A stretch of 54,141 nucleotides of DNA from a virus (Duplodnaviria > Caudoviricetes). Shown one piece after another: positions 1 through 54,141 of the stretch (position 1 is the stretch's first letter; the number at the start of each line of letters is the position of its first letter). The notes under the pieces were generated by a model. That model worked only from the letters and a program-made list of their open reading frames with translations. It was not told the origin of the DNA and made no database searches. The stretch spans positions 1 to 54,141 of the IMG/VR virus record IMGVR_UViG_3300035703_000124; one strand, 5' to 3'. Both the position numbers and the translations under genes were made by a program.

Positions 1-2
1 GT

Positions 3-890
3 TTTGTTGGTGTTACGACTACTGCAACTACAAATGGAACTTTAACAACTCCTGGAAACGGATATAATTATTTTTTTTATACCGCAAATGGAACTTTTAC
101 AGTCGATAAATCTGGTTATGTTGATGTCTGTGTTATTGCTGGAGGTGGAGGTGGTGGATCAGGGGGGACACCTACTAACTATGGTGGAGGTGGAGGAGCA
201 GGTGGAGTTTTAGAAAGATATTTTGTACTTTTTACTCCAGGACCTTATACTATTACAGTGGGTGGAGGTGGTGCTGGGGCTCCAACAACTGGAGCAATAG
301 CTTCTCAGGGAACACCATCTTCAATTATTGGACCTGGAATTTCTCTCACTGCTACTGGTGGTGGGAGAGGTGGTGGTGGTCCTGGTGGAGCATCTGCTGG
401 AAACGGAGGATCTGGTGGAGGTGGAGGACTTCCACTTGGTACTAGAGGTTCGGGAACTGGAAGTAATTTGGATCTTCAAGGAAATGAAGGAGGAAATTCC
501 GCTCCAGCCTCTAGAGCTGGGGGTGGTGGTGGAGCGACTTCTAGAGGTGAATGGGCAAGTGCTAATACTTCCGCAAATGGTGGCATTGCATTAGCAGCAT
601 TTGGTGGAGATCCTGGCGTTCCACCTTCTTATGGAACTACTAATCCGACTCCATTGCCAGGAAGATGGTTTGCTGGAGGTGGTGGCGGTGTTCCTGGTGG
701 ATTTGGCGGTGGTCCTTTAGGTGCTAATCTTGGAGGCGCTGGTAATGGTTCGCTAACTACTGCTTCTGGAGCTAGTGGATCAGCAAATACTGGAGGAGGT
801 GGCGGCGGCGGCGGCGGCGGCGGTGCTCGTTCTGGTGGAACTGGTGGATCAGGTATAGTTATTTTGAGAACTAAAGTAAGATCTAACTAA
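3..890 (+). CDS. Glycine-rich putative virion/fibre-associated protein, 5' truncated by window edge
   Basis: Frame is open from position 3 (FVGVTTTATTNGTLTTPGNGYNYFFY...). It shares TPGNGY, GGGGGAGG, AFGGDPG, PGRWFAGGG and GGSGIVI motifs with five paralogs in the window. Confidence 0.75.
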   Translation, partial: FVGVTTTATTNGTLTTPGNGYNYFFYTANGTFTVDKSGYVDVCVIAGGGGGGSGGTPTNYGGGGGAGGVLERYFVLFTPGPYTITVGGGGAGAPTTGAIASQGTPSSIIGPGISLTATGGGRGGGGPGGASAGNGGSGGGGGLPLGTRGSGTGSNLDLQGNEGGNSAPASRAGGGGGATSRGEWASANTSANGGIALAAFGGDPGVPPSYGTTNPTPLPGRWFAGGGGGVPGGFGGGPLGANLGGAGNGSLTTASGASGSANTGGGGGGGGGGGARSGGTGGSGIVILRTKVRSN

Positions 891-891
891 T

Positions 892-1881
892 ATGGCACCT
901 ATTAAAAATACAAACCAAGGATTTATAGGATCTTTTATCTCCAGAGTTGGAATAAGCACACAAATATTTAATCGTCCAAGTTTAGTTGCAGTTGCTGCAA
1001 CATCATCTACGCCAAATATTTTTACACCAGGAAATGGATATCAATATCATATCTTTACGCAACCTGGAAGATTTTATGTCTTTAATCCTGGATATATTGA
1101 CTTTTGTATTGTAGGTGGTGGCGGCGCTGGAGGTGCTGGATCTGGTACTGGATCTCATGGGGGAGGTGGTGGTGCTGGTGGATTTGTTGAAAAGTATAAC
1201 ATACTATGTCCAACAGGATTTTATGATATTTGTGTAGGTGTTGGGGGAGCTGCCACTAACGCAATTCCAGCTAGTCCTATTTCTCCTCGTAGTGGAACTC
1301 CTTCTTTTGTTAGTGGACCTGTTGGGTTTACATCAATAACAGCAACAGGAGGTGGTGGAGGGGGAACTGCTCCAGCAGGATTTGCAACACCTGGAGGATC
1401 TGGTGGGGGTGGAGCATCACCTGGCGCGTTAGCAGGGGGTACACTTAAAAGTGGATTAGATAGAGAAGGATATGATGGAGGAAGGGGCGGTCCAACCATA
1501 TCAGGATCTGGTGGTTCTGCATCTATTCCAGGTAGAAATGGAAATGCTGATGCAGGAGTTCCTGGAGGTGGTGGATTAGCAGCATTTGGTGGAGATCCAG
1601 GTGTTCCTTCTGCTTTTGGAACTGCTAATCCGAGTCCATTGCCAGGAAGATGGTTTGCTGGAGGTGGTGGCGGTGTTCCTGGTGGATTTGGTGGACTTAC
1701 CCCTCCTGGTGTTAGTGCTGGAGGTGGTGGTGATGGTGGGGGAACAACTACTAGTGGAGGTGATGCTGGACAAAATACTGGTGCAGGTGGAGGTGGTGGT
1801 GGTGGTCCCGGGACTCAGGGTGGAGCAGGAGGTTCTGGTATAGTTCTTATACGGTATAAAAATATAAATCTAACATTTTAA
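892..1881 (+). CDS. Glycine-rich putative virion/fibre-associated protein (paralog 2)
   Basis: 329 aa with TPGNGYQYHIF, PGRWFAGGG and C-terminal GGSGIVLIRY. Confidence 0.75.
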   Translation: MAPIKNTNQGFIGSFISRVGISTQIFNRPSLVAVAATSSTPNIFTPGNGYQYHIFTQPGRFYVFNPGYIDFCIVGGGGAGGAGSGTGSHGGGGGAGGFVEKYNILCPTGFYDICVGVGGAATNAIPASPISPRSGTPSFVSGPVGFTSITATGGGGGGTAPAGFATPGGSGGGGASPGALAGGTLKSGLDREGYDGGRGGPTISGSGGSASIPGRNGNADAGVPGGGGLAAFGGDPGVPSAFGTANPSPLPGRWFAGGGGGVPGGFGGLTPPGVSAGGGGDGGGTTTSGGDAGQNTGAGGGGGGGPGTQGGAGGSGIVLIRYKNINLTF

Positions 1882-1887
1882 AGTAAT

Positions 1888-2832
1888 ATGACTCCTTTTA
1901 AAAATATATCATTTGGTGGATTTAAATCTTCTTCTAATTCTAAAATTATTAAAACAGGTGTTAATTCTCTTTCTGGAATTTCAACATCAACTACGCCAAA
2001 TATTTTTACACCAGGAAACGGATATCAATATCATATCTTTACGCAACCTGGACAGTTTTATGTTTTTAGAAGTATAGCAGTTGATTATTTTGTGGTTGCT
2101 GGAGGAGGAGGAGGAGGAGGTGCCGTTGATGCTGGAACAACAGAAGGTGGCGGCGGAGGTGCCGGTGGTGTTGGTGTTGGCACTAACATAACTTTTGGTG
2201 TCGGAACTTATAATATTTGTGTTGGTGGTGGTGGTGCTGGTGGAACAACTGGGCCACTCATTGCAGCGGGAACAGATGGAACTCCATCATTTATATCTGG
2301 ACCACCAATGTTTACTACAGTAACTGCAATTGGCGGTGGTGGAGGTGGTTCAGCCCCATCAAATGCTGGACGATCGGGAGGATCTGGTGGTGGAGGTTCT
2401 GGTCCTAACGCTGCAGGCGGATCTGGTACTTCTAGACAAGGATTTAGCGGAGCACCAGGATCTCCTGGAACAGCTCCCTCTGTTGGTGCAGGTGGAGGTG
2501 GTGGCGGCGCTGGAGGTGTTGGAACAATTCCTGCCCCTGGTACTTCTGGAGGGACTGGTGGTGCTGGAATTAGTGCTTTTAATGGCGATCCTGGCATTCC
2601 TGTAGATTATGGATCTCCTGGTGGTACTCCTGGTAGATTTTTTGCTGGTGGTGGAGGTGGATCTCCTTTAGGTGGTGCAGGTACACCTGGTGCAGGTAGT
2701 GGAGGTTCTGCTACTGGCAATGGTGGAACAGCAGCTGCTAATTCTGGTGGTGGTGGAGGCGGTGCTGGTGAAGGTGACGTAGGTGGTCCTGGAGGATCGG
2801 GAATTGTCATTATTAGACATATACTTAATTAA
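1888..2832 (+). CDS. Glycine-rich putative virion/fibre-associated protein (paralog 3)
   Basis: 314 aa, same motif set, ends GGSGIVIIRH. Confidence 0.75.
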   Translation: MTPFKNISFGGFKSSSNSKIIKTGVNSLSGISTSTTPNIFTPGNGYQYHIFTQPGQFYVFRSIAVDYFVVAGGGGGGGAVDAGTTEGGGGGAGGVGVGTNITFGVGTYNICVGGGGAGGTTGPLIAAGTDGTPSFISGPPMFTTVTAIGGGGGGSAPSNAGRSGGSGGGGSGPNAAGGSGTSRQGFSGAPGSPGTAPSVGAGGGGGGAGGVGTIPAPGTSGGTGGAGISAFNGDPGIPVDYGSPGGTPGRFFAGGGGGSPLGGAGTPGAGSGGSATGNGGTAAANSGGGGGGAGEGDVGGPGGSGIVIIRHILN

Positions 2833-2833
2833 A

Positions 2834-2862
2834 TAGACAATCTTCAAAGAATCATATATAAT
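2834..2862 (+). promoter_or_regulatory. sigma70-like (early/host-type) promoter
   Basis: TAGACA (2834-2839), 17-nt spacer, TATAAT (2857-2862), upstream of the oxygenase genes. Confidence 0.55.
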
Positions 2863-2892
2863 GGTAATGAATAAATTATAGGAGATTGAGAT

Positions 2893-3513
2893 TTGGCTTT
2901 CCAATCGATTTGGTATTTTTCTGATATTCCAGAAAAAATTATAAAAACAATTGAGGAAGATTTAACAGATAATTTTCAACAACAAATGGGAGACTCCAGA
3001 CTTATGGGGGATGCTCTCAATCGTGATAAAAGAAATTCAAAAAATGCCTGGGTTCCAACAACTCATTGGACGGCAGGATTTGTTTGGCATTATGTTGAAA
3101 GAGCAAATCGTGAAAATTTTCTTTATGATATAAGAAATATTGATGGTGAAAACATGCAATTCACTCAATATAATGAAGGTGAGTTTTATGGATGGCACAA
3201 TGACGCAGGTATTTCGGGACAGTATAAACCAGTATCGGTAGGTAATCATCATGAAGGAAGAGCGCAAGATTATTTGAATGAAAATTTAGAACTTGTAAGA
3301 AAGCTTTCTTTTGTGGTTCAACTTTCAGACCCTGATGATTATGAGGGTGGAAATCTTCAACTTCTTGCGGAAGATGGAAAGTCTTATTTTGCTCCAAGAA
3401 AAAGAGGAACTGTAATTGTTTTTGATTCAAGAACTCAACATCGTGTTCTTAAAGTAACTAAAGGCACACGTAAGAGTCTTGTTGGGTGGGTAGTTGGTTC
3501 GAGGTGGAAATAG
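2893..3513 (+). CDS. 2OG-Fe(II) oxygenase (prolyl-hydroxylase/PKHD-like)
   Basis: TTG start after AGGAG; WHND (HxD), RKLSFVVQLS..DYEGG, distal HRV, GTRKSLVGW (2OG-binding R-x-S). Confidence 0.85.
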   Translation: MAFQSIWYFSDIPEKIIKTIEEDLTDNFQQQMGDSRLMGDALNRDKRNSKNAWVPTTHWTAGFVWHYVERANRENFLYDIRNIDGENMQFTQYNEGEFYGWHNDAGISGQYKPVSVGNHHEGRAQDYLNENLELVRKLSFVVQLSDPDDYEGGNLQLLAEDGKSYFAPRKRGTVIVFDSRTQHRVLKVTKGTRKSLVGWVVGSRWK

Positions 3514-3514
3514 T

Positions 3515-4234
3515 ATGGCGGAACAAATGACAGAAGAGCAATTATTGTTTCAAGAAAGAGTTAACACTGGAACTTCAAAAACAAATAATGATCAATTTGA
3601 AAAAGATGGATACTTGGTTGTAAAAAACCTATGGGATTCAGAAGAACTTTATCGTCCTGTTCCAAAAGAAAGAGGACAAATAAACTATTGGGGAAAAAGA
3701 TTAGATCAATTTACTTATTGTGAATTAGAACAACAAGTTGAAGGATCTCTTGCATGTTATTGGCATCCACAATATCGTTCAATTCATTCTCAAATTCGTT
3801 TAAAGTTGGAAAAAATTCTTGGAAAAAAACTTTATAATACTTATTATTATGATCGGTTTTATTTTCCTGGTCAAGCATTAACATGTCATGCAGATCGTGA
3901 TGCTTGTGAAATTTCTGTAACGACTCATATTAGTACAAATCTAAAGGAACCTTGGCCGATTTGGATTAAGACTCCAGACATTTATGAAGATAAAAATAAA
4001 ACAATTATCACAAAGAAAGGTGAAAATCGTTCTGTAATTTTATCTTCTGGTGATGGAATGATTTATAAGGGTTGTGAAAGACCTCATTGGAGACATCCAA
4101 TGCCTACCGAATATAAGAGAACTTGGTATGGTAGAAGAATAGAAAAGGAAGGTCTTTATTATCATCAAATCTTTTTTCATTATGTTCTTGCTGATGGACA
4201 AAGAGCACACTGTGCAAACGATATGGCAAAATAA
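3515..4234 (+). CDS. 2OG-Fe(II) oxygenase-like protein
   Basis: ATG at 3515 right after the upstream stop; HADRDACEIS (HxD), GDGMIYKGCERPHWR, QIFFHYV. Confidence 0.7.
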   Translation: MAEQMTEEQLLFQERVNTGTSKTNNDQFEKDGYLVVKNLWDSEELYRPVPKERGQINYWGKRLDQFTYCELEQQVEGSLACYWHPQYRSIHSQIRLKLEKILGKKLYNTYYYDRFYFPGQALTCHADRDACEISVTTHISTNLKEPWPIWIKTPDIYEDKNKTIITKKGENRSVILSSGDGMIYKGCERPHWRHPMPTEYKRTWYGRRIEKEGLYYHQIFFHYVLADGQRAHCANDMAK

Positions 4235-4259
4235 TAAATAGTAAAAAATGTGATATAAA

Positions 4260-4469
4260 ATGCCAACTAGTTTATCGTCATTTTTAGGAACTACTTATAA
4301 CGGATTACAAGGTACTCAAGGTCGTCAAGGTACTCAAGGTCTCCAAGGTACTCAAGGTCTCCAAGGTACTCAAGGCACTATTGGATCATTTAGTTCCCAA
4401 GGTGCTCAGGGTCTTCAAGGTCGTTCTGAAATCGGAATTGCTATAATTTCTTGGTTGTCTCCTTCTTAA
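4260..4469 (+). CDS. Mini collagen-like (Gly-X-Gln) protein
   Basis: 69 aa with a (QGT/QGL)n tract, preceded by TAAATA. Confidence 0.7.
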   Translation: MPTSLSSFLGTTYNGLQGTQGRQGTQGLQGTQGLQGTQGTIGSFSSQGAQGLQGRSEIGIAIISWLSPS

Positions 4470-4470
4470 A

Positions 4471-4680
4471 ATGCCCACATCATTAAATACTTTTTTATCA
4501 TCTCAAACTCAGGGACTTCAAGGCACTCAAGGACTTCAAGGTACTCAAGGATTACAAGGCATTCAAGGACTTCAAGGTACTCAAGGTATTCGTGGTGAGT
4601 TAGTAGGACAAGGAACACAAGCAACACTTGCTAAAAATGCTAAAGGTCTTTCAATTCTTGCTTGGTTGACACCTGGATAA
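4471..4680 (+). CDS. Mini collagen-like (Gly-X-Gln) protein, tandem paralog
   Basis: 69 aa; same MPTSL..FL start and WL.P end as 4260..4469. Confidence 0.7.
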   Translation: MPTSLNTFLSSQTQGLQGTQGLQGTQGLQGIQGLQGTQGIRGELVGQGTQATLAKNAKGLSILAWLTPG

Positions 4681-4709
4681 ATATAAATATCTGAAAAAAC
4701 TGAAAGTAA

Positions 4710-5081
4710 ATGGCAGCACCAAATATTGTTAATGTTTCTTCTATCGTAGGTATTACAACTTTTGTTGCTAATATCAGTACAGGTTTTTCGGTAATAATAT
4801 CTAATCCTGCGTCTAGTAATTCAGTATATAAGGTCAATACATTACTTGCTTCTAATACTACTGGATCTTCTGCAAATATTACTGTTGATTACTTTAGTCA
4901 AGCAGCAGGTGCGGGAACATCAGTTTCTATCGGAACAACAATTGCAGTTCCTGCTGGATCTACACTTGCACTGATTGGAAAAGATACACCTCTTTATATT
5001 GAAGAAGATAGATCAATATCGGCACAAGCGGGAACGGCAAATTCAATTGACATTCTGGCATCTTATGAGATTATTAGTTAA
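4710..5081 (+). CDS. Small putative virion protein (beta-rich)
   Basis: 123 aa, MAAPNIVNV... ending ASYEIIS; TAAATA upstream; similar in size and position to 44205 and 46727. Confidence 0.6.
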   Translation: MAAPNIVNVSSIVGITTFVANISTGFSVIISNPASSNSVYKVNTLLASNTTGSSANITVDYFSQAAGAGTSVSIGTTIAVPAGSTLALIGKDTPLYIEEDRSISAQAGTANSIDILASYEIIS

Positions 5082-5086
5082 TAAAA

Positions 5087-6142
5087 ATGTCTAGACTTAT
5101 TGCTGGAAGAATTGGATTTTCCGTAAATGGTGGAGGTTCTGGTGGAATTTTTAATTTTTTAACACAGTATGTTCTTAAAAAACAAGATTTTTGGGAAAAA
5201 ATTAATATAGTAGGAGGAACAGAAAGCACTCCTGGAAATGGATATAAGTATCATTTTTTTACTGGTAGTCAACCACTTGTAGTGTATAATGGTGGATCGG
5301 TAGATTATATTATTGTTGCTGGTGGTGCCGGGGGTGGAGACGGGAATGGTGCTTTTACCGATACTATGGGTGCTGGCGGCGGAGCAGGAGGATATAGAAC
5401 TGGAACTATAAATTTATTTGAAGGACAATATTATGTAATAATAGGATCTGGTGGATTTGGTCCAACTTCAAGTACTGCACCTAGTAATAATATTAATGGA
5501 AATGGATTTCCTTCAATATTGAGATATATTGGGAATATATCTGAACCATCATCTAATGTTTTTATTGACATAGAATCTACTGGTGGGGGTGCAGGTGGAT
5601 ATCATCCTGGCGGGATTAGTGGACGATCTGGAGGTTCTGGTGGAGGAGGTGCTCCCCCAAATGGAACAGGTGGAACAGGAAATACACCCACAACTTCTCC
5701 ATCGCAAGGAAATCCTGGAGGATCTGGCGTTGCATTTGCTGCTGGCGGTGGTGGTGGGTCTGGTGGATCTGGAAGAGGGGGATCAAATCCACCAGCAAAG
5801 GGAGGAAATGGTGGACTTGGTATTGCAGCATTTAATGCTGATTCTGGAATTCCAGCTTCTTATGGTGCTACTGGACCCTCTCCTGGTAGGTGGTTTGCTG
5901 GTGGAGGTGGTGGGGGTGGATCTACTACCGCAGGTTTTGGTGGTGTTGGACCTGGTGCAGGTCCCGGACCATTTGCGGGAGGAGGACCAGGTGGAAGACC
6001 TAGTGTAACTGCAGCCATTAGAAACGGAACAGCAGGAACGGTAAATACTGGTGGTGGTGGAGGAGGAGGTGCTGCTTCACCTACTGGTGGATCTGCTGGA
6101 AACGGAGGATCTGGTATAGTTATTATAAGATATCTTATTTAA
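5087..6142 (+). CDS. Glycine-rich putative virion/fibre-associated protein (paralog 4)
   Basis: 351 aa; TPGNGYKYHFF, PGRWFAGGG, GGSGIVIIRY. Confidence 0.75.
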   Translation: MSRLIAGRIGFSVNGGGSGGIFNFLTQYVLKKQDFWEKINIVGGTESTPGNGYKYHFFTGSQPLVVYNGGSVDYIIVAGGAGGGDGNGAFTDTMGAGGGAGGYRTGTINLFEGQYYVIIGSGGFGPTSSTAPSNNINGNGFPSILRYIGNISEPSSNVFIDIESTGGGAGGYHPGGISGRSGGSGGGGAPPNGTGGTGNTPTTSPSQGNPGGSGVAFAAGGGGGSGGSGRGGSNPPAKGGNGGLGIAAFNADSGIPASYGATGPSPGRWFAGGGGGGGSTTAGFGGVGPGAGPGPFAGGGPGGRPSVTAAIRNGTAGTVNTGGGGGGGAASPTGGSAGNGGSGIVIIRYLI

Positions 6143-6154
6143 ATAAAATGTAAA

Positions 6155-7141
6155 ATGACAAAACATATAGGAAATAGAATTGGATTTGGAGTCAGTACTA
6201 GTTCTGATGGAGGTCTTTTTAACATTACCTCTCAATTTTTCATAAAAAAAGAATCAAGATGGGCATTTACTGCTGGAACATCTACTGGTGGTAGTCAAAC
6301 TCCAACAAATGGATTAGAACCTGGAAATGGATATAGATATCATTTTTTCACAGCAACTGGTCCATTTACTCTTTCTCAGGATACTTATGTTGACTATATG
6401 ATTGTTGGTGGCGGAGGCGCTGGTGGACGTAGTGCTCTTTTTACCGATACTGGTGGTGGTGGAGGTGGTGCTGGAGGATTTAGAACAGGTTCAAATTTAT
6501 TGTTAAAAACTGGTGCATATACTATTACAATTGGGGGTGGTGGTTCTGGACCTGGATTAACATCTGGAAGTTCATCACACATTACTGGATCAGTTGGATT
6601 CACTTCTATTACTTCAACTGGTGGTGGTAGAGGTGGATATTGGGGTCCTCCAAACGTTCCTGGTGTTAATGGTGGTTCTGGTGGTGGGGGAGGAGGTCCA
6701 TCTGGAACGGGTGGAACAGGAAATATACCCACAACTTCTCCATCGCAAGGAAATCCTGGAGGTTTAGGGAATTGGGCTGGCGGTGGCGGCGGAGGTGCAT
6801 TAGAGTCCGGTAGACGAGGTTCAGGACCTCCTGCTTCTATTGGTGGAGGAAGAGGAGGTTCTGGAGCGCAAGCATTTTTTGGAGATCCTGGCGTTCCACC
6901 TTCTTATGGTGCTACTGCACCCTCTCCTGGTAGGTGGTTTGCTGGTGGAGGTGGTGGAGGACCATTTGGCCCTGGTGGATTCGGTGGTGGTGGCAATGGT
7001 GGACCTTCTACACCTGGATCTGGAACTACAAATACTGGTGGTGGAGGAGGTGGAGCAAATAACCCTGCACCAACAGCAACATCTGGTGGATCTGGTGGAT
7101 CTGGTATTGTTATTATTCGTTATTTGATAAATCAATCTTAA
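6155..7141 (+). CDS. Glycine-rich putative virion/fibre-associated protein (paralog 5)
   Basis: 328 aa; EPGNGYRYHFF, PGRWFAGGG, GGSGIVIIRY. Confidence 0.75.
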   Translation: MTKHIGNRIGFGVSTSSDGGLFNITSQFFIKKESRWAFTAGTSTGGSQTPTNGLEPGNGYRYHFFTATGPFTLSQDTYVDYMIVGGGGAGGRSALFTDTGGGGGGAGGFRTGSNLLLKTGAYTITIGGGGSGPGLTSGSSSHITGSVGFTSITSTGGGRGGYWGPPNVPGVNGGSGGGGGGPSGTGGTGNIPTTSPSQGNPGGLGNWAGGGGGGALESGRRGSGPPASIGGGRGGSGAQAFFGDPGVPPSYGATAPSPGRWFAGGGGGGPFGPGGFGGGGNGGPSTPGSGTTNTGGGGGGANNPAPTATSGGSGGSGIVIIRYLINQS

Positions 7142-7179
7142 ATTTATACATAAAGTTAGAGTTAATTCATTTACAAAAT

Positions 7180-7569
7180 ATGGCGCACTTTGCAGAATTA
7201 GATGAAAACAATATTGTTAAAAGAGTAATCGTAATATCTAATCAGGATATTGTTGATATGAACGGTGTTGAAGTTGAAGAAATTGGAATAGGATTTTGTA
7301 AAAAAATGTTTGGTGCAGAAACTAAATGGAAACAAACATCTTATAATGAAAAGTTTAGATGTCGTTATGCTGGATCAGGAATGATTTATAGTCATGAGTA
7401 TGATGTATTTTTATTTCCTCAACCATATCCTTCTTGGATTTTAAATACTATGACTTATGATTGGGATTCTCCAATACCACAACCAGAACTTACAGAAGAC
7501 CAAATTGAACAACAATGTTATTATGATTGGAATGAAGAAGCACAAGAATGGCAACTAAAACAGAAATGA
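7180..7569 (+). CDS. Conserved phage protein (MAHFAELD.. family), possible fibre-associated chaperone
   Basis: MAHFAELDENNIV.RVIV, WKQTSYN..FR..YAG, PQPYPSW; recalled as commonly following Gly-rich genes. Confidence 0.6.
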   Translation: MAHFAELDENNIVKRVIVISNQDIVDMNGVEVEEIGIGFCKKMFGAETKWKQTSYNEKFRCRYAGSGMIYSHEYDVFLFPQPYPSWILNTMTYDWDSPIPQPELTEDQIEQQCYYDWNEEAQEWQLKQK

Positions 7570-8162
7570 AGCAAATGATGGAATCTAAACCTGTGATGGA
7601 ATTATTTCTTAAATACCATGAACAAAATCTTTTATGTTCAATTGACCCAAGTATTTCGGCACCAGGAGGGGCTAATAAATTTTTTAACGATTATGGTTAC
7701 ATGATTCTTCATAATATTTGTCCATCAAATGACGTACAAAAAATTGATTTTGAAGATGAAAAAATTATTTTAGAGATTCAAACAAAAATAAAATCAGTTC
7801 TTGAAGATATTCTTGAGAAGAATCTAACTAATTATGGATTTAATAAAAAAATTTATTCTGTTAATGAAAAAATTTTTAGAAATTTAAATGACAATAAAAA
7901 TATTGTTTCTTTTGTTTTGCAAGTAGATGCAAATTCTTTTATTCCTTGGTCACTTTTTATAAAAGATTCTAATAAAAATGAGTATTTTATAAATCTAAAA
8001 AATGGACATGGAGTTCTTTACAAAGGTTATAATGTAGAAAATTGGAGAAATAAATTAGAGACTAGATATAATACCTTTGGGAAAATTTTGAATAAACTTT
8101 TAGGTAGAAAAGATGACACTTATTATGCTGAAATTGTTTTTCATTATTTTCTAGAAGAATAA
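7566..8162 (+). CDS. Degenerate 2OG-Fe(II) oxygenase-like paralog of 3515..4234
   Basis: ATGA overlap start; shares F..(D/Y)GY, G.G..YKG.....WR and IxFHY motifs but lacks HxD and the distal His. Confidence 0.55.
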   Translation: MKQMMESKPVMELFLKYHEQNLLCSIDPSISAPGGANKFFNDYGYMILHNICPSNDVQKIDFEDEKIILEIQTKIKSVLEDILEKNLTNYGFNKKIYSVNEKIFRNLNDNKNIVSFVLQVDANSFIPWSLFIKDSNKNEYFINLKNGHGVLYKGYNVENWRNKLETRYNTFGKILNKLLGRKDDTYYAEIVFHYFLEE

Positions 8163-8199
8163 ATTTTATTGTGCTATAATAGTAAAAAACTGATAATTT

Positions 8200-9180
8200 A
8201 TGAGCAATTTTGTAAAACTTGCCTTGGAAAATGGAGGATCTATTTATCCTTTAATTATTCCTTCAATAGATTTAAAGGGACCTGCAATTACAAATCCTTC
8301 TATTTACAATGATAATGGAAGAATTTTTGTAAATCTTAGGAATATTAATTATACACTTTATCACTCTGAGAAAAAAATATTTGAGCATCATTGGGGACCA
8401 TTAGTTTATATTCATCCAGAAAATGATTTACGTCTTCGTACTTGGAATGTGTTTGGTGAACTTGATGAAAATATGAGATTAAAATGGCATACTCATATTG
8501 ATACATCTAAACATCCAGACAAAGAACTTTGGGAGTTTGTGGGACTTGAAGATGCTCGTATTTTTAGATGGGAAGGAAAACTTTACACTTGTGGTGTAAG
8601 AAGAGATCTTGATACCATTGGTACTGGTCGAATGGAACTTTGTGAAATTGAAATTATTGATGGGCAAGTCAAGGAATTAAGTCAACACCGTATTCCAACT
8701 CCAGGAGATAATAAATCGTATTGTGAAAAGAATTGGATGCCAATTCTTGATATGCCTTACCATTTTGTGAAATGGACAAATGGTACTGAAGTTGTTAAGT
8801 ATGATATAAACACAGGAAAAACATCCCAAGTTGCATTGAAAGGCTGGAGAGATTTGGGATGTATTGATCTTCGTGGGGGATCACAAGTTCTTCCTTTTGA
8901 ACAATACAGATTAGCATTAAATCATGAAACATTTTTAACTAAAAGCCCTGCGGGAAGAAAAGATGGAACATATAGACATCGTTTTATTGTTTGGGATAAG
9001 GATTGGAATATTGTAAAAGTTTCAAGAAGGTTTTCTTTCTTGGAAGCAGAGATTGAATTTGCTGTAGGTATGTGTGAATATGGTGATGATTATTTGATTA
9101 CCTTTGGTTTTCAGGATAATGCAGCTTACTTATTAAAAGTAAATAAAGATTTTGTAAAGAATTATATTTTTGAAGAATGA
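8200..9180 (+). CDS. Putative beta-propeller glycoside hydrolase/phosphorylase-like protein
   Basis: NPSI, GLEDARIF, EKNWMP, LRGGS, IEFAVG and TFGFQDN motifs; extended -10 TGCTATAAT at 8172-8180. Confidence 0.5.
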   Translation: MSNFVKLALENGGSIYPLIIPSIDLKGPAITNPSIYNDNGRIFVNLRNINYTLYHSEKKIFEHHWGPLVYIHPENDLRLRTWNVFGELDENMRLKWHTHIDTSKHPDKELWEFVGLEDARIFRWEGKLYTCGVRRDLDTIGTGRMELCEIEIIDGQVKELSQHRIPTPGDNKSYCEKNWMPILDMPYHFVKWTNGTEVVKYDINTGKTSQVALKGWRDLGCIDLRGGSQVLPFEQYRLALNHETFLTKSPAGRKDGTYRHRFIVWDKDWNIVKVSRRFSFLEAEIEFAVGMCEYGDDYLITFGFQDNAAYLLKVNKDFVKNYIFEE

Positions 9181-9929
9181 AAATAGCAGTTTGTGTTTCT
9201 GGTGGTGTTAGATATACACATTTAGGATTAAAAAGTATTCAGAAAATTGTTCCAAATGAATATGTAAAAATTTTTATCCATACTTGGAAAGTTAAAGATG
9301 TAAATTCTTTTTTGAACACAGTCTCTGGATTGCAACATAAAGAACAAGATAAAGTTATTGAAACTAATCTTTCACTATTAGAAGAATATAATTATGAAAA
9401 ATTATTAATTGAAAATTATGATAAATGTCAGAAAAAATTTCAAAATCTTTTAGATAGTTTGAAATTTATTCCTTCAATAGACACTGAAGATACTGAACCA
9501 AGAACTGATGTTGGTCCTATCAGTATGCACTATTCAATATATAAAGCGAATGAATTGAAAAAGGAATATGAGAAAGAAAATAATATAAAATTTGATTGGG
9601 TAATTCGGATGAGAACTGATAGTGATTTCCGTTATGAACAGTTGGATTTAAATACTTTGAACCATGAGTTAAACATTCCTTCTGGTGAAGATTGGGGAGA
9701 TAATTCAATTAATGATCAATTTGCTATTGGAACTTCTCATGCAATGGACTTATATTCAAGTCTTTACAATAATTTTCATTATACTCAAAGCACTAAATTT
9801 TATCCAGAAAGAATTCTTGCATTGCATTTAAAAAATGTAAATTTAATTCCAAATCGAGTAGATTTTCCTGTTAGAATTAATAATGGAATTGATTTTAGAA
9901 AAGTTTGGTATCCTCATTTAGTTGAATGA
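9177..9929 (+). CDS. Putative glycosyltransferase-like protein
   Basis: MKIAVCVSG..R, FIHTW, FDWVIRMRTD, NDQFAIG and PE motifs; glycan-island context. Confidence 0.5.
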   Translation: MKIAVCVSGGVRYTHLGLKSIQKIVPNEYVKIFIHTWKVKDVNSFLNTVSGLQHKEQDKVIETNLSLLEEYNYEKLLIENYDKCQKKFQNLLDSLKFIPSIDTEDTEPRTDVGPISMHYSIYKANELKKEYEKENNIKFDWVIRMRTDSDFRYEQLDLNTLNHELNIPSGEDWGDNSINDQFAIGTSHAMDLYSSLYNNFHYTQSTKFYPERILALHLKNVNLIPNRVDFPVRINNGIDFRKVWYPHLVE

Positions 9930-9932
9930 AAG

Positions 9933-10676
9933 ATGATATCATTTAATAATATTGGTCATATGGGACGTTTGGGAAATCAAATGTTCCAGTATGCTGGAGT
10001 CAAAGGAGTAGCAATTCATAAAGGATATTGGTATTCTGTACCTTCTAACACTTCTTTGAATCAGTGTTTTAAAATACCAGAAACATTATCTAACAACAAT
10101 AGCAGGATTGTTAATGTAGAAAGGTTTGAATTTGATGAGGAGTTCTTCAATAATTGCCCTGATGATGTTGACGTGTGTGGATATTTTCAATCAGAAAAAT
10201 ACTTTAAGCATATAGAGAATCAGATTAGACAAGACTTTATTTTTCATGATAGAATATTGAAAGAATGTTTATCTTATCGGAGTACCTTATCAGGCACTCA
10301 TTTAATATCACTACATATTAGAAGAAGTGATTATATTAGCGATCTAAATTTTGAGTGTCTTTCACTTGATTATTATTGGAACGCAGTAAAACTTCTACCA
10401 AACTTCCCAGTGATAGTTTTTAGTGATGATCTAGAATGGTGTAAAAAACAGTTCAGTCAAGATCCGTTTATTATCTCTCCATTTGAAGATCCTTTTTTTG
10501 ATCTTTGCTTAATGTCTCTTTGCGATTATCACATTATTGCCAACTCCTCATTCTCTTGGTGGGGATCTTGGTTATCAAATAGTAAGCAAACAATTGCTCC
10601 CAGAAAATGGTTTTCCGGTGAATTTTCAAACTGGAATACTAAAGATTTATATTTACCCGAATGGATTATAATTTAA
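9933..10676 (+). CDS. Alpha-1,2-fucosyltransferase (GT11 family)
   Basis: GRLGNQMFQYA, GYFQSEKYF, HIRRSDY, VFSDD, IIANSSFSWWG. Confidence 0.9.
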   Translation: MISFNNIGHMGRLGNQMFQYAGVKGVAIHKGYWYSVPSNTSLNQCFKIPETLSNNNSRIVNVERFEFDEEFFNNCPDDVDVCGYFQSEKYFKHIENQIRQDFIFHDRILKECLSYRSTLSGTHLISLHIRRSDYISDLNFECLSLDYYWNAVKLLPNFPVIVFSDDLEWCKKQFSQDPFIISPFEDPFFDLCLMSLCDYHIIANSSFSWWGSWLSNSKQTIAPRKWFSGEFSNWNTKDLYLPEWIII

Positions 10677-11413
10677 AAAATACTATGAATTTTTCTTCTG
10701 ATTTACATAATAAAGCAATTATTGATACTGGATATGAATATCGTGGAAGGTTTTCAAATTCTTATGTTTATACTGGATTTGTCGATAATTTCATGAAAAA
10801 AATTCATGAAAAAGAGTGGGATGGTCCAAAAGTTTATCTTGATATTGGATCTAGAGATTTAATGCAAACCATAGAGGTTGCACAGTATCATCCAAATACT
10901 AGATTTATTGCATTCGAACCTGTTCCTTGGCAATATCAGGTTTGTTATGAAAGAAGTTTGGAGTGGGATAATATCGAAGTTTATAATTATGCCATCTCTG
11001 ATAAGGAAGGACTTGCTGATTTTTGGCAATTAGATACAAACACGGGAGCATCATCATTGTTAGAACCAATGCATGATATTCCTGCTAGTAATAATATAAG
11101 TAAAAAGATTATAGTTGAATGTAAAAGACTTGATAATTTTCTTCCTACTATAGGAGTAAATTCTGTAGATTGTTTATGGATTGATACTCAAGGTACAGAA
11201 CTCAATGTCTTAAAAAGTTTAGGAAAGTATATTGACAATGTAATGTTTATACACACGGAGGCATCTCCCAAACCTTATTACAAAAATCAAAATATAAAAA
11301 GTGAGATTGAAACATTTTTATACATGAAAGGATTTGAAATGGAATTTACATCTTGTCCAGGACATCCATATGGAGAAGGAGATATAATTGCATCAAGGAG
11401 AAATATAAAGTGA
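10661..11413 (+). CDS. FkbM-family SAM-dependent methyltransferase
   Basis: YLDIGS, AFEP, AISD..G, GASSLL, LWIDTQGTEL.VL; alternative start at 10685. Confidence 0.85.
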   Translation: MDYNLKNTMNFSSDLHNKAIIDTGYEYRGRFSNSYVYTGFVDNFMKKIHEKEWDGPKVYLDIGSRDLMQTIEVAQYHPNTRFIAFEPVPWQYQVCYERSLEWDNIEVYNYAISDKEGLADFWQLDTNTGASSLLEPMHDIPASNNISKKIIVECKRLDNFLPTIGVNSVDCLWIDTQGTELNVLKSLGKYIDNVMFIHTEASPKPYYKNQNIKSEIETFLYMKGFEMEFTSCPGHPYGEGDIIASRRNIK

Positions 11414-12321
11414 AAATTTTATATGTTTATAATTTTGCTTACTTAGATTATCAATCTGATACTGTTTATCATGGTTTGATTGATAGTGGTATGGATGTTT
11501 ATGAAACTCATTATCCATCATATATGTTAAATGGATTTGTCTTTGATAAGCAATCTATGTATGGAGATGTTTGGCAAGATATCTATGGAGGACTGCCAGG
11601 AACAACTTTTACTCTATATGGTAAATTAGATTATACTCCTAAAGTTGAATCTGGAGAAATTATCATTGATAAGATTAAATCAAAATTTTATGATATTGTA
11701 ATTTATGGATGTGTTTATGATCATGATGGAATGCCAAGAAGAAAATGTTTAGATTACCTTGATGAAGTAATTAAATATTATTCTAAACATGAAATTCATT
11801 TTATTGATGGATCTGATAATTCTTGGAATTATGCCCACTCTAATGGGTTAGCACCATATGGGACTATATGGAAAACTCAGTTGGAAAGTATTGGTGCAGG
11901 GAATCCAATTTGTTTTGGTATTCCTGAATCGCAATTAATTAAATCAAATCCAAAAAAAGAAAAATTATTTGCGGATATTATTCCAGGAATTAAAAAAACA
12001 TATGTTTACTCTGATGAAGAATCATATTATAATGATTATGCAAAATCTTATTATGGGATGACTTGGAAAAAAGGGCAGTGGAATTGTATGAGGCATCTTG
12101 AAATTCTTGCAAATAAGTGTATTCCATATTTTCCAGATATTGAAGATTGCCCTCCTTTTGTGATGATGGATTTCCCGAAGGAGGTATTTAGAGAAACTAA
12201 TAAATACGCTAGAAAGTATGAAATTCATCCAAATTATGAATGGATTAATGATTATATTTTTGATTATACTAAAAATAATTTGACCACTAAGAAAATTGTT
12301 GAGAGGTTTTTTAGAAAATGA
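11410..12321 (+). CDS. Putative glycosyltransferase (GT-B-like)
   Basis: GTG start overlapping the upstream TGA; KKGQWNCMRHLEILANKCIPYF C-terminal motif. Confidence 0.5.
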   Translation: MKILYVYNFAYLDYQSDTVYHGLIDSGMDVYETHYPSYMLNGFVFDKQSMYGDVWQDIYGGLPGTTFTLYGKLDYTPKVESGEIIIDKIKSKFYDIVIYGCVYDHDGMPRRKCLDYLDEVIKYYSKHEIHFIDGSDNSWNYAHSNGLAPYGTIWKTQLESIGAGNPICFGIPESQLIKSNPKKEKLFADIIPGIKKTYVYSDEESYYNDYAKSYYGMTWKKGQWNCMRHLEILANKCIPYFPDIEDCPPFVMMDFPKEVFRETNKYARKYEIHPNYEWINDYIFDYTKNNLTTKKIVERFFRK

Positions 12322-12920
12322 AAGTCGTTCAAATAGGGACAAATAGAGCAAATGATGATCTTTCAAACTATTTGAAATCTAACTGCAAAAATAATTTTAA
12401 CAAGTTAAATTTTGGATTATTTGTTGAAGCAAATAGTATTCATATTAATGACATCAAAAATTGCTATTCAGATTATGAAAATATTTTTGTCGAAAACGTA
12501 GCAATAAAATCTCCATTTCAAACTGGAGATGAACTTGAAATTTTTTACAATACTCTTGATGTTAATGGAGAAATTTCATCGTGCAAATATGATCACGTAT
12601 ATACTCATACAATATGGTGTCCAGAAATTTGCCATGGAGAAATTAAATCATTCAAGGTTCCCTGCATATCACTAGAAACTTTGTTGGACAAATATAAAAT
12701 TTCCTATTTGGATTGGCTTTTGCTGGATGTTGAGGGAATAGATGCGGAACTTTTATTGACTTTTAATTGGAAAAAATATGAAATTAAAAAAATAGAATTT
12801 GAACATTTACATCTTGGAGATTATTCTTATACCATCGAACATATGTTGATTGGTATGGGATATAAAAGAGTGGATTCTTTAAGTCAAAATGATTGGGCTT
12901 TTGAAAATAAAAATGAATGA
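12318..12920 (+). CDS. FkbM-family methyltransferase
   Basis: VQIG.N, FVEAN, ENVAI, LLLDVEGID, IEFEH. Confidence 0.8.
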   Translation: MKVVQIGTNRANDDLSNYLKSNCKNNFNKLNFGLFVEANSIHINDIKNCYSDYENIFVENVAIKSPFQTGDELEIFYNTLDVNGEISSCKYDHVYTHTIWCPEICHGEIKSFKVPCISLETLLDKYKISYLDWLLLDVEGIDAELLLTFNWKKYEIKKIEFEHLHLGDYSYTIEHMLIGMGYKRVDSLSQNDWAFENKNE

Positions 12921-13648
12921 ATATAATAATTCCAATGGCAGGTGAGGGAACAAGATTTCCTAGAGACACTTATAAAATTCCAAAACCTTTGATTGACATT
13001 AAAGGGATTCCAATGATTCAAAGAGCAATTAACTCTCTTGGATTGAATGGGACTTATCATTTTGTAATCAGAAAAGATAGTTATTATGATCAGGTTTGCA
13101 CATTACTTCATAAAATATTATTAGATCCAAAAATTATAAGTGTAGAAGAAACTACAGAGGGACCTGCAGCAAGTTGTCTTCTCTTTAAAGATTTTATTAA
13201 TGACGAAGAAGAACTTGTGATTGCAAACTGTGATCAGATTATGTGGTGGGATCCAAATTTATTTCTTAATACTGCACGTTATTATAAGTATGATGGTCTT
13301 ATTGTGACCTATTCAACCACGACTCCTAAAAACAGTTATGCAAGAATCGATCAACAAGGATTTGTTCAAGAAGTTAAAGAGAAAGAAGTGATTAGTGATA
13401 TATCTTTAAACGGAATTCATTATTGGAGAAAGGGAAAATACTTTGTGCAAAGTGCAGAAGATATGATAAAATGTAATGATAGAGCACCCAATGGTGAATT
13501 TTATGTAGGACCCTCTTATAACCATATGATTAAACGTGGACTTAAGGTTGGAGTACATCACATCCCAAATTATCAGCATATCCCAGTTGGAGTTCCAGAG
13601 GATTTGAATTCATTTCTAGAAAAGTATGAACGTAACAAAAATTACTGA
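12917..13648 (+). CDS. Sugar-phosphate nucleotidyltransferase (NTP_transferase family)
   Basis: IIIPMAGEGTRF, PKPLIDI.G.PMI, TEGPA, IANCDQ, EKEVIS, NGEFYV. Confidence 0.85.
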   Translation: MNIIIPMAGEGTRFPRDTYKIPKPLIDIKGIPMIQRAINSLGLNGTYHFVIRKDSYYDQVCTLLHKILLDPKIISVEETTEGPAASCLLFKDFINDEEELVIANCDQIMWWDPNLFLNTARYYKYDGLIVTYSTTTPKNSYARIDQQGFVQEVKEKEVISDISLNGIHYWRKGKYFVQSAEDMIKCNDRAPNGEFYVGPSYNHMIKRGLKVGVHHIPNYQHIPVGVPEDLNSFLEKYERNKNY

Positions 13649-13946
13649 TTATGTGAGAGGTTGGTTTATTGGAAACTTTGAACCATCTCTTTTGAAAACA
13701 CCTGACTTTGAGGTAGGATTACTATCACATAAGAAAGGTGAACATTGGGCACCGCATTATCATAAAGAAAGTGTAGAATATAATGTTCTTGTTTCTGGAA
13801 AAATGGTAGTTCAAGGAAAGGAACTGAATAGTGGAGATGTATTTGTATTAGATAAGAGAGAAGTTGCTGATCCAATTTTTCTAGAAGACTGTACATTAGT
13901 CGTCGTTAAAGTTCCTTCTATTCCTTCTGATAAGTTTGAGGTTTGA
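13626..13946 (+). CDS. Cupin-domain protein
   Basis: GWFIGNF, HYHKESVEYNVLVSG (cupin metal motif 1), GDVFVL. Confidence 0.75.
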   Translation: MNVTKITDYVRGWFIGNFEPSLLKTPDFEVGLLSHKKGEHWAPHYHKESVEYNVLVSGKMVVQGKELNSGDVFVLDKREVADPIFLEDCTLVVVKVPSIPSDKFEV

Positions 13947-13947
13947 A

Positions 13948-15186
13948 ATGAAATTCTTCAGAGAATTAACTGATCAAGAAAGAGATCGTTGTGTTGTTGC
14001 AACGTATTATATTGAATCCTATAAAGAAGTTGGGACACTTAGAGATGCTGCATGGAATCTTGCGATTGGACAAAGTGTAGGTAATCCAAAAGTTCGTAAT
14101 CGCTGGGAGAGTGATGAACTGTTTGAACTTGCATCTTGCATCGTCTATGCTGATGAAGATGAACTTTCACAACTCACAGAAGGTGTGGTAAAGATTGGTT
14201 TCCCTAAAGTGAATACTGATTGGGAAGGCGATGGAATCTCACACCTTCTCTGCCAACTAATGGGTGGTCAACTGGACATTGATGTTTTCAAAGTTTGCAG
14301 ACTGCAAAAGTTGGATTTTCCTTCTGATGTTGAAGCATCATTCATTGGACCTAAAAATGGTATTGATGGTATTCGTAAGTTTGTCAATCGTTACGACAAG
14401 CCTCTTTCTGGTGCGATTGTAAAACCAAAGACTGGAATCTCCCCACAAACTCTTTCTGAAATGGTGAAAGAACTTCTTGATGGTGGTGTAGACTTTATTA
14501 AAGAAGATGAGATTCTTTCTAATCCTTCATTCTGCCGTCTTGAAGATCGTGTGGAATTGATTTCTAATATTGTCAATAACTGTGGTCGTAATGTAATCTA
14601 TGCATTCTGTATTAATGGTGATCACCATACCATTCTTGATCGTGCTAAGTTTGTTTCTGATAATGGTGGAAATGGTATTCATATTAATTTTTGGTCTGGT
14701 CTTGGGGTTTATAACTCTGTTAGAAAGATGGACCTACCACTGTTTATCCATTATCAAAAAAGTGGGGACAAAATTCTTACGGATAAACGCCACTCATTTG
14801 GAATAGATTGGGACGTTCTTTGTGACCTTGCTGGTCTCTGCGGTGTAGATACGATTCACGCTGGAATGTGGGGTGGATACTTGAGTGATGATGAAAATGA
14901 ACTTTGCCAAACTATGGAAATACTTCATAATCGTAATGTTCTTCCAGCATTGAGTTGTGGGATGCATCCTGGCATCGTCAACACGACTGCAGAGAAGTTT
15001 GGTACAGACTTCCTCGCCAACTGCGGAGGTGCCGTACACGGGCACCCAGGGGGCACTCTGGCGGGTGCTCTGGCAATGCGTCAAGCAATTGATAAAACTC
15101 CTGGAGCAGAGTTTCGTGCCGCTATTGATAAGTGGGGATATGAAACTGGGGGAGGTTCTTTACCAGAATGGGTTTTAGATTTTTGA
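13948..15186 (+). CDS. RuBisCO-like protein (Form IV, RLP)
   Basis: GAIVKPKTG, GGVDFIKEDE, GVDTIHAG, PALSCGMHPG, NCGGAVHGHPGG..AGA.AMRQA; about 412 aa, full N-domain plus TIM barrel length. Confidence 0.92.
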   Translation: MKFFRELTDQERDRCVVATYYIESYKEVGTLRDAAWNLAIGQSVGNPKVRNRWESDELFELASCIVYADEDELSQLTEGVVKIGFPKVNTDWEGDGISHLLCQLMGGQLDIDVFKVCRLQKLDFPSDVEASFIGPKNGIDGIRKFVNRYDKPLSGAIVKPKTGISPQTLSEMVKELLDGGVDFIKEDEILSNPSFCRLEDRVELISNIVNNCGRNVIYAFCINGDHHTILDRAKFVSDNGGNGIHINFWSGLGVYNSVRKMDLPLFIHYQKSGDKILTDKRHSFGIDWDVLCDLAGLCGVDTIHAGMWGGYLSDDENELCQTMEILHNRNVLPALSCGMHPGIVNTTAEKFGTDFLANCGGAVHGHPGGTLAGALAMRQAIDKTPGAEFRAAIDKWGYETGGGSLPEWVLDF

Positions 15187-15187
15187 T

Positions 15188-15652
15188 ATGAAAATTATTT
15201 CTCATCGTGGAAATCTAGTTGGACCTAATCCGATTAGAGAAAATAGTGTTGACTATATCGAAGAAGCAATTGCTGAAGGATTCGATGTTGAAATTGATTT
15301 GAGAGTCGAGGATGATGAGTTCTATCTTGGGCACGATGATCCTCAATACTTTGTGACCATGGAATGGTTGAGAAAATATAAGGATGTTCTTTGGATTCAT
15401 TGTAAGAATTTAGAGGCACTTGAAAAACTATCTACTTCTGTGGTAAAATTTAATTACTTTTGGCACGAGTCTGACAAATATACAATCACTAGTAAAGGAG
15501 TCGGGTGGTCTTTAGTAGGAGAAACTCCTTATTCTAATTCGGTTATTGTTATGCCAGAAATGACAGAATTGAATGATGAATATATAAAGAATAGTTTTGG
15601 TATATGTACTGACTTACCAATTTTTTATAAGAACAAATTTTTAAACTTTTGA
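15188..15652 (+). CDS. GDPD/PLC-like phosphodiesterase (short form)
   Basis: IISHRGN, ENS..YI..AI..GFDVEIDL, LGHD, WIHCKN, GICTD. Confidence 0.75.
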   Translation: MKIISHRGNLVGPNPIRENSVDYIEEAIAEGFDVEIDLRVEDDEFYLGHDDPQYFVTMEWLRKYKDVLWIHCKNLEALEKLSTSVVKFNYFWHESDKYTITSKGVGWSLVGETPYSNSVIVMPEMTELNDEYIKNSFGICTDLPIFYKNKFLNF

Positions 15653-15656
15653 TTTT

Positions 15657-18644
15657 ATGAATTCGCTAAAAAACAAAAAAATATCTATTATTACCGCATG
15701 TAAAAACAGAATTGATGCTCTTAAAGTATCATTAATGTCATGGTTAAATTTTAAAGAAATACATGAAGTTATTATAGTTGATTGGAGTTCTGATGAACCA
15801 ATTGATTATCTTACTAAATTAGATCCTAGAGTTAAGGTAGTTAGAGTTTCTGATAAACAATACTTTAATCAACCAAAACCTTTAAATCTTGCTGCTAAAA
15901 TTGCAACAGGAGATTATATTTTGAAGGTTGATTCTGATCATACATTTAATCCATATTACAGTGGTATTTCAAAATATTTTCCAGAAGAAAAATCTTTTGT
16001 TTGTGGTAGACTGAATTATAAGTCACCACAATATTGGTCTGAAGAACATCAAGCTTACATAATATCGGATGAATACCTTTCGAATTCACAAAATAGGGTG
16101 CAATATGTTTATTCTTATGCTCCTGTTTTTAGATACTTAACTGGTATTCTTTATGTTAAAAAAGAATATTTTGATTCTGTTGGTGGATATAATGAAAATC
16201 TTGGTGATTGTTATGCATATGAGGATGATGAATTGTATTCTAGACTTGAATTATTTGGTCTTGAACAAAAAGGTCTTGACTTAGATTTTTATTTTATACA
16301 TTTACCTCATCCAGATAAAAAAAGAATAGAAAATTTTAAAGGTTTTGATTGGCAGGAAAAGTATGAAGAGTTAGTTCGAGAAAAATTATCTCCGATGCAC
16401 AGTGGTGATGAATTAGATTGGCAGGTTGAATATGCTCTTTCAGAAAAACATGTTGAAGAAAATAAAGAAAAATTTGGAGATGTAAATCATTACTACGTTC
16501 AACCAAAAACACAATGGAATATCATTCAGATAGATGAACAAAACTATGCTGCATTTGAAATTGCTGATGAATTAATACATAATAAACTCGAAGACTTTCC
16601 ATCAGTTTACTGTATAAGTCTTGAAGAATCTTCCGACAGGAGAACTTATTTAAATAATCAATTTAAAAAATATGATATAAAACCTACGTTTCTAATATCT
16701 AAACGTTATTCTGAGTCTAATGACAATATTGTAGGAAAATATGTGTATAGTTTAAATGATGGTACAAAGGGATGTTGTGTATCACATTTAAAAATGATTA
16801 AATATTGGTACGAAAATACTAATGAAGAGTATGCTTTCTTTTGTGAAGATGATCTGAGTTTAGAAACCGTAGATTATTGGGACTTTAATTGGGAACAATT
16901 TATTGAAAAGTTGCCAGATGATATTGATTGTATTCAACTTCTTACTATTCGAAATGAGTATGATACGTTTGAATTGAGACCAAGATATTGGGATGATTGG
17001 GGAGCAACTGCATATATCTTAACCAGAGAAGGTGCCAAAAAAATTATTGATACGTACATTAAAGGTGATACTTACGTATTGGAAATTGCAAATCAAGAAA
17101 TAATGCCTTTGATTGAAAATATTATTTTTGCATCTGTGGTTAGCACTTATACTATTCCATTATTTGTTGAAAATATATCGTTTAAATCTACTTTTGAACA
17201 TCAAGATAATGATGTGAAAGAAGGACATAAAAATAATCATAAAATCTCTCATGATCTTATTTTAAATATGTGGAAATCAAAAAAACAAGTTTTTTCAGAT
17301 TCTGAAAAAATAAAAAATAAAGTTGAAGTAGAAAAAACAGAACTTGAAAAACTTTTAGAATCATATTCTTTAGATACAGAAAATCCAGAACACAATTTTA
17401 ATCTTGGTGTTTGGTATGAAAATCAAGGACACACTGCGCCTGCACTTTCATACTTTTTAAGATGTGCTGAAAGAGCAGCAGAAACTGATACTACTCTTGC
17501 ATATGAATCTCTTATTCGCGGATCTTATTGTTACTTTAAACAAGGTACAAGGGACGGAAGTGGTAGAGGAATGTTATGGCAAGCACAAATGCTTTTACCA
17601 AATCGTCCAGAAGCTTATTTTTTACTTGCAAGATATGCTGCTAAACAAGAATGGTGGCAAGATTGTTATTCTAATTGTGAGTTAGGATTACTTCATTGTG
17701 ATTTTAATCTCCCATCTTTGAGAACAAATGTTGAATATCCTGGAAAATATGGACTCTTATTTCAAAAAGCGATATCTGGATGGTGGTGGGGAAAGGTTGA
17801 AGAGTCTAGATCATTACTTCTTGACATATTAAGTAATTATGAGACATCTGAATCTGATAAGGAGACGATTAAAAACAATCTTAAAAAAATGGGAATTGAT
17901 AATGTAGAAGATAATCTATCGGTCAAGGATATAAATTTTAATTATCCAGAAGATTTTAATTGGTCTAATTTAACTTATGAAGATATTATAACTATTGAAA
18001 GAGAAGTGGTCCATGAAAAGGTGTATAGATTTTGGAACGATGTCGAAGAAAATGATGTAGTTCTTGATATTGGAGCAAGTGTTGGTGCTTATGCAATTTC
18101 TATTTTAGATCAAAAACCAAAAAAAGTTTATTGTGTTGAACCATCTGAAAATTTCTTAAAGATATTATCTGAAAATTGTTTCAAAAAAACATCTTCATAT
18201 TCTCAAAATCCATTAGTCTGTATTAATTGTGGTATAATTGATGATCAAAATGATCAGATTAATATTTTTGGAGGAGAAAATAAGTTTGTTCCTATGACAT
18301 TTAAAAATATGATTGAAAGATATTCAATTGATCATGTTAATTATATGAAAGTTGATTGTGAAGGTGGTGAGTATTCAATTTTTAAAGATGAAAATATAGA
18401 GTTTCTAAAAAATAAAGTCGATTTTATTGCGATGGAAATGCATTTAAATTACTCTGGTTGCAGAGAAAAGTTTAAAGAATTTAGAGACAAATACTTAATT
18501 CAATTTAAAAATTATAAAGTAATGTCTTGTACAAGACAGAATATTTCTTGGGGAAATTCAATAGATATTAAAGATAAAATTTTTGACAATTCTTTTATTG
18601 ATAATTACACATGTGAATTTATGATATATATAAAAAATCGTTAA
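15657..18644 (+). CDS. Multidomain glycan-modifying protein: GT2-like + GT25-like + TPR + FkbM methyltransferase
   Basis: N-term ISIITACKNR, VDWSS, KVDSD, GGYNE..YEDDE; middle VYCISL..S.DRR, GC..SHL, FCEDD; TPR-like helices (P.RPEAYF); C-term VLDIGASVG, CVEP, MKVDCEGGEY. Confidence 0.8.
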   Translation: MNSLKNKKISIITACKNRIDALKVSLMSWLNFKEIHEVIIVDWSSDEPIDYLTKLDPRVKVVRVSDKQYFNQPKPLNLAAKIATGDYILKVDSDHTFNPYYSGISKYFPEEKSFVCGRLNYKSPQYWSEEHQAYIISDEYLSNSQNRVQYVYSYAPVFRYLTGILYVKKEYFDSVGGYNENLGDCYAYEDDELYSRLELFGLEQKGLDLDFYFIHLPHPDKKRIENFKGFDWQEKYEELVREKLSPMHSGDELDWQVEYALSEKHVEENKEKFGDVNHYYVQPKTQWNIIQIDEQNYAAFEIADELIHNKLEDFPSVYCISLEESSDRRTYLNNQFKKYDIKPTFLISKRYSESNDNIVGKYVYSLNDGTKGCCVSHLKMIKYWYENTNEEYAFFCEDDLSLETVDYWDFNWEQFIEKLPDDIDCIQLLTIRNEYDTFELRPRYWDDWGATAYILTREGAKKIIDTYIKGDTYVLEIANQEIMPLIENIIFASVVSTYTIPLFVENISFKSTFEHQDNDVKEGHKNNHKISHDLILNMWKSKKQVFSDSEKIKNKVEVEKTELEKLLESYSLDTENPEHNFNLGVWYENQGHTAPALSYFLRCAERAAETDTTLAYESLIRGSYCYFKQGTRDGSGRGMLWQAQMLLPNRPEAYFLLARYAAKQEWWQDCYSNCELGLLHCDFNLPSLRTNVEYPGKYGLLFQKAISGWWWGKVEESRSLLLDILSNYETSESDKETIKNNLKKMGIDNVEDNLSVKDINFNYPEDFNWSNLTYEDIITIEREVVHEKVYRFWNDVEENDVVLDIGASVGAYAISILDQKPKKVYCVEPSENFLKILSENCFKKTSSYSQNPLVCINCGIIDDQNDQINIFGGENKFVPMTFKNMIERYSIDHVNYMKVDCEGGEYSIFKDENIEFLKNKVDFIAMEMHLNYSGCREKFKEFRDKYLIQFKNYKVMSCTRQNISWGNSIDIKDKIFDNSFIDNYTCEFMIYIKNR

Positions 18645-18652
18645 TTTTAACT

Positions 18653-18889
18653 ATGAATTTCACAGTTTATTCAAAACCAGGTTGCCCTTATTGTGATAAA
18701 GTTAAAAACGTGTTAGAGTTGACAAAACTCCAACACGTCGTGTATACTTTGGATAAGGACTTTACCAGAGAAGGATTTTATGCAGAATTTGGTGAAGGAT
18801 CTACATTTCCACAAGTAATTTGTAATGATAAAAAGTTAGGAGGATGCGTTGACACAATCAAATTCCTCAAAGAACAACAAATCGTCTGA
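18653..18889 (+). CDS. nrdC: Glutaredoxin
   Basis: CPYC active site, TFPQV, LGGC. Confidence 0.9.
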   Translation: MNFTVYSKPGCPYCDKVKNVLELTKLQHVVYTLDKDFTREGFYAEFGEGSTFPQVICNDKKLGGCVDTIKFLKEQQIV

Positions 18890-19067
18890 TGATTTGATAA
18901 ATACAAATAAGAACCCGAGTGTCAATCGGGGTATTGAACTTATTCTTAATGGAGGTAAAAGAAAGCAAACGTATCCTTTCCACATCATCTTTGAGAAGAT
19001 GGTTTGCTTTCTTAAACGGGAAGTAACCGTCTATTTTGAATTTTCCTTAAACATAAGGAAAAAATAG
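18849..19067 (+). CDS. Hypothetical protein
   Basis: 72-aa ORF between nrdC and the next gene; start uncertain. Confidence 0.45.
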   Translation: MTQSNSSKNNKSSDDLINTNKNPSVNRGIELILNGGKRKQTYPFHIIFEKMVCFLKREVTVYFEFSLNIRKK

Positions 19068-19087
19068 TAGTTTCCCGGAGAAAAGAA

Positions 19088-19321
19088 ATGTTAGCAGTCA
19101 GTCTAGTATTTGGTTCATTTTTAACAATTTTGTTTCTTATAGTGGGACTTATAGGTGGATGGGTTGCTAGAGAATATATGATGAACTATCGGGAAATTCC
19201 ACGACCTCACCCCGAAATGTTTGATGGACAAGGAAACTTAATTCCAGATGAGGTAATTGCATTTAATTTTGAAAACTATCATGACTACAACGACACAGAA
19301 GAAGACGACGACGAAATCTAA
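19088..19321 (+). CDS. Small membrane protein, conserved in cyanomyophages
   Basis: N-terminal TM helix, HPEMFD..GN, acidic tail. Confidence 0.65.
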   Translation: MLAVSLVFGSFLTILFLIVGLIGGWVAREYMMNYREIPRPHPEMFDGQGNLIPDEVIAFNFENYHDYNDTEEDDDEI

Positions 19322-19889
19322 ACCATCAGTTACAACTGAAAAAAAGGATTCTCCTATTGCCGAATTACCTTCAAATCCTTTTGTATTTGAAATTTTTAAT
19401 TTGGCCCTAAAGCAAAGAAGTAACGCAAAAAAAGTAGAAGTTCTTCAGAAATATTCACACCCATCTATTCAAACATTATTTGTTTGGAATTTTGATGAAA
19501 GCATTATTTCTGCACTTCCTGTAGGAGAAGTTCCTTATGCAAGTGTTGGGGAACAAAATTCTTTCAGCGGAACAATCAGTGAAAAGATTGATGATGCTGT
19601 TTATAAGATGCAAGAACTTGGATCAAATTCTCTTGGATCTCAAGATCAAGGACGTTCTTCTATTCGTAAAGAGTATCAAAAGTTTTATAATTTTGTTAAA
19701 GGTGGAAATGATTCTTTAAGTTCTCTTCGTAGAGAAACCATGTTCATTAACTTACTTCAAGGATTGCATCCTCTTGAGGCTGAGATTTTATGTCTTGTAA
19801 AAGATAAAAAGTTGGAAACAAAATATAAGATCACTAAAGAAATTGCAAGTCAAGCATATCCCAATATTCAATGGGGTGGGCGTTCGTGA
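19281..19889 (+). CDS. Conserved T4-like hypothetical protein
   Basis: WNFDESI.SALP.GEVPY, FYNFVKGG, RRETMFI.LL.GLHP.EAE. Confidence 0.7.
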   Translation: MTTTTQKKTTTKSKPSVTTEKKDSPIAELPSNPFVFEIFNLALKQRSNAKKVEVLQKYSHPSIQTLFVWNFDESIISALPVGEVPYASVGEQNSFSGTISEKIDDAVYKMQELGSNSLGSQDQGRSSIRKEYQKFYNFVKGGNDSLSSLRRETMFINLLQGLHPLEAEILCLVKDKKLETKYKITKEIASQAYPNIQWGGRS

Positions 19890-19891
19890 GT

Positions 19892-20245
19892 ATGAGTAAA
19901 CTTCGTGATGTAATTGAAAAGGCACAACAAACGGAAAAGCATATGGACCATTGGACACCAGTAGAAAAAGAAACCTGTAAGTCACGATACGGATGTGATA
20001 TCTTGATTGAAAATGGTTCCTATGCTGATGTCTGTACAAAAGAAGTTCCCAATGATGCTTATATCATAAAGTACTTTGTTGATGAAAAAATTTGTTTTGA
20101 TCTTACAAGAGGAACTAGAATTAAATTATTTGATATGTACTGGGATAAGTTTCGTGATAATCTGAAGAGTATTGACTTTGGATATGGTAGAGTCAATCCA
20201 AAACTCTGGGGATATAAATCTCCAGAAAAGAAAAAGCGTAAGTGA
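19892..20245 (+). CDS. Conserved cyanophage hypothetical protein
   Basis: ATG at 19892; P.DAY, DLTRG, GYG..NPKLWG. Confidence 0.65.
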   Translation: MSKLRDVIEKAQQTEKHMDHWTPVEKETCKSRYGCDILIENGSYADVCTKEVPNDAYIIKYFVDEKICFDLTRGTRIKLFDMYWDKFRDNLKSIDFGYGRVNPKLWGYKSPEKKKRK

Positions 20246-20254
20246 TTTCCCAGA

Positions 20255-20283
20255 ACCTGGAAAAAATTTCCAGGTATTTTTTT
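20255..20283 (+). terminator. Intrinsic terminator
   Basis: ACCTGGAAA-aaa-TTTCCAGGT hairpin followed by a T tract. Confidence 0.6.
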
Positions 20284-20304
20284 GCCCCTTAAGTTTTTAT
20301 AAAT

Positions 20305-20320
20305 TGTATAGTTTGTTACA
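20305..20320. promoter_or_regulatory. NtcA-like binding site
   Basis: TGTA-TAGTTTGT-TACA matches (T)GTA-N8-TAC(A), just upstream of a -35 element. Confidence 0.55.
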
Positions 20321-20328
20321 AATCGATA

Positions 20329-20357
20329 TTGCTAAATATGCGTAACAAGGGTATAAT
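20329..20357 (+). promoter_or_regulatory. sigma70-like promoter for the riboswitch/micro-ORF operon
   Basis: TTGCTA (20329-20334), 17 nt, TATAAT (20352-20357); predicted start near 20364, where aptamer 1 begins. Confidence 0.7.
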
Positions 20358-20363
20358 ACCCTT

Positions 20364-20459
20364 ACGTTCATCCCCATGGGACGGAAGTAAGCCGACGCGG
20401 AACGGATCGTTCATTCGCTATTCGCAAATAGCGAACGCAAACGCCGACTGAAGGAACGC
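20364..20459 (+). ncRNA. Tandem glutamine riboswitch-like aptamers (glnA / Downstream-peptide type)
   Basis: Two units, each closed by CGTTC...GAACG (20365-20404 and 20408-20458), with internal hairpins TCCC-cat-GGGA and TTCGCTATT-cgca-AATAGCGAA plus CGGAAGTA / GAAGGAACG junction motifs; directly upstream of a YRG-repeat peptide. Confidence 0.75.
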
Positions 20460-20490
20460 TCTTTAACCTAAAAAACTAAGGAGAACCCTA

Positions 20491-20628
20491 ATGTCAAAAG
20501 TAGTTTATCGTGGCATCGAATACGATACTGAAAAGCGTATCGCATATCAACAGCAAATGATGCAGCAACCCCAACAGTACAACGAAACCTATCGTGGTGT
20601 TAAGTTTGTAAAGGAGGGGCATAAGTGA
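20491..20628 (+). CDS. DUF4278-like small protein (45 aa)
   Basis: MSKVVYRGIEYD...TYRGVKF, two YRG motifs; AAGGAG RBS; below ORF-track cutoff. Confidence 0.75.
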   Translation: MSKVVYRGIEYDTEKRIAYQQQMMQQPQQYNETYRGVKFVKEGHK

Positions 20629-20723
20629 TGAAAAAACTTAATGTGCTTCAACTCATTAAAGAGCAAAAGCAGAAAGAGAACCGTCGTTACCAAGCACTGC
20701 TTGTAAACGCAGGTGCAAAGTGA
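20628..20723 (+). CDS. 31-aa basic helical micropeptide
   Basis: TGATG overlap, AGGAGG RBS; MKKLNVLQLIKEQKQKENRRYQALLVNAGAK. Confidence 0.6.
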   Translation: MKKLNVLQLIKEQKQKENRRYQALLVNAGAK

Positions 20724-20809
20724 TGGTGCAAATTATAGTCTCATCTACCGCAGCAATTGCGTTAGTCACTATATGTTTATCGATGTATATTCAGTGGTTA
20801 GATAAATGA
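20723..20809 (+). CDS. 28-aa hydrophobic (single TM) micropeptide
   Basis: TGATG overlap; MVQIIVSSTAAIALVTICLSMYIQWLDK; ends just before a terminator. Confidence 0.5.
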   Translation: MVQIIVSSTAAIALVTICLSMYIQWLDK

Positions 20810-20813
20810 GACC

Positions 20814-20838
20814 AGGAGGGATTATTCCCTCCTTTTTT
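20814..20838 (+). terminator. Intrinsic terminator
   Basis: AGGAGGG-attatt-CCCTCCT plus T tract. Confidence 0.8.
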
Positions 20839-20972
20839 AATAGGTATAAACTCGTAGGCATAAATTATTGTTAAGAAACACACACAAAACATATAGATAG
20901 TAGTAGAATAGTAAGGTCATACAAATGAGCGAAAATTCTTTGTTATGATATTCTTTGTGCGTGGAGGTTATT

Positions 20973-21149
20973 ATGCACAATTTAATTTCTTTCAATCAAC
21001 TGGCTGGATGGAAAAGTTTAGAAAACACAATTGATAAATTTACAGAACAAAATGAATTAATGAATGACTATTTCAATTGTTTAATTGAATGTGATGAAAA
21101 TCAACAGAGTTGTAAAAGGATATGTCGGGATATATTAAGTAACTTGTGA
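20973..21149 (+). CDS. Small Cys-rich protein (Cx3C-x6-Cx3C)
   Basis: GGAGG RBS; MHNLISFNQLAGW...DYFNCLIECDENQQSCKRICR. Confidence 0.65.
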   Translation: MHNLISFNQLAGWKSLENTIDKFTEQNELMNDYFNCLIECDENQQSCKRICRDILSNL

Positions 21150-21158
21150 TGTAATTGA

Positions 21159-21183
21159 GAGGGGTTGATCCCCTCCTTTTTTT
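21159..21183 (+). terminator. Intrinsic terminator
   Basis: GAGGGG-ttgat-CCCCTC plus T tract. Confidence 0.75.
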
Positions 21184-21214
21184 ATGGTAGAATGAATTGA
21201 GAGAATATTATCTT

Positions 21215-21388
21215 ATGGACAAGGAAAAACTTAAACTCATCGTCCGTAATTTGGAACTCTTAGTTGACTCCTTGAAAGCAGAAATATATTCTGACACTCA
21301 GAGTTATCTAAATTATGATGAGGTAAAAAAAGGATTGCACCACGATTATGACGAAATCTTTGACGACGATGATGGGTACGCGGATTAG
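21215..21388 (+). CDS. Conserved cyanophage hypothetical protein
   Basis: MDKEKLKLIVRNLELLVDSLKAEIYSD..Y; acidic tail. Confidence 0.65.
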   Translation: MDKEKLKLIVRNLELLVDSLKAEIYSDTQSYLNYDEVKKGLHHDYDEIFDDDDGYAD

Positions 21389-21548
21389 TAGAGCAAAAAA
21401 ACTTGTTAAACTTCTAGAAAGACTGGTTAAACAAGAACATCTTTATACTGCTGAAAAAATTATAGAGATGAAAGCACAATTGCGAGTAGTAAAGGAAGAA
21501 CTTGCAGACTTAGAAACAAAAATTTCAAAAGGATTTGGAAAGAAATGA
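21348..21548 (+). CDS. Hypothetical coiled-coil protein
   Basis: Ends KGFGKK with ATGA overlap into thyX; start uncertain. Confidence 0.55.
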   Translation: MTKSLTTMMGTRISRAKKLVKLLERLVKQEHLYTAEKIIEMKAQLRVVKEELADLETKISKGFGKK

Positions 21549-22300
21549 AACCAATTAAAGCAAAAGATCTTCTTGAATTGGATAAAGAGATGAAAGTTGT
21601 GATGCTTAGTCAGACACAACTTCCACAAACTCTTGTATGGCAAGGAGGTAAGAATGACTATTCTGAAGACCCTATTCATACCAAACTTCCACCAAATGAA
21701 AATGAATGTGGTAAATGGGTTATTGAGCAACTACTTGCAAATGAACGTGGGCACTGGGGTCCATTGGAGCATCCTGCGATTACTTTGGACTGTGTTGGAT
21801 TTGTTCATAATGTAATCGTTCAGGCACGAACCCATCGTGTTGGTGTATCATTTGATGTCCAATCCCAACGATATACTGGTCGTCGTGTGTTGAAAGTTGC
21901 AAGTGGAGAACTTAAACCAGAAGAGGTTTATTATGTGCGTCCAGAAGGTCTCTATCTGGACCGTAAAGGGCATAAGTATGAATGGACGAGGGAAGATTAC
22001 GAAAGGCAGTTAAAGTTCTGTCTGGCAGCATCTGAGAGATATGCAGAAGGTTATAATACTCGTGGTATGGCAGAGGAACATCTTCGTGATTATCTTCCAC
22101 AAAATATTCGTCAGAATTTTGTAGTTTCATTCTCACTTCGTGCTGCACTTCACTTTCTTGATCTTCGTGCAAAGTTGGATGCTCAAGTAGAAATTCAGGC
22201 ACTTTGTGAAGGTATGGTTCCTGTGATTAAAGAATGGGTTCCTGAGATTTTTAGTTATTATGAAGAGAAGCGTCTTCATAAAGCACGTTTGAGTCCCTAA
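21545..22300 (+). CDS. thyX: FAD-dependent thymidylate synthase
   Basis: GHWGPLEH, QARTHR..SFDVQSQRY, R.YLP, LDLR....AQ.EI. Confidence 0.92.
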   Translation: MKPIKAKDLLELDKEMKVVMLSQTQLPQTLVWQGGKNDYSEDPIHTKLPPNENECGKWVIEQLLANERGHWGPLEHPAITLDCVGFVHNVIVQARTHRVGVSFDVQSQRYTGRRVLKVASGELKPEEVYYVRPEGLYLDRKGHKYEWTREDYERQLKFCLAASERYAEGYNTRGMAEEHLRDYLPQNIRQNFVVSFSLRAALHFLDLRAKLDAQVEIQALCEGMVPVIKEWVPEIFSYYEEKRLHKARLSP

Positions 22301-22330
22301 TCTAAATAATCGTACATATTATTTTAACAA

Positions 22331-22573
22331 ATGGCAATTTATCCGCTTATTCACAAAGAAACAGGTGAAAAAAAGGTCGTTGAAATGAGTGTCAACGATA
22401 TTATGCAATGGTATAAAGACAATCCCGAATGGAAAAGGGATTGGTCTGAAGGATGTGCAAGTCCAGGAGAAGTTGGAGATTGGAAAAACAAACTAATTTC
22501 CAAAAATCCTGGATGGAATGACGTATTAGATCGTGCATCAAAAACTCCTGGTTCAACTGTAAAGAAAATCTAG
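22331..22573 (+). CDS. Conserved T4-like hypothetical protein
   Basis: MAIYP...ETGE, W.KDNP.W, GW..VL; TAAATA upstream. Confidence 0.7.
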   Translation: MAIYPLIHKETGEKKVVEMSVNDIMQWYKDNPEWKRDWSEGCASPGEVGDWKNKLISKNPGWNDVLDRASKTPGSTVKKI

Positions 22574-22574
22574 T

Positions 22575-23330
22575 ATGACAAGAAAAAAAAGGACGAATGA
22601 TCAACCAATTGGTGTTGGTTTAACAACCCGTCAAATGAAGCGTAGAAAACCGCTTAGTTCTGACTATTTGATTGATATTGACCCTCTTACTGATAATCAG
22701 AAAAAACTTTTTGACTCATATGCTAATCAAAAACATTTAGTAGCATATGGATGTGCTGGAACAGGTAAAACTTTCATTACACTTTATAATGCACTTAAAG
22801 AGGTTTTAAATGAAAGATCTCCTTATGAAAAAGTTTATATTGTTCGTTCATTAGTAGCAACTCGTGAAATTGGTTTTCTTCCTGGAACATATGAAGATAA
22901 ATCTGATATTTACCAAATTCCTTATAAGAATATGGTAAAGTACATGTTCCAAATGTCGAGTGATAGTGAATTTGAGATGCTCTACGGTAATCTTAAAGGG
23001 CAGGAAACAATTAAATTTTGGAGCACTTCTTTTCTTCGTGGAACAACTCTTGATAATTCAATCATTATTGTAGATGAATTCCAAAATTGCACAAGTCATG
23101 AATTAGATTCAATCATTACACGTATTGGAGAAAATTCTAAGATTATGTTCTGTGGAGATGCAACTCAATCAGACCTTGTAAAAACTAATGATAGGAATGG
23201 GATTATTGATTTCATGTCTATCTTGCGTAAAATGCCATCGTTTGATATAATTGAATTTGGTGTAGATGATATTGTCCGTTCTGGACTTGTTAAAGAGTAC
23301 ATTATTGCAAAAATGGAAGCAGGATTTTAA
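22575..23330 (+). CDS. phoH: PhoH-family ATPase
   Basis: GCAGTGKT (P-loop), REIGFLPG, FLRGTT, IVDEFQN, CGDATQSDL, DIVRSGLV. Confidence 0.95.
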   Translation: MTRKKRTNDQPIGVGLTTRQMKRRKPLSSDYLIDIDPLTDNQKKLFDSYANQKHLVAYGCAGTGKTFITLYNALKEVLNERSPYEKVYIVRSLVATREIGFLPGTYEDKSDIYQIPYKNMVKYMFQMSSDSEFEMLYGNLKGQETIKFWSTSFLRGTTLDNSIIIVDEFQNCTSHELDSIITRIGENSKIMFCGDATQSDLVKTNDRNGIIDFMSILRKMPSFDIIEFGVDDIVRSGLVKEYIIAKMEAGF

Positions 23331-24010
23331 TGTTTAATCATATTGATGTGAATCTTCCTTGTCTTGAGAGGGAGACTATAGATGGTGTTCGATATTATAA
23401 AGTTCCAGATGCTGAAGAGTTACTTAGACTTGTTTCTATTACTTCTGTAACAAGTCATAAAAATCGCCAGTTTTTTGCAAACTGGCGTAAAAAAATTGGT
23501 GAAGAAGAGGCAGATAAAATTACACGACAAGCAACGAGTCGTGGAACTGACATGCACAGTTTGGTAGAACATCATCTTAAAAATGAGGATCTACCTCATG
23601 TTCAACCATTATCAGAATTCTTATTTAAAATTGCTAAACCAGATTTAAATCGTATAAATAATGTTTATACTCTTGAAGGTTCCCTGTATAGCAAGGTTCT
23701 TGGAATAGCGGGAACAGTAGATTGTATTGCAGAGTTTGATGGCGAATTAGCAATAATCGACTTTAAAACATCTAAAAAACCAAAACCACGGGAATGGATT
23801 GAACATTATTTTGTTCAGTGTGTTGCTTATGCATGTATGTTCTATGAACTTACAGAAATCCCCGTCAAAAAACTTGTAATCATTATGGCTTGCGAAAATG
23901 GAGAATGCGTCGTTTATGAAGAAAGAGACAAATCAAAGTACATCAAACTACTCACCGAATACATTAGAGAGTTTGTTAGAGATAAATTGGAATCATATGG
24001 AAAAAAATAA
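23330..24010 (+). CDS. PD-(D/E)XK exonuclease (Cas4-like fold)
   Basis: SITSV, RGT.MH, AGTVDCIAE....IIDFKTS, Q..AYA. Confidence 0.85.
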   Translation: MFNHIDVNLPCLERETIDGVRYYKVPDAEELLRLVSITSVTSHKNRQFFANWRKKIGEEEADKITRQATSRGTDMHSLVEHHLKNEDLPHVQPLSEFLFKIAKPDLNRINNVYTLEGSLYSKVLGIAGTVDCIAEFDGELAIIDFKTSKKPKPREWIEHYFVQCVAYACMFYELTEIPVKKLVIIMACENGECVVYEERDKSKYIKLLTEYIREFVRDKLESYGKK

Positions 24011-24257
24011 AGAGTTAGAACAAGCAATACAAAATAAGTTTCTTACACCTTCTAAATTTGCATTAGAAATTGAGAACATAGTTGCAACTGAAAATTTTAA
24101 TTATATTGATGCTATTGTTCACTTTTGTGAAATTAATAGTCTTGAAGTAGAATCGGTTACAAAACTTATTTCAAAACCTTTAAAAGAACGATTAAAGTGG
24201 GACGCAACTCGTCTTAACTTTATGAAGAAAACTTCGCGTGCGAAATTGCCTTTATGA
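23997..24257 (+). CDS. gp33: Late promoter transcription accessory protein
   Basis: YIDAIVHFCE.N.LEVE, ISKPLKE.L, LNF; synteny before gp59. Confidence 0.85.
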   Translation: MEKNKELEQAIQNKFLTPSKFALEIENIVATENFNYIDAIVHFCEINSLEVESVTKLISKPLKERLKWDATRLNFMKKTSRAKLPL

Positions 24258-24850
24258 TCGTGACGCCTTTTGAAACTTATCAACATTATTTGTCACTCAA
24301 AAATCATTTCACAAATCCAAAATACGACTTCTTTAAGTACGGTGCGAAGACTCGTGCCAGTTTAACGTCTTTTAACCGTCGCAAGGATAAGTACTTCTTC
24401 GAACGCACCAGTCGCAAATTTTCGGATAAAGAGATCGTAAATTTTCTAGTATCAAACTTTGTAGCAGCAGACACACCGGGCAATTTATGGATTGGAGAGA
24501 TTATCAATTCTGGCGAAAGAACCTACCAAGAGTGGATGCGCCGTCAACAGAGTTTGACCTACTTATTCAAAGAGCAAAGCAGCGAATTCTTCTTGGAGAC
24601 CAAATTAGAGGATGCTTTGAATTGTTCCAAAGGACACCCACCAGTCCTCAAAAAGTTTCTAAGCGGGCAGTTGTCGCTAGAAACCTTAACAATCTACGAA
24701 AAAATATTCCATTTCTCAAAAGATTTTGATAAGAAACTTTTGGACCCGGTGTGGGAAACCGTAAGTTTAAAAGTTAAAAAATATATGCCATTTCTAAATA
24801 TTGATGTATTCCAATTTAAAAAAATTTTACGGGAAATTATCAATGAGTAA
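24254..24850 (+). CDS. gp59: Helicase loader
   Basis: YLSLKNHF...YDFFKY, F..RKDKYFF, SLETL, KY.PFL. Confidence 0.88.
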   Translation: MIVTPFETYQHYLSLKNHFTNPKYDFFKYGAKTRASLTSFNRRKDKYFFERTSRKFSDKEIVNFLVSNFVAADTPGNLWIGEIINSGERTYQEWMRRQQSLTYLFKEQSSEFFLETKLEDALNCSKGHPPVLKKFLSGQLSLETLTIYEKIFHFSKDFDKKLLDPVWETVSLKVKKYMPFLNIDVFQFKKILREIINE

Positions 24851-25172
24851 CTTTTTTGATTCTGATATTATTCAAGAAGAACTGAAAGAAATTAACAAGT
24901 TACAAGAACAAATTTACGGAAGTATTCTTACTTTCGGTATGATGTCCCGTGAAGATAAACTGGAACATATTGAAAAACTGTCTCTCTTGCTAGAAAAGCA
25001 GAGAGTGATGTATACTAGGTTATCTCTCTCAGACGACCCTGAAGCGGTTGAGATGAAAGAGAATCTTCGCAAATCAGTTGCAATCATGGGATTTTCCCCA
25101 GAAACTGATATGCAAGTTTTATTCACTAGTATGACAAAAACGATTGAATCCCTCAAGAAGTACCTTGACTGA
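24843..25172 (+). CDS. Conserved cyanophage protein (DUF1825-like)
   Basis: FFDSDIIQEEL, RLSLSDDPEA..MK. Confidence 0.7.
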   Translation: MSNFFDSDIIQEELKEINKLQEQIYGSILTFGMMSREDKLEHIEKLSLLLEKQRVMYTRLSLSDDPEAVEMKENLRKSVAIMGFSPETDMQVLFTSMTKTIESLKKYLD

Positions 25173-25193
25173 TCCTCCGAATCCTGTTATACT
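25165..25193 (+). promoter_or_regulatory. sigma70-like promoter for gp32
   Basis: TTGACT, 17 nt, TG-n-TATACT. Confidence 0.7.
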
Positions 25194-25233
25194 ATCCGAG
25201 TAATCCCCCGAATCCAAACTATCCGAGGTATCC
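25172..25233 (+). repeat. Periodic ATCC repeats in the gp32 promoter/leader
   Basis: ATCC at 25172, 25181, 25194, 25203, 25212, 25221 and 25230. Confidence 0.7.
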
Positions 25234-25235
25234 AA

Positions 25236-26150
25236 ATGGCATTTGCCGATCTTAAAAAGCAATCTAAACTTGGTTCTCTCACCGAAAAACTGGTGAAAGA
25301 AGTTGAAAAAATGAATAATTCTGGCAGTTCTTCCGACGAACGTGTATGGAAGTTAGACTGTGATAAAAGCGGAAATGGATATGCAGTAATCCGATTCCTT
25401 CCTGCTCCTGATGGTGAAGATCTTCCTTTCGTGAAAGTCTATTCCCATGCATTCCAAGGTCCTGGCGGTTGGTTGATTGATAACTGCCTGACAAGTATCA
25501 ATCAGAAGTGCCCCGTGTGTGAGCACAACTCTGGTCTGTGGAACAATGGAACTGATGCTGGTAAAGAAGTTGCCCGCAAGCAGAAGCGTAAACTGACTTA
25601 TGTGTCCAACATCTATGTGGTGAAGGATCCTGCTAACCCCGAAAATGAGGGTAAGGTTTTCCTCTTCAAGTATGGTAAGAAGATCTTTGATAAGATCACC
25701 GAAGCGATGCAACCCGAATTTGAAGATGAATCTCCGATTGATCCCTTTGACTTCTGGCAAGGTGCCAATTTCAAACTGAAGGCAAAGAACGTTGCTGGTT
25801 ATCGTAACTATGATTCCAGTGAGTTTGCTTCTCAGAGTGCTCTTCTGGACGATGACGATGCACTTGAAGCAATCTGGAAGAAGCAATACTCTCTTGCAGA
25901 TTTCATGTCTCCCAGTGAGTTCAAGACTTATGAGGAACTGAAGAAGCGTCTCAGTTCTGTTCTGGGTGCCAAGAACACTCGTATTGATGAAGAGGTTGAG
26001 GAAGAAGATGATTATCGTGGTTCTTCGAAAGAACTTGATGATGATCTCCGTTCAGAACTCAACAATCTGAAACCCACTCGCCGTGCTGTTGAAGAAGATG
26101 AGGACGATGATGCACTCTCATACTTTGCAAAATTAGCTTCTGACGACTGA
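25236..26150 (+). CDS. gp32: Single-stranded DNA-binding protein
   Basis: GNGYAVIRFLP, HAFQGPGGW, CPVCE, NIYVVKDP, NYD.SEF; acidic C-tail. Confidence 0.95.
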   Translation: MAFADLKKQSKLGSLTEKLVKEVEKMNNSGSSSDERVWKLDCDKSGNGYAVIRFLPAPDGEDLPFVKVYSHAFQGPGGWLIDNCLTSINQKCPVCEHNSGLWNNGTDAGKEVARKQKRKLTYVSNIYVVKDPANPENEGKVFLFKYGKKIFDKITEAMQPEFEDESPIDPFDFWQGANFKLKAKNVAGYRNYDSSEFASQSALLDDDDALEAIWKKQYSLADFMSPSEFKTYEELKKRLSSVLGAKNTRIDEEVEEEDDYRGSSKELDDDLRSELNNLKPTRRAVEEDEDDDALSYFAKLASDD

Positions 26151-26166
26151 TTCTATGCTATAATAT

Positions 26167-26195
26167 GGGGGAGGCAAGGGTCTCCCCCCTTTTTT
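26167..26195 (+). terminator. Intrinsic terminator after gp32
   Basis: GGGGGAGGC-aagg-GTCTCCCCC plus T tract. Confidence 0.75.
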
Positions 26196-26813
26196 ATGAA
26201 GTCTGATTTTTACATTGACCGAATTACGAAGAAGCAGGCAGAGGAACTGCTGCTTAAGTATCATTATCTTAAAGACATTTCAAAGGGATTTAAGTCTGGT
26301 TATAACTACGGTCTCTTTAAGAAGAATGAGTTTTCACCCCTGAATATTGGTGGACCTATTGGAGTTTGTATATTTACTGGACTACCTGTACCAGAAATCG
26401 CAAAAGGAGCATTTGGACTTGAAAGAAATGAACAACAAGGATTATTTGAACTTTCGCGCCTCTGCATCCACCCAGACATCCAATCTGGGGAGCATAATAT
26501 CACTTCTTGGTTTGTTTCAAGATCGATTAGACAGTTACGGAAGGATACTGAAGTTAAAGCAATCATCTCTTACGCTGATAGTGATTTTCATAATGGTACA
26601 ATCTATCGTTCTCTTAATTTTGGTTACTACGGTCTTACAGATGCAAAAAAAGATTTCTACTATCCAGACGGAACTAAACACTCTCGTGGGAAAGTAAAGG
26701 GTATTGATGGTGAATGGAAAGAAAGAAGTAGAAAACATAGGTTTGTTATGGTTTTTGATAAAACCATAAATATATTATGGAAAGAAGAAAAATGGATTAA
26801 TGAACAATTATAG
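26196..26813 (+). CDS. Mom-like (GNAT-fold) DNA modification protein
   Basis: KYHYL, GVCIF, ELSRLC, IISYAD..FHNGTIY, K.R.V. Confidence 0.7.
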   Translation: MKSDFYIDRITKKQAEELLLKYHYLKDISKGFKSGYNYGLFKKNEFSPLNIGGPIGVCIFTGLPVPEIAKGAFGLERNEQQGLFELSRLCIHPDIQSGEHNITSWFVSRSIRQLRKDTEVKAIISYADSDFHNGTIYRSLNFGYYGLTDAKKDFYYPDGTKHSRGKVKGIDGEWKERSRKHRFVMVFDKTINILWKEEKWINEQL

Positions 26814-27347
26814 TAACTTAATAATAACCGAAGGAACTAGGTTTGGAAAATTAGTAGTATTAGAATTAACAGATAAAAGAAATAAATCTGGTAATAGAAT
26901 TTATAAATTAAAATGTGACTGTGGAAACGTATGTGAAAAAACCTCATCAATGCTTAAAAAGAAAAAAGAACCAGTAAGGCACTGTGGTTTAAACTGTTCA
27001 TTGATGGATAGAAAAAAGAAAAAGAAAAAACACGGTCATTCCAATACTCATGAATATTATCTTTGGAAAGGATGCCAAAATAGAGCAAAGAAAAATAACA
27101 TTCCTTTTAATCTTGAATATACTGATGTAGTAATTCCTAAAAAATGTCCTATTTTAGAAATACCTATTTTTAAAGGAAATGAAAGACACGTAGCAAATAG
27201 TCCTTCGTTAGACAGGTTAGTTCCAGAATTAGGTTATGTTAAAGGAAACGTTAGAGTAATAAGTTATAAAGCAAACACTATGAAAAGTGATGCATCTATA
27301 GAAGAAATAAAAATGTTTGCTAAAAATATTATTTTATATTTTGATGA
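26688..27347 (+). mobile_element. Homing endonuclease cassette carrying a replacement 3' end of the mom-like gene
   Basis: Flanked by two versions of the mom-like C-terminus (26688-26780 and 27348-27443). Confidence 0.7.
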
Positions 27348-27408
27348 GGCAAAATTAAAGGTGCTGAAGGAGAGTGGAAAGAACGCTCCCACAAGCACCG
27401 ATATGTGA
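26800..27408 (+). CDS. HNH-type homing endonuclease
   Basis: N-term GTRFGKLVV...CDCG; C-term CPIL, SPSLDRLVPELGYVKGNVRVIS.KAN.MK. Confidence 0.8.
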   Translation: MNNYSNLIITEGTRFGKLVVLELTDKRNKSGNRIYKLKCDCGNVCEKTSSMLKKKKEPVRHCGLNCSLMDRKKKKKKHGHSNTHEYYLWKGCQNRAKKNNIPFNLEYTDVVIPKKCPILEIPIFKGNERHVANSPSLDRLVPELGYVKGNVRVISYKANTMKSDASIEEIKMFAKNIILYFDEAKLKVLKESGKNAPTSTDM

Positions 27409-27443
27409 TGGTTTTTGATAAGAACTTGAAACTCTTATGGTAA
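27348..27443 (+). pseudogene. Orphaned 3' end of the mom-like gene
   Basis: Translates GKIKGAEGEWKERSHKHRYVMVFDKNLKLLW*, versus GKVKGIDGEWKERSRKHRFVMVFDKTINILW in the intact gene. Confidence 0.85.
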
Positions 27444-28082
27444 TGTATTATAAGTATTTTCAGTTCTAATAGTTTGTTGATCAATATATTGAGAAGACTC
27501 ATCATAAAATAATTCTCTTCTCATATCTTTAAGAACAGTTTGAAGATATTGTGGTTTCAAAAGATAGATTAAACTTTTTTTATTATTTTGTATTGTTTCA
27601 TATTCATAGTTACTAATTCCAACTACAGGATTCAATGTTTGTAATGGTGATATTGGATTAGGTATTGTAAAATTTGAATTTACAATTTGACCAGCAGAGA
27701 GTATTAATCTTCCATGATCATCTTTTACTTCAGTTGTTTCGTAGTGATGAATGGCATTTAAATCATTTCCATAAATTCTTTCACAATAACGATATAAGTC
27801 TTTATTTGATAGAGGCCATTGATCTCTTAAATTAGTAATTCCTGCACTTATAACTACTACCCAATCATATTCAACGCTTCCATAAATTTCTTCTGCAACT
27901 AATTCTGGTCGTGTACCATCAATAATAGTGTACTTATTGAAAATCGTAAATACATTTTGTAAGTCATCTCTAATTTTTGCTCTTCTAAAAATATTTTTTA
28001 CAAGAAGATAATCTTGTGATGATTGTTTATCGGAAAGAAATGATTGATACTGAACGTTTGGAAGTTCTCTAAAGTATGTCAT
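27435..28082 (-). CDS. gp53: Baseplate wedge subunit
   Basis: YF..LP, KNIFRR, RPE.VA..IYG...YDWVV, IHHYET. Confidence 0.85.
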   Translation of the reverse strand: MTYFRELPNVQYQSFLSDKQSSQDYLLVKNIFRRAKIRDDLQNVFTIFNKYTIIDGTRPELVAEEIYGSVEYDWVVVISAGITNLRDQWPLSNKDLYRYCERIYGNDLNAIHHYETTEVKDDHGRLILSAGQIVNSNFTIPNPISPLQTLNPVVGISNYEYETIQNNKKSLIYLLKPQYLQTVLKDMRRELFYDESSQYIDQQTIRTENTYNTLP

Positions 28083-28978
28083 TAGTAACCAACTCCTTCT
28101 TTGATATTTTGATAATCTTCTGCATAAATTGGAGAAAGTTCTTGAAACTGAAGAGATAAAATCATATGAACTGGAGTTGCATCATTAAAAGTTGCATATT
28201 GTCCAGATCCCGAGTAATTGACACTCATGTTTGTTAATGCACATGGTTTAAATTTATTCAAAAATGGATGTGCTTTTGCTCCTGTTCGATATTCAATTTG
28301 AAAAACATTTGGAGATTTTACAAAGAAACCACCACCAGTTGCTCCAGTTCCACCTTTTCTGGGCGTCATTTCTTGTTTAAAAGTTCTGATAATAGTTTTT
28401 ATTTCTTCTGCTTCTCCTTGAGATCTTGGTATTAGATCGAATGTAAATTGAAATGCCGTTCTAATGTTTACTCCCTGAAACAGCATTTCAACGTTTTGAT
28501 TTACTACTGCACCAGTTTCTCTTGATATTAATCCAGTTATATTTGCATCTTGTCCAGTAAGTGCCTGAACTGCTAACTTTGAAAATACTGATGATGCAGT
28601 TTTTTGTCCAGTTCCACTGGTAAATGCTCCTTGAAATTTGGAAAATAATTCTTGACCCTTTGAACTGGCACCACCAATAAAATCTCCACTTTCAATAGTT
28701 TCTTTTCCAGCAACAATACCAGCAGCAAGAGCAGCATTTAATGTGTTTTCACCCCAGTTTGCAGAGTTTGAGTCTGCAACAGACTGTGGCATGGGTAATA
28801 TTATAGTTGATTTTGGATTTTGAATACTTCCTTGAAGTGCTTGTTCAGTTGTCCCAAGTGCAAAAGATCCTGCAGAACCAGCAGATAGTCCTGGAGGTTT
28901 ATATTCTATAACTTTAATTTGCAAAAAATCATCATTTTTTCCAATACTAGCTTTTGGGTATCGTAGTATTTGTGCCAT
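28082..28978 (-). CDS. gp48: Baseplate tail-tube cap
   Basis: LRYP, ILPMP, N.EMLFQG...R.FQFTF.L.PRS..EA, L.FQEL. Confidence 0.8.
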   Translation of the reverse strand: MAQILRYPKASIGKNDDFLQIKVIEYKPPGLSAGSAGSFALGTTEQALQGSIQNPKSTIILPMPQSVADSNSANWGENTLNAALAAGIVAGKETIESGDFIGGASSKGQELFSKFQGAFTSGTGQKTASSVFSKLAVQALTGQDANITGLISRETGAVVNQNVEMLFQGVNIRTAFQFTFDLIPRSQGEAEEIKTIIRTFKQEMTPRKGGTGATGGGFFVKSPNVFQIEYRTGAKAHPFLNKFKPCALTNMSVNYSGSGQYATFNDATPVHMILSLQFQELSPIYAEDYQNIKEGVGY

Positions 28979-29000
28979 TTATTTTTTTAACTATTTATTT

Positions 29001-29600
29001 TTAAGTTTGGCGAAAATCTGCATAAGGAATAGAACGAAGTGTAGTAAATTCATTGAAATTCACTTCATAAAAAGGACTTGCAACTTCTTTAAAAGTATAT
29101 TGTCTAAATGGACTTTGACCACCCCTGAGTTGCCAATGATAATTAAACCCAAAAAATCCATAATCCATGGGTTCGGATGCAAGTATCAATGGATATCGGT
29201 CGTAAATAATATTTGGTGTTTTAGCATAATATATGTAGGTATAATATTTACCTGCAGATGGAAGATCTCTTTCAGTATCTTGAATTCTTTCAATAATCAT
29301 GTTCATTAGTTCTGAAGGACTCTCAATACCAATCAAATCTCTTTTGACCGATGCAATTCTGTTATCAGTTTTTTGTTTATCTCCTTTACCACCAGATCTA
29401 CGTTTTGGATTTGCTCTTTCATAATCAACATCATATTTAATGATATAAATTAATTGTGTTCTATTTAAACGACTATAATTTGTACTCGTTGCTCCAGTTT
29501 TTGTGTACTGATGGGATACATGATATACTGTTGCAATCTCTTTTAATTCACTTAATGAATAATCTTCAAGTTTTGGTTTTTCGTAACCTGTAAGTGCCAT
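29001..29600 (-). CDS. gp2: DNA end protector-like protein
   Basis: YYTYIY.AKT, YDRYPL, G.NYHW; position between gp4 and gp48. Confidence 0.5.
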   Translation of the reverse strand: MALTGYEKPKLEDYSLSELKEIATVYHVSHQYTKTGATSTNYSRLNRTQLIYIIKYDVDYERANPKRRSGGKGDKQKTDNRIASVKRDLIGIESPSELMNMIIERIQDTERDLPSAGKYYTYIYYAKTPNIIYDRYPLILASEPMDYGFFGFNYHWQLRGGQSPFRQYTFKEVASPFYEVNFNEFTTLRSIPYADFRQT

Positions 29601-30037
29601 TACTTGATACCTAAATGATCTTCGGTGATAATTTTAAATTTCCATTGACGATCTTGGCAAAATTCTTCAGCAACTTTCCATTTTGCTTGATTTCTTGCCC
29701 ATTCAGTTACTTCGTAAATATATCCTTTTGTTCTTCTTTTTTGGACTTTTGGTTCAACTGTTTGTTTCTTCGGTTTAATTTCAATAATATATTTTTGTAT
29801 CTTTCCATCGTTTTCACGAACTTTAATATAAAAATCTGGAAAATATTTGTGAATTTTTCCGTCTATTGGTGAGCGGTAGGGAAGACCAATTTCTTCACTT
29901 CCCCACTCAAGAATGTTTTCATTTAAATCACAATAAACCATAAATTTTCTTTCCCACAATGAACGATAAACAATATTTGTGGGATCACCTTTATATTTTT
30001 GAGGATATGATGGTTGATATTTTCCTTTATATGCCAT
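29600..30037 (-). CDS. gp4: Head completion nuclease
   Basis: KYKGDPTNIVYRSLWE, WGSEE, YFPDF, IEIKP, NQAKW, ITE. Confidence 0.9.
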   Translation of the reverse strand: MAYKGKYQPSYPQKYKGDPTNIVYRSLWERKFMVYCDLNENILEWGSEEIGLPYRSPIDGKIHKYFPDFYIKVRENDGKIQKYIIEIKPKKQTVEPKVQKRRTKGYIYEVTEWARNQAKWKVAEEFCQDRQWKFKIITEDHLGIK

Positions 30038-30077
30038 CTAAATACTTATAATAAAAGATCAATTATAGGTATTTAGA

Positions 30078-30851
30078 GTGCCAATTCCCAGGAGTTTATC
30101 GAGTGTAAAATCTTTATTTGGAAATTTAGCACAAACATCTCATTATGAAGTTCAGTTTGGTGGACTACCATCGGAACTTTCATCATTTCTATTGGGTAAA
30201 GGTATTACTCCATTTTTTACTGGTGGTGATTTTGGATTACTGTGTTTTTCTGCATCGTTACCAACTTCTTCTTTTGCAACTGCAGAAGTATCTCCTTATA
30301 TTGGATTAAAAGAAAAAATAGCACATACAAGAATATACACAAATATAACTTTAGAGTTTTATGTTGACAGCAGTTATAATACTTTAAAATTATTAGAACA
30401 TTGGATGGATTATATTGCAAGCGGATCTGCAGCGAATCAAGCATCTAATGATTACTTCATTCGAATGCAATATCCCTCAACATATAAATCTGATCAAACA
30501 AGAATTATAAAATTTGATAGAGATTATAAGAGAGAAATTGAATATACTTTCCGAGGATTATTTCCCGCCTCAATTTCAAGTGTCCCAGTTTCTTATGGAC
30601 CATCTGATGTATTAAAAGTTGCTGCCACATTTGAGTATGATCGCTATATTGCAGGTAGGGCACTCAGTTTACCCATATTTCAGGGAATTTCATTTAACAA
30701 TGATTCAACAATTCCTAGAAGAGTTCCTATGTCTCCTGGTCAGGCAGGAACTAGTGGAGTTGTTTTTAGACCAATAAACCTAACTCCAACAGAAGCAATA
30801 GTAAAAGGTGAACTTTATACTACATTAACAGGAAGTCAAAAAGCAGTCTAA
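30078..30851 (+). CDS. Tail tube/baseplate tube initiator-like protein (gp19/gp54 family)
   Basis: LLC..ASLP, LEFYVD, E.WMDYI, FP.SI, F.YD; divergent from gp4, with TAAATA on both strands of the intergenic region. Confidence 0.6.
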   Translation: MPIPRSLSSVKSLFGNLAQTSHYEVQFGGLPSELSSFLLGKGITPFFTGGDFGLLCFSASLPTSSFATAEVSPYIGLKEKIAHTRIYTNITLEFYVDSSYNTLKLLEHWMDYIASGSAANQASNDYFIRMQYPSTYKSDQTRIIKFDRDYKREIEYTFRGLFPASISSVPVSYGPSDVLKVAATFEYDRYIAGRALSLPIFQGISFNNDSTIPRRVPMSPGQAGTSGVVFRPINLTPTEAIVKGELYTTLTGSQKAV

Positions 30852-30876
30852 ATATTTTTACTAGTAATTAATTATT

Positions 30877-31596
30877 ATGCCATTACCAAAAGTTTCTACA
30901 CCAACATATGAGTTGGAAATTCCCTCTATAAAAAAGACAGTTAAATATAGACCTTTTCTTGTTAAGGAAGAGAAAATTTTGATCATTGCAATGGAGAGTG
31001 AAGATCCAAAGCAAATTACAGAAGCAGTAAAAGATGTAATTAGTAATTGTATTATTACCAGAGGTATTAAAGTTGATACACTGGCAACTTTTGATATTGA
31101 ATATTTGTTTTTAAATATTAGAGGTAAATCTGTAGGGGAAACTGCAGAAGTTTTAATTACTTGTCCAGATGATGGAGAAACTCAAGTACCAGTAACAATT
31201 AGTCTAGATGATATTAAAGTAGAAGTAGATAAAGATCATACTCGTGATATTCAATTGGATGATAACTTAAGTGTTAGAATGAAATATCCATCTATTCAAG
31301 AATTTATTAAAAATAATTTTATTCGTAATGATCAAATTAGTGTAGATGATACTTTTGGAGTTATTACTTCTTGTATTGAACAAATTTACAATGAAGAAGA
31401 ATCTTGGTCGGCATCAGATTGTACTAAAAAAGAATTGACAGACTTTTTAGAATCATTGAGTTCAAAACAGTTCAAAAAAATTGAAAAATTCTTTGAAACT
31501 ATGCCAAAATTAAGTCATACTATTGAAGTAACAAATCCAAATACTGGTGTAGAAAATAAGATTGTACTTGAGGGATTAACATCTTTTTTCGCCTAG
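30877..31596 (+). CDS. gp26: Baseplate hub assembly protein
   Basis: MPLPK..TP.YEL, YRPFLVKEEK.L, FDIEYLFL.IRGKSVGE, FF..MPKL. Confidence 0.88.
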   Translation: MPLPKVSTPTYELEIPSIKKTVKYRPFLVKEEKILIIAMESEDPKQITEAVKDVISNCIITRGIKVDTLATFDIEYLFLNIRGKSVGETAEVLITCPDDGETQVPVTISLDDIKVEVDKDHTRDIQLDDNLSVRMKYPSIQEFIKNNFIRNDQISVDDTFGVITSCIEQIYNEEESWSASDCTKKELTDFLESLSSKQFKKIEKFFETMPKLSHTIEVTNPNTGVENKIVLEGLTSFFA

Positions 31597-31598
31597 CG

Positions 31599-31775
31599 AT
31601 GGCGCATGAGAGTCTTGCGTCATATTATAAAATAAATTTTGCTCTTCTTCAACACCATAAATATAGCTTGACAGACTTAGAAAATATGATACCTTGGGAA
31701 AGAGAAGTGTACGTTTCTCTACTCCAACAATATATTGAAGAGGAAAATTTAAAGAACGGAACAAATAATGGATGA
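31599..31775 (+). CDS. gp51: Baseplate hub assembly catalyst (58 aa)
   Basis: YYKINFALLQHHKYSLTDLENMIPWEREVYV.LL; missed by the ORF track. Confidence 0.85.
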   Translation: MAHESLASYYKINFALLQHHKYSLTDLENMIPWEREVYVSLLQQYIEEENLKNGTNNG

Positions 31776-33498
31776 GCAAGTTACACCACTTACAGGTTCT
31801 CCTCTTTCTCAAGAGTCTAGGCAAGTTATTGCTGGAAGTACATCAGTATCTGGACAAACAATAAGAGGATCTAACTTATTAGGTAGTGTTGCACCAAGTG
31901 AAACTGAAATTAAAAATCTTCAAACACTTCAACAAAATCAGTCATCATTAGTTGAAGTTCAAAGTGGAATATTTGGAATAAGACAAGATATTAATCAATT
32001 AAATACTGGACTAATTAGTATTGCTACGTTGTTGCAACAAGATGCAACCAATGAAGAAAGAATATTAAGATCACAGCAAGAAAGTGAAAGAAGACTTGCG
32101 GAAGAGCAAGTAAGAATTGGAAAAGAAAGTGATATAGAAAAAAAGATACAAGCAGCAATAGTTGCACCTGTAGCAGAACTTGCACCAAAAGTTCAAAATC
32201 TTTTTGGAAATGTTCTTCAATCTCTGGGTTATCTTTTTGGTGGATGGTTAACTAATCAAGTCATAGAGTATATTAAAGAAGAAGGTGAAGGAAATAATGA
32301 AAGATTAGTAGAAATTAAAAATAATATTATTAAAAACATTGTCATTGCTGGTGGTGCATTATTAGCAGTTAAACTTGGAATTTCTGCTTTGTCAAGATCT
32401 TTATTTGGTATTACAGGTGCAGTTGCAAAATTATTAGGTAAAACTGTTGCAGCACCTTTTAATGTTATTAAAAATATAGTTACTCCACCACAAATAAAAC
32501 CTTCTGGTGGTACAAAACCTTCTGGTGGTGCAAAACCTCCTGGTGGAGGACTTGGTGGTACTATTAGGGGAATGGCAAGTGGGGCAGGAAACTTTATAAA
32601 AGGATTAGCAGCACCATTGTTGGTTGGATCTGCAATGACAGGTATTGATATTGCAACTGGAGAGGATCCTGGTCGAGCAGTTGCTGGTGCTACTACTGGA
32701 ATGATTGGATCTGCAGCAGCATTTGCAGCAGGATCCTTGTTGCCTATTCCAGGCAGTGGAGTTGTTTCAAGTGCTATTGCATATAATCCATCTGCAGAAT
32801 TTGGTAAAGACATATATGATAAGTTTTTTGGAAAAACTCAGTCACAACCTCAACCAGAAACAAAAGCATCCCAATCACTGAATAAAGAACAACCTCAACC
32901 AGAAACAAAACCAACACCAACACAACCTTTAGTTTTGTCGCCAAATGCAGAATCTATTGCAGAACAAAAAACTGAAGCACTTAAACCATCTCCTCAACAA
33001 GAATTGGTGCAAGAACCAAAAATAAACTTCCCAGATTATTCAAATACATTTAATCTTTCTGCAGATAACACTTTTGTTACCGCAAATATTAATCCAGAAA
33101 AACAGTCAGAAAATGAAATAAAACCAAACCAAGCAATGTTACCACAAAGTAAGGAGTTAAGTTTTGATACTTCTTCTATGTTTAAACCAGAAAGTCCCAC
33201 TAATTTCCTTGAAAGTTACAATAACTCAAAGACAGAAGAAAATATCCCAGAAAAAACAACACCAATACAACCAGTACAAATTCAAGGTGTTCCTACTCAA
33301 ACTCCACAAGTTGGAGAACTACCAGAACCAAAACCAAATGTCATTTATGCATCTTCTGGATCTTCTCAACAACAAGGTGCTCAAATGAATCAAACTCCTT
33401 CTAACGGGCCTTTGACAGATGTTCCTTTGATTCGTTCATCCAATCCAGATAATTTTTATACATTATATTCTTACTCTTGCTATAATGTGGTGATATAA
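31768..33498 (+). CDS. Putative baseplate hub/tape-measure-like protein
   Basis: Coiled-coil N-term, Ala/Gly hydrophobic middle, Pro/Gln-rich C-term; follows gp26-gp51. Confidence 0.5.
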   Translation: MDEQVTPLTGSPLSQESRQVIAGSTSVSGQTIRGSNLLGSVAPSETEIKNLQTLQQNQSSLVEVQSGIFGIRQDINQLNTGLISIATLLQQDATNEERILRSQQESERRLAEEQVRIGKESDIEKKIQAAIVAPVAELAPKVQNLFGNVLQSLGYLFGGWLTNQVIEYIKEEGEGNNERLVEIKNNIIKNIVIAGGALLAVKLGISALSRSLFGITGAVAKLLGKTVAAPFNVIKNIVTPPQIKPSGGTKPSGGAKPPGGGLGGTIRGMASGAGNFIKGLAAPLLVGSAMTGIDIATGEDPGRAVAGATTGMIGSAAAFAAGSLLPIPGSGVVSSAIAYNPSAEFGKDIYDKFFGKTQSQPQPETKASQSLNKEQPQPETKPTPTQPLVLSPNAESIAEQKTEALKPSPQQELVQEPKINFPDYSNTFNLSADNTFVTANINPEKQSENEIKPNQAMLPQSKELSFDTSSMFKPESPTNFLESYNNSKTEENIPEKTTPIQPVQIQGVPTQTPQVGELPEPKPNVIYASSGSSQQQGAQMNQTPSNGPLTDVPLIRSSNPDNFYTLYSYSCYNVVI

Positions 33499-33499
33499 T

Positions 33500-35527
33500 A
33501 TGGCAACAACCGCAGATATTATATCCCAAACTTCTAGTATTAATTTAATTACAAAATCAATATCGTCTACTCGTTCTTCCCTGTCAAGTACTAATGTTAG
33601 TGTTGGTAGAATACAAAAAATTATAGAAACAAAAACAAAAGTAAGAAGTGACTTGTTCTTTAAAAATCAAATTATAGAAAGAAGGAGAAGAGAAGCATCC
33701 AAAAGAAGAGAATATGAAGATCAAATAGAAGCATCGAAAGTAACCACAAACATTAAATCTGGATTACGAGTTACTTCATCCAGTGGTCAAGGCCCATTGA
33801 GTAGAATTTTATCTTTCCTTGGATACATGGGTGCCGGATGGATTATTGAAAATCTTCCAACATGGATTGCAATGGGACAAGAGTTCATTGCAAGAATGAG
33901 AAAGGCAGGAGAACTCATATATTCAATACCACAAACTATGTTGAAAGTTCTTCAAGGGTTTGGTGATGTATTGAAAGCAGTAGGAACAAATATTCGCAAC
34001 TTAGATTTTACAGATTCTTCTAATGAAGTACAAAATTCATTTACACAATTAACTGATACCATAGATTTATTGGGAACACAAATTGTAGATGGATTTAAAT
34101 TGATGTTACAACCAACAGGTGAGGTTGATATTCCTTCTACTGGAGAACAACAACCTGACACTGGTTTTCCTGAGGTTCCTACACCTTCTCCTGGTGGTGG
34201 AGGTTTTGGTGGATCTGGAGTTTCAAAAGGAGTTGAAATTGCAAGAAGATTACAAAAAGATCTTGGGTTGAGAGACTATCAAGCAGCAGCAGTTGTTGGA
34301 AATCTTTTACAAGAAAATAGCACTCTTGGCCCAAGTGTTCTTGAAGGTGGAAAAAAAGGATTATTAACCGAAGCAATGAGAAAAGGAACTGGTTATGGAT
34401 GGGCACAATGGACATATCCAAGTAGACAAAAAGAATTATATCAACTTGCAGAAAGTATGGGAGTTGACCCTTCAAAACAACCTTTAACTGATGAAATTAA
34501 TTATGCAATGCTTCTTAGAGAATTGTCAAGACTTCCTTCTTTTAAATCAACAAAATCTATAGAGGAAGCTTCTAATTGGATATTGGTAAATTATGAAAAT
34601 CCTGCAGATAAAGGATCAAGAGAACAAAGTGAGAGAATTGCAGATAGTAAAAAAGTTTTACAAGGACTAAAATCTACGCCATCTACTCCACCAAAACCAA
34701 CAGCACCCCCAAGACCAGTATCAACTGGAACTATGAATTTAATACCGCAGACAGGTTCTGGAGGATTTATTCAAGGTGGATCTGGATCTGCAGGAGATGC
34801 CACATATGCAACACACTTTCATATAGACGCTAAATCTGCAAATCCAAATGCAGCACAACTTGCGAATATTCGTGAAGTTTCTTTTCAAGCAGTAAAAGCA
34901 ATGTTTGCTAGAGGATCATGGGTTCATTTTGGAAATATTAAAAAAAATGTTTATAGTAATGTATCAGATTCTGAATTAAAATCTTTAATTGCTGCTGAAC
35001 AAAGAGCACATGGTGCAAGAAGTAGTGCAGGTGTAGATATTCAAGAACATAATCCAAAAACAAAACAAACTTTCCCCTCTCAACCAGGATCAGCGACTAA
35101 ATTTCCTTTTGCTGTTGGTGAAGTTTATTATCGTGGTGGATATGGAAGAGAAGCAGAAATTATAGGAACTGGAGGAATTACAGTATCCCATGGTGCTGCC
35201 GGTTCTAAGGCAAGTCAAATATCTCCACAACTTGCAAAAGTTCCATCAGAAACTTCTATAACTCCATCACCATCCTCAGAATCACAACAACCACAAATTT
35301 CTTCTCTTTCTTTGCAAGAACAAATGGCAGTTGCGGAGGCTGTAAAAGTAGAAAGAATGGGACAACAGTTTCTTTTTATTGATGACAGATCAGCACCACA
35401 ACCATCTGTTTCTGCAGGATCTCAAAAATCTTATGGTGGAGGTGGTGCTTCTGGTCAAATAACTGAGTTTGATATGTTAAATAGATTTATGAAACAAAAA
35501 TTACTCTTAGACTTTAACTATCTCTAA
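33500..35527 (+). CDS. Tail/baseplate protein with phage-tail-lysozyme-like domain
   Basis: AAAVVGNLLQEN...GYGWAQWT..R, YE.P. Confidence 0.65.
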   Translation: MATTADIISQTSSINLITKSISSTRSSLSSTNVSVGRIQKIIETKTKVRSDLFFKNQIIERRRREASKRREYEDQIEASKVTTNIKSGLRVTSSSGQGPLSRILSFLGYMGAGWIIENLPTWIAMGQEFIARMRKAGELIYSIPQTMLKVLQGFGDVLKAVGTNIRNLDFTDSSNEVQNSFTQLTDTIDLLGTQIVDGFKLMLQPTGEVDIPSTGEQQPDTGFPEVPTPSPGGGGFGGSGVSKGVEIARRLQKDLGLRDYQAAAVVGNLLQENSTLGPSVLEGGKKGLLTEAMRKGTGYGWAQWTYPSRQKELYQLAESMGVDPSKQPLTDEINYAMLLRELSRLPSFKSTKSIEEASNWILVNYENPADKGSREQSERIADSKKVLQGLKSTPSTPPKPTAPPRPVSTGTMNLIPQTGSGGFIQGGSGSAGDATYATHFHIDAKSANPNAAQLANIREVSFQAVKAMFARGSWVHFGNIKKNVYSNVSDSELKSLIAAEQRAHGARSSAGVDIQEHNPKTKQTFPSQPGSATKFPFAVGEVYYRGGYGREAEIIGTGGITVSHGAAGSKASQISPQLAKVPSETSITPSPSSESQQPQISSLSLQEQMAVAEAVKVERMGQQFLFIDDRSAPQPSVSAGSQKSYGGGGASGQITEFDMLNRFMKQKLLLDFNYL

Positions 35528-36852
35528 TGGAAGCAGCAAAGAAGTCCATATATGATACAGTATTAATAGAATCTAACGATCAAAAGCAAAGAATTGATCT
35601 AAGAACATCTATTGTTGCTTTTGAATACTATGAAGATATATTCTCCCCAATTGTTACTGCCAAAATAAAAATAGTAAATACTGGAAATTCTGCATCCACA
35701 GAAAAAGATACTAGTAAACAATCTCTTTATAATGGACTTCCTTTAAGAGGTGGTGAAAGAATAGCAATCAAAGTAAGACCAAATACAAAAACTAATATTG
35801 CATTAGATTTTGCCAATAAAGTTGAAAATTATTTTTATGTTTCAAGTATAACTGATGTAATTGCAGAAGCACAGAGAGAAAGTTTTACATTACATTTAGT
35901 TCCTAGAGAAGCGATTACAAATGAAACTGTAAGAGTCACAAGAAAATACCCAACAACATTAAGTATTGATGGATCAGTTGAAAAAATTTTAAAGGAAGTT
36001 TTACAATCCAAAAAGATTGGAAAAATTGATAAGACTTCAAATAAGTATGGATTTATTGGAAATATGAGAAAACCATTCACTATATTGACCTGGTTGGCTT
36101 CTAAATCTGTACCTACAGAATCTAAAGATGGTACAGCAGGATTTTTATTTTATCAAACAAAGGATGGATTTAATTTTAGATCTATCGATGAGATGAATAA
36201 AGAAAAACCAAAGGCAACTTATATTTACAGTGAAGCAGTACAATCTTATTCTGAAGAAAATCAAAAAGTCAATAATGACTTTAAAATTTTAAATTATTTC
36301 ATTGATCGTAACCAAAATTTAATTGAAAAATTAAGGTTAGGAACTTATGCTAGTTATCGGATGTTCTTTAATCCTTTAGACTTTAAATTTTCAAAACCAG
36401 AAGAAGGAGTTTTTAAGCAAAGTGATTATGTCAAATCAACTGAAAATCTAGGAGATCGATTAAAGTTACCTAAAGTTTCTGATGGATCTGAACAAACTCT
36501 TGGTGACATACCATCAAGAATGATTACACAAATATTAGATGTTGGAACATTGGAACAAAATGTATCCACAGATAAGAATTCTGATCCTCAAAAATATCAG
36601 TCACAGTCATTGATGAGATATAATAGCCTCTTTACACAACAACTAAATTTGATAGTTCCTTTAAATACAAACTTGAGTGCTGGAAATATTATTGAGTGTA
36701 ATTTTCCAAAAATTAGTAGTTCTGATAAAAAAGAATTTGATCAGGAAACAAGTGGACTATATATGATAAAGGAATTATGTCACCATTTTGATACTGAAAG
36801 TTCTTATACATCAATGAAATTAGTAAGAGATACCTTCGGACAGAAAAAATGA
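35527..36852 (+). CDS. Putative baseplate hub protein (gp27-like position)
   Basis: YYEDIFSP, LPLRGGE, FYQTKDGFNFRSID, SGLYMI.EL.H; precedes gp5. Confidence 0.55.
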   Translation: MEAAKKSIYDTVLIESNDQKQRIDLRTSIVAFEYYEDIFSPIVTAKIKIVNTGNSASTEKDTSKQSLYNGLPLRGGERIAIKVRPNTKTNIALDFANKVENYFYVSSITDVIAEAQRESFTLHLVPREAITNETVRVTRKYPTTLSIDGSVEKILKEVLQSKKIGKIDKTSNKYGFIGNMRKPFTILTWLASKSVPTESKDGTAGFLFYQTKDGFNFRSIDEMNKEKPKATYIYSEAVQSYSEENQKVNNDFKILNYFIDRNQNLIEKLRLGTYASYRMFFNPLDFKFSKPEEGVFKQSDYVKSTENLGDRLKLPKVSDGSEQTLGDIPSRMITQILDVGTLEQNVSTDKNSDPQKYQSQSLMRYNSLFTQQLNLIVPLNTNLSAGNIIECNFPKISSSDKKEFDQETSGLYMIKELCHHFDTESSYTSMKLVRDTFGQKK

Positions 36853-39053
36853 TAGACGAATCAATACTTAAAAGTAATTTTATAGGAAGAGATGGTTTTA
36901 GATGGTGGATTGGACAAATTCCACCAATTGAAGCACAGAAATCACAAGCAAATGGTGGTGGATGGGGAAATAGAACTAAAGTTAGAATCTTAGGTTATCA
37001 TCCTTATAGTTCTGTAGAACTTCCTAATGATGAACTGCCATGGGCACAAGTTCTTATGCCTCCAACATCTGGAAGTGGTGCTGCAAATTATGCAGTAAAT
37101 CCAAAATTAAGACCTGGTGACACGGTACTTGGATTTTTCTTAGATGGTGATAATGCTCAAATACCAGTTATTATTGGTTGTTTTGGTAGAACAGATCAAG
37201 TACCAAGTACAAACTTTAAATCACCTTTTGTTCCATTTACTGGTTATACAAAAAGAATTCCTGCACCAAATGGAACATTATATAAGTCTGAAGCAAGTGA
37301 AGAAAAAAGTAATTCGCAAAAATCTCCAAGAGATGTAACTCCAGAAACTACGAGTAAATTAAATCAAAAAAGTAAAGCAAAAGATGAAGTATTTTATTTT
37401 TCTGGTGTAGGTAAAAAAGTTGTACTTGGTAACTCAAGTAATGATACTGTTGCAAAGGGGATTGGAGCAGAAGTAAATAATTTACTTCAAAAAGTAAATG
37501 ACGTAACAAATAAAGTACAAAACGTAACAACTGAAATTAGTAGATCTGTTGATAAGATTGTTGGTATTGCAAATGGATTTGTTGCACAAGCAGTTAATTC
37601 TTTGTATTTAAAATTAATACCATTACTTCAACAAGGACTTGATGCATTATATAAACAAGTTTACGCTGCAGTTTTTGCTGCAACTCAAAATCATCCTGCA
37701 GCACATTTAGCTGGTGTTGCTGCCCAAACCGCTATGATACCTCCAGTAAAAGCATTGGAGGCATTTATTCCAAAAATAGTCGGCATTGTAGTTAATAATT
37801 TATTTAAAACAGTTAAAAGTATGTTGACAGATACTATTAAAAATGTAAAATATTTTAAAAGTTGTGTTGGTGAACAATTTGTTGGTTCTTTACTAAATGA
37901 AATTATTGGCAAAATTCAAAGTGGAATATCTGGTGTTTTAAACGGTGTAACTAAAATTTTACAATTTGTATCTTTTGGTGTTTCTAGTGTTGGTGATTTT
38001 CTAAGAAGTGGTGTAAGTGCTGTAAGATCAATAGGTGGTTTATTTGATGTTAATCAAAATAAAAATAAATCATCTGGAAATGCAGAAGAATGGACTATTG
38101 GTGTTGGAATTGTTGATGCAGGTGAAGATGCTATAAAATTTGCAACTATTCTTAAAAATATGAATATTGCGAATGGAATTGGAAATATAAAAGATGGTGT
38201 TAAAGATATTAAATCTGGATGGGACATTTTTTCGGAAAAAACAAAAAATAAAAAAAATAAAAGTGCAGTTGGTGGATGTTATACTGAACAACAAACAAAT
38301 TGTTCTGCTCCCAAAGTAAAAGTATTTGGAGGATCAGGAAAAGGTGTTGTTGCTGAAGCTATTCTTGGATCGTTTACGACGGATGCATCTGGTGTTACAA
38401 CTGCAAGTGTTATTGGAATAAAAGTTAAGAAAAAAGGTAAAAAATATAAGTATCCACCGTTCGTAGAAATTGTTGATGATTGTAATCAAGGATATGGTGC
38501 TGTTGCTAGATCTGTAATTGATGAAAATGGTGAGGTAACTAACATTTATATGGTTTCTGAAGGGGAAAATTATCCAGTTGGAAATATTAATGTTAATACT
38601 GCCGAAGATATTGCAGAAACAAATCCTGCACAAATACCAAACTATGTTTCAGATGTTTATGTACAACAATCTGGATTTGGTTATCAATCAACCGATAAAG
38701 GTTTTGATGATTTTGGAAATCAATATTCAATTACTGTTGATGAAGATGGATCAATAGTTAGTGTTAGTATAGATACTCTTATTACAGATACTCTTATTAC
38801 AGATACTGGACAAGATACTGCAACAGAACAATTAATACCAAGTTTAGTATCAGATTTAAGTACAATATCATCTCCATCATTGATAATAAATAACTATATT
38901 ATTGTTGAAGATTTGCCGACGATTACTATAGAATCTGATACTGGTATTGGCGCTATTTTAAATCCAATTTTAGATAAATTACCAATTGAAGTAATCAAAT
39001 CAAATGAATCATCTATAAGAGAAACCAAGTTTGTAAAAGATTGTATTACATAA
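36849..39053 (+). CDS. gp5: Baseplate hub/central spike protein, gp5 N-terminal OB-fold
   Basis: GRDGFRWWIGQI, KVRILGYH, LPWAQV, V.GFFLDG..AQ.PVI.G. Confidence 0.8.
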   Translation: MIDESILKSNFIGRDGFRWWIGQIPPIEAQKSQANGGGWGNRTKVRILGYHPYSSVELPNDELPWAQVLMPPTSGSGAANYAVNPKLRPGDTVLGFFLDGDNAQIPVIIGCFGRTDQVPSTNFKSPFVPFTGYTKRIPAPNGTLYKSEASEEKSNSQKSPRDVTPETTSKLNQKSKAKDEVFYFSGVGKKVVLGNSSNDTVAKGIGAEVNNLLQKVNDVTNKVQNVTTEISRSVDKIVGIANGFVAQAVNSLYLKLIPLLQQGLDALYKQVYAAVFAATQNHPAAHLAGVAAQTAMIPPVKALEAFIPKIVGIVVNNLFKTVKSMLTDTIKNVKYFKSCVGEQFVGSLLNEIIGKIQSGISGVLNGVTKILQFVSFGVSSVGDFLRSGVSAVRSIGGLFDVNQNKNKSSGNAEEWTIGVGIVDAGEDAIKFATILKNMNIANGIGNIKDGVKDIKSGWDIFSEKTKNKKNKSAVGGCYTEQQTNCSAPKVKVFGGSGKGVVAEAILGSFTTDASGVTTASVIGIKVKKKGKKYKYPPFVEIVDDCNQGYGAVARSVIDENGEVTNIYMVSEGENYPVGNINVNTAEDIAETNPAQIPNYVSDVYVQQSGFGYQSTDKGFDDFGNQYSITVDEDGSIVSVSIDTLITDTLITDTGQDTATEQLIPSLVSDLSTISSPSLIINNYIIVEDLPTITIESDTGIGAILNPILDKLPIEVIKSNESSIRETKFVKDCIT

Positions 39054-39054
39054 G

Positions 39055-39795
39055 ATGCCAAGAAAGCAAAATTGGGAAAGAAGAGATATATGTAGTTATG
39101 GCCCTAAGTTTAGGATTGATACAAATAATCCACAAATGGGTGGAAATGGAACTAATGTTTATGCATTATATGCAACCACAGATAATAAAGATATAAATTT
39201 TTCTGGTTTAACAGAATGTGGAACCTATCGTATATGGAATGATAGGTCAATTGAATTTATTGCAGGAAATAAAGACTCTAGTGATGGTGTGGATATTGTA
39301 ATTGCAGGAATGAGTGGTGATGTTACTATCACTGCAATGAGAAATGGTGCAGTAAAAATAAAAGGAAAAAATATTGTTATTGAAGCGGATGAAGATATTG
39401 ATTTAAAGGCAGGAAGAAACATTAATATCAATGGAAAATCTAGAGTATTAATTAAAGGAAATAAATGTGAAGCAGATGGTTTATTGGGAAATTTAGTTCC
39501 TGATAGTTTTGGTGCATTGGCTTTTTCAAAAAGTTTTGTTGGGGCAGATATTATTAGTAGCAGTTTTATGGCAGGATTTCCAAATGTTATTGGAACCGCT
39601 CAAGATATCGCAATTGGTGCTAAAGATGCTCTTTCTGGAGGCCCTGGATCTTTAGTTTCTGGTGCTGCACAGTTTGCAAAATCTACCCTAAAATCAAATC
39701 TTCCAATTGATCAGATTGTAGATTCTACACTTCATGTACTACAATCTTCTCAAGATTTTAGAGAATCTTTAAATTCAGTTATAACGGAAAAGTAA
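39055..39795 (+). CDS. gp5 C-terminal-like spike (beta-helix) protein
   Basis: Repeating I.I.A/G strands (GDVTITA..GAVKIKGKNIVIEA.EDIDLKAG); follows gp5. Confidence 0.5.
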   Translation: MPRKQNWERRDICSYGPKFRIDTNNPQMGGNGTNVYALYATTDNKDINFSGLTECGTYRIWNDRSIEFIAGNKDSSDGVDIVIAGMSGDVTITAMRNGAVKIKGKNIVIEADEDIDLKAGRNININGKSRVLIKGNKCEADGLLGNLVPDSFGALAFSKSFVGADIISSSFMAGFPNVIGTAQDIAIGAKDALSGGPGSLVSGAAQFAKSTLKSNLPIDQIVDSTLHVLQSSQDFRESLNSVITEK

Positions 39796-39796
39796 T

Positions 39797-42700
39797 ATGG
39801 CAGATATTACAGTAACTGGTAACGAATCTTATTTTAACGAAAAAGCAACTTTTTTTAAAGGAATTGTTGTTTACGGTGATGCTGTAGATGGTGATAGTGG
39901 TGAAAAACTTGGAACTGGAAGTGGAACTGGAGGTGGTGATGAAGGTCCACAAGGTGTTCAAGGTTCTTTAAGTAATTTTCAAGGAACTCAAGGTCTTCAA
40001 GGACTTCAGGGTTTAAAAGGTGAAGGAGATCAAGGTACTCAAGGACTCCAAGGTCTTCAAGGTCCTTTAAGTAATTTTCAAGGAACACAAGGACTTCAAG
40101 GTTCTCAAGGTCTTCAGGGAACTCAAGGACTTCAAGGTACTCAAGGACTTCAAGGTCCTTTAAGTAATTTTCAAGGAACACAAGGTGCTCAAGGCACTCA
40201 AGGAACACAAGGTGCTCAAGGTACTCAAGGTGCTCAGGGAACACAAGGCACTCAAGGAACACAAGGTGCTCAAGGTACTCAAGGACTCCAAGGTCTTCAG
40301 GGTTCTTTAAGTAATTTTCAAGGAACACAAGGTGCTCAAGGTACTCAAGGAACACAAGGTGCTCAAGGTACTCAAGGAACACAAGGTGCTCAAGGTACTC
40401 AGGGAAGACAGGGTGCTCAAGGAACACAAGGTGCTCAAGGTTCTTTAAGTAATTTTCAAGGAACACAAGGACTTCAAGGTAATCAAGGACTTCAGGGTAC
40501 TCAAGGTGCTCAAGGTTCTTTAAGTAATTTTCAAGGAACTCAAGGACTCCAAGGTACTCAAGGTGCTCAGGGAACACAAGGTGCTCAGGGACATCAAGGA
40601 CTTCAAGGCACTCAAGGTGATCAAGGAACACAAGGTGCTCAAGGACATCAAGGTCTCCAAGGTTCTCAAGGACTCCAAGGTACTCAAGGTGCTCAAGGTA
40701 CTCAAGGTGCTCAAGGAACACAAGGTCTCCAAGGTTCCCAAGGACTTCAAGGTACTCAAGGTGCTCAAGGTACTCAAGGTGCTCAGGGACATCAAGGTCT
40801 TCAAGGTTCCCAAGGACTTCAAGGTACTCAAGGTGCTCAGGGAACACAAGGTGCTCAGGGAACACAAGGTCTCCAAGGTTCTCAAGGACTCCAAGGTACT
40901 CAAGGTGCTCAGGGAACACAAGGTGCTCAAGGCCATCAAGGTCTTCAAGGTTCTCAAGGACTCCAAGGTACTCAAGGTGCTCAAGGTACTCAAGGAAGAC
41001 AAGGTTCCCAAGGACTTCAAGGTACTCAAGGTGCTCAAGGAACACAAGGTGCTCAAGGTGCTCAAGGCCATCAAGGTCTCCAAGGTTCTCAAGGACTCCA
41101 AGGTACTCAAGGTGCTCAGGGAACACAAGGTGCTCAAGGCACTCAAGGCACTCAAGGACATCAAGGTACTCAAGGCACTCAAGGAACACAAGGACTTCAA
41201 GGTGCTCAGGGAACACAAGGTGATCAAGGTATTCAAGGACTTCAAGGTTCTCAGGGAACACAAGGAAGACAAGGTTCTCAAGGACTCCAAGGTACTCAAG
41301 GTGCTCAAGGCACTCAAGGAAGACAAGGTTCCCAAGGACTTCAAGGTACTCAAGGTGCTCAGGGAACACAAGGTGCTCAGGGAACACAAGGCCTTCAGGG
41401 ACATCAAGGACTTCAAGGCACTCAAGGACTTCAAGGTACTCAAGGTGCTCAAGGCACTCAAGGACTTCAAGGTTCTCAAGGACTCCAAGGTTCTCAAGGA
41501 CTCCAAGGTACTCAAGGTGCTCAAGGAACACAAGGTCTCCAAGGTTCCCAAGGACTCCAAGGTACTCAAGGTACTCAAGGTTCTCAAGGCACTCAAGGTG
41601 CTCAAGGAACCCAAGGTCTTCAAGGTGATCAAGGCACTCAAGGACTTCAAGGTAATCAAGGTCTTCAGGGAACTCAAGGTGCTCAGGGAACACAAGGAAG
41701 ACAAGGTACTCAAGGTCTTCAAGGTTCCCAAGGTCTTCAAGGTTCTCAAGGTGCTCAAGGATTACAGGGATTAAAAGGAACAGATTCAACTATTGCATTA
41801 AGTGATGATAATTTATCAACAGATACTTTTTTTGTTGGATTAAGCACACAAAAAAATAATCAAACTGGAATATCATCGATTAAAGTTTCTTCTGAAAAAT
41901 TAACATTTATACCTTCATCTGGTAGTCTTGGAGTAGGAACTTCTAGACCATATTCAAATACTACATTAACTGTTGTTGGAACTGCAACAGCAACAAATTA
42001 TCTTGGTGATGGTTCTGGATTAGTTGGAATCGTAACTCAATTAGTTTCTGGAATTGGTATTGATTTAGATCCAACAAATGGTAGAGGAAAAGTTACAATA
42101 ACTTCTTATAAACCAATTGGAAAAACAATTTATGTTTCTCAAAATGGTAATGATAGTAATACTGGACTTGCCGAAAATTATCCCAAGAGAACGATTAAAA
42201 ATGCAGCAGGAATTGCAAGTTCTGGTGATACAATCAAAGTTTTTCCTGGTGTTTATGTTGAAGATAATCCAGTAATCTTAGAAAAAACAGTTTCTGTTGA
42301 AGGAACAGAACTTAGAAACTGCATGATTACCCCACAAAATTCTGGATTAGATCTATTCCATGTCAATAATGGATGCCATTTGACAGATTTAAGTTTTGTT
42401 GGTCCAGAATCATCTAATGGTGCAGCAATCATTGCTTTCCAACCATTAGCAGGTGTTTCTTCCGATAGATTTTTTGATGGTGCAAGAATGATTCGAATGA
42501 ATCTTGATTTCATTGCATCAGAAGCAGTCGGTTATATAACAAGTACAGATTATAGAAGTCCAGCATTTGTTATTCCGAATCCAGGCAACCCAACTGAATG
42601 TAAGGATGATATCAAGAGTATTTTAAAATGTGTAATTCATGATATAACTCGTGGTGGAAATTCAAAATGCGTTGGAGCTGGAAAGTCTTACTATAATAAT

Positions 42701-44203
42701 TCAGGTCAACTTCAACATATTGTTGGTGTCACTACTGAAACAATTGATGCTTTAAGATATGCAGTAGGAATTGCACATTCTTGTGTTAATAATGTTTCCT
42801 TTACAAAGACAAGTGGTGGAAATTATCAAAATGTCTTTACACAAGTTAAAGATTTGAGTATGCAACCTGATGGAGCAACAAATTACAGTATTGGAAATTG
42901 CTCAAATGTTCTTTCAGCAGTTGCAAGTTGTGTTGGTGTAGTTACAACGATTATTAAGAATGGGTTGAGTGCTCTTGGTGGTGCAGGAATTAATACAACA
43001 TATCCAGCAGATTATGACGGACAATCAGGAAACAATTGGTCCTCTACAAAAATTGGAGGAACAATATATTCACCTGGAGTTGGAAATATTACTCAAGGAC
43101 CATATGTAAGAAACTGTACTAACTTTATACCCAAGAGTATTGGAATGAAAGTTGATGGGTTTGCCGCAGAACCTGGAGATTTAGATGATTTTGGTGTTAC
43201 TGGATCTATGTCAGTTGATTCTTACACCCAATATAACCAAGGTGGAATTGGAGTTTCTATTACAAATGGTTCATACGCACAATTAGTTTCTATATTTACT
43301 ATTTGTAATGATATTGGACATTGGACTTCTGGTGGAGGTCAATGTGATATTACGAATTCAAATTCTTCTTTTGGAAATAAAGGTTTAGTTTCTAATGGAG
43401 TAGGTGATGCAGAATCAAGATCAATTTATCGCTACACTGGAAATGTTGTAAATGAAGTAACATTTGATGGTGATAATCCAGATACAGTAGTAATTTCTGG
43501 ATTAGGATCTAATCGTCCTTATGACGGACAGGCAATTTATTTTGATAAATTATATTATCAGGTTCAATCTATTGAAGTTACTAATATGGGATCTGGATAT
43601 TCTCAGATAAATCCACCAACTATTGTGTTATCCAATCCAATTGGAGAAAATGGAGTTACTGCAGAAGCATCTGTGAACGTTCTGGAAAATGGTTCAATTG
43701 GATCTATAGATGTTAATAATAATGGTTCACAATATCTAGAAAATCCAGGATATACTATTAATCATAATGGTGGTGTTGGATTAGCATTTACAACGATAAT
43801 GTATCCAATATATTATGGAATAGAGAGTGCTTCATTACCAGTTTCTGGAATTTCTACTGTTATTTTGCAACAAAATCTAAATAATACAATTGGATCGGGA
43901 ACTACGGTATATTTTTCCAGATTAAGTTTACAACTTGCAACAACAATTTCTTTGGAATGGGTTGGAAGTGGAACAAATATTAATACTGCAAAACCGTCTT
44001 TAGGTGGAGTAACTAATCCAGATGCTGAATTTGTAATGTTAGAGGGTGGCAAAATTATATTCACTGGAACAAATCAATCTGGAAACTTTAGAATAGGACC
44101 AGATGTAACTATAAATCAACTCACTGGAACAATTACTGGAAGAGCCTTTAATCAAAGTTTGTTAAATACAGTAACACCTCTAATTATTGCATTAGGAATA
44201 TAA
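39797..44203 (+). CDS. Long collagen-like tail fibre with beta-helix C-terminal region
   Basis: About 600 aa of Gly-X-Gln; then IYVSQNG.D.N.G...PKRTIK.A, GDTI.V.PG.Y.E, GPYVRNCT. Confidence 0.8.
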   Translation: MADITVTGNESYFNEKATFFKGIVVYGDAVDGDSGEKLGTGSGTGGGDEGPQGVQGSLSNFQGTQGLQGLQGLKGEGDQGTQGLQGLQGPLSNFQGTQGLQGSQGLQGTQGLQGTQGLQGPLSNFQGTQGAQGTQGTQGAQGTQGAQGTQGTQGTQGAQGTQGLQGLQGSLSNFQGTQGAQGTQGTQGAQGTQGTQGAQGTQGRQGAQGTQGAQGSLSNFQGTQGLQGNQGLQGTQGAQGSLSNFQGTQGLQGTQGAQGTQGAQGHQGLQGTQGDQGTQGAQGHQGLQGSQGLQGTQGAQGTQGAQGTQGLQGSQGLQGTQGAQGTQGAQGHQGLQGSQGLQGTQGAQGTQGAQGTQGLQGSQGLQGTQGAQGTQGAQGHQGLQGSQGLQGTQGAQGTQGRQGSQGLQGTQGAQGTQGAQGAQGHQGLQGSQGLQGTQGAQGTQGAQGTQGTQGHQGTQGTQGTQGLQGAQGTQGDQGIQGLQGSQGTQGRQGSQGLQGTQGAQGTQGRQGSQGLQGTQGAQGTQGAQGTQGLQGHQGLQGTQGLQGTQGAQGTQGLQGSQGLQGSQGLQGTQGAQGTQGLQGSQGLQGTQGTQGSQGTQGAQGTQGLQGDQGTQGLQGNQGLQGTQGAQGTQGRQGTQGLQGSQGLQGSQGAQGLQGLKGTDSTIALSDDNLSTDTFFVGLSTQKNNQTGISSIKVSSEKLTFIPSSGSLGVGTSRPYSNTTLTVVGTATATNYLGDGSGLVGIVTQLVSGIGIDLDPTNGRGKVTITSYKPIGKTIYVSQNGNDSNTGLAENYPKRTIKNAAGIASSGDTIKVFPGVYVEDNPVILEKTVSVEGTELRNCMITPQNSGLDLFHVNNGCHLTDLSFVGPESSNGAAIIAFQPLAGVSSDRFFDGARMIRMNLDFIASEAVGYITSTDYRSPAFVIPNPGNPTECKDDIKSILKCVIHDITRGGNSKCVGAGKSYYNNSGQLQHIVGVTTETIDALRYAVGIAHSCVNNVSFTKTSGGNYQNVFTQVKDLSMQPDGATNYSIGNCSNVLSAVASCVGVVTTIIKNGLSALGGAGINTTYPADYDGQSGNNWSSTKIGGTIYSPGVGNITQGPYVRNCTNFIPKSIGMKVDGFAAEPGDLDDFGVTGSMSVDSYTQYNQGGIGVSITNGSYAQLVSIFTICNDIGHWTSGGGQCDITNSNSSFGNKGLVSNGVGDAESRSIYRYTGNVVNEVTFDGDNPDTVVISGLGSNRPYDGQAIYFDKLYYQVQSIEVTNMGSGYSQINPPTIVLSNPIGENGVTAEASVNVLENGSIGSIDVNNNGSQYLENPGYTINHNGGVGLAFTTIMYPIYYGIESASLPVSGISTVILQQNLNNTIGSGTTVYFSRLSLQLATTISLEWVGSGTNINTAKPSLGGVTNPDAEFVMLEGGKIIFTGTNQSGNFRIGPDVTINQLTGTITGRAFNQSLLNTVTPLIIALGI
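39946..41778 (+). repeat. 9-bp CAAGGN-NNN repeat array encoding (Gln-Gly-X)n
   Basis: Continuous caaggt/caagga units with occasional SLSNF/PLSNF interruptions. Confidence 0.95.
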
Positions 44204-44204
44204 G

Positions 44205-44552
44205 ATGGCAGTAGTTGCACTTAATAAATTTAGAACAATAAGATATGATGTAACAACGACAAATACAGGAATATATACATGTCCTGCTGGAGTAGCATCA
44301 ATTGTTATTTTATCACAAGTATCAAATATTTCATCTGGCGTTGCATCAATAACTGCTTATCATTCTAGACCTTCGGAATCTCCTAATGATAGAAGTTTAA
44401 GTACACAAGTTCCAATACCACCAAAAGATGGATATAATATAGTGTCTGATGGTAGACTTGTGTTAGAAACTAATGATATATTTAAAGTTCAAGCAAGTCA
44501 AAATAATGCTTTAACATTGGTTTTGAGTGTTTTAGAAACTGCAAAACAGTGA
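44205..44552 (+). CDS. Small putative virion protein
   Basis: 115 aa; IYTCP.G, RLVLE..D, LSVLETA. Confidence 0.6.
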   Translation: MAVVALNKFRTIRYDVTTTNTGIYTCPAGVASIVILSQVSNISSGVASITAYHSRPSESPNDRSLSTQVPIPPKDGYNIVSDGRLVLETNDIFKVQASQNNALTLVLSVLETAKQ

Positions 44553-44561
44553 TTAATTAAA

Positions 44562-46703
44562 ATGGTAAAATATAATTCTGGAAGAGTAAAAAGATTTGAT
44601 CAGACTGGTATAACATCTGATAGATATGAGTTTTTATCCCTAGAACAAGCGGAACCAGATTTAGGAGATCCTAAAGTTGGTATTGCGTCTACTGTTGCAA
44701 ATCCAAAACCAGAAGGAAAAACATATCTTTTAGCTGCAGTTGATGGACATGTTGGAAAAAGATATTGGGTTCCAATAACAAGTGAAGGATCTGGAGAATT
44801 AAACGTTCAAGGCCCTCAAGGTCTTCAAGGACTTCAAGGTGGTGCTGGGCAAAGTGGAGACTCGATTCAAGGTAATCAAGGAACACAAGGTACTCAAGGA
44901 ACACAAGGTGCTCAAGGCACTCAAGGAACACAAGGTACTCAAGGTTTAGGAAATCAAGGCACTCAAGGTCTTCAAGGTACTCAAGGTGCTCAAGGTACTC
45001 AAGGTGCTCAAGGTACTCAAGGTTTAGGAAATCAAGGCACTCAAGGTCTTCAAGGTACTCAAGGTACTCAAGGAACACAGGGTGCTCAAGGTACTCAAGG
45101 AAGACAAGGTTCTCAAGGAAGACAAGGTTCTCAAGGACTTCAAGGCACTCAAGGTGCTCAGGGAACACAAGGTGCTCAAGGAACACAAGGTAATCAAGGT
45201 ACTCAAGGACTTCAAGGTTCTCAAGGACTCCAAGGTACTCAAGGTGCTCAAGGCACTCAAGGACTTCAAGGACATCAAGGTCTCCAAGGTTCCCAAGGAC
45301 TTCAAGGTACTCAAGGTGCTCAGGGAACACAAGGTGATCAAGGTATTCAAGGACTTCAAGGTTCTCAAGGACTTCAAGGCACTCAAGGTGATCAAGGACT
45401 TCAAGGACTTCAAGGACATCAAGGACTTCAAGGTTCTCAAGGACTTCAAGGCACTCAAGGTGCTCAGGGAACACAAGGTGATCAAGGTATTCAAGGACTT
45501 CAAGGACATCAAGGACTTCAAGGTTCTCAAGGACTTCAAGGTACTCAAGGTGCTCAAGGCACTCAAGGACTTCAAGGCCATCAAGGACTTCAAGGACTAA
45601 CTGGAAAAGCTGCTGCTTGGACAAGAAAAACAATATCTAATGATAATGATACATTATCAGATGGTGATCAAATTATTGCAGATACCTCGGGAGGTTCATT
45701 TACCTTAAATTTACCAGCAAATCCATCAAATGGAACGATAATAAGAATTGCAGATGGATATAATTGGTCTTTACTAAATCTAATTATTTCTCGTAATGGA
45801 AGAAAAATTGAAGACCTTGAAGAAAATCTTGAAGTTGATCTTGGACTTACAATTTTAGACTTAATATATGAAGATGATGGATTAAATCCTACCTGGCATG
45901 TTTTTTCTTCATTAGGTCCTCAAGGTATTCAAGGTGCTCAAGGTACTCAAGGACTCCAAGGTACTCAAGGACTCCAAGGTACTCAAGGTGATCAAGGAAC
46001 TCAAGGTTCTCAAGGTACTCAAGGTGATCAAGGAACTCAAGGTTCTCAAGGTTTAGGAAATCAAGGCACTCAAGGTCTTCAAGGTTCTCAAGGACTCCAA
46101 GGTACTCAAGGTGCTCAAGGTACTCAAGGTCGTCAGGGGATTAGTGGATCAAAAGGTGATATTGGACATCAAGGTATTCAAGGCACTCAAGGAAGACAAG
46201 GTACTCAAGGTGCTCAAGGCACTCAAGGTGCTCAAGGAACACAAGGAAGACAAGGCACTCAAGGTCTTCAAGGTGCACAAGGTACTCAAGGTGCTCAAGG
46301 CACTCAAGGAAGACAAGGTACTCAAGGTCTCCAAGGTTCCCAAGGACTTCAAGGCACTCAAGGTGCTCAGGGAACACAAGGTGCTCAAGGCACTCAAGGA
46401 AGACAAGGTTCCCAAGGACTTCAAGGTACTCAAGGTGCTCAGGGAACACAAGGTGCTCAAGGATCTTTAAGTAATTTTCAAGGCACTCAAGGTCTTCAAG
46501 GTACTCAAGGTGCTCAAGGAACACAAGGTGCTCAAGGAACACAAGGTGCTCAAGGTACTCAAGGAAGACAAGGTTCCCAAGGACTTCAAGGTGCTCAAGG
46601 AAGACAAGGTTTAAGTAATCAAGGTAATCAAGGTCTTCAAGGAATTAAGGCAAATACAATTATTGATAGAGAATCTACATTAGAAATTATGCTATTCACA
46701 TAA
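44562..46703 (+). CDS. Collagen-like tail fibre protein
   Basis: Two Gly-X-Gln tracts flanking a globular ADTSGGSFTLNLPANP..G..I.IAD domain. Confidence 0.8.
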   Translation: MVKYNSGRVKRFDQTGITSDRYEFLSLEQAEPDLGDPKVGIASTVANPKPEGKTYLLAAVDGHVGKRYWVPITSEGSGELNVQGPQGLQGLQGGAGQSGDSIQGNQGTQGTQGTQGAQGTQGTQGTQGLGNQGTQGLQGTQGAQGTQGAQGTQGLGNQGTQGLQGTQGTQGTQGAQGTQGRQGSQGRQGSQGLQGTQGAQGTQGAQGTQGNQGTQGLQGSQGLQGTQGAQGTQGLQGHQGLQGSQGLQGTQGAQGTQGDQGIQGLQGSQGLQGTQGDQGLQGLQGHQGLQGSQGLQGTQGAQGTQGDQGIQGLQGHQGLQGSQGLQGTQGAQGTQGLQGHQGLQGLTGKAAAWTRKTISNDNDTLSDGDQIIADTSGGSFTLNLPANPSNGTIIRIADGYNWSLLNLIISRNGRKIEDLEENLEVDLGLTILDLIYEDDGLNPTWHVFSSLGPQGIQGAQGTQGLQGTQGLQGTQGDQGTQGSQGTQGDQGTQGSQGLGNQGTQGLQGSQGLQGTQGAQGTQGRQGISGSKGDIGHQGIQGTQGRQGTQGAQGTQGAQGTQGRQGTQGLQGAQGTQGAQGTQGRQGTQGLQGSQGLQGTQGAQGTQGAQGTQGRQGSQGLQGTQGAQGTQGAQGSLSNFQGTQGLQGTQGAQGTQGAQGTQGAQGTQGRQGSQGLQGAQGRQGLSNQGNQGLQGIKANTIIDRESTLEIMLFT
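44808..46643 (+). repeat. Two (Gln-Gly-X)n 9-bp repeat arrays (about 44808-45597 and 45921-46643)
   Basis: Same repeat units as the 39.9-41.8 kb array. Confidence 0.9.
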
Positions 46704-46726
46704 ATACAAAAAAGTAATTCATAATA

Positions 46727-47113
46727 ATGGTTCTTGCAAGAAAATCTTTAGGATATCCAGTAATAGTTTCTGCAGGCACAACAGTAACTGTTTATCAAGT
46801 TGGGTCTGCAAAAACTGCATTTATTAGAACAATTGCAGTTCATCATGCAAGTTTGGGTTCGGCAACTGCTGCACTATCACAAGTTGTCCAAATATTATAT
46901 GTACCGTCATCGCATGTGGGAGTGGGAACTTCTGGTCATAGAATCGCTAGACTTAATTTAGCACCAGATGATACATTCTTTTTTGAACCTCACTATCCCC
47001 TTACATTAGATACAACTGGAGATAGAATTCAAGTTTTTAATGAAGGTTATTTTCATGGTGGATTATCTGAAAGTCCAGTAAATGTTTTAGTTATGGGTGA
47101 CAGGGAGGAATGA
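46727..47113 (+). CDS. Small putative virion protein
   Basis: 128 aa; YPLTLDTTGD.IQV, VNVLVMGD; TAAATA upstream. Confidence 0.6.
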   Translation: MVLARKSLGYPVIVSAGTTVTVYQVGSAKTAFIRTIAVHHASLGSATAALSQVVQILYVPSSHVGVGTSGHRIARLNLAPDDTFFFEPHYPLTLDTTGDRIQVFNEGYFHGGLSESPVNVLVMGDREE

Positions 47114-47116
47114 TAA

Positions 47117-48070
47117 ATGGCATTTAAGAATACTAATTTAAGTTTACTTGCATATAATACTGGATATATCCTAAGAAGGAATGTATTAATTTCTAGAATC
47201 TTATCCCAATCTTCAGGACTGAGATTTACTCCTGGAAATGGATATACATATGACATTTTTATCAATCCTGGATCATTTACTGTCCATACTGGTGGTTATA
47301 TGGATGTGATGTTGGTTGGTGGTGGTGGCGGCGGCGGTTCTGGAGATCCAAGTTCTCGTGGTGGTGGTGGTGGGGCAGGAGGAGTGAGGCATGTATATAA
47401 TCAATTATTTCCAAGAGGAACATATACAGTTGATATAGGTCCTGGTGGTCCTGGTGGAGTTTATAATGGATCCAGTGTAACTGCTGCATGGCGCGGCAAG
47501 GATGGAACAATTACAACAATTTCATCTCCAACTATTTCTCAAATTAGTGCAACTGGAGGAGGTGGTGGGGGAGCAGGGCTTGTTCCTCAAGTCACTTCTG
47601 TTCTTTCAGGTCAACCTGGAGGTTCTGGTGGTGGTGCTGGTGGGGCGAATTCATTTTCATTTTTTGGAACAGGAGTTTCTGGGCAAGGAAGTCCTGGTGG
47701 ACAAGGTGAAAGTACCTCCGGATCAACCGTATATTTTGGTGGAGGTGGTGGGGGTGCTTCTCAAGCAGGTTTTACTTGGAATGATTCAACTTTTAATAAA
47801 GGTGGTGATGGATCTGCAGCATTTTCTGGAGACACTGGTATACCTACCACATATGGAACACCTGGACCTGGACCTGGAAGATATTTTGGTGGTGGTGGAT
47901 GTGGTGGACATCCTGGTAGTATAACCGTCAGACCAGCAGGTGGTGGAGGATCTCATAGTGATCTAGATGGCATAATTAATACAGGTGGTGGAGCAACTGG
48001 TGGTGCAGCCTCTGGAAATAATGGAGCACCTGGAATTGTGATTGTAAGATACTTAACCAATTTCCCTTGA
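47117..48070 (+). CDS. Glycine-rich putative virion/fibre-associated protein (paralog 6)
   Basis: TPGNGY, AFSGDTGIP.TYG, PGRYFGGG, GIVIVRY. Confidence 0.75.
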   Translation: MAFKNTNLSLLAYNTGYILRRNVLISRILSQSSGLRFTPGNGYTYDIFINPGSFTVHTGGYMDVMLVGGGGGGGSGDPSSRGGGGGAGGVRHVYNQLFPRGTYTVDIGPGGPGGVYNGSSVTAAWRGKDGTITTISSPTISQISATGGGGGGAGLVPQVTSVLSGQPGGSGGGAGGANSFSFFGTGVSGQGSPGGQGESTSGSTVYFGGGGGGASQAGFTWNDSTFNKGGDGSAAFSGDTGIPTTYGTPGPGPGRYFGGGGCGGHPGSITVRPAGGGGSHSDLDGIINTGGGATGGAASGNNGAPGIVIVRYLTNFP

Positions 48071-48095
48071 CATCAAACCCAAAGTGCCCTATGAT
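48067..48095 (+). promoter_or_regulatory. sigma70-like promoter
   Basis: TTGACA, 17 nt, TATGAT. Confidence 0.7.
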
Positions 48096-48104
48096 GACTG
48101 GGAA

Positions 48105-48311
48105 ATGATGAAAAGCACAATGCCTTCAGAAACCGAAGAATTCTTGACACGATGTGTTGTGGATACTCTTGCACGAAAATTTTATCTTTATTCAAATGAA
48201 GGTGACGAAAGAATCGTTGAGTGTGAAACAGTTGATCAATTTATGAATGTACTCGAAGTTGTACGAACACAACTGGATGAAGATACTTTAGTTTATTCAA
48301 ATCCTTTCTAA
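48105..48311 (+). CDS. Conserved cyanophage hypothetical protein
   Basis: Start at 48105 or 48120 (must lie downstream of the promoter); R.FYLYS.EG...VECET.DQFMNVL. Confidence 0.65.
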   Translation: MMKSTMPSETEEFLTRCVVDTLARKFYLYSNEGDERIVECETVDQFMNVLEVVRTQLDEDTLVYSNPF

Positions 48312-48313
48312 AT

Positions 48314-48487
48314 ATGGAAATTTTTACTGTCGAAGAATTTCAAGAAAAATGGGACGAACTAATTGATCGTGTTGAAAAAGGAGAGCATATAGGAATCATT
48401 AATGAAAATGGACAAGCAACAGTTATGATTCCTGCAGATGATGAACTTTTAAAACTTTACGTTGAGGAAAATAACGAAGGTTGTTAA
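48314..48487 (+). CDS. Phd/YefM-like antitoxin-domain protein (57 aa)
   Basis: MEIFTVEEFQEKWDELIDRVEKGEHIGIINENGQATVMIP fits the Phd/YefM N-terminal pattern; missed by the ORF track. Confidence 0.55.
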   Translation: MEIFTVEEFQEKWDELIDRVEKGEHIGIINENGQATVMIPADDELLKLYVEENNEGC

Positions 48488-48518
48488 AATCACTTCAGAT
48501 CTAAGGGTCTGATTTTCT

Positions 48519-48589
48519 GGGATGTCGTCTATTGGTTAAGACCCACTGTTTCTAACAGTGTAAAGAGGGTTCAATTCCCTCCAGTCCTA
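48519..48589 (+). tRNA. Degenerate tRNA, anticodon TCT (Arg) as written; probable pseudo-tRNA
   Basis: D arm GTCT/AGAC, anticodon arm CACTG-TTTCTAA-CAGTG, T arm GAGGG-TTCAATT-CCCTC; acceptor GGGA-TG/CAGTCCT lacks one 5' base. Confidence 0.65.
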
Positions 48590-48627
48590 TTTTGAAAAAA
48601 TAAATATAAGATACGGGAGTAAACCCT

Positions 48628-48933
48628 ATGTCTTATCGTATTGATTCCGCATACTGCTGGTACAACAATGGTAGTATGATTGTGAAAATGTATTTTATTA
48701 ATCATGTTCCTTTTACATTTGATGAATTGCCAGATGGTCATTTGTATGATTTAGATCTTTGTAGGGCAGCAGATAAACAGAGAACTTTTGAACCAGAAGA
48801 CTTATATAAAAACTCATTTTATCTAATTGATGAAGAAGCACACCCATGTCTTTTTCCTGTTGATTTGGAAAATCCAGAAGATATGCCAGAAGATGAACAA
48901 TATTTTTATGATGAAGATGATTTTTCTTCATAA
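48628..48933 (+). CDS. Conserved cyanophage hypothetical protein
   Basis: AYCWY, MYFIN.VPFTFDEL, YLI.EEAHP; TAAATA upstream. Confidence 0.7.
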   Translation: MSYRIDSAYCWYNNGSMIVKMYFINHVPFTFDELPDGHLYDLDLCRAADKQRTFEPEDLYKNSFYLIDEEAHPCLFPVDLENPEDMPEDEQYFYDEDDFSS

Positions 48934-48968
48934 ATAAAACATAGAAATATTTCGTCAAATATAATAAA

Positions 48969-51900
48969 ATGCCATTAAATAAACTTGATCAGTTTATCAA
49001 AAATACAGAAGGTCGCATCCTTTATGTAAACCCAAGTGACCTTGATTCGACTGATTCAATTACAAATGAAGGTAATTCACTTGCACAACCTTTTAAAACC
49101 GTTCAAAGAGCACTTTTAGAAGCAGCAAGATTTTCATATTTAAGAGGAAATAATAACGACTTAACCGAAAAAACAACGATTTTGCTTTTTCCTGGTGAGC
49201 ATATAATTGATAATAGACCTGGATATGCAATTTATGCAGATAATAATAACGTAGCAAGAGTTACTCCTATTGATGGTGGTGTAGGAACTCCTGCACAGAC
49301 AACATTATCTTTAGAATTAGATTCTAATTTTGATTTAACACAAGAAGATAATATCTTATATAAGTTTAATAGTGTTCGTGGTGGTGTTGTAGTTCCTAGA
49401 GGAACTTCAATCGTTGGTTTGGATTTAAGAAAAACAAAATTAAGACCAAAATATGTTCCGAATCCAACAGATCCTGCAGTACCAAACTCTGCAATCTTTA
49501 GAATCACTGGTGCATGTTATTTTTGGCAATTCTCATTATTTGATGGTGATGATAGTGGATTAGTTTATACAAATCCAAGAGATTTTAGTCCAGAATTTAG
49601 TTCTACTCCAAGATTCAGTCACCATAAATTAACTTGTTTTGAATATTGTGATGGTGTTAATATTGTTAATAGAACTGCATTTGGTGAACTTACTGATCTT
49701 GACATGTATTATAGCAAGGTCAGTAATGCATATAATTCTTATAGAGAAATTGAAAATGCATCTAAGTTTCCTCAATCCTCAACATCATTTGCAAAAAGAG
49801 CACCCGAATGGGAAATTGTTGGATCTTTTAGATCTGACCCAATTAATATTACGAATATTTTTTCAGGAAACGGTACAACAGCATCTAATAGAATTACTAT
49901 AACAACTGACGTTGCACACGGACTGAATTTTGGTACACCAATCAAAATTCGCGGTGTTTCTGCATCAGAATACAATGTATCTACATTTGTTCAAGATGTT
50001 TTAAGTGATACTCAATTCACTTATCTTTTACCAACTTTCCCACCAAATTTAAATGCAACTCCACAATTAAATGATGCAACAGTTACTGTTGAAACAGATA
50101 CTGTTGGTGGTGCATCTCCATACGTCTTCAACATATCATTACGTTCGGTATGGGGAATGAATGGTATGCACGCAGATGGTGCAAAAGCATCTGGATTTCG
50201 TTCAATGGTTGTTGCACAATTTACTGCGGTATCTCTTCAAAAAGATGATCGTGCATTTGTAAAATATAATAAAACTACAAGAACTTATGATTCTGTATCA
50301 TATACACCAGTCTATGGTGCTGCACTACCACTAGGTGCGGCACAGACTAATACAGAAAAAGTCTATCACCTAGATCAGGATGCAATTTATAGACCTGATT
50401 GGGAATCGAGTCATATTAAAATTTCAAATGATTCATTTATTCAAATCGTTTCTGTTTTTGCAATCGGATTTACATATCACTTTGATGCAAACTCTGGAGC
50501 AGATGCATCAATTACAAACTCAAACTCAAACTTTGGTCAAATTGCACTAAAATCATCAACATATAAAGCAGAAGCATTTGAAAAAGATGATCATGCTTAT
50601 ATAACATCAATTGTCGCCCCAAGAGATATTGATACTTCAATTGCAGATGAAATTGAATGGTTATCTTTAGATGTTGTAAAAACAAGAACAGTAGCAAACT
50701 CTCAAAAGTTATATCTATACGGATTTACTTCAGAAAGTGCGATACCTGTTTCAGTAACACAAGGATATCGCATCGGTGCAAAGTTAAATGACAAACTTTA
50801 CGCCAGATTTTTAGGTATTGATTATGAAGCCGACATTTATATGACCGGCAAAAATGACCAAACATCAAGAAATGAAAAAAGTTATATTGTAACTGCAATA
50901 AAAAATAATATATTTACAATTGGACCACACAATTTAAAGACTGGTGAGAAAATTATCATTCAGAGTAAAAAGGGAGATCTTCCAGAAAGTTTAACCGAAC
51001 ATATTGTTTATTATGCTATTACTGATGATTTACCAGGTAGTAGATTAAATTCACAACAAATACAAGTTGCAGCATCATTTACTTATGCATTTTTGAATGA
51101 AGCAGTACAAACATATGGTGGTGATCCTAATTCAGATATTATTATTAATAGTAGAGTTTCTGATAAAGATGCTGGTGATATTGGATCTCCAATTCAGTGG
51201 GATAGTGCCAATTCACAGTGGTATATTAATGTTGGAACTGGTAATCAAATTTACAATTCATTCTTGGATTCTGGAATTGGATATGATCCAGATGATGAGA
51301 ATAAATATTCGGAATCTACAGACCTTGCATTTGTAACAAGAAATGCAGATGAAAGAGGTCTTGATGAAAAAGTTTACAAGTTAAGAGTTGTAATTCCAAA
51401 AGAATCTGTTAATGCAAAAAATCCAGAAATTGGATTTATTATGCAAGATTCGAGTTATACTGGAGCATTGAATAATACAGAAATATTTGGTTCTTTAAAG
51501 TCTTCATTAACTTTAAATGAAACGCGATATAAGAGAAATCAAAAATTTATCTCTAATTGTTCTTTATCTGGAACAGAAGTAACAATTACGACAGAAACAC
51601 CACACAAACTTAAAGTTAGTGATATTGTAATTGTAAGAGACATTAAAGATACTATTGAATCTCCTACAGGTGAATTTAATCGTGGTTTCAATGGTTCATT
51701 TGCAGTTACTGAAATTGTAAATGATATGCAATTTAGGTACACAACTACTGATATTGCAGGATTGGTTCATACACCAGGATCTTTCCAAAACAATGTTAAT
51801 ACAAGAACTGTTGATGAACTTCCAAGAATTGAAAAGAATGATATTAAATCAAATCTTTATATTTACAGAAATGATGTAATTTCGGACTATATTAAAGACG

Positions 51901-54141
51901 AAAGAGATGGAATTTATCATCTTTATATTTTAAGTGCAAATTATGCACCTGTAAATACATTTACAGACTATAAGTTTACTCAAACACCAGTAGATCTTTA
52001 TCCACAATTAGATCGTGATAACATTGATTCTAATCCAAAGTCTGCAAAAACTTATGCAAAAAGAGCACCAGTTGGTGATGTTGTAACAAATGATCTTAAG
52101 AAGAGTATTACAAGAGAAACTATTGATACTTTCTGCAAAAACTTTGGTAAAGGTTTAGAAATTCAAAGTGTTTCTGCCACACAACAACCAACTGCAACAC
52201 TCACTTTTGCTCAAAATCATGGACTAGGTGGTGTTGTAAATGGCACATTAGTTGCTGGCACTGGAAGTCGTAACAATGGTACTTATTATAATGTAAAATT
52301 GCATACAAATGATAATGCTCTTTCACCATCAACATGGTCTGGAGCAACTGCAAAAGTCGTAGTTGCTGGTGGTGTTATAACTTCCTTTGAGATTCAAAAC
52401 AAGGGATCTGGATATAAGAACGGAGATAAATTATATTTTAATATTGGAGGAACTTATCCAATTGGTGGTTCTTCTGATGCGTATATTGAATTAGCAACTT
52501 CTGGTATTACGACTTACATTGGTGATGTTGTTCAAATTACTGGTAATGGTTTTACTGATGATGGATATTATAGAATTAATTCAGTTGGTGTTAATACAAT
52601 TAGTATTAACAGACACTCTGGTGATCCATCTATTTCTGCTGGACAATATGCTTTTGTTGTTGGACAGTCGGTTAAAGTACAATCTACACAATATGGTGTA
52701 TCCCAGACAATTATTGATGGTGAAACTGCAGTTACAGTTGGATTAGTTACTTTTACAACTTATGACTCTCATGGACTGAGTGTAGGTAATAAGTTTAGAG
52801 TCATTAATTCTTCTAATTCAAATCTTGGAGATTATGTAGTTAAGGACGTTCTTTCCGTAACTTCATTTAATGTAAAAACCGAATCAAACCTATCAAGTTC
52901 TGCTGTAGATGGATATATTTTAAAACACGGTTTGTCTGCTAACCAAGGAATTTCTGATATTAGAACCGAAAGTTATTCTTCAAGAACTGTTCCATTTTAT
53001 AGTGGGGAAACTTTCAAACTTACATCAGCAATTAACGCTGGAGATTCTGGTACAGTAAACATCCAATGTTTAACTGGTATTTCAACTTCTAAGAGATTAA
53101 AACTCGGTGATTTTGTTCAAGTAAATGACGAAATCATGAGAATTAGTTCTACTCCATCAGACACTTCAATTCAAGTGTTCCGTGGATATGCAGGAACTCG
53201 CCAAGGAAATCATCCAATCAATTCGATTCTCAAAAAAATTGATGTAGTACCAATTGAATTTAGAAGACCTTCAATTATTCGTGCATCTGGACATACATTT
53301 GAATATCTTGGTTATGGCCCTGGAAACTATTCAACTGCTCTTCCACAAGTTCAAATTAAAACTCTCTCTGAAAGAGAAGATTTCTTAGTTCAGGCGCAAG
53401 AAAGATCTGCTGGTGCTGTCATTTATACTGGAATGAATAGTAGGGGTGATACTTTCAATGGTAATACAAAAGTATCTGCATCGAGTGGTCAAACAATTTC
53501 TTATGATATTCCAAAACCAACAATTACTGGACAAGATCCTTCTAAATTAAGTGTTGCATTTGATGAAATTACAGTAAGAGAAAGAATTCTTGTTGAAGGT
53601 GGAACCTCAGGATTTGTTCTTTCTCAGTTTGATGGTCCGGTCACTATGACTAGATCGTTGAGAGTTAAAGGAAAAACAACTTTAAATGGACAACTTAGAG
53701 TTACATTTAGAGATAAAGCAGTTAATGAAAATAGTGGTTCAATTGTTTCTAAAGGTGGAATTGGTGTAGGTGATGATTCTTATTTCAGAGCAAAAGTTGA
53801 AATTGTAGGGCAAGTAAAAACTGGAACTGGTATTGTTCCAGATGAGGACATGGGTGCTTATATTGGAAGACCAGGAATTGCATATAGTGATGCATATATT
53901 GGAAACATTAGAGTTGGTGCTGCATCATCAAATACAATTGATACTAGATCTGGTGGTCTTACTATTGATGCAACAAACGGCAATTTAACTCAAACGGCAT
54001 CAGGAGCAGTTAGTGTAACCGCCAGCGGTGGTAACTTAACTCAAACGGCATCAGGAGCAGTTAGCGTAACCGCCAGCGGTGGTAACTTAACTCAAACGGC
54101 ATCAGGAGCAGTTAGCCAAACAGCAACGACTGGAAAGGTTA
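48969..54141 (+). CDS. Very large virion structural/tail-fibre-like protein, 3' truncated by window edge
   Basis: MPLNKLDQFIKNTEGRILYVNPSDLD..D...N.GNS...PFKTVQRALLEAARFSY; the same frame reads sensibly at the window end; absent from the ORF track, consistent with no stop inside the window. Confidence 0.8.
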   Translation, partial: MPLNKLDQFIKNTEGRILYVNPSDLDSTDSITNEGNSLAQPFKTVQRALLEAARFSYLRGNNNDLTEKTTILLFPGEHIIDNRPGYAIYADNNNVARVTPIDGGVGTPAQTTLSLELDSNFDLTQEDNILYKFNSVRGGVVVPRGTSIVGLDLRKTKLRPKYVPNPTDPAVPNSAIFRITGACYFWQFSLFDGDDSGLVYTNPRDFSPEFSSTPRFSHHKLTCFEYCDGVNIVNRTAFGELTDLDMYYSKVSNAYNSYREIENASKFPQSSTSFAKRAPEWEIVGSFRSDPINITNIFSGNGTTASNRITITTDVAHGLNFGTPIKIRGVSASEYNVSTFVQDVLSDTQFTYLLPTFPPNLNATPQLNDATVTVETDTVGGASPYVFNISLRSVWGMNGMHADGAKASGFRSMVVAQFTAVSLQKDDRAFVKYNKTTRTYDSVSYTPVYGAALPLGAAQTNTEKVYHLDQDAIYRPDWESSHIKISNDSFIQIVSVFAIGFTYHFDANSGADASITNSNSNFGQIALKSSTYKAEAFEKDDHAYITSIVAPRDIDTSIADEIEWLSLDVVKTRTVANSQKLYLYGFTSESAIPVSVTQGYRIGAKLNDKLYARFLGIDYEADIYMTGKNDQTSRNEKSYIVTAIKNNIFTIGPHNLKTGEKIIIQSKKGDLPESLTEHIVYYAITDDLPGSRLNSQQIQVAASFTYAFLNEAVQTYGGDPNSDIIINSRVSDKDAGDIGSPIQWDSANSQWYINVGTGNQIYNSFLDSGIGYDPDDENKYSESTDLAFVTRNADERGLDEKVYKLRVVIPKESVNAKNPEIGFIMQDSSYTGALNNTEIFGSLKSSLTLNETRYKRNQKFISNCSLSGTEVTITTETPHKLKVSDIVIVRDIKDTIESPTGEFNRGFNGSFAVTEIVNDMQFRYTTTDIAGLVHTPGSFQNNVNTRTVDELPRIEKNDIKSNLYIYRNDVISDYIKDERDGIYHLYILSANYAPVNTFTDYKFTQTPVDLYPQLDRDNIDSNPKSAKTYAKRAPVGDVVTNDLKKSITRETIDTFCKNFGKGLEIQSVSATQQPTATLTFAQNHGLGGVVNGTLVAGTGSRNNGTYYNVKLHTNDNALSPSTWSGATAKVVVAGGVITSFEIQNKGSGYKNGDKLYFNIGGTYPIGGSSDAYIELATSGITTYIGDVVQITGNGFTDDGYYRINSVGVNTISINRHSGDPSISAGQYAFVVGQSVKVQSTQYGVSQTIIDGETAVTVGLVTFTTYDSHGLSVGNKFRVINSSNSNLGDYVVKDVLSVTSFNVKTESNLSSSAVDGYILKHGLSANQGISDIRTESYSSRTVPFYSGETFKLTSAINAGDSGTVNIQCLTGISTSKRLKLGDFVQVNDEIMRISSTPSDTSIQVFRGYAGTRQGNHPINSILKKIDVVPIEFRRPSIIRASGHTFEYLGYGPGNYSTALPQVQIKTLSEREDFLVQAQERSAGAVIYTGMNSRGDTFNGNTKVSASSGQTISYDIPKPTITGQDPSKLSVAFDEITVRERILVEGGTSGFVLSQFDGPVTMTRSLRVKGKTTLNGQLRVTFRDKAVNENSGSIVSKGGIGVGDDSYFRAKVEIVGQVKTGTGIVPDEDMGAYIGRPGIAYSDAYIGNIRVGAASSNTIDTRSGGLTIDATNGNLTQTASGAVSVTASGGNLTQTASGAVSVTASGGNLTQTASGAVSQTATTGKV
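53979..54116 (+). repeat. 51-bp near-perfect tandem repeat (17 aa, GNLTQTASGAVSVTASG), about 2.7 copies
   Basis: TTAACTCAAACGGCATCAGGAGCAGTTAG at 53985, 54036 and 54087. Confidence 0.9.

Follow-up and report, generated by a model that had tools for sequence, protein, structure and literature searches.

A RuBisCO-like protein clade paired with a nucleotidyltransferase in phage and cellular glycan loci: a candidate sugar-nucleotide module

Introduction

To our knowledge, all characterised RuBisCO-like proteins (RLPs) act in salvage or catabolism. MtnW/YkrW is the 2,3-diketo-5-methylthiopentyl-1-phosphate enolase of methionine salvage, and the RLP of Rhodospirillum rubrum is a 5-methylthioribulose-1-phosphate isomerase that works with a cupin methylsulfurylase. 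OiaX/OiaT-type RLPs, annotated in rhizobial plasmids, serve D-apiose catabolism; OiaX is a 3-oxo-isoapionate-4-phosphate decarboxylase, and its genes adjoin acid-sugar kinases. A small cupin sugar-phosphate isomerase is combined with an NTP_transferase in AlgA and XanB, the bifunctional type II phosphomannose isomerase/GDP-mannose pyrophosphorylases. In aquatic microbes, surface glycans probably influence how phages recognise their hosts.

Phages also encode RLPs. The main text of Jaffe, Castelle, Dupont & Banfield (bioRxiv 10.1101/386292; Mol Biol Evol 2019, PMC6389311) describes Form IV-like RLPs on IMG/VR myovirus contigs and leaves their function open; these proteins are highly divergent, keep the catalytic residues in part, and cluster with few cellular sequences (PMC6389311). 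The strings "glycosyl", "nucleotidyl" and "cupin" are absent from that main text, although the genome map of supplementary figure S1 may show gene neighbours. Phage-borne Form IV-like sequences in metagenomes, mentioned in the original prediction for the present locus, are thus already in print. A further RLP clade, Tabita's IV-GOS, is named in a review. The RLP studied here comes from the same kind of IMG/VR record, and we liken it to the published clade by description rather than by sequence.

Results

Organisation of the locus

The window is the whole 54,141-nt stretch of IMG/VR virus record IMGVR_UViG_3300035703_000124. It is a fragment of a T4-like phage (CheckV completeness 26), and its 20-40 kb part matches cyanophage and marine-virus records only (21 records, the best with 25% cover at 74.7%). 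The locus had been described as four overlapping or abutting ORFs inside a glycosylation island, and the coordinates, gene boundaries and Pfam assignments of the flanks bear this out (Table 1).

Table 1. Features of the module and its flanks in the window
Feature	Position	Strand	Description	Basis
Upstream island half	8200..12920	+	326-aa ORF without assignment, DUF7796-like, GT11, FkbM methyltransferase, 322-aa ORF without assignment, FkbM-like	Pfam
ORF1	12917..13648	+	243-aa predicted sugar-1-phosphate-type nucleotidyltransferase, 4evw-like	PF00483, phrog_3980
ORF2	13626..13946	+	106-aa single-domain cupin	H44-x-H46-x4-E51 triad, profile
ORF3 (RLP)	13948..15186	+	412 aa from ATG 13948	PF00016, tree, active-site table
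ORF3 as listed	13936-15186	+	416 aa, TTG start	
ORF4	15188..15652	+	154-aa truncated GDPD-like alpha/beta protein	profile, phrog_34507
995-aa protein	15657..18644	+	GT2/GT25/FkbM-methyltransferase multidomain protein	PF00535, PF01755, PF02709, PF05050

The ATG of ORF1 overlaps the stop codon of the upstream FkbM-like gene (ATGA, 4 nt), and ORF1 and ORF2 overlap by 23 nt. The TGA of ORF2 ends at 13946 ahead of the ATG at 13948, and that of the RLP ends at 15186 ahead of the ORF4 ATG at 15188, which leaves 1-nt gaps within the module. The 4-nt and 23-nt overlaps and the 1-nt gaps suggest that the module genes may be co-translated. By Pfam, the flanks carry three FkbM-type methyltransferase domains, GT11, DUF7796 and the 995-aa GT2/GT25/FkbM protein, which begins 5 nt downstream of ORF4 and is a likely user of an activated donor. 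The same survey finds no dehydratase, aminotransferase, LicD or methionine-salvage gene in the window's own island.

All four genes are under purifying selection, with median pairwise dN/dS against viral relatives of 0.085, 0.131, 0.059 and 0.133 for ORF1 to ORF4 (25, 26, 32 and 10 pairs), values that are rough because dS is near 1. The module is not mis-assembled, a concern raised at the outset, since dozens of independent IMG/VR contigs show the identical arrangement of genes and the nucleotidyltransferase/cupin, cupin/RLP and RLP/ORF4/GT junctions are each bridged by contigs of runs from other studies.

The RLP and its active site

Relatives of the RLP are mostly 412 aa long and their alignments begin at residue 4-5, so the start is probably the ATG at 13948 and not the listed TTG. 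ORF3 is a member of the RuBisCO large-subunit superfamily, matching PF00016 RuBisCO_large over residues 142-386 with 149 bits against a cut-off of 30.1, and matching 96 RuBisCO/RLP sequences in the PDB at E<=1e-10. In both NCBIfam (199.9 bits) and the PDB (8dht, 3.3e-40) it comes closest to form III enzymes. It falls far below the NCBIfam cut-offs for form III (199.9 against 497.45), form I/III (193.7 against 438) and form II (106 against 489), all exceeded by the control references (581, 801 and 888 bits), and likewise below the equivalog cut-offs for MtnW (165.5 against 409 and 127.6 against 513.6) and OiaX (152.7 against 700; NF042437).

With residue numbers mapped on a form I reference, K175, K177, K201, D203, E204, S379, G381 and G403 are present in all 32 dereplicated members of the clade, and the substitutions H294Q, K334Y, E60G, T65N, N123G and G380C are equally uniform; the clade also has R295K and H298D and keeps H327. 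We take K334, H294, E60 and N123, together with K175, K201, D203 and E204, to belong to the complete RuBisCO catalytic set. A bona fide RuBisCO of forms I-III was rejected on H294Q, K334Y, E60G and N123G, found in the window and in 32/32 members: judged by these residues, with the Mg/carbamate site kept and the carboxylation residues replaced, the RLP of ORF3 cannot be a carboxylase.

The clade is monophyletic (SH-aLRT 100, stem 1.22); forms I-III, the OiaX-like rows and the DeepYkrW-like rows all lie outside it. As predicted, the third gene encodes a full-length RuBisCO-fold protein, an RLP of Form IV type. OiaX-like RLPs are the nearest sampled group, in a weak sister position (SH-aLRT 86) in a tree that contained no true Bacillus-type MtnW. 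They are about 28-32% identical to the window RLP and share K175, K201, D203, E204 and H327 with it, but unlike this clade they keep H294, R295, K334, E60 and N123, and where their genes adjoin kinases the window-clade RLP adjoins a nucleotidyltransferase. The likeness to MtnW/YkrW and DeepYkrW would lie in ketose 1-phosphate enolisation at a Lys-carbamate/Mg site and in the cupin partner. DeepYkrW-like rows, however, carry K177Q, E204H, R295P and hydrophobic substitutes for H327, whereas the window clade has K177, E204, R295K, H298D and H327, is separate in the tree, and has no salvage genes nearby. We count the residues uniform in 32/32 members and the SH-aLRT of 100 in favour of one function across the clade.

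Relatives of the RLP are encoded on 248 IMG/VR contigs. The clade and its pairing with the nucleotidyltransferase also occur in SAR11, Verrucomicrobiota, Bacteroidota, Legionellaceae, Elusimicrobiota and DPANN archaea, and viral rows are nested among cellular ones in the tree, so this use of the RuBisCO fold is not specific to viruses.

The partner proteins

ORF1 matches PF00483 NTP_transferase (35.1 bits against a cut-off of 21.2) and phrog_3980 (5e-60), and G9, G11 and R13 of its N-terminal G-x-G-x-R motif are invariant in the 28 sequences of its family. A profile of these 28 RLP-adjacent relatives matches PDB entry 4evw over its full length (9e-36), followed by mannose-1-phosphate guanylyltransferases, GlmU, HddC-like proteins and RmlA (1e-12 to 1e-7); IspD (2e-5) and LicC (1.6e-4) match at the N-terminus only. 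ORF1, whose family profile resembles sugar-1-phosphate enzymes along most of its length, is predicted to be a nucleotidyltransferase of the sugar-1-phosphate type. In a poorly resolved tree the RLP-adjacent nucleotidyltransferases are not a separate subfamily (8 label changes, with HAD-fused paralogs nested inside), so the tree gives no specific co-evolution.

A single-sequence Pfam search with ORF2 returned only Cupin_7, at 20.1 bits and under the cut-off of 27. In an alignment of 34 sequences H44 and E51 are invariant and H46 is present in at least 90%, and the profile of these relatives matches solved cupins (3e-6 to 1e-2), including weakly a 113-aa "mannose-6-phosphate isomerase" (2e-3); a WxcM-like match (0.55) is not significant. 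ORF2 also matches phrog_24762 (1e-34), and its nearest named atlas clusters are Cupin_2 (0.96). The H-x-H-x4-E motif and the profile match to solved cupins lead us to assign ORF2 to the cupin superfamily.

The prediction that ORF4 is a phosphodiesterase reduces to a weak and partial resemblance. ORF4 matches no Pfam family at E<=0.01 and matches phrog_34507 at 1e-33. A profile of 42 relatives matches glycerophosphodiester phosphodiesterases (GDPDs; 3.7e-5 and 1.9e-4), chiefly in the N-terminal ~50 residues. H6, R7, G8, N19, E35, D37, H49, H71 and K73 are invariant in the family, and of these H6, R7, E35, D37 and H49 lie in the stretch aligned to GDPD structures (profile positions 2-52). We take H-R, E-x-D and the second His to be the GDPD catalytic motif, with H71-x-K73 in place of E-x-K at what is presumably the third-metal-ligand position. 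The structure model (pLDDT 97) has only GDPDs as its top Foldseek matches, at E 1e-2 to 3e-2 and TM on target of 0.22-0.41, with none at E<=1e-3, and the targets are 217-328 aa long against 154 aa for ORF4. A full GDPD (PF03009) was rejected for want of a Pfam match and for a length below that of the ~220-330-aa (beta/alpha)8 barrel.

Conserved linkage and fusions

In 67 of 80 viral loci the RLP has an ORF1 homolog no more than 400 bp away; in nine of the others the distance is 1-2.6 kb, in three the contig is cut at the RLP edge, and one has none. Cellular loci show the same arrangement in 36 of 40 cases, and without exception (30/30) where both flanks are 1.1 kb or longer. The linkage holds at RLP identities from 95% to 36% and in both prokaryotic domains, contrary to the possibility, raised beforehand as fatal to the prediction, that the closest homologs would lack the nucleotidyltransferase. 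Two single-chain proteins, P0121 (813 aa) and P0122 (817 aa), fuse RLP (1-390), nucleotidyltransferase (398-639) and cupin (710-810). They are the only such fusions among 5545 longer candidates, and their 52% identity over the full length marks the fusion as both genuine and old. ORF4 is joined to the RLP in P0178 and to the cupin, which comes first, in P0203.

The other partners are less constant. Only 9/40 cellular RLP loci have the cupin, so the core reaction would not require it. ORF4, an accessory part, is the gene least tightly tied to the others: a homolog lies within 6 kb of the RLP in 18/40 cellular loci, it occurs without an RLP in phages B3/B23, and its relatives are more often fused to DUF7796-like domains.

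Recurrent neighbours of the RLP are DUF7796-like genes (50 loci), SDR epimerases/dehydratases (35), a WavE-like cluster (26) and methyltransferases (22), with DegT aminotransferases (10), radical SAM proteins (8) and C-methyltransferases (6) less common. In 18 cellular loci with 137 neighbour ORFs, GDP_Man_Dehyd/Epimerase, LicD, GT2 and GT1 are the most frequent Pfam families, and the 25 commonest include no methionine-salvage family, in keeping with the observation made on the window alone that no salvage or catabolic genes are visible. LicD, a phospho-alcohol transferase, accounts for 4 of the 137 ORFs and is seen in the Legionellaceae lineage only, where it adjoins the RLP/nucleotidyltransferase pair in four loci (147 bits in one, L113).

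Discussion

ORF1, ORF2 and ORF3 probably act jointly to make a nucleotide-activated sugar for surface glycans. A biosynthetic sugar-nucleotide module, as originally predicted, is still the best reading of the nucleotidyltransferase linkage, the fusions and the glycan context, with the qualification that ORF4 belongs to it loosely. Since the carbamylated-lysine/Mg2+ machinery is kept, the RLP would use enolisation chemistry, as known RLPs do, and not CO2 fixation. Most likely it would enolise an alpha-hydroxy-ketone sugar phosphate and re-protonate it as an isomer or epimer; the cupin probably does a second isomerisation, the nucleotidyltransferase would join the resulting sugar phosphate to an NMP to give an NDP-sugar, and the glycosyltransferases and methyltransferases of the island would use this donor. 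ORF4 may be an accessory that handles phosphodiesters in the wider glycan machinery. From the observed genes, folds, active-site pattern, linkage and fusions we infer the step order, the substrate and nucleotide used, and the target glycan, which may belong to the host envelope or to the virion. The one hint of a branched or acid sugar is the weak OiaX-like sister position (SH-aLRT 86).

AlgA/XanB offer an analogy: the best characterised PDB matches of the module's nucleotidyltransferase profile are mannose-1-phosphate guanylyltransferases, and the cupin profile weakly matches a "mannose-6-phosphate isomerase". Unlike AlgA/XanB, the window module has a RuBisCO-fold protein as third, obligatory partner and no phosphomutase, and its cupin is not PF01050 by Pfam. 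A more specific version of our reading, which we regard as rather unlikely, is that this clade is the first RuBisCO-superfamily enzyme for nucleotide-sugar biosynthesis: a ketose 1-phosphate would be epimerised or isomerised via a 2,3-enediolate, the cupin would yield an aldose 1-phosphate without a phosphomutase, and the nucleotidyltransferase would make from it a rare surface NDP-sugar of phages, SAR11, DPANN archaea and others, with which phages would re-decorate the host envelope or their own fibres. Because the characterised RLPs are all salvage or catabolic enzymes, a biosynthetic RLP would be the first.

The steps might instead run in the opposite order, with the nucleotidyltransferase activating a common sugar phosphate before the RLP, together with the cupin, isomerises or epimerises an NDP-linked keto-sugar through enolisation, in the manner of RmlC/FdtA-type cupins and SDR enzymes of known deoxysugar pathways. 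In RuBisCO, the N-domain residues altered here by E60G, T65N and N123G close over the P1 side; these changes and K334Y could make room for a nucleotide, and the SDR 4,6-dehydratase/epimerase and DegT genes of 35 and 10 loci and the faint WxcM-like cupin match would suit such a pathway. However, the glycines that bind the P1 phosphate (G381, G403 and G404) are the same as in relatives that bind monophosphates, the lack of a dehydratase or aminotransferase in the window's island means that an NDP-4-keto sugar must be supplied by the host, and we know of no RLP that binds a nucleotide sugar; we consider this order unlikely.

Quite unlikely, too, is that the module makes a CDP- or NDP-activated phospho-alcohol or phospho-acid, by the logic of LicC/LicD, TarI or CofC, for a phosphodiester substituent on glycans that ORF4 would handle. 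ORF4 does keep the GDPD-like H-R ... E-x-D ... H pattern, the OiaX-like proteins nearest in the tree act on phospho-keto-acids, and LicD lies beside the Legionellaceae pair, so that a CDP-alcohol-type donor fits those loci better than an NDP-sugar. Yet LicD is seen in that lineage only and is absent from the window by Pfam, and LicC, IspD and inositol-1-phosphate cytidylyltransferases match the nucleotidyltransferase profile weakly and at the N-terminus only.

We think it very improbable that the RLP is a phage auxiliary metabolic gene of classical salvage or catabolism, acting on methylthioribulose-1-phosphate or diketo-methylthiopentyl-1-phosphate or decarboxylating an acid sugar, with coincidental neighbours. 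These are the sole experimentally known RLP roles, RLP and cupin are paired in the MTA shunt of Rhodospirillum rubrum and in methionine salvage, and sub-threshold NCBIfam scores link the protein to MtnW (165.5 and 127.6 bits) as well as to OiaX (152.7 bits). The scores nonetheless lie far under the cut-offs (409, 513.6 and 700), the clade and its active-site pattern differ from DeepYkrW-like and OiaX-like rows, no salvage family is among the top 25 neighbours, and the nucleotidyltransferase linkage and fusion are hard to account for. Two further readings, a RuBisCO that fixes CO2 or a decayed remnant without catalysis, deserve hardly any credence, despite the best similarities being to form III (199.9 bits; 8dht 3.3e-40). 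Against the first, 32/32 members have other residues in place of K334, H294, E60 and N123, and the score does not reach the form III cut-off (497); against decay stand the invariance of the metal and carbamate residues, a dN/dS of 0.059 and the large size of the clade.

Phage Form IV-like RLPs were already known (Jaffe et al. 2018/19), and the module is not virus-specific. What is added here is the conserved linkage to a nucleotidyltransferase and cupin, the fusions, an active-site signature that does not vary, and the broad occurrence in cellular organisms. We found no published account of the RLP gene context and fusions, although figure S1 of Jaffe et al. may show neighbours. The conserved pairing and the fusion turn the sugar-nucleotide reading into a hypothesis that can be tested at the bench with a system of three proteins or of a single fusion protein. 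If true, it would give the heavily studied RuBisCO superfamily a new reaction class, and abundant aquatic microbes (SAR11, DPANN) and their viruses a new route to surface sugars.

A related arrangement occurs in Synechococcus phages B3/B23 (gp358-gp359; MN695334/5), where a homolog of ORF4 with 75.9% nucleotide identity directly follows a nucleotidyltransferase in a GT11/GT25 island. Unlike in the window, that transferase is fused to a HAD_2 domain of phosphomutase/phosphatase type, and neither RLP nor cupin is present; it looks like an alternative front end of the same kind of module.

A compact four-gene module in a phage glycan island

The four forward-strand ORFs named in the original prediction were borne out by an ORF listing of the window. 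The FkbM-like gene upstream shares an ATGA overlap with the start of ORF1, ORF1 and ORF2 overlap by 23 nt, and a gene for a 995-aa GT2/GT25/FkbM protein begins directly after the module; on this spacing the four genes appear to be packed as one translational unit. ATG 13948 is the most likely start of the RuBisCO-like protein (RLP, ORF3), because its relatives are mostly 412 aa long and align from residue 4-5.

Features of the window, with the basis of each assignment
Feature	Strand	Position	Assignment and basis
Glycine-rich genes		3-7141	five tandem paralogous ORFs (295+, 329, 314, 351 and 328 aa), each Gly_rich_2 (PF21722)
Oxygenase		2893-3513	2OG-Fe(II) oxygenase (PF13640, 57.6 bits)
Glycan island		~8.2-18.6 kb	DUF7796-like, GT11, FkbM methyltransferases, four-gene module, GT2/GT25/FkbM protein
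ORF1	+	12917-13648	NTP_transferase (PF00483, 35.1 bits)
ORF2	+	13626-13946 (stop at 13946)	cupin: profile match and conserved H44-x-H46-x4-E51; single-sequence Pfam match sub-threshold
ORF3 (RLP)	+	13948-15186 (ATG at 13948, stop at 15186)	RuBisCO large-chain catalytic domain (PF00016, 149 bits)
ORF4	+	15188-15652	truncated GDPD-like (putative)
995-aa protein		15657-18644	GT2, GT25 and C-terminal FkbM methyltransferase domain
78-aa ORF		18653-18889	CPYC motif, read from the translation
tRNA-Arg(TCT)		48518-48589	sole RNA family found in the window

ORF4 resembles phosphodiesterases weakly and over part of its length. A profile of 42 relatives matches GDPD structures (3.7e-5 and 1.9e-4), chiefly along its initial ~50 positions, but a Pfam scan of the single sequence gave no family, and the predicted model (pLDDT 97), whose best Foldseek matches are GDPDs at E about 1e-2, has no match at E<=1e-3. 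We call ORF4 a probable truncated GDPD-like protein, not a GDPD.

A distinct RLP clade with a remodeled active site

The RLP scores far below the cut-off of every NCBIfam equivalog (bits/cut-off: form III 199.9/497; MtnW 165.5/409; OiaX 152.7/700; form II 106/489). For phylogeny, typed references were taken from alphaproteobacterial and archaeal genomes (form I, 801 bits; form II, 888; form III, 581), together with five OiaX-like RLPs, ten MtnW/DeepYkrW-like RLPs and three form-I-like sub-threshold proteins. In the resulting tree of 56 rows, which holds no Bacillus-type YkrW or IV-Photo reference, the 32 dereplicated RLPs with an NTP-transferase neighbor form one clade apart from all references (SH-aLRT 100, stem 1.22), with the OiaX-like RLPs as a weakly supported sister group (SH-aLRT 86); the one fetched homolog without an NTP-transferase neighbor (L121) falls outside. 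Domain search and tree thus agree with the RuBisCO-like assignment originally made, and separate the protein from forms I, II and III. Viral rows are nested among those of SAR11, Crocinitomicaceae and Verrucomicrobiota, which indicates repeated transfer of the gene between cells and viruses.

Catalytic positions are given in spinach numbering, mapped through the form I reference in the tree, and are read with their roles in RuBisCO. All 32 clade members retain K175, K177, K201, D203, E204, S379, G381 and G403 and share the substitutions E60G, T65N, N123G, T173I, H294Q, K334Y and G380C; 29/32 carry R295K, 29/32 carry H298D and 29/32 retain H327. This pattern indicates an intact Mg2+/carbamate enolization core and P1 phosphate cradle, loss of the residues for CO2 addition, and a distal (P2) site remade from Arg/His/His to Lys/Asp/His. 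The window RLP is not a carboxylase, since the CO2-addition residues are lost throughout the clade, and a decayed remnant is hardly credible with the metal and carbamate residues invariant; the clade reads as one conserved enzyme. Invariance from Legionella (36-38% identity) to phages implies one specific reaction, and dN/dS for the RLP against its viral relatives is 0.059.

A tblastn search with the RLP gave no match among 50,697 phage records, a collection that may omit the window's own genome, and IMG/VR did contain relatives. PLSDB yielded 348 plasmid records, all below 60% identity and those listed at 28-32%, which are OiaX-type or RuBisCO-family genes and include no clade member. In three alphaproteobacterial genomes of 1.6-2.0 Mb (L140, L141 and L142), open frames of 532-586 aa encode proteins that branch with form I RuBisCO (SH-aLRT 99) although almost all catalytic residues are replaced (K175R, K201C, D203P, E204T, H294C/A, K334G/S); their scores of 266-328 bits are below the form I/III cut-off, 438.

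The RLP travels with a nucleotidyltransferase

The RLP family comprises 2620 proteins at E<=1e-3 among 7854 candidates. Linkage was counted by tblastn with the window's own proteins in the best 80 of 248 IMG/VR contigs encoding RLP relatives and in 40 cellular loci from species-representative genomes.

Linkage of module genes to the RLP
Gene and distance	Viral loci (best 80 of 248)	Cellular loci
NTP-transferase <=400 bp	67/80	36/40
Cupin <=1.2 kb	66/80	9/40
ORF4 <=6 kb	69/80	18/40
All four genes	53/80	6/40

The nucleotidyltransferase partner is therefore retained in most of these viral and cellular loci, contrary to the refuting condition set for the original prediction. The viral loci that lack a close NTP-transferase number 13: nine have one 1-2.6 kb away, three end at the RLP and one has none. 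In cells, every locus flanked by 1.1 kb or more on each side (30/30) has the gene within 400 bp. Most phages have the order NTP-cupin-RLP-ORF4, SAR11-like loci ORF4-NTP-RLP, and most other cells RLP-NTP or RLP-cupin-NTP; the RLP/NTP-transferase pairing survives all of these changes. Azospirillum oleiclasticum RWY-5-1-1 (L110) has the order ORF4-RLP-cupin-NTP. Two proteins of 813 and 817 aa, 52% identical over the whole chain, are single-chain fusions in which the RLP comes first, the NTP-transferase second and the cupin third, and one ORF4-RLP and one cupin-ORF4 fusion were also found. By classical Rosetta-stone logic, these fusions point to one process for RLP, NTP-transferase and cupin, and more loosely for ORF4. 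In five loci of DPANN archaea (L089, L094, L096, L104 and L105), two or three NTP-transferase paralogs lie no more than a few kb from the RLP; one adjoins it, and the others are on the opposite strand beside a short ORF4-like match.

Clustering covered 1671 ORFs of the fetched loci and the window that lie no more than 6 kb from the RLP, which was located by tblastn (E<=1e-10); 116 loci are represented in the RLP cluster itself. Recurrent neighbors are DUF7796-like proteins (50 loci), SDR epimerases/dehydratases (35), a WavE-like cluster (26), methyltransferases (22), DegT aminotransferases (10), radical SAM proteins (8), asparagine synthase (6) and sugar C-methyltransferases (6). Among 137 neighbor ORFs of 18 diverse cellular loci, GDP_Man_Dehyd/Epimerase (5), LicD, GT2 and GT1 (4 each) head the Pfam tally. 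The top 25 families there include none of methionine salvage, and a classical salvage or catabolic role for the RLP is very improbable. In Pelagibacter the pair is flanked by a HAD-NTP fusion, a GT9, a 2-hydroxyacid dehydrogenase and a CMP-sugar-synthetase-like gene. In Legionella nautarum (L113) a LicD gene adjoins the RLP-NTP pair, and an asparagine synthase lies a few kb away. The same tally holds four CMD-family (carboxymuconolactone decarboxylase) ORFs beside the four LicD ORFs; from matching ORF size and position we take the remaining LicD/CMD ORFs to belong to two further Legionella spp. (L115, L116) and a Tatlockia (L114).

A probable route to a nucleotide-activated sugar

From the observed folds, residue pattern, linkage and fusions, we think it probable, though well short of certain, that ORF1, ORF2 and ORF3 jointly make a nucleotide-activated sugar for surface glycans. 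The RLP would enolize a sugar phosphate bearing an alpha-hydroxy-ketone next to the phosphate-bearing carbon and return its isomer or epimer, the cupin would add a second isomerization, the transferase would make the NDP derivative, and the GT and FkbM enzymes of the island would use it. More speculatively, the RLP might act on a ketose 1-phosphate that the cupin then converts to the aldose 1-phosphate, which would explain a module without phosphomutase, in contrast to the HAD mutase-type domain fused to the transferase in the RLP-less B3/SAR11 variant. The reverse order, in which the RLP acts on the NDP-sugar, is unlikely.

The donor type can be judged from a profile of 28 RLP-adjacent transferases, which matches the uncharacterized 'NDP-sugar pyrophosphorylase' 4evw full-length (9e-36), followed by mannose-1-P guanylyltransferases, GlmU, HddC-like proteins and RmlA (1e-12 to 1e-7, over 120-225 positions); these matches favor a sugar 1-phosphate substrate. 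A CDP-alcohol or CDP-acid donor, with a phospho-alcohol or phospho-acid substrate, would suit the LicD beside the RLP-NTP pair in Legionellaceae, but IspD, LicC and inositol-1-P cytidylyltransferase match the profile only at the N-terminal nucleotide loop, and we rate this donor slightly less probable still than the reverse order. The RLP-adjacent copies do not form one clade in the NTP-transferase tree and so give no evidence for a dedicated subfamily. HAD_2 and NTP_transferase fusions of 456-457 aa with the same transferase family occur in Synechococcus phage B3 (gp358-gp359; L001, 6631-8453) and Pelagibacter (L084, 770-2140), and look like another front end for a module of this type.

Two other ideas were dropped: the cupin as an FdtA-type 3,4-ketoisomerase of the standard 6-deoxyhexose pathway, because a Pfam scan of the window's island found no 4,6-dehydratase (nor any aminotransferase), and DNA hypermodification as the target, because the neighbors are GT11, GT25, GT2 and FkbM and the cellular homologs lie in glycan loci.

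ORF4 is more plausibly an accessory of glycan machinery than part of the RLP's own pathway, given its large family (3131 representatives at E<=1e-3), its occurrence without the RLP and its other fusions. Synechococcus phages B3 and B23 differ from the window in having an ORF4 homolog with the HAD-NTP fusion and no RLP; in B3 it directly follows the fusion gene. Among the best 150 ORF4 relatives, 21 hits are longer, seven with a fused DUF7796-like domain and three with a fused domain of methyltransferase- or FkbM-like type. For two of the ORF4 fusions (P0142 and P0125) the partner domain had no PDB match. Direct comparison gave no homology between ORF4 and the FkbM-like family, though single linkage had merged both in ORF clustering, and ORF4 was therefore counted by tblastn instead of cluster membership.

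Relation to earlier work

The phage RLP itself is already known. Jaffe et al. describe Form IV-like RLPs that phages encode, on myovirus contigs from IMG/VR, with about 90 non-redundant sequences in the preprint (bioRxiv 10.1101/386292) and about 80 in the journal version (PMC6389311), and leave their function open; theirs is the only paper that the searchable literature gave on RLPs together with auxiliary metabolic genes. A review names 'IV-GOS', a clade of ocean-sampling RLPs, which may be the same group as ours. Titles, abstracts and passages on RLPs of cyanophage or SAR11 include none on this clade, and the searchable literature holds no paper tying an RLP to nucleotidyltransferases, glycan-locus cupins, O-antigen or glycosyltransferases, although the gene neighbors may appear in figure S1 of Jaffe et al. 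As far as these searches show, four things are new: the conserved pairing and fusion, the invariant signature of the active site, the wide spread among cells and viruses, and the proposed biosynthetic role, which can be tested directly.

The replicon and its island

The window is an IMG/VR virus record with a completeness estimate of 26, and its 20-40 kb region matches only T4-like cyanophages and marine single-virus records (71-79% identity, at most 25% of the query). psbA (PF00124) was not found in this 54-kb fragment, an absence that at such completeness is uninformative on the host. Mis-assembly, raised originally as a risk, is ruled out for the module: near-identical DNA is present in freshwater and wastewater metagenome runs of other studies, their contigs span every junction inside it, and the arrangement recurs in independent contigs. 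In the runs examined, positions 11000-12900 are covered sparsely or not at all except by the probable source run.

The five Gly_rich_2 paralogs lie directly upstream of the island, with the 2OG-Fe(II) oxygenase gene amid them, and may be fiber-like structural proteins and candidate glycosylation targets. In the 995-aa protein, residues ~470-790, between the domains, have no Pfam match. The 78-aa ORF that immediately follows the island resembles a redoxin of the glutaredoxin/NrdH type, judging by its CPYC motif. The window's tRNA-Arg(TCT) is single, and Synechococcus phage B3 likewise has a tRNA-Arg-TCT near its glycan island.

Follow-up and report, generated by a model that had tools for sequence, protein, structure and literature searches.

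How can a nuclease gene come to lie within another gene without destroying it? The question is raised by a 54,141-nt stretch of DNA from a Caudoviricetes virus (IMG/VR record IMGVR_UViG_3300035703_000124; the whole stretch is called the window hereafter), in which a mom-like gene is followed by a nuclease ORF and then by a second version of the mom 3' end. From the letters and reading frames, the initial annotation had proposed that a homing endonuclease was inserted into the mom-like gene, supplying a new 3' end and stranding the old one.

Layout of the locus

The arrangement of the features (Table 1) is as that annotation had described it. Specifically, the last ~31 codons of the mom-like gene are present twice, at 26688-26780 (copy A) and 27348-27440 (copy B), and the two align codon for codon without gaps. 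Copy A is in frame with the mom-like ORF; copy B is startless and has its own stop (TAA, 27441-27443), which overlaps the stop of the convergent gp53 gene, the overlap (27435-27443, 9 nt) being equal in nuclease-less relatives. Between them lies an AT-rich gene (27.3% GC) that overlaps the mom stop by 14 nt and whose tail reads through the remnant in another frame—i.e. residues 183-202, the final 20 of the nuclease ORF, are translated from copy B. In most relatives gp32 is also positioned 5' of mom.

The mom-like ORF matches the Pfam Mom model (PF25680) over residues 4-167 (E 9.4e-24; 84.6 bits vs a cut-off of 27.1) and PHROG 1384, "Mom-like DNA modification protein", over residues 2-191 (E 4.6e-32), and its predicted product is a Mom family member by the Pfam gathering threshold. 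A terminator scan returned three overlapping predictions, all of them one hairpin (26167-26191; stem of 9 pairs, 7 of them G-C), vs 0.5 expected in shuffles, and the promoter scan gave no signal (5 sites vs 5.8 expected). Base composition was considered as a sign of foreign origin and rejected: copy A (27.8% GC) and the nuclease body (27.3%) are poorer in GC than the remnant (40.8%) and the mom 5' part (38.6%), but gp53 (27.5%) is as AT-rich as the insert, and composition alone is therefore no marker of it.

Table 1. Features of the gp32-mom-gp53 locus, in window coordinates.
Feature	Coordinates	Strand	Basis
gp32 single-stranded-DNA-binding protein gene	25236..26150	+	Pfam gp32 PF08804, E 4.1e-50
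Terminator-like hairpin with T-run, in the gp32/mom interval	26167..26188	+	consensus scan
Chimeric mom-like gene, 205 aa: resident 5' part fused in frame to foreign 3' end	26196..26813	+	
Left flank moving with the cassette	26486..26684	+	identity to carriers L096, L003
Inserted cassette, 661 nt: foreign mom codons 164-205 and nuclease gene to ...YFDE	26685..27345	+	
Copy A, foreign mom 3' end, in frame: 31 remnant-homologous codons, 10 extra, and stop	26688..26813	+	
Nuclease ORF, 202 aa	26800..27408	+	PHROG matches, AF2 model
Copy B, stranded native mom 3' end: part of codon 164, codons 165-195, TAA	27346..27443	+	
gp53 baseplate wedge gene, convergent	27435..28082	-	PHROG 232, E 7.1e-69

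Presence and absence of the insert in related phages

From 488 IMG/VR relatives we kept 80 mom loci, of which 69 are nuclease-less and T4-like, with gp32 and/or gp53 beside mom, and one is filled; all sources together, there are four filled loci besides the window (L096, L003, L083, and L097). In the 69 empty sites mom is uninterrupted, mostly ends in ...LLW, and overlaps the gp53 stop. It had been predicted that the mom 3' ends of nuclease-less relatives should match 27348-27443, and we find that 68 of these 69 are indeed closer to copy B than to copy A, the sole exception (L062) differing by one base.

Alignments with the nuclease-less L002, L004, and L064 all break at two identical points, 26684/26685 and 27345/27346. 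A contig from run X7 joins 26684 to 27346, with the 661 nt absent and one other letter between, and a second contig from the same run (602 nt) spans 26774-27375 with zero differences and represents the filled allele—i.e. filled and empty alleles co-occur within one metagenome. Other contigs with the nuclease-less allele match from 27346 on and have mom codons ...TKHS before that point, as loose ends. A 1691-nt contig from an independent study (X4) covers 26519-27700, including both junctions, with one difference. The block is an insertion with defined boundaries, and its presence or absence is polymorphic at one precise site among syntenic relatives.

Among the 67 GenBank phage records matched by blastn with 25900-28100, none covers at least 80% of that region. 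Matches to the nearest GenBank phage, S-SRM01, are limited to gp32 and gp53, about 1 kb apart, so this phage seems to be without mom at the locus. Among named phages, Roseobacter phage CRP-212 is the best tblastn match to Mom (53%); it has the long-tail form, for which its record annotates no separate gene.

Origin of the two gene ends

The two copies agree at 63 of 93 nt and 22 of 31 amino acids. Eleven codons are identical, nine change the residue, and 11 of the 31 differ synonymously, which bears out the earlier report of many synonymous differences, including AGA/CGC and AGT/TCC. The arrangement exceeds chance: nucleotide identity of copy B to the functional gene ends of the closest intact homologues is 88-92%. 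To the functional mom 3' end of L004 it is 91.8%, to that of L064 89.6%, and to that of L002 90.5%. At one position copy B has His where all other listed loci have Arg (RSHKHR vs RSRKHR; RTRKHR in L097).

Copy A is 98.4% identical to L096, 95.2% to L003, and 91.7% to L083, vs 64-72% to the 3' ends of nuclease-less T4-like relatives, and it carries the long ...LWKEEKW... tail that is usual in a different mom lineage. In IMG/VR, matches to an exact 23-mer of copy A are confined to two nuclease-bearing contigs, and this search found no original home of the cassette, i.e. a copy-A-type tail followed by the nuclease without a remnant. These identities establish, at the level of sequence, that copy A is foreign in origin. 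With its ...LWKEEKW... tail, copy A is better understood as an end derived from a diverged homologue than as the recoded C-terminus of the earlier description.

Carriers in two phage backbones

The five nuclease-bearing loci (the window, L096, L003, L083, and L097) belong to two phage backbones that differ in their right junction, which lies at mom codon 164/165 in the window backbone and at codons 189-195 in the other. All five have an in-frame ...RKHRFVMVFD(K/E)TINILWKEE(K/Q)W... tail that directly overlaps the nuclease start. L083 has neither gp32 nor gp53, and L056 and L044 are the relatives that show its empty site. Downstream of the nuclease gene, L083 agrees with L056 mom codons 189-216 at 75 of 82 positions, and the corresponding sequence of L097 matches codons 195-209 at 42 of 45. 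There may be microhomology at the junctions, in that, by eye, the native nuclease 3' end of L083 resembles mom codons 164-168 and L056 codons 189-192, but we place no weight on this. Carriers are rare: three contigs, the window included, among about 489 IMG/VR mom loci. In other relatives, a second homing-type gene, with a NUMOD3 motif, is present at the gp32-mom-gp53 locus.

Identity between carriers is mosaic. In the order mom 5' part (26196-26485), left flank, copy A, nuclease, remnant, and gp53, the window is 77.9, 96.5, 98.4, 92.7, 87.5, and 63.9% identical to L096, and 77.1, 95.5, 95.2, 91.1, 82.4, and 70.0% identical to L003. The cassette and left flank are thus 91-98% identical between carriers vs 64-78% for the outer flanks, a pattern of co-conversion and marker exclusion. 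The window's gp53 is 92.3% and its remnant 91.8% identical to those of the nuclease-less L004, and nucleotide identity of gp53 to the nuclease-less L004, L064, and L060 is 92-94%. Among 83 loci, the left-flank type ...RSLNFGYYGLTDA... is present only in the window, L096, L003, and the nuclease-less L002. The alignments establish the mosaic pattern across the two backbones, and the left flank is likely a co-conversion tract.

A putative nuclease family without the first histidine

The nuclease ORF matches PHROG 3322 ("endonuclease", E 2.1e-34), 374 ("HNH endonuclease", E 1.1e-14), and 1035 ("endonuclease VII", E 3.2e-14). Against Pfam, searched to E=10, a zinc-ribbon match was returned (E 0.087) and no HNH or endonuclease VII model; NCBIfam gave no match, PDB sequences gave nothing useful, and none of the 120 homologues listed has a precomputed Pfam domain. 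The family has 317 database matches. In all 63 aligned sequences, the histidine general base of the first strand is absent, the first HNH histidine position, after an invariant D138, being occupied by R in 50 and by K in 13. N150 and N159, i.e. the central Asn and the helix Asn/His position, are invariant in all 63, and the motif reads D-R/K...N...N, with no histidine. As such, the name "HNH gene" is only partly apt: the PHROG match and the two asparagines agree with it, whereas the Pfam model and the first histidine do not.

An AF2 model of the ORF (pLDDT 86.2) places strands at 135-139 and 151-155, with a helix from residue 156 on, and predicts a small beta-barrel with a Cys cluster in the N-terminal part and a beta-beta-alpha-like domain in the C-terminal part. 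PacI is the best Foldseek match (E 8.3e-3, probability 1.00, 125 columns), a weak one with 13-15% sequence identity; Gme HNH scored E 0.48. In the VIA wide fold search, where a Z of 8 is the meaningful level, every Z was below 8: PacI reached 5.8 (rmsd 6.3, 101 residues aligned), tied with unrelated proteins, and McrA 4.2. For the first 60 residues, VIA gave a resemblance to small Tudor/SH3/KOW-like barrels (Z 4-4.7), which is not diagnostic.

Homologues place the natural C-terminus of the nuclease at the junction. The L083-type protein P0010 ends in YIRGEK and a 47%-identical homologue (P0016) in YIRGEI. In eight T4-type proteins (the window's, P0001, and P0003-P0008), the tail after YFDE is the remnant read out of frame, and P0009 stops early, at YFNEAK. 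P0013, which ends in ...YLQEANCVL, may represent a third class of junction.

A probable nuclease cassette with a portable gene end

We consider it about 75% probable that the locus carries a nuclease cassette of the homing type, free-standing and equipped with a portable gene end, inserted in the mom gene of a T4-like cyanomyovirus. On the best reading, the cassette is made up of the final ~42 codons of a foreign mom and the nuclease gene directly after them, placed at codon 164/165, and the resident last 31 codons were left downstream as a promoterless, startless remnant. Because the foreign tail is in frame, the mom gene stays complete, as a chimera, and, as had been suggested, the insertion keeps its target gene intact, the ORF being complete without splicing. 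The same tail and nuclease in a second backbone, with another remnant and another junction, are new support for such a cassette.

During co-infection, the nuclease would cleave mom alleles that lack it, at a site across codon ~164, and the left break end would invade the carrier's homologous mom and copy the foreign tail and the nuclease gene. At the founding event the sequence to the right of the nuclease gene would have had no homologous partner, so that the copied strand would have been joined illegitimately to the right break end, where the recipient's own 3' end was left. Afterwards, the remnant and gp53 would serve as the right homology arm, which would allow the cassette to home among gp32-mom-gp53 phages with the left flank dragged along, and each new recipient's own gene end would turn into a new remnant. 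Since both junctions differ from the uninterrupted sequence, carriers would be immune. Cleavage, the cut site, immunity, and the repair pathway are what we infer here, as is the cleavage resistance that the initial annotation ascribed to copy A.

Several observations count against this explanation, among them the failure of the nuclease to match a curated sequence model, the missing catalytic histidine, the weakness of the fold matches, and the fact that no original home of the cassette was found in IMG/VR. The 24-nt stretch of mom that is most conserved, at codons 172-180, falls within the remnant (its mean major-allele frequency of 0.949 is equalled by codons 101-108), and if the recognition site were wholly within these codons, carriers would not be immune. 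The rarity of carriers is also unlike a strongly driving element at equilibrium. Lastly, the three T4-like carriers have one right junction, so that a single origin followed by ordinary recombination, with no nuclease drive, would give the same picture.

More tentatively, the cassette may be a self-sufficient drive that replaces gene ends, run by a previously undescribed family of histidine-less (D-R/K...N...N), PacI-like homing nucleases. Such an element would need homology on the left only and would make its own right arm by stranding its victim's gene end, and in this way one foreign Mom C-terminus would have spread over unrelated phage backbones. Each homing event would refresh the remnant, which would explain why remnants are open and resemble their backbone.

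Alternative explanations

Alternatively, the nuclease may be passive cargo—i.e. not a site-specific homing enzyme, but perhaps one related to repair, packaging, or defence—that moved once, illegitimately, with a neighbouring piece of mom and then spread by ordinary homologous recombination among related phages. The rarity of carriers, the single right junction of the three T4-like ones, and a nuclease whose activity is predicted and whose motif is without histidine all agree with such a history. We nevertheless regard it as unlikely, because the tail-plus-nuclease block is also found in a second, unrelated backbone, in the same gene and with a different junction, and because carriers that differ by 22-36% in their flanks have a block and left flank of 91-98% identity, which is the marker-exclusion pattern of homing. 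The NUMOD3-bearing gene at the same locus in other relatives also argues against passive cargo.

A local tandem duplication of the mom 3' end, followed by divergence and insertion of a nuclease gene between the copies, would account for two collinear copies of 31 codons each with 68% nucleotide identity. This scenario is very improbable, and already contradicted by the identities of copy A to the carriers: it is far closer to L096 and to L083, from the other backbone, than to its own lineage, and has the ...WKEEKW... extension of the long-tail mom lineage. The synonymous changes in 11 of 31 codons, including six-fold-degenerate switches, also represent a divergence far above that of the flanks.

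Nucleases of this general type are often found in group I introns of phage genes, and the net length change of 660 nt is a multiple of three, as would suit an intron or intein-like element whose removal joins 26687 to 27348 in the RNA. We find this scarcely plausible. An Rfam scan of 25900-27800 at E<=1 found no intron family, its one hit being a chance Histone3 match (E 0.93), and this upholds the earlier view of an intron-less insertion. Moreover, the insert opens with 42 in-frame mom-homologous codons and then a stop, the nuclease ORF is separate and starts on its own, and the right boundary of the block differs in L083; splicing would be needless and would throw away a conserved, intact tail. 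Two metatranscriptome contigs (X15 and X16) cover 26462-26621 only and then continue as a different allele.

A chimeric metagenome assembly joining two related phages at the repeated mom 3' end, which a metagenomic source with related alleles in the same samples might have invited, can be set aside as contradicted, because the X4 contig spans both junctions in another study and L096 and L003 have the same architecture in other samples, and seven further protein clusters (P0001, P0003-P0008) bear the junction-specific read-through tail.

Comparison with known systems

The closest parallels are mitochondrial mORFs with a foreign C-terminus, described in Allomyces macrogynus atp6, in atp6, atp9, cox2, and nad3 of Glomus sp., in Rhizopus atp9, and in Mortierella cox2 (PMC3630166). 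As far as that account goes, the order is the same, i.e. a gene core, an in-frame foreign C-terminus, an endonuclease ORF, and a stranded native C-terminus, and in all five of our carriers the foreign in-frame end is directly upstream of the endonuclease ORF. In both systems the nuclease ORF abuts or overlaps the host gene end, the native remnant matches close relatives (88-92% nucleotide identity here, with 68 of 69 nearer to it), and the inserted end is far more diverged (68% here vs 63.5% in Glomus atp6). In contrast, the genes described there are mitochondrial and respiratory and the enzymes LAGLIDADG or GIY-YIG, whereas here the gene is a phage accessory DNA-modification gene, the enzyme a PacI-like, histidine-less beta-beta-alpha candidate, and the nuclease ORF continues into the remnant in another frame. 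The activity of the Allomyces enzyme has been demonstrated (PMC3630166), whereas that of the window nuclease is predicted from its sequence.

Classical intronless homing genes typically lie between genes, or split one gene in two. In accounts of intronless homing by free-standing endonucleases of T4-like phages, such as SegF and others, and F-CphI in cyanophage S-PM2 (PMC3037559, PMC12724721), there is likewise a free-standing nuclease gene, present or absent at a fixed site, with a co-travelling flank; here, however, the gene lies inside a reading frame with a replacement gene end, and the nuclease families are others. "PacI-like HNH endonucleases" are given as a class among lactococcal phage nucleases (PMC12724721). 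PacI itself, the best though weak structural match of the nuclease C-terminal domain, is a restriction enzyme and not a mobile gene.

The nearest phage literature, as far as the published account extends, is a note on remnants in a preprint on "HEG islands" (Barth et al. 2023, PMC10055350), in which small genes beside HEGs are fragments of neighbouring essential genes, proposed as recombination substrates for later homing. We suggest a similar role for the mom remnant. Those islands are in ICP1-like vibriophages, with T5orf172, HNH-3, and IPA-HNH families, and, as far as described, an in-frame replacement end is paired with the fragment only in the present case. A full-text literature search returned no phage paper with both an in-frame replacement end and a stranded native end; this applies to article text, and supplements may hold cases.

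Implications

The locus is a population-level phage example, traced in detail, of a trick known since 1994 in fungal mitochondria, by which a selfish nuclease enters a reading frame and spares the gene, thanks to the replacement end that it brings along. It suggests that homing elements can move between unrelated phage backbones with one-sided homology, and can rewrite the C-terminus of an anti-restriction DNA-modification enzyme along the way. Short "orphan" gene fragments beside phage nuclease genes may be read as footprints of the insertion point, probably near the cut site. The analysis also draws attention to a widespread nuclease family for which there is no curated model and whose active-site motif is atypical. 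With its target predicted to lie around mom codon 164, the case is open to direct testing.

Layout of the locus

The region comes from a fragment of a T4-like cyanomyovirus, in which a mom-like gene and a nuclease open reading frame (ORF) lie between gp32 and gp53. This mom–nuclease part is covered by none of the nearest named phages, which are Synechococcus and Prochlorococcus myoviruses. In the closest of them, S-SRM01 (GenBank MW015081 / NC_070963), matches to the gp32 end and to gp53 lie within ~1 kb of each other (19455-20436); mom therefore seems absent there, and mom itself is an accessory gene at the gp32–gp53 junction.

Features of the gp32–gp53 region in the window
Feature	Positions	Support
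gp32	25236-26150	Pfam E 4.1e-50
Terminator-like hairpin, 3' of gp32	26167-26188	
mom-like gene	26196-26813	Pfam Mom E 9.4e-24; PHROG 1384 E 4.6e-32
Copy A, 31 codons common with the remnant, in frame	26688-26780	
Insert	26685-27345	
Nuclease ORF, 202 codons	26800-27408	
Copy B (remnant), the same 31 codons	27348-27440	
TAA of copy B	27441-27443	
gp53 baseplate gene, convergent	27435-28082	PHROG 232 E 7.1e-69

The gap between gp32 and mom is a variable slot among relatives, whose loci are given L-numbers here. Some nuclease-less relatives have a 179-aa ORF there (L064, 1047-1586; L010, 3417-3956), which in L060 is broken in two (3363-3512 and 3540-4004). The ORF encodes a NUMOD3 motif (Pfam E 6.5e-09 and 4.7e-08) and a start, ...YYIGKGKGRR..., that we take to be GIY-YIG-like, and it resembles a further gene of homing type at the gp32–mom–gp53 locus. 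In L012 the same gap holds an FkbM-type methyltransferase gene (3344-3997; Pfam PF05050, E 5.1e-16). The gp53 protein itself is 298-299 aa long in L022 (1711-2610), L036 (4580-5476), and L042 (630-1526), compared with 215 aa in the window, the longer forms having an internal insertion of ~84 residues in this baseplate wedge protein.

The mom gene has two 3' ends

The initial annotation had described the mom 3' end as present twice, with a nuclease tail that reads through the second copy in another frame, and all of this is confirmed. Copy A continues mom in frame and is extended by 10 further codons (KEEKWINEQL) that overlap the start of the nuclease ORF, while copy B has its own stop, overlapping that of gp53 by 9 nt. 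The nuclease ORF ends inside copy B, and its final 20 residues are copy B in another frame. In a gapless alignment, the copies are identical at 63/93 nt and 22/31 residues, and the synonymous differences already noted (AGA/CGC and AGT/TCC) belong to 11 codons with synonymous change only.

Residues 73-164 of the Mom-like protein (window 26196-26810) also match PHROG 559 (profile positions 478-556 of 607) and PHROG 3339 (408-491 of 536), which are annotated as HNH or homing endonucleases. Some phage nucleases may therefore carry a Mom-like C-terminal domain.

Nuclease-less relatives carry the native end

A Mom protein scan of IMG/VR returned 488 relatives, and among the best 80 of these 488 loci, 69 are nuclease-less with gp32 and/or gp53 beside mom, 1 (L003) has the window's architecture, and 10 lie in another genomic context. 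In the 69 nuclease-less loci mom is uninterrupted and mostly ends in ...LLW, with a stop that overlaps gp53 as in the window's remnant. As expected for a match to 27348-27443, their 3' end is nearer copy B than copy A at the nucleotide level in 68 of the 69, the exception (L062) being nearer copy A by one base; the opposite outcome, relatives resembling the 26688 copy, was looked for among the 69 loci and not found. Across all loci compared, 69/83 are nearer copy B, and the remaining 14 comprise three nuclease carriers, L097 (an indel misalignment), 9 of the 10 other-context loci, which belong to a mom lineage with a long C-terminal tail, and L062.

Similarity between the window and nuclease-less L002, L004, and L064 is lost after 26684 and regained at 27346. 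A contig from the public sequencing run X7 joins the same two positions, skipping 661 nt with one letter between, although its junction has a side of just 20 nt and comes from a related nuclease-less phage; loose contig ends before 27346 in public runs read as mom codons ...TKHS. Together these breaks therefore delimit the insert, to within ~3 nt because Arg164 is CGT or AGA in different relatives. A chimeric assembly is ruled out by an independent 1691-nt contig from run X4, of another study, that covers 26519-27700 with one difference. More broadly, at least half of the stretch's sampled words occur in each of 11 public DNA runs, and a share of 0.46 or more in each of 14 runs from 6 studies; two of these runs may be the source samples.

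The same cassette occurs in diverged phages

Scans with the nuclease protein recovered L003 again, plus L083, L096, and L097. A tail of the copy-A type, ...RKHRFVMVFD(K/E)TINILWKEE(K/Q)W..., ends mom in 5/5 carriers, overlapping the nuclease start, and an exact 23-mer of it occurs in IMG/VR only in nuclease-bearing contigs. Carriers are rare, i.e. three IMG/VR contigs (window included) vs ~489 mom loci.

Nucleotide identity of the window to related loci (%)
Locus	mom 5' part	Left flank 26486-26687	Copy A	Nuclease body	Remnant	gp53
L096 (carrier)	77.9	96.5	98.4	92.7	87.5	63.9
L003 (carrier)	77.1	95.5	95.2	91.1	82.4	70.0
L004, L064, L060 (nuclease-less)					90-92	92-94

From this pattern, the cassette and ~200 nt to its left are common to otherwise diverged phages, and each backbone has a remnant and gp53 of its own. 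Nuclease-less L002 (4291-4590) has a mom left flank of the carriers' type, 96.5% identical to window 26486-26687, that gives way to native-type sequence precisely at codon 164. Such an allele may have received the founding insertion, or L002 may equally be a recombinant in which the insert was lost or never received.

L083 lies without gp32 and gp53, and its empty-site relatives, L056 and L044, have the native mom end ...RYLMVFDRQLQKNLTWKEEKWYNNQGDTNQTPSV. Its in-frame tail is of the copy-A type, and the sequence 3' of its nuclease gene corresponds to L056 mom codons 189-216 (75/82 positions); in L097 the equivalent sequence corresponds to codons 195-209 (42/45 positions). Thus, the same cassette entered mom in another lineage of phages as well, where it left a distinct and shorter piece stranded. 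This second, independent insertion and the nuclease-less relatives both support the structural interpretation. The long-tail group has the ...WKEEKW... extension of copy A natively, and the tails listed for nuclease-less T4-like loci lack it; the foreign end therefore derives from a long-tail mom lineage. A home of the cassette without any remnant was not found. Compared with the window, the L083 nuclease gene (2986-3541) has one additional base that divides it into two ORFs, owing either to decay of this copy or to an error in sequencing; its intact form is the 184-aa protein cluster P0010.

A PacI-like nuclease candidate

At E<=0.001, 317 nuclease homologues were found in the protein database, and 12 clusters besides the window's own are at least 69% identical to the nuclease. 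In P0001 and P0003-P0008 the C-terminal tail is that of the window, YFDEAKLKVL...TDM, an out-of-frame reading of the remnant, and P0009 has an early stop at YFNEAK. P0010 ends in YIRGEK and P0016, a 47%-identical homologue, in YIRGEI, which looks like the natural C-terminus in this comparison; thus the cassette ends on the right where the nuclease gene does. P0013 (189 aa) ends in ...KYLQEANCVL, unlike the T4-type and L083/L097-type tails, and may mark a third junction class. P0001 (235 aa, from a 916-nt contig) contains an internal 33-residue tandem repeat, FNLEYSDVIIPKKCPILEIPIFKGNERHVANSP twice, that may be genuine or may stem from the assembly.

The HNH label of the initial annotation fits loosely. 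The nuclease matches PHROG families annotated as endonuclease, HNH endonuclease, and endonuclease VII (E 2e-34 to 3e-14), but sequence searches of Pfam, NCBIfam, and PDB gave no match, and a Pfam domain was found in 0/120 homologues among the matches listed. Within an alignment of 63 sequences the invariant core is D138, G145, Y146, N150, S155, A158, N159, and K162, and the residue after D138 is R in 50 and K in 13, never the first H of the motif. In the AlphaFold model (pLDDT 86.2), a small barrel bearing a Cys cluster forms the N-terminal part and a strand-strand-helix unit the C-terminal part. Foldseek ranks the HNH enzyme PacI first (E 8.3e-3, probability 1.00); in a wide VIA search PacI scored Z 5.8, level with unrelated proteins and short of the value that the tool treats as meaningful. 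We therefore regard the protein as a candidate PacI-like, histidine-less beta-beta-alpha nuclease, which may not be an HNH enzyme in the strict sense.

Proposed homing mechanism

The arrangement is consistent with intronless homing that begins from one side, and homing activity of the candidate nuclease is likely. A break would arise in a nuclease-less mom allele, and its left end would invade a carrier's mom and copy from it the foreign tail together with the nuclease gene. Homology would be lacking past that gene, so the copied strand would be joined illegitimately to the right break end. The remnant would start at the break itself or, after resection, downstream of it, which places the predicted cut at or before codon 164/165; the junction at codons 189-195 of the other backbone would reflect the same cut with ~80 nt of the right end resected.

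Splitting of the site would make carriers immune. On the right side of 26684, copy A and the native sequence differ at 14/42 nt, counted from 26688, and nuclease sequence adjoins 27346 on its left. Of all 24-nt stretches of mom, codons 172-180 and, equally, codons 101-108 are the best conserved across 50 distinct nuclease-less T4-like sequences. As codons 172-180 lie wholly inside the remnant, immunity of carriers would mean that this stretch does not make up the entire recognition site.

Once formed, the element would have homology on both sides in any gp32–mom–gp53 phage, and each recipient's own gene end would become a new remnant. Such renewal would explain why remnants are open and backbone-like. 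At 27390-27392 the window's remnant has His (CAC, in RSHKHR), the other loci listed, carriers' in-frame tails included, having Arg (RSRKHR, or RTRKHR in L097), and the L003 remnant has Ser in place of the invariant Gly165. These two residues are first signs of decay, or relaxed constraint, in the stranded copy.

Relation to known mobile elements

Free-standing homing endonucleases and intronless homing are established in T4-like phages, cyanophages included (PMC3037559, PMC12724721), and Barth et al. describe gene fragments that adjoin homing-endonuclease genes and propose them as recombination substrates (PMC10055350). Searches of main article texts found no phage paper on a paired in-frame replacement end and stranded native end. 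The cassette's architecture is that of mitochondrial mobile ORFs, which bring in a foreign C-terminus and leave the native one stranded, as first described in Allomyces macrogynus atp6 and later in Glomus atp6, atp9, cox2, and nad3, Rhizopus atp9, and Mortierella cox2, according to the account in PMC3630166. Judged by its sequence, the locus is thus a further case, in phage, of an architecture that is already known, and what it adds is a target site predicted within narrow limits and a nuclease family that lacks a curated model.
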